This document shows positions 1 through 46,855 of a stretch of 46,855 nucleotides of DNA, in pieces; the first letter of the stretch is position 1; each line of letters opens with the position of its first letter. The translations under genes and the position numbers were made by a program. Source of the stretch: Gemmatimonadota bacterium. GTDB lineage: Bacteria; Gemmatimonadota; Gemmatimonadetes; Palauibacterales; KS3-K002. Under the pieces are notes generated by a model that was not told the DNA's origin, did not search any database, and was given only the letters and a program-made list of their open reading frames with translations. The stretch spans positions 1 through 46,855 of the forward strand of contig JBDHJS010000029.1 of the NCBI GenBank assembly GCA_039586795.1. Direction: 5' to 3'.

Positions 1-2403
1 CTGCTGCGGCGTGGCCGTTGCCTCACTCGGGTGCGTCAGGTCGTCGCCGTTCAGCGAGTAGGTGATCAACGCGCCGGACGGTCGGTTCTGACCGCGGAAC
101 TCACCATGCCCCGGCGAGCCCTCGCCCGCCGACTGATTGGTCCTGTACTGGATTACGTCGGGAGTTTCGAACAGGTGAACCGCCTCGGCCATCGTTTCCG
201 CCGAGATCGTGCGCAGCGGCCGGATGTCATCGATGATGTACGCCGAGCGGCCGTGCGTCCCGATCACCAGGTCGTGCTCTCGTGGGTGGATGACCATTGC
301 CATCGCCGACGCCGTCGGGAAGCCGTGGGTCCACTTGTGCCACGTCTCTCCCTCGTCCAGCGTGAAGTAGAGTCCGAACTCGGTGCCCAGGAACAGCAGC
401 TCTTCCTTCACTGGATCCTGCTCGATCACCAGCGCGTAGCCCCACAGGTTGTCCTGCGCTATGCTCTCCCAGTTCCGACCGTAGTTCGTGACCTTGTAGA
501 CGTAGGGCGTCCAGTCTGAACGGCGGTGGTTGTCGAACACAACGTAGGCCACTGACGGATCGAACTTCGACGGCTCGATGTGCGGTACCCAGGTGTTGTC
601 CGGCACGCCGCGAATTCGATCTTCAACGCTCTCCCACGTCTGACCGCCGTCCTGCGTAACATGCACCCGACCATCGTCCGTACCGGCCCAGATGACGCCG
701 CGCTCGATGGCGCTGGGCGCGATGGTCATGATCGTCGTGAAGTTCTCGGCGCCCGTCGCGTCATAGGTCAAGCCACCGCTCTCGCCTGCCTTCTGCCATT
801 CGGGGTTGTTGGTCGAAAGGTCGGGACTGATCGTCTCCCATGTCTCGCCTCGGTCAGGCGACCGGTGCACGAACTGGCTGCCGTAGTAGATGACGTTGTC
901 ATCAAATGGATCGATGGCGATGGCCGCGTTCCAGTTGAAGCGTAACCACACGTGATCCGGGTCAGCCGGCCGAACGTCCCGGGATTCACCCGTCGCTATG
1001 TTCCAGCGCCGCACGAAACCCTGCTGGCTCATCGCGAAGCCGATGTTCGGATCGCTAGGGATCGCTACGGTAGCGAAGCCGTCGCCGCCGCCGACTCTTG
1101 TCCAGTGATGGTTACGGATGCCGGATCGCTCCCACACCGTATTCGGCCCACGCCACGACCCGTTGTCCTGCAGGCCGCCCAGCACGTTGTAGGGTGTCGC
1201 CATGTCGACGTTGATGTGGTAGAACTGGGCCAACGGCAGGTTGCTGGCGAAGGTCCAGGTCTGGCCACGGTCGCGGCTCGTGTAGACGCCGCCGTCGTTG
1301 CCCTCGTAGATGTGGGTCGGGTCGTTCGGGTTGATCCACATCGCGTGGTGATCGGAGTGCACGCCGCCGCGAATCAGAACATCGAAGCTGCGACCACCAT
1401 CTGTGGACAGACTGACCCGCGAATAGAGGCTGTAGATCCGGTTCGGGTCCTTGGGATCGACGCGCAGGTCGTAGTAGTAGAACGGCCGGTTACCGATGGT
1501 CCCCTCGTCGTTGATCATTCGCCACGAGTGGCCGCCGTCCTCCGACTTGTATAGGGCGTTCTCCGTCGCTTCGATGAGCGCGTAGACGATGTTCGGGTCG
1601 GACGGCGCGATGGCGATCCCCATGCGGCCCAGATCGCCCTCGGGAATTCCGTCTTCCGGGCTCAGCTTTTTCCAATTACGACCGCCGTCCACCGTCAGGT
1701 ACAGACCCGAGCCAGGGCCGCCGGAGCGGAAGAACCAGGGCCAGCGCCGATAGTCCCACATGGCGACGATGAGCTTGTTCGGGTTGGTCGGGTCCATCAC
1801 CATGTCGGCGACGCCCGTCCGCTCGTCGACGTAGAGGATCTTCTGCCACGTCGCGCCACCGTCCACCGTCTTGTAGACGCCGCGCTCCGGGTTCTCGCCC
1901 CACTCCTGCCCCATAGCCCCGGCATAGGCGACATCGGAGTTGTTCGGGTCGAGCAGTACCCGGTGAATGCGCTCGGTCCCGTCCAGACCCATGTGCATCC
2001 AGGTGCGACCGGCGTCCATCGACTTGTAGATCCCGTTGCCACCGCCCGACACGCTGTTCCGCGGGTTACCTTCGCCCGTACCCACCCAGACGATGTCAGG
2101 GCTGGCCTGGAAGATCGCCACATCGCCGATGGCGTGGACCGGCTGGTCGTCGAACAGCGGCTCCCACGTCAAGCCACCGTTCACCGACTTCCAGACGCCG
2201 CCCGTGGCGGTGCCCGCATAGACGATGTTCGGGTTCGAGACCACCGCCTCCACGTCGGCGATGCGTCCGCTCATCCCGGCGGGCCCGATGGATCGGGCTC
2301 GCATTCCGGCGAGCAGGTCAGGATCGATCTGGGCGTGGAGCGGCACCGCCATGGTAATACCCAGCAGCGCGGCCGCACATCCGGAGATCAGGCGACGGAG
2401 CAT
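1..2403 (-). CDS. Secreted VPS10/sortilin-like beta-propeller (BNR/Asp-box repeat) glycosyl-hydrolase-like protein; 3' end runs off the left edge
   Basis: Missing from the ORF track because it has no stop in the window. Hand translation from ATG 2403 (GGAG RBS at 2411-2414) gives signal peptide MLRRLISGCAAALLGITMAVPLHAQ, then ARSIGPAGMSGRIADV, GGVWKSVNGGLTW, GEGNPRNSV and GIYKSMDAGRTW (Asp-box repeats). The same frame still reads as protein at position 1 (..YSLNGDDLTHP..). Confidence 0.9.
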   Translation of the reverse strand, partial: MLRRLISGCAAALLGITMAVPLHAQIDPDLLAGMRARSIGPAGMSGRIADVEAVVSNPNIVYAGTATGGVWKSVNGGLTWEPLFDDQPVHAIGDVAIFQASPDIVWVGTGEGNPRNSVSGGGNGIYKSMDAGRTWMHMGLDGTERIHRVLLDPNNSDVAYAGAMGQEWGENPERGVYKTVDGGATWQKILYVDERTGVADMVMDPTNPNKLIVAMWDYRRWPWFFRSGGPGSGLYLTVDGGRNWKKLSPEDGIPEGDLGRMGIAIAPSDPNIVYALIEATENALYKSEDGGHSWRMINDEGTIGNRPFYYYDLRVDPKDPNRIYSLYSRVSLSTDGGRSFDVLIRGGVHSDHHAMWINPNDPTHIYEGNDGGVYTSRDRGQTWTFASNLPLAQFYHINVDMATPYNVLGGLQDNGSWRGPNTVWERSGIRNHHWTRVGGGDGFATVAIPSDPNIGFAMSQQGFVRRWNIATGESRDVRPADPDHVWLRFNWNAAIAIDPFDDNVIYYGSQFVHRSPDRGETWETISPDLSTNNPEWQKAGESGGLTYDATGAENFTTIMTIAPSAIERGVIWAGTDDGRVHVTQDGGQTWESVEDRIRGVPDNTWVPHIEPSKFDPSVAYVVFDNHRRSDWTPYVYKVTNYGRNWESIAQDNLWGYALVIEQDPVKEELLFLGTEFGLYFTLDEGETWHKWTHGFPTASAMAMVIHPREHDLVIGTHGRSAYIIDDIRPLRTISAETMAEAVHLFETPDVIQYRTNQSAGEGSPGHGEFRGQNRPSGALITYSLNGDDLTHPSEATATPQQ

Positions 2404-2478
2404 GATCGGCCTCCAGCGTTGAGAAGAGAAAATCTTGGTTGGGCAGACAGGCAAGTTAGGGAACGGAGCCGTTACCGG

Positions 2479-4833
2479 CTAGTCGGGCTGATTCCTGAGC
2501 TGCTGCAGCCGCTGCTCGGCCTCGTCGACAAAAGGCCTCAACTCGGGATCACAGTCCTGCCAGAGCTCCGCGAAGCGAGCGTAGTGCTTCCTCGCTTCAT
2601 CTAGCTCCCCGAGCCGCTCGTAGATCTGGGCGCGCCTGAAGTGGGCCGGGGCAAGATAGGCAATCTCGTGGCGTTGCAGGTCGCCCAGCGAAGCGAACCA
2701 GGGCAGCGCTTCCTGCGCTCGGCCAACCGCGAGCAATAGCTCAGCCATCAAGTAGCGCTCCGCTGCCATCGAGACGACCGGCGACGCGTAGACTTCGTCG
2801 TAGTGTCCATCGAACAGCGCGGTCTCGAGCGACCGCAATGCTTCCTCAACCTCGCCGTGCGCGGCGGCCACCGCGGCGCGAATCCCAGGCGCCAGTGTGG
2901 CGGATAGGTTTCCACCGAAGGTCCAATTTACTTTCTCCAGGCGTTCGGCATACGCGAACGCAGCCGAGTCGTGACCGAGACGCGCGTTCAATGCCCCGAG
3001 CAGATACAGCCGGATTGCCGATTGTACTTCCACCGGCGGGAGCAGCATGACGAACTCGCTGGGCGGCAGGCTCGCGACGTCCCATGCCTCGACTTCACGA
3101 AGGCGCTCCTGCAGCACACTGCGGTCGTAGGGAGCGAAGGGTATCAAGGCGAAGACGGCGCGATGGCTGGGGCCGATGCGGTAGAGTCGATCGGCCTCGT
3201 TGAGCGACCGCTCAGCCTGCGACCACTGGCCGCTGGCCACCTCTAGGTATGCAAGCATGGTGTGGCCGGTAGCCCGCACCTGGGTCGGGCGTTGCTGGGC
3301 CGTCAGCGCGTCGACAATCCACCGAGCTTCCGCCGGGCTTTGGTAGAACGATGTGCCGGCCATCATCGCGCCATGGAGCCCGAGCGTCTCGACCGACTGC
3401 AGTTCGCCCTGTACCTGCGCCCTCATATCCGGATCGCCGCTGGCTAGCGCCTGCATCACGCGTATGTCGACAGCCAGCCAAGAGGCAGGCTCCGTTGCCA
3501 ACGCGCGGTACAGCAGCGAGTCGGCCTTCGTCAGCTCAGCCCGCTTGATGGCGAGGACCGCGAGGTGATGCAATGTGAAGATGTTATCGTGATCGAAGCT
3601 CAGAACCCGTTCGAACGGCTCCCGCGAGCGCTGCATCGACCGGCCATGAATCGGACCGAGGTGAAAGATCGATTCTGCCAGCATGTAGTTCGCTTCGACG
3701 TCGTCCGGATACTCGCCGAGGTACGCACGGTACGCGTCCTCAGCTCCGTCCAGGTCGCCGCGAAGAAAAGCGTCGAGGGCCAGCAGCAGCCGCTGTTCAC
3801 GAGCGGGTAAGCTGGCTCTGTCTCGCGCGGCCTGGGCTACAGCCTGCCGCGAAAGCTGGCCGTGACCTTCCCAAGCCATCGATACCGCGAGCTGATAGCG
3901 GGCCAAGACAAAGGCACCGTCCAACTTCAAAGCGTCTTGGAACGCTTCGTTTGCGGTAGAGAAATCCCCACGGGAAAGAGCGCTATGACCGGCAAGGTAG
4001 GCTTTCAATGCCGGAACTGACTGCGTCGTGAGCGCCGCCGTTCGGACCAACCGGTCTCCGGGGCTCCCGGCCAGATCGACCACCAATCGCCGAGCCAGTT
4101 CGTCGATGATCGTCTGGAGCTCGCCTTCTTGTCCCTCCACGGCTTCGGCAGTAGTGCGTTCGCCGCGGGTTACATCGTAGAGCGCCGCGTTGACTGCCAT
4201 GTCGCCTGGAGAGCCGACAACGCTTCCCAACACGTACAGCTCGGCGCCGAACCGAGCGGCGATTTCTTGCGCCGTCTGCGGGTCAGGGCCCGTACTACCG
4301 CTGACCGTGCCGAGCAGCGCGTGAGGATCCACGGTGCGCAGATCGCCCGCTCCATCGAGTGCCCCGCTCAGCAAGTGCGCAATACCTTCACGCAGGTACA
4401 TCAACTCGTCATCGCCGTGCACGACAAAAGGAAAGACGGCGATGCGGTTGGAGGTCAGGTTGGACTCCGCAGCCGGCACCCGGCTCCACACAAACCAGGC
4501 CGCCGCCACGATGACTATTCCAACTGCCGCCACGGTGATTCGAAACGGATGGACAACCGAACTCGTGGTTTCCCCGCCTTCGTCATTTGCAGCTTCGGTA
4601 CGGCGAACGCCTTCTGCTGTGATGTCAAACGCCCAACCAAGCACCAATGCGATGGGGAGGCCAACGAGCGTCAGGACAACAACGAGGGTAAGTACCCAGT
4701 CCGGCATTCCGAGAGCAGGGATCGCGATCTCCGCCACCTGCCAGATGACAAAAGCAACGGCGGAATAGACCACGGCCACACGGTAGACGCGCCGCCGCTT
4801 CAATTCGTGGAACAGCCGCTGAGCACGGGACAT
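2479..4833 (-). CDS. Membrane-anchored TolB-like/FlgO-like domain + TPR protein
   Basis: N-terminal ELKRRRVYRVAVVY, two TM helices ending LGWAFDIT and a third TM, then RIAVFPF..GIAHLLSGALD (TolB-like N-domain), TTQSVPALKAYLAG and long TPR repeats ending ARKHYARFAELWQDCDPELRP. Confidence 0.8.
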   Translation of the reverse strand: MSRAQRLFHELKRRRVYRVAVVYSAVAFVIWQVAEIAIPALGMPDWVLTLVVVLTLVGLPIALVLGWAFDITAEGVRRTEAANDEGGETTSSVVHPFRITVAAVGIVIVAAAWFVWSRVPAAESNLTSNRIAVFPFVVHGDDELMYLREGIAHLLSGALDGAGDLRTVDPHALLGTVSGSTGPDPQTAQEIAARFGAELYVLGSVVGSPGDMAVNAALYDVTRGERTTAEAVEGQEGELQTIIDELARRLVVDLAGSPGDRLVRTAALTTQSVPALKAYLAGHSALSRGDFSTANEAFQDALKLDGAFVLARYQLAVSMAWEGHGQLSRQAVAQAARDRASLPAREQRLLLALDAFLRGDLDGAEDAYRAYLGEYPDDVEANYMLAESIFHLGPIHGRSMQRSREPFERVLSFDHDNIFTLHHLAVLAIKRAELTKADSLLYRALATEPASWLAVDIRVMQALASGDPDMRAQVQGELQSVETLGLHGAMMAGTSFYQSPAEARWIVDALTAQQRPTQVRATGHTMLAYLEVASGQWSQAERSLNEADRLYRIGPSHRAVFALIPFAPYDRSVLQERLREVEAWDVASLPPSEFVMLLPPVEVQSAIRLYLLGALNARLGHDSAAFAYAERLEKVNWTFGGNLSATLAPGIRAAVAAAHGEVEEALRSLETALFDGHYDEVYASPVVSMAAERYLMAELLLAVGRAQEALPWFASLGDLQRHEIAYLAPAHFRRAQIYERLGELDEARKHYARFAELWQDCDPELRPFVDEAEQRLQQLRNQPD

Positions 4834-4864
4834 GGGTTTCCCGCGGCCGAATGCTGGTCGGGAC

Positions 4865-4915
4865 TGGGACCGAGGTCATCTAGGCTCATATTCACAAGAT
4901 GGGACTCAGGTCATC
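4865..4915. repeat. 16-bp direct repeat pair (TGGGACCGAGGTCATC / TGGGACTCAGGTCATC), possible regulator binding sites
   Basis: Copies at 4865-4880 and 4900-4915 match at 14/16 positions and start 35 bp apart, in the divergent intergenic region. Confidence 0.5.
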
Positions 4916-5106
4916 GGCCAGCAATGTTTGTTCATTGTCGCCTGCGCTACGAGGCGTTCCGCAAACCTTTCTGCACTTCTGCAAACATCTATTCACCCCC
5001 AATCACAGATGTCCCGGTCATTGTGTCCGAGCCGACTTTTGGCCCGGTCCGCTAGAGATTTGTGCGGCACCTACTTAAGGAAATCCTGCGTTCTTCGCGG
5101 CTTGAT

Positions 5107-5121
5107 CGGCACACGGCTTGC
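5107..5121 (+). promoter_or_regulatory. Putative sigma-54 (-24/-12) promoter
   Basis: CGGCACACGGCTTGC has GG-N10-GC spacing and fits the TGGCAC-N5-TTGC consensus, ~55 bp upstream of ATG 5176. Confidence 0.6.
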
Positions 5122-5175
5122 CCCTCTCAGCATGTCCCACCGCCGTTAGAGCGAGACGAAACAGGAGGGAAATCC

Positions 5176-6696
5176 ATGCTTATACGTTACAAATCCGCAC
5201 GGGTCCTGCTGCCAGCACTGGCAACCGTCGCGCTTGCATGGGGTTGCAGCGAGATGGACCTGACAGGCCTGGATAACTTCGGCGATCCGATCCAATTCTC
5301 CCACGAGATCACGTTGGGCGAGTTGGAAGACGCTCTGAGCGGCGAGATGGCGCGGCTGGAGATCCAGCTCTTGTCCGAAGGTACCGTCGCGCGCCGCGTC
5401 CTGGTGATGCCCGAGGGAATGGAAGAGGCCGAAGAGATCAAGGACCGGATCACAGCGATCAACGTGACGGGGGGCGAATTCCCCACCGGAACGCTGACCC
5501 TCGCCATGGGTGGTCTGGTGATCGGATTCGACATCGAAAGCCGCTTCGCCGCAAAGGGCTCAGACGGATTGACCTTCGGTCAGTTCGTCGAACGAGTGGA
5601 GGCCGCGCTTGACGACGGGTTGGAGCCGCCCGTCATGCTTGAGCGCCACCCACCTGACGCCCCGCAAGCTCCCGATGTCTCCGAGTTCTTCGCGATCGAA
5701 TTGACGCTGCTGGACGGGTTGGAAGAGCCCGAAATCGAAATCAACGTCGACGTCGATAATCTGAATCTAAACGCCGACCGCCAGGAGGGTGAGCCGGACG
5801 GTTGGATCAACGTGCTCGGTCTGAGCATCGATCTGCGCGTGAGCGACGGGATAACGGAGCTGGCAACGAAGGATGCGGATGTCTCGGACGCGGTAGAGTT
5901 CGAGGGATGCGTGCAGGCGGTAAACCTCGATGCCGGCTCCTTTACCTTCACCGACGGCACGGTGGTCCGCATCGTGGACGAGAGCTTGATCTTCGAGGCC
6001 GATGCCGAGTTCCCGCTCATATCTCTCGAGGAAGTGGCGGCGGCGCTGGCCGAGGGTCACAAGGTCGTGGCCTGGGGCGGTGGCTTGCTTGAGACCAAAG
6101 AACCAAAGGTCATCATCGGACTCGAGCTTCGCTTCGCCATCAAGAGCGAAAGCCAAGAAGAGAACAACAAGATCGAGTTCGAGGGCTACGTCACGTCGGT
6201 CGACCTGGAGGGCTCGTTCACACTCACGAACGGCACGGTCATCCGTGTCACCGAAGAGACCGTCCTCAAAGACCACGGCGACGGTGAGTCGCTGATGTCG
6301 TTGGAGGCAGTAGCGGCGGCGCTGGAAGCCGGTGAAGAGGTAGTCGCCTACGGCTATGGCGAGGTCGAGACGGCCGAGCCGCTGACACTGGTCGCCTGTG
6401 AAATGCGGTTCGTGCTGGTAGGTAGCGAGCCGCCCATCGAGGACTTCGAGGGGTTCGTCGCAACAGTGGACGAGACCGAGGGCTTCTTCACCCTGACCAA
6501 CGGGATCGTCGTCCACATGACCGAGACTACCCAGATCGGTCAGCCGGAGCAAGGTGACTGGCTCGACTCTCTCGGCGCAGTGGTCGAAGCGCTGAACGCC
6601 GGCCATAACGTGGTCGCCTGGGGCAAAGGCGAGGTCGAGAGCGTGGAGCCGCTGACGATCATCGCCACCAAGGTGACGTTCGTCATTTCCGACTGA
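5176..6696 (+). CDS. Acidic lipoprotein with three tandem DUF5666-like (OB-fold-like) repeats
   Basis: RBS AGGAGG before ATG 5176 and lipobox LAWGC. Three ~90-aa repeats start at 5896 (EFEGCVQAV), 6175 (EFEGYVTSV) and 6442 (DFEGFVATV); each contains FT(F/L)T(D/N)G, a (L/D)SL..V..AL..G motif and VVA(W/Y)G.G. Confidence 0.75.
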   Translation: MLIRYKSARVLLPALATVALAWGCSEMDLTGLDNFGDPIQFSHEITLGELEDALSGEMARLEIQLLSEGTVARRVLVMPEGMEEAEEIKDRITAINVTGGEFPTGTLTLAMGGLVIGFDIESRFAAKGSDGLTFGQFVERVEAALDDGLEPPVMLERHPPDAPQAPDVSEFFAIELTLLDGLEEPEIEINVDVDNLNLNADRQEGEPDGWINVLGLSIDLRVSDGITELATKDADVSDAVEFEGCVQAVNLDAGSFTFTDGTVVRIVDESLIFEADAEFPLISLEEVAAALAEGHKVVAWGGGLLETKEPKVIIGLELRFAIKSESQEENNKIEFEGYVTSVDLEGSFTLTNGTVIRVTEETVLKDHGDGESLMSLEAVAAALEAGEEVVAYGYGEVETAEPLTLVACEMRFVLVGSEPPIEDFEGFVATVDETEGFFTLTNGIVVHMTETTQIGQPEQGDWLDSLGAVVEALNAGHNVVAWGKGEVESVEPLTIIATKVTFVISD

Positions 6697-6748
6697 CTCC
6701 AGCTACCGGCGAACGCGCGAACACGCGGTCGCTGCAGCCTGCCACGCG

Positions 6749-6780
6749 AGAGGCGGGGAGCAACGCTCCCCGCCTCTTTT
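6749..6780 (+). terminator. Rho-independent terminator
   Basis: AGAGGCGGGGAGC-AAC-GCTCCCCGCCTCT, a perfect 13-bp stem followed by TTT, downstream of the stop at 6696. Confidence 0.85.
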
Positions 6781-6854
6781 GCATCATCCTAATTGGAGTG
6801 ACGAGCTCGAACCCTGACTGGCGGTTTGGCGTTCTTGATGGGTCGACGCTTGCT

Positions 6855-6900
6855 ATCATGTAAACGATCATGTAAACGATCATGTAGCTATCATGTTCTC
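6855..6900. repeat. Short tandem repeat, 12-bp unit (2x6) ATCATGTAAACG
   Basis: ATCATGTAAACG ATCATGTAAACG ATCATGTAGCT ATCATGTTCTC, directly upstream of the rhodanese RBS. Confidence 0.85.
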
Positions 6901-6922
6901 GTTCTTGAAGAGGAGTCCCACC

Positions 6923-7837
6923 ATGTCCACCAACGCGATGGCCCGCAAGCCGCTCCCAGCCATTCTTCTTGCCCTAACCGTCTGGCTGGCCGCGTGCGAT
7001 GCCGGCGACCCGCGCCAGCCGATGATCGTCGGTACCGACTGGGTGGCCGAGCGGCTCGACGATCCGAGCCTCGTTCTACTCCACATCGGAGATCGGGACG
7101 GCTACGATGCCGCCCACCTACCCGGCGCCCGCTACGTCGAACGGGCCGGGCTTTCTACGCCGCACGGCGAAGGGCTGATGCTCGAGCTGCCGCCGGTGGC
7201 CCAGCTCCAAGAGGTGTTCGAAGAGCTTGGCGTCTCGGACGACTCAAAGATCGTCCTCTATTGGGGCGAGGAGTGGGTCACGGCAACGACCCGCGCCTAC
7301 CTCACCCTGGACTACCTGGGCCTCGCCGATCGAACGTCCATCATGGACGGCGGTATGCGGACCTGGGTCGAGGAAGAGCGCGAAGTCACGGCCGAGTCCC
7401 CAGCGATCGAGCGCGGATCGTTCACGCCGCGGCTACACGCTGAGGTGATCGCCGACATCGACTGGATCGTGACGCACGCTGACGACCCGAACGTGGCGCT
7501 CCTCGATGCGCGCAACAAAGAGTTCTACACCGGCGAGCGCAGCGGCAGGAACATGCGAACGGGTCACATTCCTGGCTCTCGTAGCCTACCGTTCACCAGC
7601 GTCGTAGATGAAAGCACGCTCAAGTTCTTGGATCGAGAGAGTCTGGAGCAGATGTACCGCGCCGCTGGCGCCGACCCGGGTGACACGGTCGTCACCTACT
7701 GCCATATCGGCCAGCAGGCCACCGTCACCTACTTCGTGGCCAAGTACCTCGGCTACGACGCACGGTTGTATGACGGCTCGTTCGAAGAGTGGAGCAGCAG
7801 AGAGGAGATGCCGGTCGAGGTATCGACTGGGATATAG
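6923..7837 (+). CDS. Tandem-domain sulfurtransferase (rhodanese/SseA-like) with lipoprotein signal
   Basis: RBS AGGAG before ATG 6923 and lipobox LAAC. Motifs HLPGARY, MDGG, LLDARNKEFYTG, GHIPGS, active-site loop YCHIGQQA and the C-terminal LYDGSFEEWS rhodanese signature. Confidence 0.9.
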   Translation: MSTNAMARKPLPAILLALTVWLAACDAGDPRQPMIVGTDWVAERLDDPSLVLLHIGDRDGYDAAHLPGARYVERAGLSTPHGEGLMLELPPVAQLQEVFEELGVSDDSKIVLYWGEEWVTATTRAYLTLDYLGLADRTSIMDGGMRTWVEEEREVTAESPAIERGSFTPRLHAEVIADIDWIVTHADDPNVALLDARNKEFYTGERSGRNMRTGHIPGSRSLPFTSVVDESTLKFLDRESLEQMYRAAGADPGDTVVTYCHIGQQATVTYFVAKYLGYDARLYDGSFEEWSSREEMPVEVSTGI

Positions 7838-7843
7838 CGAACC

Positions 7844-8209
7844 ATGACGATCGAGAAGATCAACCTGGCGGAGAAGTTCGCGAGCTTCGATGAATGTTGG
7901 AGCCCGAAGATCGTCGGCGAGCTGAACGATTTCCACGTGAAGCTCGCCAAGCTGGAAGGTGAGTTCGTGTGGCATCACCACGAGGAGGAGGACGAACTCT
8001 TCCTTGTGGTGAAGGGCCGGCTATTGATGAAACTTCGCGACCGCGATATCGCGGTTGAAGAAGGCGAGTTCGTAGTCGTTCCACGGGGCGTCGAGCACCT
8101 GCCGGTCGCCGAACAAGAAACCCACGTGCTTCTGTTCGAGCCGAAGACGACGCTCAACACGGGCAACCTCAGAAACGAGCGGACCGTCGACCAGCCTGAG
8201 CGGCTCTAG
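7844..8209 (+). CDS. Cupin-domain protein (mannose-6-phosphate isomerase-like)
   Basis: WSPKIVGELND, GEFVWHHHEEEDELFLVVKG, VVPRGVEHLP and LFEP..TLNTGN. Confidence 0.9.
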   Translation: MTIEKINLAEKFASFDECWSPKIVGELNDFHVKLAKLEGEFVWHHHEEEDELFLVVKGRLLMKLRDRDIAVEEGEFVVVPRGVEHLPVAEQETHVLLFEPKTTLNTGNLRNERTVDQPERL

Positions 8210-9156
8210 CGCTCCTTGATCGCTTCGGCGTAGCCGGCCCGCTCGGTATGCGCGGCACCCGGCATCGCCGTTCGGCGTCGCAGTCCCACCGCCAACGTGC
8301 CGACGATGATGAGCAGCGACCCGGCGATGCTCCACGCATCCAGGTACTCCCCGAAAAAGAGCATCCCCCAAATCGTCACGAAGATGATCTGCGAATAGCC
8401 GATCGTGATCGCACGCGCGGCCGGGATTAAGGCCAGGCCCCTGGTCAGATACACCTGGGCCGCCTGCGTGCTGACTCCCACGCCGATCAGCGCGAGCCAC
8501 TCCCACAACGTCGGCCACACGAATCCGGAAATGAAGGGCAGCGTCGCCGGAACGGTAACAAGCGGGAAGAAGAAGACGATGACGAGCGGGTGCTCGGTCT
8601 TCACCGCTTCGCGCACCGTCACGTAGGCGCTGGCGCTCATCATCGCGCCGAGCAGCCCGATGCCGACACCCAGTGTGTCGATGTCCGACGCCGCGGCCCC
8701 GAACAACGCCGCCGGCCTCGTTATCAACAGCAGGCCAGCAAACCCTGCCAGAATGGGACCCAGCACCCAGATGCTCAGGCGCTCGCGGAGGAAAAAGGCA
8801 GCCAAGAAGGCCGTCCACAGCGGGTTGGTGAAGTGGAGGACCGTCGCCTCGGCGATTTGCAGCCGGGTCAGCGCGAAGTAGAAGCAGGAGAGCGCCGCGA
8901 AGCCGAAGAGGCCCCTCAGTACGAGGATCCACTTTCGGTTACCCCAAGGATAGATCCGGGCCCGCTTCACCATCCAGTAGCTGAGCACCAGGGTCACGAC
9001 TCCCCGGGCCAGAACGATCTCCTGGCTGGGCAACCCGCGGCCGGCCAGCTTCACGAAAAGACTCATCAGGCTGAAGAAGAAGGCGCTGGCGAGCATGAAC
9101 CGCGCGCCGGCAGGCAGGAAGGACAGTGCCCTCGCGGGCGCGGCGGAAGCGATCAT
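8206..9156 (-). CDS. DMT/EamA family transporter
   Basis: About 10 TM helices, with LRGLFG, EATVLHFTNPLW, FLRERL, LLITRP and GMLFFGE. Confidence 0.9.
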   Translation of the reverse strand: MIASAAPARALSFLPAGARFMLASAFFFSLMSLFVKLAGRGLPSQEIVLARGVVTLVLSYWMVKRARIYPWGNRKWILVLRGLFGFAALSCFYFALTRLQIAEATVLHFTNPLWTAFLAAFFLRERLSIWVLGPILAGFAGLLLITRPAALFGAAASDIDTLGVGIGLLGAMMSASAYVTVREAVKTEHPLVIVFFFPLVTVPATLPFISGFVWPTLWEWLALIGVGVSTQAAQVYLTRGLALIPAARAITIGYSQIIFVTIWGMLFFGEYLDAWSIAGSLLIIVGTLAVGLRRRTAMPGAAHTERAGYAEAIKER

Positions 9157-9257
9157 GGCCCCAATGTATCCGTCAGGCCCGTCCCGGAAAGGCGGCCCCC
9201 AGCGATTCGAAGCAATCTTGTCGATACTCCGGTACCTGCAGTAGGTTACTCCGGCCT

Positions 9258-10124
9258 ATGAAAGACTTTCTGGATCTTCGGCGGTTCGCGCGCAGCATTC
9301 TCAAGCAGCCCAGGGCCCGTAAAGGCCGGGTGTCTAACGTCATCTGGCATTTCGTCAGCTGGGTGGTGGTGAACATCTCGGTGACGATCATGTGGCCGTT
9401 CTGGTTCATCCTGAATCGGACGACAGTGATCGGTCGCAAGAATGTGGGGATGTGGCCCAACACGCTGCTGCTCTCGAACCACCAGTCAATGATCGACAGC
9501 ATTCCGATCGGCATCGCCGCATTCTACCCGATGTCGCTGATCAAGCCGTACATGATCCCCTGGCACCCGGCGGCGTCCGAGAATTTCTTCAAACATCCGA
9601 CTCTCGCCTGGATGTCGTTCCACTTTCGTTGCATCCCCGTGCGCCCGGGCCGCCGTGACCTGAAGGCGTTGGTGCGCATGATAGACACGCTCCCTTTCGG
9701 CACGATGTCGATGTTTCCGGAAGGCACGCGCAGCCGGACCGGCTTCGTTGAGCGGGGTCGACCGGGCGCTGGCTTGTTGATCCTCGCCACACGGCCCAGG
9801 GTCGTGCCGGTGGCGATCGACGGAATGCAGGACGTGCTGCCGATCGGAAAGAAGATTCCGAGGATAGGGAAGCGAATCTGGGTGAAGTTCGGCGAGCCGG
9901 TCGACTATTCCGAATTCTACGATCTGCCACGAACTCGCGAGACGGCACAGATGGTCGTCGATAAGATAATGAAATCGATTCTCGCTCAGCACGAAGAGCT
10001 GAGAAAGCTGCGCATCGAACACTGGGCGAAGAAGGGCAAACAGGTCGGAGATCCGTACCCGTCAGACAAATCTTTGACGCCGGGGGACAATCTCGACCGG
10101 GCGAGCGCCACGTCGGGAGACTGA
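9258..10124 (+). CDS. 1-acyl-sn-glycerol-3-phosphate (lysophospholipid) acyltransferase, PlsC family
   Basis: NHQSMID (HX4D), FPEGTRS and VVPVAIDG motifs. Start taken at ATG 9258 (MKDFLD) because the longer ORF overlaps the divergent DMT gene. Confidence 0.88.
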   Translation: MKDFLDLRRFARSILKQPRARKGRVSNVIWHFVSWVVVNISVTIMWPFWFILNRTTVIGRKNVGMWPNTLLLSNHQSMIDSIPIGIAAFYPMSLIKPYMIPWHPAASENFFKHPTLAWMSFHFRCIPVRPGRRDLKALVRMIDTLPFGTMSMFPEGTRSRTGFVERGRPGAGLLILATRPRVVPVAIDGMQDVLPIGKKIPRIGKRIWVKFGEPVDYSEFYDLPRTRETAQMVVDKIMKSILAQHEELRKLRIEHWAKKGKQVGDPYPSDKSLTPGDNLDRASATSGD

Positions 10125-10183
10125 CCCGACGGACTTCTCGATCGCTGCCACCTCTCCTACCCGAACAGCAGAGGTAAAGAAGC

Positions 10184-11140
10184 ATGCGACTCCTAATACT
10201 AATCGTCATAGCGGTCGCGTTATCGGCGTGCGCCGAGCGAGGCTCGGATGAAGCGACGGATTCGAGCGCCGGTACGATGCAGGCGATCTCGTTCTTCGGA
10301 GAGGCGCTGTTCCCACCGGAGCTACCGGCCGAACTGAAGGAAAGTCACGAATCGAAGCTGGCGGCGTCTCGCGCCGACTACGACCGCGACCCGAACGACG
10401 CCGAGAGCATCATCTGGTATGGACGACGAACGGCCTATCTAGGTGACTACCGGGGCGCGATAGAGATCTTCAGCGAGGGGATCGAGAAGCACCCCGACGA
10501 CGCCCGCATGTACCGACATCGCGGGCACCGCCACATCTCCGTTCGAGAGCTGGACGCAGCGATCGCCGACCTGCAGCACGCCGCCGAGCTGATCGCGGGT
10601 AAGGAGGATCAAGTGGAGCCGGACGGGCTGCCGAACGCTCGCAACATTCCGACGAGTACCCTGCACTCCAACATCTGGTATCACCTCGGGCTCGCCTATT
10701 ATCTGAAGGGCGACTTCGACAGCGCGCTCCGCGCCTATCGCGAGTGCATCAAGGTCTCGGGCAATCCCGATATGCTCGTGGCGACATCGCACTGGTTATA
10801 TATGACCCTGCGACGGCTGGGCCAGGAAGATGAAGCGGCCGCTGTGCTGCAGCCAATCCATGCGGATATGGACGTCATCGAAAACGATAGCTATCACCGG
10901 GCGCTGCTGATGTACAAAGGCGAGCTATCGGCGGACGAGTTGCTGGCGGAGATGATGACAGCAGACGGCGGGGTGGATGCCGCGCTCGCCTATGGAATCG
11001 GCAACTGGCACCTGTATAATGATGGCCCGAAACAGGCGGCCGAGGTCTACCGTACAGTGTTGAGTGGTCCCCAATGGGCATCATTCGGATACATCGCGGC
11101 TGAAGCCGACCTGCGGCGGCTCGTCGACGCCGAGGAATGA
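10184..11140 (+). CDS. TPR-repeat lipoprotein
   Basis: Lipobox LSAC and TPR-like helices (IWYGRRTAYLGDY, YRHRGHRHIS, IWYHLGLAYYLKGDF, AYGIGNWH). Confidence 0.8.
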   Translation: MRLLILIVIAVALSACAERGSDEATDSSAGTMQAISFFGEALFPPELPAELKESHESKLAASRADYDRDPNDAESIIWYGRRTAYLGDYRGAIEIFSEGIEKHPDDARMYRHRGHRHISVRELDAAIADLQHAAELIAGKEDQVEPDGLPNARNIPTSTLHSNIWYHLGLAYYLKGDFDSALRAYRECIKVSGNPDMLVATSHWLYMTLRRLGQEDEAAAVLQPIHADMDVIENDSYHRALLMYKGELSADELLAEMMTADGGVDAALAYGIGNWHLYNDGPKQAAEVYRTVLSGPQWASFGYIAAEADLRRLVDAEE

Positions 11141-11238
11141 CGCGAATGACCGATGCATCCTTTTTGGACCGTTTGTAGTCTAATGATCGTATTCCCTCGA
11201 GTCACACACACCACACCAGCAAAACCGTGAGGCAGAAT

Positions 11239-14200
11239 ATGCGCTACGCTCGTATGCTACTTGCCCTGGCGTTTCTGGTCGCATTCGCCGGAACGCTGAG
11301 GGGCCAGGTAGACGCGCGGATGTTGCGCCAGCCGGATGTCTCGGCGACGCACATCACGTTCGTTTACGCAGGCGACATCTGGCTGGCCCCCAAGACTGGC
11401 GGTATGGCCCAACGGCTCTCCTCGCCTGCCGGCGAAGAATCGTTCCCCCGCTTTTCGCCGGATGGATCGGTGATCGCCTTCAGCGGCAACTACGACGGGA
11501 ACATGGACGTCTACGCCGTTCCTACGATGGGCGGCGAACCGATGCGGATCACCCATCATCCGATGGGCGACCGTATGCTGGGCTGGTATCCCGACGGAGA
11601 CGGGATTCTGTACGCCTCGTCGATGGAGAGCGGCCGTCAGCGGTTCTCGCAGTTCTTCCGTGCGCCCGCCGAGGGCGGCCTGCCCGAGAAGCTGCCGGTA
11701 CCATACGGCGAGTTCGGCGCCGTATCCGCTGATGGAAATTGGCTGGCCTACGTTCCCATCCAGCGATCCTTCCGAACCTGGAAGCGCTACCGTGGCGGCA
11801 TGGCGCCCGACATCTGGCTTTTCAACCTCAACGATTACAGCTCGCAGAACCTCACGGGGAGTGATGCGAACGAATCGCACCCGATGTGGCACGGCAACAC
11901 GCTCTACTTCCTGTCAGACCGCGGGCCGAACCAGCGCTGGAACATCTGGGCGTATGACATGGAGGCGGAGACGTTCCGTCAGATCACGAGCTTCGAGGAC
12001 CTGGACATTCACTTCCCCGCCATCGGTCCGTCGGACATCGTATTCGAGGCTGGCGGCCGTTTGTACCTGCTCGATTTGGGTAGCGAGCAGTACAGCGAGG
12101 TCAACATCGACGTCGTGACCGATCTGGCGACACTCAAGCCACGAAACGAGAACGTCGCCGGCTTGATCTTCAACGGCTGGGTGTCCCCGACGGGCAAGCG
12201 CGCGGTGTTCGAGGCGCGCGGCGATCTGTTCACCGTCCCCGCCGAACACGGCCCGGTGATCAACCTGACCGCTAGCTCCGGTGTGGCGGAGCGCTATCCG
12301 GCATGGTCGCCGGACGGTAAGTCCATCGCCTACTGGAGTGATCGGTCGGGCGAATACGAGTTGACCATCCGGCCGGCCGACGGTTCGGGCGCCGAACGAA
12401 AATTGACTTCCTATGGCCCGGGTTACCGCTATCAGCTTTATTGGTCGCCGGACAGCAAGAAGCTCGCGTTCGTCGACCAGGCGATGGTCATCCGCGTCCA
12501 CGATGTCGAGTCGAATCGCACCACCGAAGTAGATCAGGGCAAGTGGATGTACCACGGCGGCCTCAGCGGCTTTCGTGTGAGCTGGTCATCGGACAGCCGC
12601 TGGATGGCGTACTCCCGCGGAATGGACAACCGGGCCGGTGCCATCTTCCTGTTCGACACCCAGAACGGTGAGCGCCACCAGGTGACAGCCGGCTACTATT
12701 CGGACTTCGGGCCGACCTTCGATCCCGACGGCAACTACCTGTACTTCTATTCGAACCGGACGCTCCGCCCGGCCTACAGCGACTTCGACAACAGCTTTGT
12801 CTACCCGAACGCGACGAACATCGTCGCCGTTGCGCTGCGCTCGGACGTCCCGTCGCCGCTGGCGCCGCGCAACGATGCAGAGCCAGTCGACTCGGGTGAT
12901 GAGGAGGAAGAAAGCGAGAACGGCGAAGAAGAAGACGGCGTAGAGATCGAGATCGAGAACTTCGAGCAGCGGTTGGTGGTGCTTCCGCCGCGTCCGGGCA
13001 ACTTCGGTTCGCTGACCGCCGTATCCGGCAAGGTGATCTTCCACCGCGGCGTAAACACGGGAGCCAACGGCAACGAGCGCCCGCTCGTCTTCTACGATCT
13101 AGGTGAGCGTGAAGAGAAGACGATCATGGGCGACGTCGACGATTACCTGGTGAGCGCCGACGGTAAGAAGATCCTGGTCATGAACAACGGCCAGTTCGCC
13201 ATCGTCAGCGTGGCGCCGGGGCAGAAGATGGACAAGCAACTACGCACGAGCCAAATGACGGCGATGGTCGATCCGCAGGCCGAGTGGCGACAGATCTTCA
13301 ACGATGTTTGGCGGATCGAGCGCGACTACTTCTACGATCCGAACATGCACGGTGTTGACTGGAACGAGATGAGATCCCGCTATGGGCCGCTCATCGACGA
13401 CGCCGTTACTCGCTGGGACGTCAACTACGTCATCGGCGAGCTGATCGCGGAGCTCAACGCCTCGCATACCTACCGCGGCGGCGGTGACACCGAAGCATCG
13501 GAGCGCCGTAACGTCGGACTGCTGGGAATCAACTGGTCGATGGAGAACGGTGCCTACCGGATCGCGGAAATCATCGAGGGCGCCCCATGGGACGCCGAGG
13601 CGCGGTCTCCGTTTTCACAGCCCGGCGTCGATGTCAACGAGGGCGACTACATCCTCGCGGTGAACGGCGTGCCGATGGACACATCGAAAGATCCATGGTC
13701 CGCGTTCCAGGGCCTGGCCGGCGCGACGGTCGCGTTGACGGTCAACGATCGACCCAGCACGGACGGCGCCCGCGAGGTGCTGGTGGAGACGCTGCGTAGC
13801 GAAACGCGGCTCCGCCATCTGGCCTGGATCGAGGCGAACCGCGCCCGGGTGGAAGAAGCCACCGACGGGCGCATCGGCTACGTCTACGTCCGCAGCACCG
13901 GCGTCGACGGCCAGAGCGAGCTGGTTCGCCAGTTCACCGCCCAATTCCACAAAGAAGGCTTGATCATCGACGAGCGCTTCAACAGCGGCGGCCAGATCCC
14001 CGACCGCTTCGTCGAGCTGCTCGACCGTCCGGCGCTGGCGTTCTGGGCGGTACGGGACGGTAAAGACTGGCAGTGGCCGCCGGTCGCCAACTTCGGACCG
14101 AAGGTCATGCTGATCAACGGCTGGAGCGGGTCCGGCGGCGACGCGTTCCCCTACTACTTCCGGGAGGCGGGCGTTGGGCCGCTGATCGGATCGCGAACCT

Positions 14201-14505
14201 GGGGCGGTCTAATCGGTGTCAGCGGCGCTCCGGCACTGATCGACGGCGGCGGTGCGACTTCACCCACGTTCCGCATGTACAGCACGTCGGGGGAGTGGTT
14301 CGAAGAGGGCTACGGTGTTGATCCTGACATCGAGGTACCCGAAAACCCGACCGAGCTGGCGCGTGGTAACGATCCGCAGCTCGAGGCGGCGATCGCGGAA
14401 GTGATGCGGATGCTGCGCGAGAATCCGCCGGTGACGGCGGACCGGCCGCCGTATGAAGATCGGACGGTGACGGGAGCCCGGCGGCGCACGAGCAACAACG
14501 AGTAG
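11239..14505 (+). CDS. Tricorn protease homolog (S41 family; beta-propellers + PDZ)
   Basis: Signal peptide, FVYAGDIW, PRFSPDG PD40 repeats, RTWKRYRGG, ELNASHTY (catalytic His), PDZ EGDYILAVNG, IIDERFNSGG and GSGGDAF (catalytic Ser), RTWGGLIG. Confidence 0.95.
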   Translation: MRYARMLLALAFLVAFAGTLRGQVDARMLRQPDVSATHITFVYAGDIWLAPKTGGMAQRLSSPAGEESFPRFSPDGSVIAFSGNYDGNMDVYAVPTMGGEPMRITHHPMGDRMLGWYPDGDGILYASSMESGRQRFSQFFRAPAEGGLPEKLPVPYGEFGAVSADGNWLAYVPIQRSFRTWKRYRGGMAPDIWLFNLNDYSSQNLTGSDANESHPMWHGNTLYFLSDRGPNQRWNIWAYDMEAETFRQITSFEDLDIHFPAIGPSDIVFEAGGRLYLLDLGSEQYSEVNIDVVTDLATLKPRNENVAGLIFNGWVSPTGKRAVFEARGDLFTVPAEHGPVINLTASSGVAERYPAWSPDGKSIAYWSDRSGEYELTIRPADGSGAERKLTSYGPGYRYQLYWSPDSKKLAFVDQAMVIRVHDVESNRTTEVDQGKWMYHGGLSGFRVSWSSDSRWMAYSRGMDNRAGAIFLFDTQNGERHQVTAGYYSDFGPTFDPDGNYLYFYSNRTLRPAYSDFDNSFVYPNATNIVAVALRSDVPSPLAPRNDAEPVDSGDEEEESENGEEEDGVEIEIENFEQRLVVLPPRPGNFGSLTAVSGKVIFHRGVNTGANGNERPLVFYDLGEREEKTIMGDVDDYLVSADGKKILVMNNGQFAIVSVAPGQKMDKQLRTSQMTAMVDPQAEWRQIFNDVWRIERDYFYDPNMHGVDWNEMRSRYGPLIDDAVTRWDVNYVIGELIAELNASHTYRGGGDTEASERRNVGLLGINWSMENGAYRIAEIIEGAPWDAEARSPFSQPGVDVNEGDYILAVNGVPMDTSKDPWSAFQGLAGATVALTVNDRPSTDGAREVLVETLRSETRLRHLAWIEANRARVEEATDGRIGYVYVRSTGVDGQSELVRQFTAQFHKEGLIIDERFNSGGQIPDRFVELLDRPALAFWAVRDGKDWQWPPVANFGPKVMLINGWSGSGGDAFPYYFREAGVGPLIGSRTWGGLIGVSGAPALIDGGGATSPTFRMYSTSGEWFEEGYGVDPDIEVPENPTELARGNDPQLEAAIAEVMRMLRENPPVTADRPPYEDRTVTGARRRTSNNE

Positions 14506-14528
14506 TTGGCTAGGCTGTAGCCGTCTTG

Positions 14529-14570
14529 ACCGGGGCGTGTCGTTGTTGACGGCGCGCCCCGGTTCTTGTT
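14529..14570 (+). terminator. Putative Rho-independent terminator
   Basis: ACCGGGGCGTGTCGT / ACGGCGCGCCCCGGT stem with G:U pairs, followed by TCTTGTT, 24 bp after the Tricorn stop. Confidence 0.65.
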
Positions 14571-14589
14571 GGTGGTTCCTCATCACTCC

Positions 14590-14677
14590 TTGGATCATTA
14601 TCGTACTCGGTCTCGTTATGGTGATGTTGGATTAAGATTACGATCACGATTACGACTACGAGCACGAGCAGGAGCAG
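14590..14677. repeat. Degenerate 6-bp-period array with inverted left arm
   Basis: 14630-14677 reads GATTAA GATTAC GATCAC GATTAC GACTAC GAGCAC GAGCAG GAGCAG. 14591-14620 on the minus strand reads CATAAC GAGACC GAGTAC GATAAT GATCCA. Confidence 0.8.
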
Positions 14678-14699
14678 GGTTCTTGGGAGAATGTGATTA

Positions 14700-17600
14700 A
14701 TGAGTGAAATAGATCCGAAGCACACGAATCGGCTGGTGGACGAGACGAGTCCGTACTTGTTGCAGCATGCGCATAATCCGGTGGACTGGTATCCGTGGGG
14801 GGATGAGGCGCTAACGCGGGCTCGGAAGGATGATAAACTCATCCTGCTCAGCATCGGCTACTCGTCGTGTCACTGGTGTCATGTCATGGAGCGGGAATCG
14901 TTCGAAGATGAGGCGATCGCCTCACAGATGAACGACGACTTCATCAACATCAAGGTCGACCGAGAAGAGCGTCCCGACATCGACGAGATCTACATGATGG
15001 CCACCCTAGCCATGAACCAAGGTCAGGGCGGTTGGCCGATGACCGTGTTTCTGACGCCCGATCTGGAACCGGTCTTCGCCGGGACCTACTTCCCGCCCGT
15101 CGACGGGTACGGGAGACCCGGCTTCCCAAAGATACTCCGCGAGGTCGCTCGCGCCTGGCGCGAGGATCGGGAGGGGCTACGGGAGCGCGCTGGCGAGTTC
15201 GCTCAGCAGATGCGGCAACGGATTGCACCCGGGCCGCCGCTGGCAGTTGGTGAAGATGAACTGAAGCGGGCGCTGGAGCAGTATCGATCCGAATTCGACA
15301 CGCGACACGGTGGCTTCGGTGGGGCGCCGAAGTTCCCTCCGGCCGTTGGTCTTCAACTGCTGCTTAGACTGCACCGCCGCTTCGGCGACCCGGAAGCCGT
15401 GACGATGGTGCGCAAGACGCTGGACGCCATGGCGCGTGGCGGCATTTACGATCACGTCGGCGGGGGGTTCGCCCGCTACTCCACGGATGAACGATGGCTG
15501 GTCCCTCACTTCGAGAAAATGCTCTACGACAACGCCCTATTGGTGAAAGCGTATCTCGAGGCGTACCAGGTGACCGGCGAGCCATCTTTCGAGCGGGTGG
15601 CGCGGGAGACGCTCGACTACGTCTTGCGCGAGATGACATCGCCCGAGGGCGGGTTCTACTCCTCGACCGACGCCGACTCTGAAGGCATCGAGGGGAAGTT
15701 CTTCGTCTGGACGCCGGAACAGATCGCCGAGGTTCTGGACGAAGACGAGGCACGCGCGTTCAACGCCTACTATGACATCAGCCTCACCGGCAACTGGGAA
15801 AGCGCCAGCATTCCCAACACACCGCGCAGCATCGACACGGTGGCCGGGGAGCTCGACACAACTCCGGAAGATCTTCAGCAGTTGCTGGACACCGCGCGCG
15901 CCAAGGTCTACGAGGCGCGATCGAAGCGGGTCAAGCCCGGACTGGACGACAAGGTACTCACGTCGTGGAACGGGTTGATGATCGGCGCCATGGCCGAGGG
16001 CCATCGCGTGCTTGGCAACGCCCGCTACCTGGAAGCGGCGGAGCGCGCCGCAGACTTCATACTGGACAAGCTGTCTCGCGACGACGGTGGCCTTTACCGT
16101 ACCTACCGAAACGGTGTGGCCCACCTGGACGGCTACCTCGAAGACTACGCTTACTTGGGCGAAGGCCTTCTCGATATCTATGAGGGGAACGGCACAGCGC
16201 GGTGGCTCAAGGAAGCCGAACGTTTGCTCGATCGAGTGCTCCTCGACTTCGCCGACGAGGATACAGGAGCGCTCTTCAACACCGCTCGCGATCACGAGAA
16301 ATTGATCATGCGCTACCGGGATGGCGCCGACGGAGCTACCCCAGCCGCCAACGCGGTAGCCGCGCTGACTCTGGCACGCCTCTCGTATCACCTTGACCGC
16401 AAGGACCTGCTGCACGCGGCCGTGCGCGCAATCAAAGCATACGGACCCACGATCTCTCGATTTCCGCGCGGCTTCGCCAAGAGTCTCATAACCGTCGAAC
16501 TCCTTCTCGACGGACCGACGGAACTTGCGTTCGTCGGAGGTCAGGACTCGGCCGAGCTGGAGGCGCTGAAGCGCGAAGTCGCCAACCACTTCCTGCCCAA
16601 TCGCATCCAGGCGGAGTTCGATCCCCAACAGCCGGGTGAATCGGCTGGTCTGCCGCTTCTCGAGGGCAAAGACCTCGTCGATGGACTTGCCGCCCTGTAC
16701 ATCTGTCGAGACTTCGCGTGCCAGGCGCCGGTGACCGACCCCTCCGCGGTGGCAAAAGCGCTCGAGGCACACGCGTTGACCGACATCGAGCCGCAGAGCA
16801 CCATCGCGATCCACCTTTCGGGTCATGCGACACCGACCGGGACGCGACGCTATAGCTCCCGCTTCAGCGAAACCGGGTATACGAACCTGGGCCGGACGGA
16901 CCTAACCGTGAGTCGCCTGGGGTTTGGCGGCTATCGCGTTCACGATCGCGACCCGCAGCACCGTGAGGCGCTCAAGAAGGCGCTCCGCTCCGGGGTCAAC
17001 CTGATCGACACGTCGACGAACTACGTCGACGGTGGAAGCGAGAGGTTGGTGGGCAGTGTGCTTCGGGAGATGATCGACTCGGGCGAACTGAGCCGCGACG
17101 AAATAATCGTGGTCTCCAAGATCGGCTACCTGCAAGGCACGACCCTCGATACGGCCCGTCAGCTGGAAGAGAGCGGCTCACCCTATACGGAGATGGTGAA
17201 GTACGAAGAAGGCCTCTGGCACTGCATCCATCCCGAGTTTCTGGAGGACCAGCTCCAACGTTCGCTCGACCGCCTCGAGTTGGAGACGCTAGACTTCCTC
17301 TTGCTCCACAACCCGGAGTACTTCCTGTCGTCCGCTGATCGAGAGGGGCAGTCACGCGACGCGGCGCGCGACGAGTTCTATCGGCGATTACAGAGCGCGT
17401 TCACCTTCCTGGAAACGCAGGTCAGCGATGGCCGCATCGCCGGATACGGCGTCTCGAGCAATACCGTGGTCTCCCCGACTTCCGCCGTCGACGAAACATC
17501 ACTGGATCGCATGTTGGATGCCGCGCGCGCGGCCGGCGGCGACGAGCACCACTTCAGGGTACTTCAGGCTCCTCTCAACCTGCTGGAAGCGGGCGCCGTG

Positions 17601-18314
17601 ATGGAGCGCAAGCATGGGTCGGACGGTGGCCAGACGGTTCTCGAGGTCGCCCGGGATGAAAGGATCGCCCTGCTGGTGAACAGGCCGCTCAACGCGTTCG
17701 TCAGCGGCCGCCTGCTGCGATTGGCAGACGCAGAAATCGAAGCCAGCGAGATTGACTTCGAGGAACAGCTCGGACGCGTCGCCGACCTGGAGTTCGCTTT
17801 CAGTACAGAAATCGCGCCGAAACTCCAGTCAGCCCCCGACTCGCTCGACCCTGGCGAGTACTTCCGTCTGTCCCAGCGACTGAAGGAGATCCAACCGGCA
17901 ATCACGGGCACCGCACACTGGGCACAGGTCGAGGCGCAGCTCAACATGACGGTCATGGCGGTGGTCAATGTCCTCAACCGTCAACTCGAAGGCGAGCTTC
18001 GCGATCGTTGGATCGAATGGCGCGACAGCTATCTGCCGGAACTGGAGGACCTGAGCCGAGCGCTGCGACGCCAGGCAGCCGAGAAAACCAGAGCGATCAA
18101 CGTAGCGTTGACGGGTGCCATCGACCCGTTGCTACCCGAGGAGCGTCGCGGGGAAAGCTTGTCGCGGAAGGCGCTATGGATCTTGATCAGCACACCAGGC
18201 GTGACGAGCGTGCTGAACGGTATGCGTCGGGTCGAGCAAGTGGACGACTCCGTCGGAGTCCTTGGTTGGTCAGCGCTGCAGTCGGTGCAGGAACTCTTTG
18301 AAGCAGTGAAATAG
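14700..18314 (+). CDS. Fusion: YyaL/SPATA20-type (DUF255 thioredoxin + alpha/alpha toroid) protein + aldo/keto reductase domain
   Basis: N-terminal part: [88 protein letters not shown]-terminal part: [62 protein letters not shown]. Confidence 0.9.
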
Positions 18315-18330
18315 AAATCCGAGTGCCGTT

Positions 18331-18684
18331 CTACTTCTTGTGCTGACCCGGTCGTCCGGCTAGCGAGACCATCCGATCTACGGACTCCTTCATCTCATCG
18401 CGCAAAGCCTCTACGGCGTCCGTGTCGTTCAACAAAGCATGCATGTTCAGTTTGCGCGCCATGTTGATGAAGAACTCGATCTCAGATCGGAGGCCGACGT
18501 ACACCCGGCGGTTCGGCAGCATGCGGTGCCCGACTCGATAGACACCCAGGCCCATGAAGGCGATGCCGACAAACACGAGGACGAGGGGGGTCCACGACTC
18601 GGGTTCGAGCAAGGCTACCGGCGTGACGATGATCAGCACGCCAGCGATGATCATGATCTGGTCGATCGCGGAGCGGACGGACAT
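18331..18684 (-). CDS. Small hypothetical membrane protein (2 TM + helical tail)
   Basis: AGGAGAG RBS upstream, two hydrophobic helices, typical codon usage, fills the gap between convergent/co-oriented neighbours. Confidence 0.7.
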   Translation of the reverse strand: MSVRSAIDQIMIIAGVLIIVTPVALLEPESWTPLVLVFVGIAFMGLGVYRVGHRMLPNRRVYVGLRSEIEFFINMARKLNMHALLNDTDAVEALRDEMKESVDRMVSLAGRPGQHKK

Positions 18685-18812
18685 CCGGCTCTCCTGGCAG
18701 AGATGGCGCTGTGGCGGGCTGCTCCCGACGCTGTCCCAGCGTCGGCCGCTTTTCCAAGCCTAAATCTAGCAACCAACGGCGCGATCAACCACGCCCGATG
18801 ACCGACGACCGG

Positions 18813-20429
18813 CTAGCCCCCGGCGCGCGGCGCCGCCGCCTTGACCTCGTCCGCGACTCCGTCCTCGAACCGTTTGAAGTTCTCGACGAACATCGCCGCT
18901 AGCTTCCGGGCTTGTTCGTCGTAAGCCTTCACATCATCCCACGTCCCTCGGGGCTGTAGCACCTCGGCCGGAACGCCGGGCACCGCCTCCGGCACCGCGA
19001 TGCCGAAGACCGGGTCTTCCTTCATGGGAACGTTGTCCAGCGAGCCATCGAGCACGGCGGTGATCATCGCCCGGGTGTACGGCAAGCTGATCCGCTCGCC
19101 CACGCCGAAAGGCCCGCCACTCCAGCCCGTGTTGATCAACCACGCGTCTGTCTTGTGTTTCTCCATCCGCTCGCCGAGCTGCTTCGCGTAGACGCTAGGG
19201 TGCAACGCGAGGAAAGGCGCACCGAAACAGGCGCTGAACGTCGCCTGCGGCTCGGTCACGCCGCGCTCGGTGCCAGCGACTTTCGCCGTGTATCCTGACA
19301 GGAAGTGATACATCGCCTGCGCGTTGGTCAGCTTGGCGACGGGCGGCAGCACGCCAAACGCATCGGCGGTCAACATGACGATCGTCTTCGCGTGCCCTGC
19401 CCGGCCGGTCTCTGACGCGTTGGGGATGCTGGTCAGTGGATAGGACGCCCGGGTGTTCTCGGTGAACGCATCGCTGTCCAGGTCGAGGACTCGAGTACGC
19501 GTGTCGATGGTGACGTTCTCGAGGATGGTCCCGAACATGCGAGTCGTCGCGTAGATCTCCGGCTCCGTCTTGGGGTCCAGGCGAATGACTTTCGCGTAGC
19601 ACCCACCCTCGAAGTTGAACACGCCCTCGTCACTCCAACCGTGCTCGTCATCTCCAATCAGTGTTCGATTCGGATCGGCGGACAACGTGGTCTTTCCAGT
19701 TCCGGACAACCCAAAGAAGATGGCAACGTCGTTCTCGTCTTTGCCGTAGTTGGCGGAACAATGCATGGAGAGCACGCCCTGCAAAGGAAGCAGGTAGTTC
19801 ATAACCGTGAACATCGACTTTTTGATCTCACCGGCGTACTGCGTTCCACCGATGATCGCCTCGCCTCTACCGAAGTGGAGCAGCACGAAGACCTCGGACC
19901 GCGTTCCGTCCAGGTCGGGGTAAGCGTTGAAGCCGGGTGCGTGGATGACGTTGAACTTGGGGACATGCCCGGCCAACTTCTCGGGGTCACGCTCGAGCCG
20001 GAACATGTTCCGGGCGAACAGCTTGTGCCAGGCGCTCTCCGTTACGACGCGGATCGGTACCTGCGTCGCCGGGTCGGCGCCGACGAAGCAGTCCTCGATG
20101 TAGAGATCCTTTCCCTGCAGATACGCCGTCAGCCTTGCCCGCACTGAGTTGTAGCGGTCCTCTTCAAAGGACGGGTTCACCGCATCGTTCCACCAGATGT
20201 TACCCTCGCTGGACGGCTCGCGGACAACATACTTGTCCCTAGGCGAACGGCCGGTGTACTGGCCGGTCCTGACGACCAACGGGCCCTGCTGCGCCAGCAG
20301 CGCTTCGTGGCGCTGCAGGGCGTGCTCGTAAAGGGCCGGTGTATTCAGGTTCCACCAGACCGTGTTGACGTTGCGGATACCCAGCGCTTCGAGACGCTGC
20401 TGGCCCTCGATCCGTCCCTGCTCTTCCAT
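18813..20429 (-). CDS. pckA: Phosphoenolpyruvate carboxykinase (ATP)
   Basis: [63 protein letters not shown] and FSACFGAPF. Confidence 0.98.
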
Positions 20430-20566
20430 GCGAAACTCTCCCCTCGGCGGTCAACAAGAACGGGTAGGATGCCTTCAATCAGGACGCAGCGCAACCGGCC
20501 AGTGCTGCTTCGCGATGGTTTAGAGGGCGGGGATGATAACGGAGCCGACGACTACCTGGGGTAAAA

Positions 20567-21166
20567 TCACCACCCGAACACGTCATTCACAACCGACCAG
20601 CGCCGCCCCTGGGACTCGGCCGCGCCGCCGAGGATCCAGTGTTCGTAAAGCGTTTCGATCGTGCCGTCCGCACGCTTGATCTGGATGAACCGGTTGAGGG
20701 TCCGACGGAGCGCCTCGTCCGCCGCAACGGCTATGATGACAGGAACACGTACTCTGAAGCCCTCCGGGATGACGACGGAATATTCCGGATAGATCATCGT
20801 GTGGATGGCACCGGTTTCGGCTGTGGTCAGGAGCGCATCGAACTCGCGCGTGTCCCCGCGCAGATACTGCTCATCGGAAGGAATGGCGACGAGCTCGATC
20901 CCTGGAATCCTGTGCCGGCCAGTACGCACGAGCACCCCGCCCTCTACGTAGGCGATGCGTACCTCATCCATTCGTCGGAGTTGCGCAATAGATCCGAACT
21001 CGTCGGCGCGGTAGTCGGGCACGACCAGCGCCGCATGCATCTCGAGATAAGGATCAGATTCACGGTACACTTCAGCCTCGCGTACAAACGAACCCAGGCC
21101 ACCGATCGCGAGATCGAAATGGTCAGCTGTGAAGGCACTGTCGAGCGTTTCGGCGTCGTACGGCAC
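20567..21166 (-). pseudogene. 3' remnant of a transporter substrate-binding-domain protein (resembles the C-terminus of cation:dicarboxylate symporter-SBP fusions)
   Basis: Begins mid-domain (VPYDAETL..DLAIGG..SDPYLEMHAALVVPDYR) with no signal peptide or clear RBS and ends DGTIETLYEHWILG..RRWSVVNDVFGW. Joined directly to an unrelated 5' gene fragment. Confidence 0.7.
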
Positions 21167-21486
21167 CCGTCCTGACCTTTCAGGGCAAGACCGAGCGTCT
21201 GCATGCCACCCACTCGCATGACCGGTGTGAGGCCACCCGCAAAGGTCTGCAGGTCCAGAACCTCGACCTCAATGGCCGCGGTCCATAAGTCCCGGTAGTC
21301 GTCACCCAGCAGCCACTTCTGGCCACCGGGAGGATTAGCATAGTGTGGGCCGGCGGTGACGGTCGCAGTGCGACTCCGTGCTGTCGTATCAGCCTGGGCC
21401 ATGACGCTGGCCGGCAAGGCAATAAGCGACGCGCCCATCAGAATCGCCGCGCCAGCAAACACCCGGAGGTTAGGCACAATTGACAT
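21166..21486 (-). pseudogene. 5' remnant of a large secreted BamA/TamA-associated surface protein
   Basis: Signal peptide, then TAGPHY..WLLGDDYRDLWT..EVLDLQTFAGGLTPVMRVGGMQTLGLALKGQDG, the conserved start of much larger proteins. After GAC GGG (21171-21166) the frame becomes non-homologous and stops at 20944. Confidence 0.7.
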
Positions 21487-21713
21487 AGATTCGCTCGGCC
21501 CCAGACAGATGATCTTGGTCGGTAAGACCAGCTACGATGCCTCGTATACGCTCGTGATGCAACTGAGATCAGCCTCTGTTGCGCTCCCTAGCCGGTCCTT
21601 ATTCTTATGGCTCCCAAAGCTGAAGAATATCTGCCGACCCGAGCCGCGCCGGCCTCGGGTCGAATTGACATTGAGCCCTGAAATACAATCTCGCTCCGTC
21701 AGGAGGACGTGCG

Positions 21714-23249
21714 ATGAGGCGATTGCGGCCTTCAATGCTGTGTCTGACTCTGGTTCTTGCCGCTTGCAAGGTCGGCCCCGACTACGTCGAGCCGGAGGTC
21801 GAGGTCACCGACGAATGGTATGCGTCGGTCGAGGACGAGATGTCCTCGGACGAACCGGACATCGAGAAGTGGTGGGAAAACCTCGCCGACACCACACTCA
21901 CCAACCTGATTAAAGAGTCCGAGCTGGCCAATCTGGACCTGCGCATCGCGGTGGCGCGGGTTGCCGAGGTGCGGGCGCTGCGCGGAATTGCCAAGGGCGA
22001 TCTTTTCCCCGACCTGGTCCTCTCGGGCGCCTACTCGCGCACCAAGATCAGCGAGAACAGCCCGCTGGGAGAGGCGATCCAAGGCGCCGGCAGAGAATCG
22101 GCTCCCGTCGATGTGTGGGAAACCACCGCCAGCTCGTTCTGGGAGATCGACCTGTTCGGACGGATCCGGCGTGGTGTCGAGGCGGCCACGGCCGAGTTCG
22201 AGGCGAGCATCGAGGACTATCGCGACGTCCTGGTGTCGCTCTACGCCGAAGTCGCGTTTGGCTATGTGCAGGTTCGCTCACTGCAACGGCGGCTGGACTA
22301 CGCCAACCAGAACGTCGCGGCGCAGCGCGAGAGCCTGGAGCTGACGCGCGACCGCTTTCAAGCCGGGCTGACTTCGGCGCTCGACGTGGCGCAAGCGGAA
22401 CAGAACCTGGCGCAGACCGAGGCGACGATCCCGGCGTTGGAGGCGAGGCTGAACGGTTCGCTCAACACCCTGGCGGTCCTACTCGGCAAGCAACCCGGCG
22501 CGGTCCACGAACGACTCGAGGTCGGCGAGGGGACGATACCCCGGGAACCAACTGACATCCTGGTCGGGGTCCCGGCGGATATTCTGCGGCGGCGACCGGA
22601 CGTGAGGGGCGCCGAGCGGCGGCTAGCCGCGCAAACCGCCCGCATCGGTGTAGCAACAGCCGATCTCTACCCCACCTTCTCGCTCTCCGGGTTCGTACAG
22701 GCCGTAGCCACAACGTTCACCGGCCAGTTCGAGGAGGGAAGTCTCGGATGGTCTATCATCCCGGGCTTCCGCTGGGACCTGTTCAAGGGCGGCAAGATCC
22801 GCAACAACATCCGCGCCGAGGAAGCTCGGACCCAACAGGCGCTCTACGGATATCGACAGACCATCCTGCTCGCCTTTGAAGAGGTCGAGACGGCCATGGT
22901 CGCCTACGACCGCGAACGAGTGCGTCGCGCACGCCTCGAAGAGGCGGCCAGCGCCAGCGAGCGAGCGGTTGAGCTTGTGCGCACGCAGTACGTCTCGGGC
23001 CTGACGAATTTCCAGAATCTCCTGGACACGCAGCGATCTCTCTTCCAGCAGCAGGACAGACTCGCGGCAAGTGAAGGTCAGGTGATCATCAACTTGATCG
23101 CGCTGAATCGCGCTCTGGGTGGCGGTTGGTCACTGGACGAGGAAGCGCCGGACCGAATGAGCAGTGCGGAAGACGGAGCCAGTGAGCAAGGCTCGACTGA
23201 CGACTCACAATCTCCGTCGCAAGAGAATGAAGATGAAGGGAACAGATAG
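21714..23249 (+). CDS. RND efflux outer-membrane lipoprotein (OprM/NodT/TolC family)
   Basis: AGGAGG RBS, lipobox LAAC-KVGPDY, WWE..D..L, NLDLRIA, WEIDLFGRIRR, LRRRPDVRGAERRL and RALGGGW. Confidence 0.95.
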   Translation: MRRLRPSMLCLTLVLAACKVGPDYVEPEVEVTDEWYASVEDEMSSDEPDIEKWWENLADTTLTNLIKESELANLDLRIAVARVAEVRALRGIAKGDLFPDLVLSGAYSRTKISENSPLGEAIQGAGRESAPVDVWETTASSFWEIDLFGRIRRGVEAATAEFEASIEDYRDVLVSLYAEVAFGYVQVRSLQRRLDYANQNVAAQRESLELTRDRFQAGLTSALDVAQAEQNLAQTEATIPALEARLNGSLNTLAVLLGKQPGAVHERLEVGEGTIPREPTDILVGVPADILRRRPDVRGAERRLAAQTARIGVATADLYPTFSLSGFVQAVATTFTGQFEEGSLGWSIIPGFRWDLFKGGKIRNNIRAEEARTQQALYGYRQTILLAFEEVETAMVAYDRERVRRARLEEAASASERAVELVRTQYVSGLTNFQNLLDTQRSLFQQQDRLAASEGQVIINLIALNRALGGGWSLDEEAPDRMSSAEDGASEQGSTDDSQSPSQENEDEGNR

Positions 23250-24407
23250 ATGAGCAAGATCCAGTTCACAGGAGCGGTGCTGGTCGCCGCAGCGATCTCC
23301 AGCGCGTGTGGCGGCAGCGCGGCCGAAGGACCTCCCCCTCCCCAGGTCACGGTGACGAAGCCAGAGCGGCGCGATGTTCAGGGATATGCGGAATTCACAG
23401 GGAACACACGGGCGGTTGAGCACGCGGAAGTCCGGGCGCGAATCGCTGGGACGCTGGACGAAATGCTCTTCACGCCCTCCAGTTTCGTGAGTGCCGGCGA
23501 CGTGCTCTTCATTATCGAGCCCGAGCCCTACCAGGCGGCTTACGACGAGGCGGAGGCTCTGTTGGCTGCGGCCACGAGTGAGCTTGCACGGGCAGAGTCG
23601 GACCTGGAACGAATTCAAATGGCGATCCAGACCAACGCCGTCAGCCGGCAGGACCTGGACCGGGCACAGGCGACGCGCGACCAGGCCGAGGCCGGCATGA
23701 TGGGCGCCCAGGCCCGCCTCGATGACGCAACCATTAACCTCGGCTACACGCGCGTAACGACTCCTGTATCCGGGCAGGTGAGCCGCAACTACGTCGACCT
23801 CGGCAACCTGGTCGGCGCCGGTGAAGCCACGCTACTGACGACCGTGACCCGCATCGATCCGATCTTCGTCTACTTCGACATGCCCGAACAGGCCGTACTC
23901 CAGCTCGCCGCAGCACAGGACGCAGCGGTGACCGAAGAGCAGCGGTCACAACCTTGGCCGGTCCTCGTGGCAACCGCCACCGACACGGACTATCCCCACC
24001 AGGGTAGCATCGACTTCGTCGACAACACGGTGGACCCAGCGACCGGCACCATCGAGATCAGGGCTGTCATCGACAATTCCAACAACGCCCTTTTCCCCGG
24101 CCTGTTCGTACGTGTTCGCGTGCTGGGCAGGATTCGACCGGCCATCCTCGTACACGAGCGCGCGATCGGAGCGGACTTGGGCGGGAAGTATGTATTGGTT
24201 GTTGGCGAAGACAACGTCGTCGAACAGCGCTACGTGGTGTTGGGTCCGATCCAAGATGATGGAACGGTTGTCATCGAAGACGGTCTGGATGGCTCCGAAA
24301 GCTATATCGTGAACGGCATACTGCGCGCACGCCCCGGCTTTCCGGTCACGCCGCAGACCGAAGCCGAACTAACTCAGCAAGCGGGCGCCAGCGGGGAGGG
24401 TAACTGA
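23250..24407 (+). CDS. RND efflux membrane-fusion (periplasmic adaptor) protein
   Basis: Lipobox ISSAC, EVRARIAGTL, NLGYTRVTTPVSG, DPIFVYF, DNTVDPATGT and LFPGLFVRV. Confidence 0.95.
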   Translation: MSKIQFTGAVLVAAAISSACGGSAAEGPPPPQVTVTKPERRDVQGYAEFTGNTRAVEHAEVRARIAGTLDEMLFTPSSFVSAGDVLFIIEPEPYQAAYDEAEALLAAATSELARAESDLERIQMAIQTNAVSRQDLDRAQATRDQAEAGMMGAQARLDDATINLGYTRVTTPVSGQVSRNYVDLGNLVGAGEATLLTTVTRIDPIFVYFDMPEQAVLQLAAAQDAAVTEEQRSQPWPVLVATATDTDYPHQGSIDFVDNTVDPATGTIEIRAVIDNSNNALFPGLFVRVRVLGRIRPAILVHERAIGADLGGKYVLVVGEDNVVEQRYVVLGPIQDDGTVVIEDGLDGSESYIVNGILRARPGFPVTPQTEAELTQQAGASGEGN

Positions 24408-24409
24408 CG

Positions 24410-27400
24410 ATGGGTGCCTTCAGCTCGCTGTTCATCAATCGGCCGATCATGGCGATGGTCATCTCCATCGTGATCGTGCTCATGGGCGGCCTCTCGATTC
24501 CGCTGCTTCCCGTGGCGAGCATGCCGGACATCACGCCGCCGACAGTCAAGATCTCGACAAGCTATCCCGGCGCTAATGCGAACGTGGTCGAGGAAACCGT
24601 TACGGCGCCGATCGAGCAAGAGGTCAACGGCGTTGAAGCCATGCTCTACATGGCCTCGAAGAGCGGCAGTGATGGTAGCATGGACATCACTGTCACCTTC
24701 GCCATCGGGACCGATCCCGATATGTCGACGGTGCTCACCCAGAACCGGGTGAACATAGCCATGCCGGTGCTGCCGGAGGATGTCACGCGTCAGGGTGTCA
24801 AAGTGGAGAAGCAGTCCACGTCGATGGTCATGGTGGTGGCGCTTGCTTCCCCCGACGGACGCTACGACGACGTGTTCCTCAGCAACTACTCCACGACTCA
24901 GATAAAGGACGTCCTGGCTCGCATCAACGGCGTCGGTGAAGTGAAAGTGTTTGGCGCCAAGGACTTCGGCATGCGGGTCTGGATCGATCCGGCGAAGCTC
25001 AGGTCACGCGATCTGACGTCCGACGAGGTGATCGGCGCGCTGCGCGAGCAGAACGTCCAGGTCGCCGCGGGCCAGATCGGCGCGCCGCCTACCGAGACGG
25101 GGCTGAATTTTCAGTACAACATCAACACGCTGGGACGGTTGTATGACGTTGAGCAGTTCGAGAACATCATCCTGAAGGTAGGCGAAGATGGTCAGTTGGT
25201 GCGCCTGAGGGATGTCGCCCGTACCGAGCTGGGCTCGCAGAACTACAGTTGGTACGCCCAGCTGGACGACGCTCCGGCCAGCATTCTCGGCATCTATCAG
25301 TTGCCCGGTTCCAACGCCGTCGACGTGGCCGCACAGGTCGTGACGGCGATGGACGAGATGTCGCTGCGGTTTCCTCAAGGCCTCGAGTACACCGTCCCCT
25401 ACGACACGACCCGGTACATCAAGCAATCGATCAAAGAGGTGATCGTCACGCTGCTACAGGCGCTGGCGCTGGTCATCCTGGTCGTCTTCATCTTTCTACA
25501 AGACTTCCGAACGACACTGATCCCGACGATCGCCATCCCGGTTTCGTTGATCGGGACCTTTGCGGTGATGCTTGCCGCCGGCCTCTCGATCAACAACCTG
25601 AGTTTGTTCGGTTTGATCCTCGCAATAGGGATCGTCGTGGACGATGCCATCATGGTAGTGGAGAACACGACGCGTTTGATGATCGATGAAGGGCTGCCAC
25701 CCAAAGAAGCGGCCAGCAAATCGATGCACCAGGTGGGCGGCGCGGTAGTCGCCACGACGCTCGTGCTGTTGGCCGTGTTCATCCCCACGATGGTTATGCC
25801 TGGGCTGACCGGCCGGCTCTATCGCCAATTCGCAACGACAATCTCGGTAGCAACGGTTTTCTCGTCGGTCAATGCGCTCACCCTCACACCGGCGCTTTGC
25901 GGCTTGCTGCTGCGGCCGCCGACGGACGAGAAGAAAAAGGGCTGGTTCCTCACGCGTCTGCTGGACCGGTTCTTCGCTTGGTATAACAAGTGGTTCGACC
26001 GCACCAGCACCGGTTATAACAACATCGTGTCCCGCATCGTGCGAAAGTCCGCTTTCGCGATGGGCGCCTATGCCATCGTGTTCGTTCTTATGCTGCTCGG
26101 GTTCAAAGCGATGCCCGGTGGCTTCGTGCCCGGCGAAGATGAGGGCTACTTCTTCGTCGACGTCGAACTGCCGGCAGGCGCCTCGCTGGAGCGCAGCAGT
26201 GCCATCATGGATCGTGTGAACGAGATCTTCATGGGGATGGAGGGCGTCCAGAACGTAATCACGATCGGTGGCTATTCGCTGCTCAACGGCGTCGCGTCGA
26301 CCAACACCGGATTCTCAATCGTCTCACTGGATCATTGGGACGACCGGCCCGGCTCCGGTTCCAGCTTGTGGGGGCTAATGCGGCGTGGCCAACCGCAGCT
26401 CGCGCAAATCCGCGAGGCAAAGGCCTTCGCGTTTCCACCGCCCCCCATCCAGGGGCTGGGCGCCGCAGGCGGCTTCGAGATGCAGCTTCAGGACAAGGGC
26501 GGCATTGGGCTCATTCAGTTGGAAACCTTCGCCAACGACCTCGTCGCCGCGGGTAACGCGAGTCCGGTTACGACGCGCCTGAACCAGAGCTTCCGGGCCA
26601 GCGTGCCGCAGCTGTTCGCAGAGGTGGACCGAGAGAAGGTGAAGTCGGTAGGTGTCCCGCTGCAGTCGGTTTTCAACACGCTGCAGGCGAATCTGGGTTC
26701 AGCTTACGTCAACGACTTCAACCTGTTCGGCCGAACCTGGAAGGTCATGGTGCAGGCGGACCAGCAGTACCGGGCTCGCGCCGATAACATTCAACGCCTC
26801 GAAGTCAGGAACGCGGACGGCGAGATGATCCCTATCGGAGCCCTCGCGTCAGTGCGAGATACAGTGGGCCCGCAGACGATCAGCCGCTTCAACCTTTTTC
26901 GTTCGGCCACACTGACTGGTGGACCCGCTGCGGGTTTTTCCGAGGGACAGGCGACGAATGAGATCGAGCGGCTGGCTCGACAGGTTCTTCCACCGCAGAT
27001 GGATTACGAATGGTCGGGCGTGACATATCAGCAGAAGGAAGCGGGTAATCTGGCGCCGCTCATTTTCTCGCTGGCCATCATTTTCGCTTTCTTGTTCTTG
27101 GCGGCCCAGTACGAGAGCTGGGCGAATCCGATCTCGGTGATGCTCTCGGTGCCGATCGCGATCCTCGGGGCGGCGGCCCTGGTCTTGTTCCGGGGCCTCT
27201 TCCAGGCGATGGAGAATAACGTCTATACCCAGATCGGGATCGTTCTGCTGATCGCGCTATCGGCGAAGACGGCGATTCTGATCGTGGAGTTTGCCAAGCA
27301 GCAACACGAGCAGGAAGGAAAGGGGCTCGTCGAGGCGGCGATCGAGGCGGCGCGCTTGCGGTTCCGGCCGATTCTGATGACGACGTTTTCGTTCATTCTG

Positions 27401-27607
27401 GGTATGATTCCGTTGGTAATAGCGACGGGGGCGGGGGCTCGGAGCCGGGTTTCGCTGGGAACTGCGGTGTTTGGTGGGATGCTGATTTATACGATACTGG
27501 GCGTGTTCTTCATTCCCGTCCTTTACGTTGTCATCGAGCAGGTCTGGACGAAGCTGTTTCGGAGGAAGGCTAGGAGCGAGGCCGCCGTCGCGACAGCTGA
27601 AGTGTAG
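24410..27607 (+). CDS. RND efflux permease, HAE1 family (AcrB/MexF/BepE-like)
   Basis: FINRPIMA, PDITPPTV, APIEQEVNGVE, GIVVDDAIMVVEN, ALTLTPALC, AKTAILIVEFA and RFRPILMT. Confidence 0.97.
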   Translation: MGAFSSLFINRPIMAMVISIVIVLMGGLSIPLLPVASMPDITPPTVKISTSYPGANANVVEETVTAPIEQEVNGVEAMLYMASKSGSDGSMDITVTFAIGTDPDMSTVLTQNRVNIAMPVLPEDVTRQGVKVEKQSTSMVMVVALASPDGRYDDVFLSNYSTTQIKDVLARINGVGEVKVFGAKDFGMRVWIDPAKLRSRDLTSDEVIGALREQNVQVAAGQIGAPPTETGLNFQYNINTLGRLYDVEQFENIILKVGEDGQLVRLRDVARTELGSQNYSWYAQLDDAPASILGIYQLPGSNAVDVAAQVVTAMDEMSLRFPQGLEYTVPYDTTRYIKQSIKEVIVTLLQALALVILVVFIFLQDFRTTLIPTIAIPVSLIGTFAVMLAAGLSINNLSLFGLILAIGIVVDDAIMVVENTTRLMIDEGLPPKEAASKSMHQVGGAVVATTLVLLAVFIPTMVMPGLTGRLYRQFATTISVATVFSSVNALTLTPALCGLLLRPPTDEKKKGWFLTRLLDRFFAWYNKWFDRTSTGYNNIVSRIVRKSAFAMGAYAIVFVLMLLGFKAMPGGFVPGEDEGYFFVDVELPAGASLERSSAIMDRVNEIFMGMEGVQNVITIGGYSLLNGVASTNTGFSIVSLDHWDDRPGSGSSLWGLMRRGQPQLAQIREAKAFAFPPPPIQGLGAAGGFEMQLQDKGGIGLIQLETFANDLVAAGNASPVTTRLNQSFRASVPQLFAEVDREKVKSVGVPLQSVFNTLQANLGSAYVNDFNLFGRTWKVMVQADQQYRARADNIQRLEVRNADGEMIPIGALASVRDTVGPQTISRFNLFRSATLTGGPAAGFSEGQATNEIERLARQVLPPQMDYEWSGVTYQQKEAGNLAPLIFSLAIIFAFLFLAAQYESWANPISVMLSVPIAILGAAALVLFRGLFQAMENNVYTQIGIVLLIALSAKTAILIVEFAKQQHEQEGKGLVEAAIEAARLRFRPILMTTFSFILGMIPLVIATGAGARSRVSLGTAVFGGMLIYTILGVFFIPVLYVVIEQVWTKLFRRKARSEAAVATAEV

Positions 27608-27621
27608 AAACAGCCGAGCCG

Positions 27622-28575
27622 TCAGGCCCTCCTAATTATCGTCCCGGCTTCCCCCCTCGCCATCGCCGCAAGGTCAGCCAACGCCCCGATCGCCGCCCAG
27701 CGATGGGGGCTATCGGCGAAGGCACACGCCGCTTCGACCTTAGGGCCCATCGAACCCGCGGTGAAATCGTAGCCCGCCATCTCCTCCGGCGTCGCGTGGC
27801 GGATCAACCGGGCGTCGGGAGTCCCCCAATCCAGATAAACCCCGTCAACATCCGTCGCCATGATCAGGACATCTGCTTCGAGCTCCGTCGCCAGCAGCGC
27901 GCTCGCCCGGTCCTTGTCGATCACAACCTGGGCCCCCTCCAGCGTCCCATCCTCACGGTACATGGTGGGGATCCCCCCTCCCCCGGTGCAGATGACGATG
28001 GAGCCACGATCGAGCAGCCATCTAATAGGACGGATCTCGAACACACGCTTCGGTAGCGGCGAGGGGACGACGCGCCGCCAACCGTCGCCGTCTGGCGCGA
28101 TCGCCCAGCCGCGCTCAGCCGCAAGACGCTTCGCTTCATCTTCCGTGTACAGTGGTCCGATCGGCTTGGTGGGATTCTCGAACGCCGGGTCATTGCGGTC
28201 CACCTCGATCATCGTCAGGATCGTCGCAAACGGCTGCTCGAACGGAAGGAGATTGCCCAGCTCCTGCTCGATCATGTAGCCGATCATCCCCTCCGTCTGC
28301 GCGCCCAGAACATCCAAGGGATAGGGCTCGACCTGATCGAACGATGCCGCCTGCAGAGCTAGCAATCCGACCTGCGGACCATTGCCGTGCGTGATGGCGA
28401 GCTGATGCTCGAGGGCGATAGGGGCCAGCGCCTGCGCTGCGATCCGAACGTTCTCGCGCTGGTTCTCCGCCGTCATCGCCTCGCCACGACGCAAAAGCGC
28501 GTTGCCTCCCAGCGCCACGACGATCCTCATGCGGCCGCCCAGGTCAAGCTCATCGTAGGGATGCGCGTGCAACGT
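27622..28575 (-). CDS. arcC: Carbamate kinase
   Basis: [53 protein letters not shown] and [10 protein letters not shown]. Start uncertain (28590 GTG, 28575 or 28530 ATG). Confidence 0.95.
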
Positions 28576-28582
28576 CATACCG

Positions 28583-29584
28583 TCAGTCACCCAGCGTGGC
28601 GATCATGATCGCCTTGATGGAGTGCATGCGATTCTCGGCCTGGTCGAAGACGATCGAGTTCTTGGACTCGAACACGTCCTCGGTCATCTCCATTCCGTCC
28701 AGTCCGTACTTCTGAAAGATCTCTTCGCCGACGGAGGTCTCGCGGTTGTGGAACGCTGGTAGACAATGAAGCAGTCCCACGTTGGGCACGCCCGTCTTGG
28801 CAACGGCCTGGCTGTTGATCTGATACGGCCTGAGCAGTTCGATCCGCTCCGCCCACTTCTCCGCCGCCTCGCCCATGGAGACCCAAACGTCGGTGTACAG
28901 GAAGTCGGCGCCTTTCACACCCTCGTCAACATCTTCAGTGACCGTTATGCGAGCGCCCGTCTCTTCCGCCAGCTTCCGGCACCGCTCCACGAGGCCCGCC
29001 TCCGGCCACAACGACTCAGGACCGGCCAGCCGGACGTCCATCCCCAACTTGGCGCCACAAACGAGTAACGAGTTCGCCACGTTGTTTCGGGTGTCTCCCA
29101 AGTAGCAAAACGCGATCGCGCCCAGCTCCTTTCCACAGTGCTCCAGCATCGTCATGACGTCGGCGATCGCCTGGGTGGGGTGCCATTCGTCGGTCAGACC
29201 GTTCCAGACGGGAACGCCTGCGTAGGCGCCCAGCTCTTCAACTCGCTCCTGGCCGAAGCCTCTATACTCGATACCATCGTACATGCGACCGAGAACCCGG
29301 GCGGTGTCCTTCATCGATTCCTTGTGTCCGATCTGCGAACCGGTGGGTCCCAGGTAAGTCACGTGAGCGCCTTGGTCGTAGGCCGCGACCTCGAACGCGC
29401 AGCGCGTCCGTGTGGATGTCTTCTCGAAGATGAGCGCGATATTCTTCCCCTTGAGGCGCTGCTCCTCGGTTCCCGCATACTTCGCTGCCTTTACGGCCTC
29501 GGACAGCTTCAGCAGATGGCGAATTTCGGCCGGGCTGTAGTCTTCCAGCTTGAGGAAACTCCGCCCTCTGAGGTCGATCGTCAT
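28583..29584 (-). CDS. arcB: Ornithine carbamoyltransferase (catabolic type by context)
   Basis: AAGGAG RBS before ATG 29584; [46 protein letters not shown] and FDQAENR. Lies immediately upstream of arcC. Confidence 0.95.
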
Positions 29585-29702
29585 ACTGGCAAACTCCTTG
29601 TCGTCTATAGGTGCCACGGCAGCCCGAACTTAAGTGACATCCGGCTCGACGGGAAAGGGCCCTTCGCTTGTGCGGCACGGCGGAGAGCCTAGCTTGTGGC
29701 GC

Positions 29703-30380
29703 ATGAAGACACCATTGCAGAAACGGTTCGGCGGCCTCTACGCCTCGTTGTTCTTCGCGCTCCTTCTGCTCCTCGTGCTCTACCCTTATTTCGGGGGCGG
29801 GACAACGCGTACCGTCATATTCGTGGCGATCGTGCTGGCAACTCACGCCGCGGCCGTCTACGCAGCCAGTGGTCGACGCCGGACCCTCGTCATCAGCCTG
29901 GTACTCATGGGGCCAGCCGTTCTCGGAGCGCTAGACAACATCGTCGGCGTTACGATTATCCACCCTACGTTGGGGTCCCTTTCCGCCGCCGCCTTCTATA
30001 TGTACACACTCGTCATCATAGCTTGGGACGTCTTCACCCATGAAAAGGTCACGGAGAACACGCTGTTCGGCGCCGCCTGCATCTACTTGCTCGTCGGCTT
30101 CGCCTTTACCTTCCTCTACTACCTGGTCGAGAAGTTGAACCCGGGCGCTTTCGACACGGCCTCGGCGGCGCCGGCGGACTGGCCGACCTTCCTTTACTAC
30201 AGCTTTGTCACGATGACCACCCTGGGCTACGGCGAGGTCAGGCCGCTGAGCGATCCGGCGCGCTCGCTGGCGATCGTGGAGGCCACTTTCGGCGTTCTGT
30301 TCACCGCCATCCTGGTCGCACGGCTGATCGGGCTATACCAGCCGGGACGAGCCCCTGGGGACGATCAGACGGCGGGTTGA
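29703..30380 (+). CDS. Potassium channel family protein (Ion_trans_2 pore)
   Basis: Several TM helices and pore segment YYSFVTMTTLGYGEVRP..ARSLAIVEA. Start ATG 29703 assumed. Confidence 0.85.
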   Translation: MKTPLQKRFGGLYASLFFALLLLLVLYPYFGGGTTRTVIFVAIVLATHAAAVYAASGRRRTLVISLVLMGPAVLGALDNIVGVTIIHPTLGSLSAAAFYMYTLVIIAWDVFTHEKVTENTLFGAACIYLLVGFAFTFLYYLVEKLNPGAFDTASAAPADWPTFLYYSFVTMTTLGYGEVRPLSDPARSLAIVEATFGVLFTAILVARLIGLYQPGRAPGDDQTAG

Positions 30381-30464
30381 TCCGCGATCTGTACCCTGAA
30401 ACGAGCCGGTTATATATTGCGCCTGCACATCGAGACAGGACGTACTCCAAAGGGGAAAGACCAG

Positions 30465-31022
30465 ATGAATCGCATGCAGCGAATTCTCGCATTGACCTTC
30501 GGGATCGGGCTGGTCGCCAGCCTTTCCGCTTGCTCGTCGGTTTCGTACAACCACGATTTCGACCCGACCGTCAACTTCGGCGGATTTCAAACCTACGCCT
30601 GGATCCAGCCGGCCGATGATCAGGCCCAGCGGTTTCTAAGCCCGTTGGTCGAGCGCCGCATCATCGCCGCCATCGACTCGGAGCTGGCCGCCAAGGGCTT
30701 CCAGAAGGCGACCACCGGCCGCCCCGACTTCCTGGTGAACACCTACGGCGCGACCCAGGAGAAGATCGACGTCAACACGTACTACTCCGGTTGGGGCTAC
30801 TACGGGTGGTATGGCGGCACTTCGGTCGACGTGCGGCAGTGGACGCAGGGTACCCTGATCATCGACATCATCGAGTTCAGCGAGAAGGACCTTGCTTGGC
30901 GGGGCTACGCCCAGGCCGCGGTAGACGACGTGAGCCGGATGCAGCCGGAAGAGATCACCCGGCGCGTGAATGAGGTCGTCAAGAACATATTGAAGGATTT
31001 CCCACCATCTAGTGGGAACTAG
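30465..31022 (+). CDS. DUF4136 family lipoprotein
   Basis: Lipobox LSAC, DFDPTVNF..FQTYAW, L..KGF..PDFLV, a Gly/Tyr-rich loop and GTLIIDII..LAWRG. Confidence 0.85.
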   Translation: MNRMQRILALTFGIGLVASLSACSSVSYNHDFDPTVNFGGFQTYAWIQPADDQAQRFLSPLVERRIIAAIDSELAAKGFQKATTGRPDFLVNTYGATQEKIDVNTYYSGWGYYGWYGGTSVDVRQWTQGTLIIDIIEFSEKDLAWRGYAQAAVDDVSRMQPEEITRRVNEVVKNILKDFPPSSGN

Positions 31023-31047
31023 CTCGGCAAAAGAGGTAGTATAGTCG

Positions 31048-31076
31048 AAGAGGGGCCGGTCCATCGGCCCCTTTTT
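31048..31076 (+). terminator. Rho-independent terminator
   Basis: AAGAGGGGCCG-GTCCAT-CGGCCCCTTTTT. Confidence 0.85.
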
Positions 31077-31110
31077 CGTTAGGTTCCGGGCCGTCCGAGA
31101 CGTTTTGTCG

Positions 31111-31139
31111 TTGCGGTGCAAGTCCAATGTTTCTATATT
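31111..31139 (+). promoter_or_regulatory. Putative sigma-70 promoter for the GGDEF-NTPase gene
   Basis: TTGCGG-N17-TATATT. Confidence 0.45.
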
Positions 31140-31283
31140 CTTAGCTCGGCCCTGGCCGTAGGAATCTGGTCCCCCCCAGATCTTCAAGCCCTCCCTCCTC
31201 GACGAACCGATAAAGTCCATTTGGGCTCGGTGGATTCGTGTTTCTGCACGATAGACCAGCTTGCCGGATGTGACGGTTACTGG

Positions 31284-34200
31284 ATGCAATACAGGGAACT
31301 CCTAGACTTACTCGCGCATGTGGGGAAAGACCCGTCGCGTCTCATCTTTGAAGATGAGCTGACGGGCATCCACAACCGCCGTTTCTTCCTGAGCTATCTG
31401 GAACACAAGATCCGCTGGGAGCGTGACGATGACTTTCCGCTCTCACTGCTGATGATCGACCTGGACCACTTCAAGGAAATCAACGACCGACACGGTCACG
31501 ACACCGGCGACCAGGCGCTGCTCTGGATGGCGACGGTCCTGAAGGAGGTGGGCGGCGATCAGGCGCTCGCCGTACGTTACGGTGGCGATGAGTTCATGCT
31601 CATGCTGCCCCAGGCGACGCGCAGCGACGCTCGAGAGATGGCAGACCGTCTGCTGCAGCGGACTCAGGACCGACCGTTCCGGCTGCGGGACGCCGATGTC
31701 AGCGTTCCGATGAGCCTTAGCATCGGTTTCGCCACGGCTCCACAAGACGCCACCAACGGCAGCGACTTATTCCAAGCTGCAGATACGGCCCTGTTTCACG
31801 CCAAGCACACGGGCAAGAACCAGGCATCCAGTTTCTCGGAGGTCGATCCGGAAAAGGTCTTCCCTAAGACGGCGCTGTACAGACTGAAAGCGACGGGGAT
31901 CGCGGGGCGTGAAGAGGAGTTGGCGGTGGTCTCCGAGGCCCTGGACAAGCTGGCCAGCGGCACTAGCCAGTTCCTGGTGGCCGAGGCGGCGCCGGGCATG
32001 GGTAAGACGACCTTCATCGAGGCGGTGCGCCGAAACCTTGTCGGTGACGACACCTTCTGTGTGGCACGAGTATCCGGCGACGCGCAGGAGGGTTACCGCC
32101 CCTACTACCTGACCGGGAGAATCCTCCTCAACCTACTGAGCCAGCGGGATGACCAGGGCGCCGGGATCATGGAGGGCGTAACCCGAGAGGAACTCGCGCA
32201 CTTGGCGCATGTTCTCCCGCAGTTGGCGGACGAGAATCTGGACGTCGCCGAGGTGGGTGATAGCGCTCGGCGTCAGAACATCTTCGCGACACTTGCGCAG
32301 GTCTTGCCTAAGGCCGCCGACTTCCGACCCCTCGTCCTCCTGGTCGACGACCTTCAGCTCGCCGACGAGGCTTCGCTTCTGCTGCTTCGCGTTCTCATGC
32401 AACGACCGGACATGCCCATCTTGGTCTGTGGGTCGTCGGCGGAGACGATGCGGTTCAGCGGCGAAGAAGAGGCATCTCCTCTGGAGCGATTCATCTCGCT
32501 ACGCGTCGACAACCTGGAGCTTCATCGCATCAAACTGAAGCCGCTCACCCCGGACGGGATACATGAGTATCTAAAGACCGTCTTCCCTCGGCTTCAGACA
32601 CCCGACGGTTTCGAAGAAGACCTCACGACCATTACGCAGGGCAATCCCCTGTTTCTCGGCGAGATCATCCGCAAGCTGGTCCACGACGGAAAGGTCGCGC
32701 TGGTGGGTCAGGAATGGGTGATCGAGCCGCTCGAGGCGGGCTATCTGCCACGATCCCTGGAAGAGATCGTAAAGCAGAAGATTGCGGCGCTTGATGAAGA
32801 GGAGCGTTCGCTACTCGAGCGGGCATCGACGATCGGCGAAGACATCTCGTTGAGTGCCCTGACGGGCAGCTCGGAGATGAACGAGAGTCGCGTGCAGGGG
32901 TTCCTGGACCGAGCTGAGACGCTAGGTCTGGTGAGTCTCGACTTCCAGGTGAACGACGAGGTGATGCGCTTCCTCGGCAAACGCGTGCTTGACATCACCT
33001 ACGGCGCTATGGAGCAAGACCGGCGCAAGGAAATGCACGCTCAGGTCGCGAACTATCAGGAAGGTCTGTACCAGAAACGACTGCTGCCTTCTGCATCACT
33101 GCTTGCCTACCACTTCAAGCGCGCAGAGAACCAGGAGAAAGCCAAGCGTTACGAGCAGGTCCAGCTGGGCGCCAACTACAGCGTCTTCGATGCGGATGAA
33201 GCCGCATCCTACACTGGCGAGGTCGTCGAAGTCGAGCCCGACGAGGTCGAGACCGAGAGCCGGCTCGATCCTGAGAGCATTCCACGAGTGCCCTTCGTCC
33301 TCCGCACGCTCATGTCAACCGTGCGCAACATCCAGCTCTATCCGCCGGAGAGCAAGTCGATCGCCGAGGCACTGCGCGACCTCCACGATGCGATCGACGC
33401 GATCCTGGATACGAACGAGCGACTCCACCTGTCGCAGGCTCAGCGGGCGCTGCTCGCCAACGGCCAGCGACTCGATGTGAGCCGCTACAGCATGCTGGCC
33501 CGATCGTTCATCGACCTGCTCACCAAGACGGAAATTCAGGGGATCATCTTCAAGCGCGGCGTGACCCGCGACCAGATTCGTGATCTGCTAAACGCGCTCG
33601 TGAACCTGAAGCTGGAAGCGATAAGTCCGGGGTTCTGGCGGGACTTCACGACGGAACACGGGCTCGATCGTATCGAGCTGCGTCAAGTGCGTTACTCGCG
33701 CCTACGGCGAAAGAAGGGGCGGGCGACGATCCGGCAGGCGGTCGCCGAGGAAGAGGAGCTGGGCCCGGAGGAGCTGGCCGCGATTCCGACGATCCTGCGA
33801 TTCCTCCAGGGCACGGCCCAAAACGCGAAACTATACCCGCTGGACAGCAAGCCGGTCTCCAAGTCCATCGAGCAACTGCGCGCGTCTCTGCAAGAGGTGC
33901 TGAGCCGGCACCCAACGCTGAGCCTGGCGCGGGCTGGAGACTCCCTCTTGGTAAACGGCGCGCGGATAGACACGACAGGGTTTGCACCACTGGCATCGAG
34001 CTCTGTCGAGTTCCTCGAGTCGGCTGGGCTCGACAGCATCACCTTCTCTTCCGGTTTGCCAATCAGCGAGTTGCTGGCGTTCATAGAGGCAATCCGCACG
34101 CCGGCGGAAGCCAGTCAGCAGCCTGATTTCTGGGAGCAGCTCGGCCAGGAGAAGGATCTCACTTCGATCAGCTTCAACCAGCGCCGGTACGTCGCCGGCA

Positions 34201-35531
34201 TGGTGCAGACTCTGCTCAGCGCCGTGGACGTCGAAATCGAGGAAGAGGATATCGACGAAGATGAAGCTGCGCGGTTTGCGGAACGGATGACAGAGGAACC
34301 GCTGGAGGCGCTGCGCGATTCCCTTCCACGGTTCGGCAAGGAGCTGCTGGTCAAGGGCGAGCACCGACTCCTCAAACAACTTTTGAGACGTCTGTTCGAC
34401 GACTTTGAGAACCAAACTCCGACGGAACGCGAGATGACCGTCCTCGCCTGCCACGCCCTGCTTGACGGTCTAATGCTCGGGCTGCAGCACAAGTTCACCG
34501 AGCTCGCGGTCAATTCGATTCTCGATGCGCTCTCGCACGAGACGGAGCCACGCGTGCTTCAGGAGATGGCCACCACCCTCTACGGGATGGCGGGATGCTG
34601 CCTCTATTTCTCCGACTACCAGACGGCAAGCCGCATCCTCAGCGAACTCAGGGCTCGCAAGCGGTCTATCGCGCACGCCGGCGACGGCAAGGGAAGCTTG
34701 GCTCGATTGCTAGACCGCCGACTCGACAATACAGCGATCGATCTGCTGAAGGATGACCTGAAGTCCGCAGCTGGCGACCGACAAGAGCGCGCCGCCCAGG
34801 TCATCGGCAATCTCGGTCGCAACAGCATTCCGCTCCTCATCGACGTCATCAAGGAAGAGAAGGACTTTCGTACGCGGCAAATCTCAGCCCGCCTGCTTTC
34901 CGAGCAAGGTCCCGAAGCCGGCGAACAGATTCGACGTGCCCTGGTGACAGAGGTCACTGTAGAGCAGCGCTTCCGGCTGCTCGAGATCATCGACACGGTG
35001 ACACGGAACCTGCGCGCCGAATTGATCTTCTGCTTCGGCGATAGCAGCGCCAAGATTCGCCGCGCCGCGTTCCGGCTGTTCGAGCGGCTACACCAGGATG
35101 ACCTCATCGAGACGATCTTGCCGATGGCGCGAGACTCTGACTCCGCCGTCGCAAAGGGTGCCATCCGCAGCATCGCCCACCTCCGCTCAGCGGCGGCAGT
35201 TGCCGCTCTAAGCAAGATCCTCGAAGAGACGGACCAGCCGCGCGTCGCTACGGCCTGCTGTCAGGCGCTAGGCGAGCTGCGCAGCCCCGACTGCATCGAG
35301 CCGCTCGCCATGGTACTGAGCAAGAAGAAGCTCTTCCGTAGGCGCTGGGATCCGCAGGTGCGGGTCACAGCAGCGATGGCTCTGCGACATATCGATCACC
35401 CGAAGGCCCGGGCGGCCCTGAAGCGCTTCGGTGGCGATCAGGAGGTCAGCGTCAGGCAACTGGCTAGACCGGACCCGCCGATAGATTTCGACGACACGCC
35501 GGTACCCGAGACCGAGGCGGACGAGTCGTAA
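31284..35531 (+). CDS. Diguanylate cyclase (GGDEF) - STAND/AAA_16 NTPase - duplicated 165-aa domain - HEAT-repeat protein
   Basis: GGDEF part: DELTGIHNRR, DLDHFKEINDRHGHDTGD, RYGGDEF, ADTALFHAK. NTPase part: IAGREEEL, EAAPGMGKTT (Walker A), LLVDDLQLAD (Walker B), TQGNPLFLGE, PRSLEEIVKQKIAAL, LAYHFKRA. Then two LYP domains and C-terminal HEAT repeats. Start ATG 31284 assumed. Confidence 0.88.
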   Translation: MQYRELLDLLAHVGKDPSRLIFEDELTGIHNRRFFLSYLEHKIRWERDDDFPLSLLMIDLDHFKEINDRHGHDTGDQALLWMATVLKEVGGDQALAVRYGGDEFMLMLPQATRSDAREMADRLLQRTQDRPFRLRDADVSVPMSLSIGFATAPQDATNGSDLFQAADTALFHAKHTGKNQASSFSEVDPEKVFPKTALYRLKATGIAGREEELAVVSEALDKLASGTSQFLVAEAAPGMGKTTFIEAVRRNLVGDDTFCVARVSGDAQEGYRPYYLTGRILLNLLSQRDDQGAGIMEGVTREELAHLAHVLPQLADENLDVAEVGDSARRQNIFATLAQVLPKAADFRPLVLLVDDLQLADEASLLLLRVLMQRPDMPILVCGSSAETMRFSGEEEASPLERFISLRVDNLELHRIKLKPLTPDGIHEYLKTVFPRLQTPDGFEEDLTTITQGNPLFLGEIIRKLVHDGKVALVGQEWVIEPLEAGYLPRSLEEIVKQKIAALDEEERSLLERASTIGEDISLSALTGSSEMNESRVQGFLDRAETLGLVSLDFQVNDEVMRFLGKRVLDITYGAMEQDRRKEMHAQVANYQEGLYQKRLLPSASLLAYHFKRAENQEKAKRYEQVQLGANYSVFDADEAASYTGEVVEVEPDEVETESRLDPESIPRVPFVLRTLMSTVRNIQLYPPESKSIAEALRDLHDAIDAILDTNERLHLSQAQRALLANGQRLDVSRYSMLARSFIDLLTKTEIQGIIFKRGVTRDQIRDLLNALVNLKLEAISPGFWRDFTTEHGLDRIELRQVRYSRLRRKKGRATIRQAVAEEEELGPEELAAIPTILRFLQGTAQNAKLYPLDSKPVSKSIEQLRASLQEVLSRHPTLSLARAGDSLLVNGARIDTTGFAPLASSSVEFLESAGLDSITFSSGLPISELLAFIEAIRTPAEASQQPDFWEQLGQEKDLTSISFNQRRYVAGMVQTLLSAVDVEIEEEDIDEDEAARFAERMTEEPLEALRDSLPRFGKELLVKGEHRLLKQLLRRLFDDFENQTPTEREMTVLACHALLDGLMLGLQHKFTELAVNSILDALSHETEPRVLQEMATTLYGMAGCCLYFSDYQTASRILSELRARKRSIAHAGDGKGSLARLLDRRLDNTAIDLLKDDLKSAAGDRQERAAQVIGNLGRNSIPLLIDVIKEEKDFRTRQISARLLSEQGPEAGEQIRRALVTEVTVEQRFRLLEIIDTVTRNLRAELIFCFGDSSAKIRRAAFRLFERLHQDDLIETILPMARDSDSAVAKGAIRSIAHLRSAAAVAALSKILEETDQPRVATACCQALGELRSPDCIEPLAMVLSKKKLFRRRWDPQVRVTAAMALRHIDHPKARAALKRFGGDQEVSVRQLARPDPPIDFDDTPVPETEADES

Positions 35532-35556
35532 GAGTGGGAGCGTGACTTTTATGCAG

Positions 35557-35588
35557 AGAGAGGGCCCGGAATCGGGCCCTCTCTTCTT
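35557..35588. terminator. Terminator hairpin between convergent genes
   Basis: AGAGAGGGCCCG-GAAT-CGGGCCCTCTCT, a 12-bp perfect stem followed by TCTT. Confidence 0.75.
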
Positions 35589-35616
35589 GCGGGAGGCTAA
35601 CTGATATCGGATCGAA

Positions 35617-36762
35617 TCAGTCTTCCTCTTCGTAACTCGATAGCCTGAGGCTCGTGATGACGCCCGCGTGATCGGACGGCCACAGACCTGACGGCGTCTT
35701 GTCCCAGAACCGGTTGCCGACCAGCCAGCTCCTCACGGCACGGCGATTCCTGCGCCGCAGCTCGAAGTCGCCACTCACCAGAATTAGGTCGACGCGCTTG
35801 TCGAGAACCGACCGCCAATTGAGAAGGTCGGACTGTTGGCAACAAGTGTAGCCGGGGATCAGTCGATTCCAGGTGTCCACGTAACCTCCGATATCGATGA
35901 AGTTGCCGTACGTAGGAGTCGTGGTCCGGTTAGCGGCCGAGTTCATGTCGCCCACTAAGACAATTGGAAGTTCCTCGTTCTCGAGCGCCGCCATCAACTC
36001 GAAGCCCTGAGCCTCCTGGACGTCAGGGTTATCCTCTCCCGGCTCCAGGTGCGATACGACGAACCTGAACGCGAAGCCATCCACCACGGCATCGATCGAC
36101 GCCCATCCCCTGAGGATTGGGATCGGCACCTGTCCCATACCGGGGATGTCCACGACTTCCACCACCACGTTGTCGAAGTTGGCGGCTTGCGGATCACTAA
36201 CCGTCACATCACCGCGAGCCAGGATGAAGTCGAAGTCGACGAGCGTGGCTGCCCCCTGCACACCGGTCTCCGGATCGAACAAAGGCACCTGGCCGGCGAA
36301 GTTCTGCACCTGGGCCACCGGAACGTAGTCCACGCCGCGCTCCGCCAGCTCGTTCAGTAGGATCGGCAGAAAGTCTAGGGTCTCTACCCCGGCGGTCGTC
36401 TGAACATCGAAATACGACACCTCGTTCAGGCCGATCAAATGCGGTCGAGCGCCGGCGATCTCGTCCGCCATCGCCTCAGCCCGCTCCGGGTAGTTCGTCG
36501 CCTTGACCTGCTGCCACAGCTGCCACGCGGCAACCGGCAGCGGAAGCTCTGTGCTGAACAAAGCCTCGACCGGCGCCCCCACGTACAGGTTTCGCGTCAT
36601 GACAGTCAGCCGGTCGGACCCAGAATGGCCGAACCATTCTTGAGCAGACGGCTCCACGAACTCGGGCTCGGTCGGGTCCGAATCCTCGCACCCGCAAATC
36701 ATTAGGAGCGCGCACAGCACGGCGACGACCCTCCCGGCAGTGTTGGCTTTCGAGTTGAACAT
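35617..36762 (-). CDS. Endonuclease/exonuclease/phosphatase (EEP) family lipoprotein
   Basis: AAAGGAGG RBS before ATG 36762 and a lipobox-like ICGC. Motifs VMTRNLYVG, LIGLNEV, SHLE, VGDMNS, RVDLIL and PSDHAGV. Confidence 0.88.
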   Translation of the reverse strand: MFNSKANTAGRVVAVLCALLMICGCEDSDPTEPEFVEPSAQEWFGHSGSDRLTVMTRNLYVGAPVEALFSTELPLPVAAWQLWQQVKATNYPERAEAMADEIAGARPHLIGLNEVSYFDVQTTAGVETLDFLPILLNELAERGVDYVPVAQVQNFAGQVPLFDPETGVQGAATLVDFDFILARGDVTVSDPQAANFDNVVVEVVDIPGMGQVPIPILRGWASIDAVVDGFAFRFVVSHLEPGEDNPDVQEAQGFELMAALENEELPIVLVGDMNSAANRTTTPTYGNFIDIGGYVDTWNRLIPGYTCCQQSDLLNWRSVLDKRVDLILVSGDFELRRRNRRAVRSWLVGNRFWDKTPSGLWPSDHAGVITSLRLSSYEEED

Positions 36763-36888
36763 TGAAGGCCTCCTTTGGCAGTGGGGCTGCTCGGCCCGCC
36801 GTGGAACAGCGAGCGTCTTCTCGGAGGCCAAGCTCAGACCCTGCGGTCAAGCAGGAATCAAGTGAGAATGGTGTTGAGAGCCTGTGGT

Positions 36889-38286
36889 TCAGCTGCGCAG
36901 CCGGGCGATGATCCGGTCCAGCAGGGTAGTCGGGAACGTCCCATCGCGCTCCAAGGTCTCCCGGTGGCGGGTCAAAGCGTCGGCCACTTCGGGGAAGCTC
37001 CCGGGTACGGGCGCGATACTGCCGCCGGGGGCTGTCACCTGTGCGGCCGAGGTGCGGCGCAACAGATCGTCGAGGTCGCGAGCGTCGCGGCCATGGATCA
37101 TGGCGAGCGCCGCTCCAGCCATCAGCAGGTGAGGCAATGCCGAGCCGTCGGGGAGACGGAACTCGATGGTAGGAACGGTCAATTCGCGGCCTGCCTCATC
37201 GGTCGAGGTTATGGGAAGGCGGATCAGAGCGTTGCGATCGTACTCGCCCCAGAAAATGCCGCTCGGCGCTTCCTTCGCCTGGCTCACTCGGATGAACGAG
37301 TCCGGCGATCGGTTGCCAAACGCCATCAGCGCCTCTCCCATTTCCACCAGGCCGCCGATCAGCCAGCGCGCCGCATCGGATAGCCGTCCATCGCCATCAC
37401 GGATCGGCATGTTGCTTCCGTTCGATACCGGGGCGAAGTGGAAGTGCAGTCCGTTACCGGCATGCCCCTGAAGCATCACCGGGTCCGTATTACAGCGCAT
37501 GCCTCTCCTGTGCGCCAGGTTGCGGAGCACCCACTGGGTCAACAAGATGCCGTCGGCCGCGGTGGGCAACGGCGCCAGACCAAGCTCGATCTCGTGTTGC
37601 TCCCATATGACGCCTTCGGTCTCACGTGCCTCGATATATCCGACCTCGCTATGACCGTATTTGACGGGCACACCGATGTCGTGCAGTAAAGCGAGCGCCT
37701 CGCGTCGAAGCTCCTCACCGAACACGAACGGCGCCGTCGCATGATAGCCGCGATCGTCGGCGCCGTAGATGTCCGTCTCGTCCCACCGCTTGCCGAGGAA
37801 GTACTCCACTTCGCCCAGCGCCCACAGCTCGATCCCCGTTTCGTTGCTCAGTCTTTCGTAGGCGCGTCGGACTATGGTATCCGGCGACTGCGGTAGCGGC
37901 GTACCATCGCGACCGGAGTGACTGCACATCAAGACCAGCGACGTTCGCGGCGCGAACGGGTCGATGAATGCGCTCTCGAGGCGCGGTCGTAAGACAATGT
38001 CGGATGCGTCGGTTGGGATGCCGGCGTTGGGGAACAGGCTCGAACCGTCTGCCCGTTCACCCCCTTGAATGATGTCCTTCAGGTGTTCAACGCTGCGCGG
38101 CACGAAGTCGAGCGTCTTCAGCCACCCGTCTCCGCCCACGTGCATCAGGTTGATCAGCACGACCCTTCCGTCGCTGAACAGGCCCGCGAGGTCATCAACG
38201 CTCCATTCGGAGCGCGGTTTCTTCAGTGCATTCTCCAGGCTGTTGCCGAAGGAGATCGGTGTGCTGTTTGCTGGCTTCTCGTTCAT
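36889..38286 (-). CDS. glnA: Glutamine synthetase family protein (GSI-like)
   Basis: GERADGSSLF, GEVEYF, KYGHSEVG, EQHEIE, AGNGLHFH, SFIR..EAP, DRNALIR and IEFRLPD carry the canonical metal and substrate residues. ATG 38286 overlaps the gatD stop (ATGA). Confidence 0.9.
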   Translation of the reverse strand: MNEKPANSTPISFGNSLENALKKPRSEWSVDDLAGLFSDGRVVLINLMHVGGDGWLKTLDFVPRSVEHLKDIIQGGERADGSSLFPNAGIPTDASDIVLRPRLESAFIDPFAPRTSLVLMCSHSGRDGTPLPQSPDTIVRRAYERLSNETGIELWALGEVEYFLGKRWDETDIYGADDRGYHATAPFVFGEELRREALALLHDIGVPVKYGHSEVGYIEARETEGVIWEQHEIELGLAPLPTAADGILLTQWVLRNLAHRRGMRCNTDPVMLQGHAGNGLHFHFAPVSNGSNMPIRDGDGRLSDAARWLIGGLVEMGEALMAFGNRSPDSFIRVSQAKEAPSGIFWGEYDRNALIRLPITSTDEAGRELTVPTIEFRLPDGSALPHLLMAGAALAMIHGRDARDLDDLLRRTSAAQVTAPGGSIAPVPGSFPEVADALTRHRETLERDGTFPTTLLDRIIARLRS

Positions 38287-39677
38287 CGCCACATCTTCTC
38301 TAAGAGCGCCTGAACTTCAGGCACACCACCTTGAAATACTAGATAGCCGTCGTGCGGTTCGCGCTCAGTCATCTCTCCCGCGACGGTCCTCGTCATCAGC
38401 TCGCGCACGGCTTCCGGATCGTCAGGGTGAAGACCTAGCGCCCAACCCAGTTTGATGTACGCGACCTCGGGGAGCATGTTGGCAAGGGGAACAACACCAA
38501 GTTGCAGGATCTCTCTCCCCGTCTCATAGACATGCATTTGAACAAATCCCCAAAGCGTCTGCAACGTCATGTACAGCTGCACGCCTGCCTCATGAGCACG
38601 TTCCAGCGCCGGATAGATCTTGCGGTTGACGTGACCGAGCCCCGTGCCGGCGATGACGATCCCCTTATAGCCTTTCTCGACGAATGCATCGACCACGTCC
38701 GGGTGCATGCCGGGGTAGTAATAGGTCAAAGTCACTCGCTCTTCAAATGCCGTCTGAACGAGTACGTCGCGATCCCGACGACGTACGGTGTAATCATCCT
38801 TGAGTGTTGTAATCCTCCCCTGATCCACCATGGCTAACGGTATGTCGCCCAGCGTCCGGAAAGTGCTGCGGTACGACGAATGCATCTTTCGCACGCGAGT
38901 CCCGCGGTGCAGCAGATTATACTGATCCGATGTCGGCCCGAACATGCAGACCATAACTTCGGCAATCGGCCCGCGCGCCGCGGTCCAGGTCGCATTGATC
39001 AGGTTCTGCGCCGCATCCGATGAAGGCCGGTCTGAAGAGCGCTGGCTGCCCACCATCACGATCGGGACGGGTGACCGCTGCACCATGAAGCTCAGAGCGG
39101 CGGCCGTATGGTGCATGGTGTCGGTACCATGCCCAACCACCACTCCGTCGTACCCCTGCCCGACCGCCTCACCTATCTTCTCTGCCAGGATCATATACTG
39201 CTCGGGTCCCATGTTCTCCGAAAAGACGCCAAACAGCTTCTCTGTTTCCAGATTGCAGATGTCCGCCAGCTCCGGGACAGAACCGTAGAGTTCTCCAGGG
39301 CTGAAGGCCGGGATGACCGCTCCAGTCCGATAGTCGAGACGCGAAGCGATAGTACCGCCGGTCCCGAAGAGCTTGACACTCGGTTTGGCCGGATCGGAAG
39401 GGAACGCTTTCTCTGGTATCTTGTAGTGTGCTTCTCGGTATCCGATGCTGTTTAGCGACAGCACCGTATCATGACGCAGGCCGACGTTGTACCCACTACT
39501 CAGTTTGAGCACCAGGTGATTCTCGTCGCTGGTTTCCGACCGCGGTAGAACCAACCCCTCGAAGTCACCGCGCGTCGTTTGGGCCTTCACCTCGCTCCAA
39601 ACCGTGATGCCGAACCGTTTCATGAGTTCGACACACGGGCCGCGATACCCTTTGTATTTATCATCGGACTGGTTCAT
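38283..39677 (-). CDS. gatD: Glu-tRNA(Gln) amidotransferase subunit D
   Basis: GatD-specific N-domain (EGLVLPRSE..HLVLKLSSGYNVG) plus asparaginase-fold motifs GTGGTIASRLDYRTGAV, HGTDTM, GSQRSSDRPSSD, HRGTRVRKMHSS, GTGLGH and MLPEVAYIKL. ATG 39677 overlaps the gatE stop (ATGA). Confidence 0.95.
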   Translation of the reverse strand: MNQSDDKYKGYRGPCVELMKRFGITVWSEVKAQTTRGDFEGLVLPRSETSDENHLVLKLSSGYNVGLRHDTVLSLNSIGYREAHYKIPEKAFPSDPAKPSVKLFGTGGTIASRLDYRTGAVIPAFSPGELYGSVPELADICNLETEKLFGVFSENMGPEQYMILAEKIGEAVGQGYDGVVVGHGTDTMHHTAAALSFMVQRSPVPIVMVGSQRSSDRPSSDAAQNLINATWTAARGPIAEVMVCMFGPTSDQYNLLHRGTRVRKMHSSYRSTFRTLGDIPLAMVDQGRITTLKDDYTVRRRDRDVLVQTAFEERVTLTYYYPGMHPDVVDAFVEKGYKGIVIAGTGLGHVNRKIYPALERAHEAGVQLYMTLQTLWGFVQMHVYETGREILQLGVVPLANMLPEVAYIKLGWALGLHPDDPEAVRELMTRTVAGEMTEREPHDGYLVFQGGVPEVQALLEKMWR

Positions 39678-41749
39678 GGCACGACCTTGATATCGACGCG
39701 CTGCAGCAGCTCTTTCAGTCGCTCGCGTGCGAGCGCTGGGTCGACCCGGCCCACGAAACGTCTCATGATCTCGCCCATGCCCCATCGCAGCACCGACTCC
39801 GCCGGTTTCCCAGCCAACTGCGCGGCGTTCGCCGACACTTCGTCCAGCGCGCGATCGAGCTGTTGCGCATCGTCGTTCTGCCGCTCGTAGCGGGCCAGCA
39901 GCTTTGCCACCGGCGTGCCATCTTCCTCGATGATATCGTCCAGCGCACGTTCCATGGCCTCGAGGCGAATCGCTCCATCTTCCACACGGCGGACCAGCAT
40001 GGATATGCGTTCTGTATCCGGCAGGCTATCGACGGTGTTCTTGCGCAGATGATAAGGAATCCGCTTCTCGAACGCTGCCGCGACGCGACGCGCCGTAGCG
40101 CCGCGTGCCGGCCGCAAGTCGTCAAACAACTCTGCCCAGGGCGCGGAGGCGAGGCGGCGGGCCGCCGCTTCAGTTAGGCCCATTTCCATGTAACGCGCTT
40201 CCCGGGCCCACGGTGAGTCGGGGAGTTCATTCCCCGTCGCGATGATCAACTCATCCGAGATCGGCAGCGGCGGCGTGTCGGTATCCGGATACATCCGGTC
40301 CGGGCCTGGCAGGATACGTTCGAAACCGTTCGTACCATCCGCGAACGCCTGGCGTGTCTCAGAGGGTACTCCTATCAGGGCATCCGCCGCGCGAATGAAC
40401 AGCTCTCGCACAGCCGTGGCCGCATCGCGCTCCGGCATCCAAACGACGACCATCGCATCTCCGCTGTCGGCTCCTAGCTGCTTCTGCAACGCTCGCCACT
40501 GCCGCTGATTGAGGCCATAATCCTCGAGGTCGGAGTGGATCATGAATGGCCTGTGAACCGGGCAGGCGATCACTCTGACTCGATCCGCGAATTCGCGCGC
40601 CATCGTGACACCGGGCTGAGTTCGATGCGCAAGCAACCCCGCGAAGCCCGGTAGCCGAACCGCAATCACCTTGTCGCCGCGATCCAGTGCGTCATGGATC
40701 GGCGCATAGTCAGAAGGACCTAGTTTCGCACCGGCATCGACGACATGAGGCGACGCCTCCCACGGTAGCTCGGCGTCGGGACAAGAAAGCATTTCCTGCG
40801 TGACGCCGCGTCGTTGTAGTTCGGCCCGCACACGCAGAAGATTCAGCTGTCGGTACGCCTCGATGTGCACCAAGCGGGGCAGTCGCCGGTGGTTATCCAC
40901 TCCCTTGAGCTCGACACGCCGGCCGCCCGCGACTGACACGTTCACGTCCTGGCGCGCCGCACCAGGACCACGGCGTACCTTCCCCGTCACGTGCGCGACA
41001 CGAGCCAGCAGTCGTCCGGCGGCCTGCACCTCGAGCGGAGTGAGCAGCTCGGGTTCGGTCACCGCCTCGGTCAACGGCATGCCAAGTCGATCAGTCCGGA
41101 ACGTGATCGAGTGCCCGATATCGGATATCTCCCGGCAGGAATCCTCTTCGAGCGAGAGTTGCCGAATGCTGAGCTCGCGATTCACGCCCAGGTCAGGTTC
41201 GCGGAACGGAATCGAGCCGGTCAAACCCACCATGGCCGTGCGTTGAAAACCGGTGGGGATCGAGCCGTCCAGGTACTGCTTGCGCATCACGTGGAGCTCA
41301 GACACAAGATTGAGATTCAACAGCTGGGCGATCTCGATAGCAACCTGCACCGCCTCGGGGTCGATTACGAACGGCGGCGTGTCGTCCATCTCGTAGGTGC
41401 AGACCGATCCACGTTCCAGCTGGTAAATAATTTCCTTGTTGGTCTTGAACTCCATCAGCGCGGTCCCGTCATACTCTCCCATCTCGCTGAGGGTGGGACG
41501 CATGTGGCGCAAGACCTCAGCATCGTAGCTGTTCACGTAGCGACCGGCCGGGCAGCGACAGAAGAGCTTGGTACGCGTAATCAGCTGCTGATGGACTTCG
41601 AGCCCAGACATGAAACCCAGGACCTGGTAATCCGCAGCCGACAGCTCGCCGAATTCCTTATTGGGAAAGTCCAGTACGGGATCGCGCCGGGGGTTGTGGT
41701 CAGCAGGCGGGCGAATCCCGAATTGGGCAGGTGCTGGATCTTCGCTCAT
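39674..41749 (-). CDS. gatE: Glu-tRNA(Gln) amidotransferase subunit E
   Basis: GLEVHQQL..KLFCRCP, RPTLSEMGEYD, MRKQYLDGSIPTGFQRT, LEEDSCR, DRLGMPLTE, KVRRGPGAARQDVNVS, RVELKGV, an AspRS-like (GAD) insertion, GVPSETR..LPGPDRMYPDTD and a Yqey-like tail MGEIM..GRVD. 691 aa from ATG 41749. Confidence 0.95.
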   Translation of the reverse strand: MSEDPAPAQFGIRPPADHNPRRDPVLDFPNKEFGELSAADYQVLGFMSGLEVHQQLITRTKLFCRCPAGRYVNSYDAEVLRHMRPTLSEMGEYDGTALMEFKTNKEIIYQLERGSVCTYEMDDTPPFVIDPEAVQVAIEIAQLLNLNLVSELHVMRKQYLDGSIPTGFQRTAMVGLTGSIPFREPDLGVNRELSIRQLSLEEDSCREISDIGHSITFRTDRLGMPLTEAVTEPELLTPLEVQAAGRLLARVAHVTGKVRRGPGAARQDVNVSVAGGRRVELKGVDNHRRLPRLVHIEAYRQLNLLRVRAELQRRGVTQEMLSCPDAELPWEASPHVVDAGAKLGPSDYAPIHDALDRGDKVIAVRLPGFAGLLAHRTQPGVTMAREFADRVRVIACPVHRPFMIHSDLEDYGLNQRQWRALQKQLGADSGDAMVVVWMPERDAATAVRELFIRAADALIGVPSETRQAFADGTNGFERILPGPDRMYPDTDTPPLPISDELIIATGNELPDSPWAREARYMEMGLTEAAARRLASAPWAELFDDLRPARGATARRVAAAFEKRIPYHLRKNTVDSLPDTERISMLVRRVEDGAIRLEAMERALDDIIEEDGTPVAKLLARYERQNDDAQQLDRALDEVSANAAQLAGKPAESVLRWGMGEIMRRFVGRVDPALARERLKELLQRVDIKVVP

Positions 41750-41857
41750 TCGATTGACGCCTCTTTGGCAGACTGTATATATCACTTTGAATCGCTGCGG
41801 GGCCGCCGCTAGGGGCGTGAAACTTACAGCACTTTCAACGCTTCGGGAACATGCGCA

Positions 41858-43030
41858 ATGAGTCATACTTCTAGAAGCTTTCAATTCACGGTTTCCCATG
41901 TCCTACTACCGGTTCTGCTCGCCGTCCTGTGGAGCCAACCCGTCCCAAAAGAACTCAGCCACGCTTCGCCTGCTGGCAACGACGCGATTGTCGCTGACTC
42001 GCTGAACGATGGCCCGCACGTCTACTGGCAGGGTCCGTCCCAAGCCATCGTCTTCTACCTGTGCGACGGGTCCGTGGTCGAGAAGCGCTTCGAGGCGCGC
42101 GACACTTTGCGCTTCAACGGCTTCTGCGGTGACGAGACATGGGAGTACGAGATCCCGGCACGGCCGCCGAGGCTCGAGCCGTATCTCTATGATGATGTGT
42201 CGAAGATCATCGCGATCAGCGACATCCACGGGGAATACGACCCATTCGTTGACTTCCTGAAAGTCGCGGGGGTGGTCGATAGCGAGCTCAACTGGACGTG
42301 GGGTGACGGGCACCTGGTGATCGACGGCGATGTCTTCGATCGCGGCGACAAAGTCACCGAGTGCCTGTGGCTCATCTATCGCCTGGAACAGGAGGCGCGT
42401 CGAGCGGGTGGGCGCGTGCACTTCTTGCTCGGCAATCACGAGACGATGGTGGTGCGCGGTGACCTGCGCTACGTGAACAAGAAGTACGCGGACGGCATCG
42501 TGCGACGGGCGCGGATCAACTACGCCGACCTGTACGGCCCGGATATGGAGCTGGGTCGCTGGCTGCGCACGCGGAACACCGTCATCAAACTCAACGACGT
42601 GTTGTTCGTGCACGGCGGCATCCCGCCGCGCTTGGCGGAGCTGGGCGTCGACCTGGCCGATGTGAATAAGCTGGCCGGGGAGACCCTGGACCTACGGGAA
42701 TACGAGATCGCCTTCAACGATCATATCAAGAAGTACTACGGACACAGCGACGAAGGTCCGTTCTGGTATAGGGGCTACCACCACGCCGAGGAAGGACGCT
42801 ACCCGCAAGCGACGACGGCGGACGTGGATGCCATTCTGGGCGAGTATGGAGCTACTGCAATCGTGGTCGGCCACTCCGGCGTCGACCAGGTGATCAGCCT
42901 GTACGATGGTAGGATCTACGCTATCGACATACCTCTCCCAGCGCTCGGCTCCTTTCAAGGCCTCTTATGGCAAGACGGCCGTTTTCATCGGGTGACAGGG
43001 GAGGGCTTGCGGGAGCCTTTGTGGGAATAG
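41858..43030 (+). CDS. Secreted calcineurin-like metallophosphoesterase (Shewanella-like phosphatase group)
   Basis: Hydrophobic N-terminus; SDIHG, GDVFDRG, LGNHE, FVHGG, GPFWYRGY, VGHS and YAID. Confidence 0.88.
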   Translation: MSHTSRSFQFTVSHVLLPVLLAVLWSQPVPKELSHASPAGNDAIVADSLNDGPHVYWQGPSQAIVFYLCDGSVVEKRFEARDTLRFNGFCGDETWEYEIPARPPRLEPYLYDDVSKIIAISDIHGEYDPFVDFLKVAGVVDSELNWTWGDGHLVIDGDVFDRGDKVTECLWLIYRLEQEARRAGGRVHFLLGNHETMVVRGDLRYVNKKYADGIVRRARINYADLYGPDMELGRWLRTRNTVIKLNDVLFVHGGIPPRLAELGVDLADVNKLAGETLDLREYEIAFNDHIKKYYGHSDEGPFWYRGYHHAEEGRYPQATTADVDAILGEYGATAIVVGHSGVDQVISLYDGRIYAIDIPLPALGSFQGLLWQDGRFHRVTGEGLREPLWE

Positions 43031-43042
43031 GGCACCACAGGA

Positions 43043-44689
43043 TCACGGAGGCGGCTGCGCCGAGTACTGGATAACTGGGATCTCCCTTCTCGGGAAAACG
43101 AAACCCGTGCCGAGGGTAACCACCCACCGGTCACCCGTTACGTCATCGCCAAACCGATAGCCAACGTCGAGTCGCCCGGTGCGCGGCACGGTGCTGAGCG
43201 CCGAACCCAGCCTCAACCCGAGGCCTATGTTCCCTCCCCCGCGACGCTCCTGCTCCGGATACCATGCGCCGCCGTAGTCGAAGAAGGCCGCGAACCCGAC
43301 ACCGACCAGGTTGAACAACGCGTCCCAGACGAACCACCGATGCTCGGCTGAGATCCACAGCTCGCGAGTCCCGACGAACGAGTGGGCCTCCCAGCTCCGG
43401 GGCGGCGCGTTGAAACCCAATGTGAATTCTTCACCTGGCCGCACGTTGTCCAGTGCGCCAACCTGGATTTGCGCCATGATCGCATGCCGCTGAGCGGGCT
43501 TCCAGCCGAATGCGAAGTTCCCGACCACACGCCCCGAGTCGAGTCCCGCGTCAGTGAGCACTCCACTGAGGTCCAAGGCACCCCAGACGAATGCGGATCC
43601 CACATTTACCGTGGTCGATGCGCTGATGCCAGGCCCCACTCCGGTCCGTTCGTACCCCCATACCTCCGGCGCCAGGTTGACCGTGAGCCGGATCGTCGTG
43701 CTCAGGTCGAGGTCTTCCGATCCGAATCCGTTGAAGCGACGGATCGTAATGAAGTCGGCCCGGCTGTATTCTCCGTACACACCGATGACCGCGGACAGGC
43801 TGTCCGGCAACAGCATGGCCGTGTCCGCCTCCAGCTGATACGCCTCGTCGCGTACGCCGGCGAGGCCTACCCAACGAAGGTACTTGTTGGTCTGCGCGAT
43901 CGTAGCGGCACCACCGACCAGGTTGTGCTGCATCGCCTCGCGATGGTAGCTGACCGTGTCGAGGACGCCGTCCTCGGTGCGGAAGAACTGCAGAATGCGC
44001 TGATCGGCGACCATGCCGTCGTACTGAAGCGAGGCACGCCAATTGTAGGCACGAAATGGGATTCCAGTGATCCAGTTGCCGCTCTTTCCATCCGACATCC
44101 CGGCGTAGTTGCCAGCGGCATCGATCTCAGAACCGAGAAGCCTTTGGAAGTTGGCCGAGAGATTTAGGCCGTCGCGATCGACCTGTTTGTCGTACGCGAT
44201 GTAAACCTGGTTGCCGGTGCCCAGCAGATTGATCTCATTGATGCCGATGGTGCCTGTCCACGTACCGTCCGACTGCACCTGGAACTTGAACTTCGGCTTC
44301 GTGCTCCAACCATCCTGCGTGTGAACGACGACAGCGAACCTGTCATCGATGCGCGTCGTGTCGAAGTCGATCTCTCTGAAAATCGCACGCTGCCGCAGAA
44401 TGCGCTCGCTCTCAACGACCTTGGCCGAATCGAAAGGCTCGCCTTGCTTGAACAGCAGGTTATTGCGGACCCACCAGTCCTGCGTCGTGACGTGCAGGCT
44501 GTTCATGATGCGGAAGATGCCGCTGGTGGCCGCCTGCTCGGCGTTGAACACGTTGTCGCGGATGATGACGATCGTGTCGACGATGAGCGGCTGGGGATCG
44601 GTCGCCTGGGCATGCAGGTTGGCGGCTCCGCCCGATGCGGCCGACAGTAGGAATGCTAGCGCTAGTCTGGAGGTTCGAATGGTGTTCAA
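43043..44689 (-). CDS. Outer-membrane protein, POTRA + beta-barrel (BamA/TamA-like)
   Basis: TTG start and signal peptide ..LHAQ; POTRA-like MNSLHVTT..LLFKQGEPFD..ESERILR, EINLLGTG, and barrel end AAFFDYGGAW..GLGLRLG..RLDVGY. Confidence 0.8.
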   Translation of the reverse strand: MNTIRTSRLALAFLLSAASGGAANLHAQATDPQPLIVDTIVIIRDNVFNAEQAATSGIFRIMNSLHVTTQDWWVRNNLLFKQGEPFDSAKVVESERILRQRAIFREIDFDTTRIDDRFAVVVHTQDGWSTKPKFKFQVQSDGTWTGTIGINEINLLGTGNQVYIAYDKQVDRDGLNLSANFQRLLGSEIDAAGNYAGMSDGKSGNWITGIPFRAYNWRASLQYDGMVADQRILQFFRTEDGVLDTVSYHREAMQHNLVGGAATIAQTNKYLRWVGLAGVRDEAYQLEADTAMLLPDSLSAVIGVYGEYSRADFITIRRFNGFGSEDLDLSTTIRLTVNLAPEVWGYERTGVGPGISASTTVNVGSAFVWGALDLSGVLTDAGLDSGRVVGNFAFGWKPAQRHAIMAQIQVGALDNVRPGEEFTLGFNAPPRSWEAHSFVGTRELWISAEHRWFVWDALFNLVGVGFAAFFDYGGAWYPEQERRGGGNIGLGLRLGSALSTVPRTGRLDVGYRFGDDVTGDRWVVTLGTGFVFPRREIPVIQYSAQPPP

Positions 44690-44782
44690 TCCATCGATTG
44701 TCTTAGTCTGTCGGTTGAAGCTGGTGGCAATATGCCGGGGTTAGACTGGCTGTGTCCAGCGACGGGGCTCCGGGGGCTTTTG

Positions 44783-44852
44783 CGAGTACGAGTAGGACAC
44801 AGAGTACGATAAGCAGTAGGAGCACGAGTACGAGCCCTCCTACTCGTACTCG
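44783..44852. repeat. 70-bp 6-bp-period element with perfect 15-bp terminal inverted repeats
   Basis: CGAGTACGAGTAGGA (44783-44797) and TCCTACTCGTACTCG (44838-44852) are exact reverse complements. From 44784 the hexamers read GAGTAC GAGTAG GACACA GAGTAC GATAAG CAGTAG GAGCAC GAGTAC. Confidence 0.85.
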
Positions 44853-44870
44853 ACATGTCCGTTAGGTCCT

Positions 44871-46448
44871 CTAATCCCACCAGCCATGCCAAAACCACCC
44901 CTTCCGCCGCGGATCGTAAAACACCCACAACAACTCGCCAGCTTCAGTCCCAACCCGGTAATACTCACGACGGAACTCATCCTCCCACCAATCCCCGGAG
45001 AGCCGCTCGGGTCCCTGGGATGCGCGTATGTTGCGCCAACCACTGTCCGTTAGAATCGCCCCCAGTCGACCATTCTCGATCCGGACATCCACCCCTCGCG
45101 GTTCCGGCCAAAGACGAAGCACGAGGTTGGGCGTAACGGGATGACCGTTACCATTGCCTTGACCGTTACCACCGAACTTTGCGCGACGTGCTAGTTCCTT
45201 CATCAGATCGACCGGCTCCCAACGACCCTGACGCTCCGGTCGATGACTGTCGAACGGGATAGGCGACACCACCGAACCGGGGCCCCAACGCCCCTGCAAA
45301 CGCGTGAGCGCGGTGGCCAACGCATCGGGGTCTGGGCGTGCGGCCTCGAACAGATCGATCTGTTCCGCAACAGCGGGGACCGCTCGCTCGACCTCCACTC
45401 GAATCCCCAGCGCTCGGCCGGGGAGGCGCAGATCGTCAAGCTCGTTACGGCAAAGCGAGAGGAGCATCGCCACGCGCCGGGTGGGTCGCGCCGGTCGCAC
45501 TCGTTTCTCGACCGATCCATCCTCGGTTTCCAACGTCAGACGCAATCCGCGCGCGCACAGCCCCTCGACGGCGAGGGCGTCCGACAGATGATCGAGACAG
45601 GACTTGAGGAGAAAGAGGAGCGGCTCCAATCGTTCGGTGGGGCCGGGCAACTCCACCTCGACGCTCCATTCGCCGGGCGGGCGACTGGGGAACGGTCCTT
45701 CACGATTGTCATTCAACCCGCGAGCCCAACGGTGAGCCCGTACGCCTTCACGGCCCAACCGCGATTCGATTTCGCCCGGTTGTAGTCGCGCCAGCTCGCC
45801 CACCGTCTCCAACCCCAACGCGTCCAGCAATTCCCGCAGCTCGTCGGAGATGGGGAGGACGCGGAGCGGCAACTTCGCCAGGAAGTCGGCATCGCTGCCC
45901 GTCGGAACCTGGTGGACCGCACACCCTTCCAATCGGGCCGCCGCCCGGGCGGCGGCCGGCGTATCCGCGATGCCGACACGCGCTTCGGGGTAGCCCGCCG
46001 CCAACGCCGCGGAGCGGGCGGCTTCGATGAAGGCTTCTTCCCCGCCCCGGCGGTCCCAACCGTCGGCGTCGAGCCAGAAGAGGCCCAGGCCGGCCCGGCT
46101 CACTACGGGTGATGCGGCGAGGAGAGCGGCGGCCAGTTCGGTTTGGAGCTCATCGTAGAGGGCAGGCGTCCAGGACCACTCAAGGATCTCGGGGTGCAGA
46201 CCCCGAGCGTCGGCGGCGCGCATGCCGGGGGTGATTCCGGCCTTTCGTGCAGCTTTTGAGGCCGCAGCTACTTCCGACCGAGAGCCTTCGCCTCGGGTGA
46301 CTATGTTGGGAATTGTCGAAGCAGATTCGACGATTCGTGGATTCGGGTATCCGGGGAGTTGGGAGGGGGCAGAGCCCTGGGCGCGCAGGTGGGCGACGAC
46401 GGGGAAGTCGGGGATGCGCAGGCAGGCGATGCGTCGGGTTCTGGACAT
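44871..46448 (-). CDS. imuB: ImuB, catalytically inactive Y-family DNA polymerase accessory protein
   Basis: ARKAGITPGMRAADA, VGIADT, FLAKLPL..L, LGLETVGELA, beta-clamp-like motif QIDLF, RL..RWG..V, DSHRPE and the ImuB C-terminus GPERLSGDWW..REYYRV..LWVF..WFWHGWWD. No catalytic D-D-E motif seen. Confidence 0.9.
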   Translation of the reverse strand: MSRTRRIACLRIPDFPVVAHLRAQGSAPSQLPGYPNPRIVESASTIPNIVTRGEGSRSEVAAASKAARKAGITPGMRAADARGLHPEILEWSWTPALYDELQTELAAALLAASPVVSRAGLGLFWLDADGWDRRGGEEAFIEAARSAALAAGYPEARVGIADTPAAARAAARLEGCAVHQVPTGSDADFLAKLPLRVLPISDELRELLDALGLETVGELARLQPGEIESRLGREGVRAHRWARGLNDNREGPFPSRPPGEWSVEVELPGPTERLEPLLFLLKSCLDHLSDALAVEGLCARGLRLTLETEDGSVEKRVRPARPTRRVAMLLSLCRNELDDLRLPGRALGIRVEVERAVPAVAEQIDLFEAARPDPDALATALTRLQGRWGPGSVVSPIPFDSHRPERQGRWEPVDLMKELARRAKFGGNGQGNGNGHPVTPNLVLRLWPEPRGVDVRIENGRLGAILTDSGWRNIRASQGPERLSGDWWEDEFRREYYRVGTEAGELLWVFYDPRRKGWFWHGWWD

Positions 46449-46481
46449 GAGCCGGGTTACGCCATTGGAGCCAACCGATCT

Positions 46482-46511
46482 GGGGCGCCGAGAGGCTAGC
46501 TCCGGCGCCCC
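46482..46511. terminator. GC-rich hairpin between the glutamate-synthase-like gene and imuB
   Basis: GGGGCGCCG-N12-CGGCGCCCC. No U-tract on the minus strand, so its function is uncertain. Confidence 0.4.
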
Positions 46512-46537
46512 GTTTCACTGCTGAAGCGTCAACTGGG

Positions 46538-46557
46538 GAACCCGAATATAACCCGAA
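46538..46557 (-). promoter_or_regulatory. Candidate LexA/SOS-type direct-repeat operator upstream of imuB
   Basis: AACCCGAA-TAT-AACCCGAA (11-bp period), containing GAAC-N7-TAAC. Confidence 0.35.
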
Positions 46558-46593
46558 AGTCTCCAGCACGCAAGCTTCGGTTCGACCCGCCCG

Positions 46594-46855
46594 CTACAAC
46601 GGAGTGGCTCCGCCATAGGCGATCCCGGTCAGATAGGCCATGTCCCGCTTCCACGTCGTCAGGTCATCCAGGCGGAAGCCGCGCAGGTGGTCGTGGCCGC
46701 AGGCTCGGGCCAGGACCTTCATCAGCTCGACCGTGGCCTCGAGGTAGTTACAGAGCCGCTGGGCCGACGACTCGATGACCAGCCGGGAACGGAGCCCCGG
46801 CTTTTGGGTGGCGACGCCGACGGGGCAGTTGTTCGTGTTGCAGGCGCGCATGGCG
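46594..46855 (-). CDS. C-terminus of an FMN-binding glutamate synthase family protein; 5' part is outside the window
   Basis: MRACNTNNCPVGVATQ ([3Fe-4S] motif), RL.NY and LARACGH..L. Confidence 0.88.
   Translation of the reverse strand, partial: AMRACNTNNCPVGVATQKPGLRSRLVIESSAQRLCNYLEATVELMKVLARACGHDHLRGFRLDDLTTWKRDMAYLTGIAYGGATPL

Follow-up and report, generated by a model that had tools for sequence, protein, structure and literature searches.

What is an archaeal-type Glu-tRNA(Gln) amidotransferase doing in a bacterium that also possesses GlnRS, and how did it arrive there? The question is raised by a gatE-gatD pair in the 46,855-nucleotide stretch of contig JBDHJS010000029.1 analyzed here (the window), which comes from a Gemmatimonadota bacterium (GCA_039586795.1). 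Passages of reviews from 2008 and 2022 hold GatDE to be archaea-only, the position also taken by a preliminary description of this DNA, and an evolutionary scenario has been built on that statement (PMC2330236, PMC9499178); part of a 2014 survey states that no bacterium is known to have both Gln-tRNA(Gln) routes (PMC4206432). A literature search found no paper describing a bacterial GatDE clade, just as the preliminary description knew of no characterization. Bacterial GatDE is new to the literature, not to databases: the clade that had been called unrecognized is undescribed in the literature found, but its proteins are already labeled GatE at NCBI and JGI, automated annotation of this kind having been thought possible. 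At the sequence level, the clade contradicts the archaea-only statement and supplies candidates against the absence of bacteria with both routes. In one soluble enzyme pair, it also makes testable a change of first-base-pair readout (A1-U72 versus U1-A72) in amidotransferases and the job of such an enzyme where GlnRS is present. The window copy is not unique by itself. The features concerned are as follows.

21714..23249, plus strand: TolC/NodT-type outer-membrane efflux protein, a diderm bacterial marker (TIGR01845 383.5 against 210.05)
31116..35531, plus strand: GGDEF-AAA-HEAT protein, a flanking gene that recurs near the locus in relatives
36889..38286, minus strand: second, divergent glutamine-synthetase (GS)-like gene (PF00120 130.7 bits; DGSS and EAP kept)
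38283..39677, minus strand: gatD, 464 aa from ATG 39677, glutaminase/asparaginase subunit with GatD_N domain
39674..41749, minus strand: gatE, 691 aa from ATG 41749, kinase/amidation subunit with GAD insertion and YqeY-like tail
40418..40699, minus strand: GAD (AspRS-like) insertion of GatE, residues 351-444 (PF02938 23.3 bits against a cut-off of 23.4)
40895..40981, minus strand: GatE residues 257-285, two loops at an inferred acceptor-stem pocket (GatB alignment and PMC2811023)
41858..43030, plus strand: divergent metallophosphoesterase, likewise a flanking gene recurring in relatives

Judged by its sequence, this bacterial gene pair encodes a genuine GatE and a genuine GatD. GatE exceeds both curated GatE cut-offs, with 492.5 bits against 456 on NF003107 and 415.5 against 319.55 on TIGR00134, and falls far under the cut-off of every GatB model (best 156.7 against 338). 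It contains the Pfam domains GatB_N, GAD and GatB_Yqey and the signature motif RKQYLDGSIPTGFQRT, and its nearest solved structures are 1ZQ1_C (E 8.5e-91) and 2D6F_C (2.9e-86), with GatB reaching only 4e-22. The GAD insertion matches PF02938 at E 7.6e-5 and is aligned over its whole length with 2D6F and 1ZQ1, while His53, Glu201 and Glu228 correspond by alignment to M. thermautotrophicus His15, Glu157 and Glu184, described as essential in a section of PMC2330236. The YqeY-like tail (PF02637) lacks the GXXAXGX motif, which occurs in 1 of 74 clade rows versus only 19 of 78 others. GatE measures about 630-720 aa, tail included, at most loci; a tail-less form was rejected, low BLAST coverage having come from divergent tails that are themselves present. 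GatD likewise clears its curated models, at 497.7 against 324 for TIGR02153 and 491.5 against 310 for NF003217; it passes the more general model of the type I asparaginase subfamily as well (377.6) and retains Thr109, Thr185, Asp186 and Lys264, i.e., the Thr nucleophile and the Thr-Lys-Asp triad. In a count over 76 gatD loci confined to the first three of these residues, Lys264 aside, Thr109 is kept in 75 and Thr185 and Asp186 in 73, with no other letter seen. The preliminary description had claimed two full-length subunits with their catalytic residues in place and had called for profile comparison with GatB and AnsA; this comparison upholds both subunits, every catalytic residue checked is kept, and misassignment of a GatB or AnsA is ruled out by curated profiles, domains and solved-structure matches.

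With the archaeal GatDE of M. thermautotrophicus (2D6F) and P. abyssi (1ZQ1), the window pair has in common two subunits aligned at full length, the GAD insertion, the GatD_N domain, the His/Glu/Glu metal site, and the Thr and Thr-Lys-Asp glutaminase residues. It differs from them in its bacterial host with GlnRS and bacterial-type GluRSs, a tRNA-Gln with U1-A72 instead of A1-U72, Asp at the Gln240 position, GAARQD in place of GTIRQD, an RKQYLDGSIP signature, residence in a gatE-gatD-glnA-like operon, and dispensability in relatives. Whereas the archaeal pathway operates in hosts without GlnRS and with an archaeal-type non-discriminating GluRS as partner, the present host has GlnRS and no gltX_arch GluRS.

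The gatED pair is native, not a chimera. GC is flat along the window (0.59-0.65), genome contamination is estimated at 0.17%, contigs from three runs independently span the three junctions, the flanking genes of the locus recur in relatives, and the closest relatives are 62-81% identical, the organism-named ones all being Gemmatimonadota. By their dN/dS values (gatE 0.10 and 0.16, gatD 0.05 and 0.07, from two relatives with dS near saturation), both genes are under strong purifying selection. A chimeric join with archaeal DNA, named earlier as a possible flaw, is refuted by the conserved flanks, the junction-spanning contigs and the low dN/dS. The GC3 of gatD (0.68) and gatE (0.72), slightly under that of 8 of 9 other window genes measured (0.71-0.82), and the loss of gatED from relatives could suggest a mis-binned or chimeric archaeal fragment or a decaying relic; against the flat GC, low contamination, Gemmatimonadota relatives, conserved flanks, spanned junctions and purifying selection, such an origin is extremely improbable. 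A search for mobile carriage gave no bacterial plasmid match (one haloarchaeal replicon only) and no viral contig. The bacterial nature of the host, claimed from outer-membrane markers, is borne out by the TolC-like protein, which passes its TIGR01845 cut-off; the "BamA-like" protein cited with it is a weak partial match (36.7 bits against 297.15), not BamA proper.

The genes gatE, gatD and the glnA-like gene form an ATGA-coupled operon, in which the gatD start overlaps the gatE stop and the start of the GS-like gene overlaps the gatD stop in a second ATGA. The GS-like protein reaches 151 bits on TIGR00653 (cut-off 429), and an alignment with solved GS matches its motifs DGSS, E-x-E, G-x-H, EAP and IE-x-R. 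The same gene order is found in six family genomes; the flanks include a GS gene in six of the eight family genomes that bear GatE, at 15 of 80 metagenome loci, and at just 4 of the first 91 loci. At these 91 loci, gatD is downstream on the same strand wherever it is seen (76 of 76), glnS falls inside the flanks at four, and no neighbor cluster besides the gatE and gatD frames exceeds 10 loci. Two genomes (G050 and G051) carry gatE-gatD-glnS co-oriented. A promoter and terminator scan gave signals at chance level only.

The genome check proposed in the preliminary description found gatCAB absent and GlnRS, AsnRS and two bacterial-type GluRSs present. The host GlnRS (TIGR00440, 731 against 425.8) is of the ordinary E. 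coli kind, and its Gln pocket is intact (SLCTLEF and Gln256); Cys-Thr-x-Glu-Phe is matched in 23 of 26 other GlnRSs, the Cys being invariant over the 27-row alignment. A Glu-loading precursor behind the name GlnRS was rejected on sequence, the Gln pocket being kept. Its gene, glnS, sits on a different contig from gatED. Both GluRSs pass gltX_bact, fail gltX_arch and have Arg at the E. coli Arg350 position, as in discriminating enzymes; M. tuberculosis GluRS, which is non-discriminating, likewise has Arg. The second GluRS is not supported as a dedicated GatDE partner, five genomes of the same order having two GluRSs and no amidotransferase match. The host also possesses several AsnB-type genes, and its AspRS carries the RRRDLGG of tRNA(Asp)-specific enzymes, while the Asp/Asn ligase 4WJ3 has RRRDHGG. 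The single tRNA-Gln found (UUG, C24:68136-68206) has U1-A72, as has tRNA-Asn; no CUG isoacceptor was found in the 107-contig assembly, and D-loops are longer in the tRNA-Glu genes than in tRNA-Gln.

Bacterial GatCAB shares a homologous GatB/GatE core with the window GatE, but the latter lies below all GatB cut-offs, and in the host genome no GatA above cut-off and no GatC were found. At the syntenic site of gatCAB, in a contig of 145 kb, an N-free interval of 97 bases separates the flanking genes, and an assembly gap was therefore rejected as the cause of its absence. Because gatCAB was deleted in place, GatDE is the sole amidotransferase left and the host genome is a clean test case. The third route proposed earlier is not supported in the sense of a replacement for GlnRS and GatCAB, given the canonical host GlnRS and the occurrence of GatE almost only where GlnRS is found; with GlnRS in the same host, GatDE appears to add a route, not to replace one. 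An amidotransferase is likewise kept beside a direct synthetase in the dual-route Asn-tRNA systems of Bdellovibrio, Deinococcus and Thermus (AsnRS with GatCAB, as described in part of PMC4206432), although GatCAB in those systems supplies Asn, whereas GatDE in the present host likely supplies Gln.

The window pair belongs to a large GatDE clade across many bacterial phyla. Within the phylum, GlnRS is found in 10 of 11 GatE-bearing genomes versus 64 of 149 others (Fisher p 0.003, kin not being independent), and most GlnRS-bearing genomes (64 of 74) are without GatE. Among 50 GatE-bearing genomes from many phyla, GlnRS was found in 45, AsnRS in 42 and GatB in 25, the other 25 giving no GatB match; in the family, GatB accompanies GatE in all eight GatE-bearing genomes. 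Two of the 50 are without GlnRS and GatB, but also without GluRS, and are therefore incomplete. G140 (95% complete) has GatE and GluRS with no GlnRS or GatB match, and its two congeners have GlnRS. In relatives, gatED is dispensable: it is absent from the syntenic site in G175 and G180, and a search of 13 genomes of genus g2 found neither GatE nor GatB in any of them.

Trees with archaeal sequences support the inter-domain origin suggested earlier, Heimdall-group Asgard GatE being the archaeal branch nearest the bacterial clade in three IQ-TREE runs; supports are SH-aLRT only, and rooting with two GatB sequences left the root unsupported (0.6). Heimdall-group GatE (e.g., P0162 and P0301, named from NCBI records) shows about 37-38% identity with the window GatE and has RPTLSE[LM]G.YD, RKQYLDGSIP and YPDTD in common with the bacterial clade. 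Unlike the window GatE, it retains KG[VI]Q and G[LI]GTIRQD, and its gatD is divergent and upstream of gatE, whereas the window gatD is co-oriented downstream. No GlnRS-like gene was found near three Heimdall-like loci, and tRNA-Gln lies directly 3' of gatE at three archaeal loci within the same clade. In the metagenome scan, a single Heimdall protein query returned nothing and an alignment-based query returned loci.

The window GatE has GPGAARQD where archaeal GatE has G[LI]GTIRQD, and its Asp285 occupies the position of M. thermautotrophicus Gln240, which presumably contacts A1-U72 directly. Gln240 is also lost in archaeal clade members adjoining A1-U72 tRNA-Gln, so its loss is no simple adaptation to U1-A72. 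The putative placement of these loops at the acceptor-stem pocket derives, via the GatB alignment, from PMC2811023, according to which GatCAB reads the first base pair and the D-loop.

The explanation favored here, with about an even chance of being correct, is that GatDE, intact and long-resident, supplements GlnRS as an accessory Glu-tRNA(Gln) amidotransferase whose first-pair readout is relaxed. One of the two bacterial GluRSs would leave some Glu on tRNA(Gln). GatE would bind this product via its cradle and YqeY-like tail and phosphorylate the glutamyl group, and GatD would free ammonia from Gln or Asn, as known for the family and with the residues kept; GatE would then form Gln-tRNA(Gln), and the co-translated GS-like enzyme might replenish Gln. 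The changed loops may loosen the archaeal A1-U72 requirement enough to admit the U1-A72 tRNA of the host, tRNA(Glu) possibly being excluded through its longer D-loop. The host would gain a means of correcting mischarged tRNA and a reserve for times when GlnRS is short of free Gln, with GatDE non-essential. Judging from the GAD insertion and from an AspRS motif of the discriminating type, Glu is the probable substrate and not Asp. Against this role, GatE is accompanied by GatB in 25 of 50 genomes and all eight GatE-bearing family genomes, where repair would be redundant; both host GluRSs have Arg as discriminating enzymes do, though M. tuberculosis GluRS has it too; a GS neighbor is seen at just 4 of the first 91 loci; Gln240 is lost in archaeal members with A1-U72 as well; and the near-absence of GatE from GlnRS-less genomes is not predicted by it.

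That near-absence would be explained by physical partnership if GatDE bound GlnRS, channeled tRNA(Gln) and amidated Glu loaded by GlnRS, both proteins perhaps sharing a Heimdall-type or stem-eukaryote donor, an unlikely though not negligible reading. Archaeal GatDE docks on archaeal-type GluRS in a binding that needs no tRNA (PMC2943598), and the sole bacterial structural counterpart is GlnRS, whose beta-barrel is of the archaeal GluRS type and which entered bacteria by transfer (PMC2978374). The co-oriented glnS of G050 and G051, the four loci with glnS in their flanks and the Heimdall-group position in the trees also agree with it; however, glnS is on another contig in the host and unlinked at most loci, the host GlnRS is ordinary with its pocket intact, the three Heimdall-like loci have no nearby GlnRS-like gene, and 64 of 74 GlnRS-bearing phylum genomes lack GatE. 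It is distinctly unlikely that bacterial GatDE goes back to a donor, either a Heimdall-type Asgard or a stem eukaryote, with GatDE and an early GlnRS and survives as a physical GlnRS partner, preserving a transitional state between indirect and direct Gln-tRNA routes.

A broadened specificity, with GatDE amidating Asp-tRNA(Asn) alone or additionally in place of the lost GatCAB, has little chance of being correct: the U1-A72 of host tRNA-Asn, the deletion of gatCAB (with 25 of 50 GatE genomes lacking a GatB match) and the rarity in the clade of the GxxAxG tail motif, linked to rejection of Asp-tRNA(Asn) (PMC2811023), are countered by the host AsnRS and AsnB-type genes, AsnRS in 42 of 50 genomes, the tRNA(Asp)-specific RRRDLGG rather than the RRRDHGG of 4WJ3, the GAD insertion, which prevents AspRS binding in archaea, and the weakness of the motif in archaeal rows too. 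The patchy distribution of a dispensable pair, the greater conservation of GatD than GatE, repeated GS neighbors and altered acceptor-stem loops would suit a role outside decoding, as a tRNA-gated glutaminase/asparaginase or in amidation on another carrier, handling nitrogen with the GS-like gene. Such a role seems quite improbable, as the full tRNA-binding architecture is kept, most loci have full-length GatE with its tail, tRNA-Gln adjoins gatE in the three archaeal loci, and no alternative substrate gene recurs among the neighbors of 91 loci. GatDE as the main or sole Gln-tRNA(Gln) route in these bacteria, as the original reading may be taken, could draw on the host having two GluRSs and no other amidotransferase and on G140; yet with the host GlnRS intact, GlnRS in both congeners of G140, GluRS missing as well from G214 and G224, and five same-order genomes combining two GluRSs and GlnRS with no amidotransferase match, it is very improbable in general and unlikely for this genome.

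A search for a private, odd tRNA near the operon found none. Across the 91 loci, relaxed ARAGORN gave three matches at or inside the gatE match or just past it.

The GatE of the window (691 aa, minus strand, start ATG at 41749) passed both curated GatE models and no GatB model in a profile search, and its GatD (464 aa, minus strand, start ATG at 39677) passed both curated GatD models; the closest solved structures to the two proteins are two archaeal GatDE structures. GatE His53, Glu201 and Glu228 match, in the alignment, the three metal ligands given in the accessible part of PMC2330236, and the GatD catalytic residues Thr109, Thr185, Asp186 and Lys264 are all kept. The pair and expected catalytic residues of the preliminary description, which had also called for a comparison of GatE with GatB models, are thus borne out. 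Because gatE overlaps gatD, and gatD the glnA-like gene, by ATGA in both cases, the three form a single unit. Of 91 loci, 76 show gatD, in every case after gatE and on its strand; in 13 of the remaining 15 the sequence ends at most 439 bases from the gatE match. A 969-aa protein (P0046) carries both GatE and GatD domains, and one locus (L022) has frameshifts in both genes, each probably a sequencing error.

A chimeric join with archaeal DNA, named at the outset as a possible refutation, is contradicted by flat GC along the window, conserved flanks and bridged junctions. The neighbours of gatED also flank it in five other genomes (G172, G176, G178, G161 and G183), and the upstream, gatE/gatD and gatD/glnA-like junctions are bridged by contigs of sequencing runs X3, X4 and X2 (from 32 of 510 pieces; a run could derive from the very sample that yielded the window). 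Completeness of the host genome is 97.8% and contamination 0.17%. Among the best 120 of 8000 scored homologues, the window's own entry aside, identity to the window is 62-81%, every one bearing an organism name belongs to Gemmatimonadota, which points to that phylum for the host, and many are annotated as GatE. At least 591 of 598 pattern matches among the genome contigs listed encode a relative, and the 80 genome-contig loci retained have titles of bacteria from many phyla. With dN/dS of 0.05-0.16 against two relatives (dS near saturation), it is hardly credible that GatDE is an artefact or relic. G172 holds two gatED loci (L118 and L120, DNA 90% identical, one interrupted by a 100-N gap), reflecting duplication or else strain mixing.

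Among 160 other genomes of the phylum (completeness at least 92%), GatE was found, and then confirmed, in 11, five of them also with GatB, and GlnRS in 74. GlnRS occurs in 10 of the 11 genomes with GatE (G061 partial, below the cut-off) and in 64 of the 149 without, or 63 of 146 when the unpublished G048, G148 and G088 are removed; in one family (f3) the figures are 6/7 versus 13/73. Fisher tests gave p 0.003 for the phylum and 0.0005 for f3, values that overstate significance, kin not being independent. The host's family has GatE in 8 of 24 genomes, all eight with a GatB match, and GlnRS in 9 of 9 genomes at least 90% complete. In a sample of 50 GatE-bearing genomes from many phyla (from the 80 retained loci, picked for phylum spread, with completeness not given and no matched baseline), GlnRS is present in 45 (43 above the cut-off), AsnRS in 42 and GatB in 25; the two that are devoid of both GlnRS and GatB have no GluRS either. 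Genomes G175 (one contig) and G180 retain the flanking genes with no gatED between them. From these GlnRS counts and absences, GatDE therefore accompanies GlnRS and can be lost.

The preliminary description had proposed a check of gatCAB, glnS, asnS and GluRS type. The host encodes GlnRS, AsnRS, AspRS and two bacterial GluRSs, each above the cut-off, together with several AsnB-type genes and one GlnA with a canonical score; a search of its genome for GatCAB subunits found neither GatB nor GatC and no GatA above the cut-off. In G161 and G172, about 3.7 kb carrying gatA and gatB separates two genes that lie 97 bases apart in the host, inside a contig and without N, and the absence is therefore a true, clean deletion.

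Host contig C96, 44242-44339: gatCAB deletion site, flanked by a helicase-like gene and the adjoining gene, relative to G161 and G172

The position of E. coli GluRS Arg350, presumably T. thermophilus Arg358, is Arg in both host GluRSs, which may or may not discriminate, and likewise in the non-discriminating GluRS of M. tuberculosis. Arg at this position is tied to tRNA discrimination in the accessible part of PMC2978374. The two full-length GluRS genes lie on contigs C23 and C36 (L003 and L004), a pattern common in the order and independent of GatDE. The tRNA genes found include one tRNA-Gln (UUG) and one tRNA-Asn, each U1-A72.

GatDE enzymes follow a three-step chemistry with Gln or Asn as amide donor. 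In the window and its relatives the genes are seen to be intact, to keep their catalytic residues, to be under selection and to form an operon, and the host's gene inventory and the co-occurrence pattern are likewise observed. The chances are about even that the pair serves as an accessory Glu-tRNA(Gln) amidotransferase; Glu-tRNA(Gln) would be supplied in the host, the U1-A72 tRNA would be accepted, and the host would benefit. It is unlikely that GatDE is instead a partner of GlnRS, with which it co-occurs; 4 of 91 loci have glnS inside the flanks, and in G050 and G051 it comes immediately after gatD. A non-decoding role appears less likely still. The GS-like gene is the one after gatD in 6 of 8 GatE-bearing genomes of the host's family and occurs without gatE in nine other genomes, and some GS gene lies nearby in 4/91 loci and in 15/80 other loci. 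Activity on Asp-tRNA(Asn) ranks lower again, in a host with AsnRS and an AspRS motif like that of tRNA(Asp)-specific enzymes, and GatDE as sole route is very improbable beside a GlnRS whose Gln pocket is kept.

In a FastTree phylogeny of 154 rows, the window falls within a 74-row clade (support 1.0) that contains all bacterial loci and adjoins a Heimdallarchaeota protein; of ten deep members looked up, two carry an organism name, in each case that of a bacterium. IQ-TREE runs of 73, 58 and 54 hand-picked rows (mixture model for the latter two) gave the clade 100 and separated it plus the Heimdall group from other archaea at 99 (SH-aLRT only, unrooted). Motifs common to the clade and the Heimdall group agree with this grouping, and a 32-row GatD tree recovers its core as well. 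Membership of the clade extends beyond bacteria: a Thermoplasmata-labelled protein falls within it, as do loci that have an archaeal primase next to them and whose divergent gatD layout resembles that of Heimdall-like loci. The inter-domain transfer suggested initially, for which trees with archaeal sequences had been sought, is thereby favoured, and the best fit would be a transfer long ago, with a Heimdall-type donor, followed by spread among bacteria. A single group of named Asgard rows was rejected (p 0.02) under a single-matrix model, the group having been chosen after the tree was seen.

Metagenomic loci L148-L169 represent an archaeal group whose GatDE is of the bacterial clade (its GatD is 62-68% identical to that of the window). 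Here gatD lies upstream in divergent orientation; tRNA-Gln immediately follows gatE at three loci, and six have glnA in the vicinity. The tRNA of L154 has an A1/A72 mismatch. Loci L159 and L165-L220, with the motif RKQYLDGSITT, form a separate long-branch gatE-gatD group among Asgard-type rows, and at seven of them gatE is preceded by a GS that belongs to the same divergent subfamily as the window's.

GatDE is called archaeal in the accessible parts of PMC2330236, PMC2943598, PMC3333875, PMC9499178 and PMC2811023; that of PMC9976931 mentions it once without giving its distribution, and that of PMC4206432 states that no bacterium was known with both Gln routes. A search of titles and abstract openings, with most subscription journals outside its coverage, found no description of bacterial GatDE. 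The proposal of an unrecognised bacterial clade thus holds for that literature but not for databases, where clade proteins are already annotated. Judged from sequence, bacterial GatDE is a real variant of a known enzyme, with a putative function, and would surprise a specialist.

The first base pair lies between the turn before beta11 and the beta12-alpha3 loop (PMC2811023, section 17, as far as accessible), and by GatB alignment the pocket would correspond to GatE residues 259-262 and 282-286. The loop GTIRQD found elsewhere becomes mostly GA[AT]R[QE]D in the clade, and M. thermautotrophicus position 240, Gln in 95% of 78 non-clade rows, becomes Pro, Ser or Asp. According to the accessible parts of PMC2330236 and PMC2943598, the archaeal enzyme reads A1-U72 and performs poorly on Glu-tRNA(Gln) from bacteria. 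The changes might represent a simple swap to U1-A72 readout, but L158 and L164, archaeal clade members, lack Gln at 240 yet adjoin tRNA-Gln genes with A1-U72. A relaxed first-pair readout would fit both the host's U1-A72 tRNA-Gln and these A1-U72 genes.

Elsewhere in the window, adjoining ornithine carbamoyltransferase and carbamate kinase genes occupy 27622-29617, with arginine deiminase absent among the window ORFs scanned. A 1204-aa fusion of DUF255 thioredoxin-like and aldo/keto reductase domains (14700-18314) and, close to the contig end, an ImuB-like Y-family polymerase homologue (44871-46448) are also encoded. A 1471-aa GGDEF, AAA-ATPase and HEAT-repeat protein (31116-35531) is conserved in the family close to the gatED locus.
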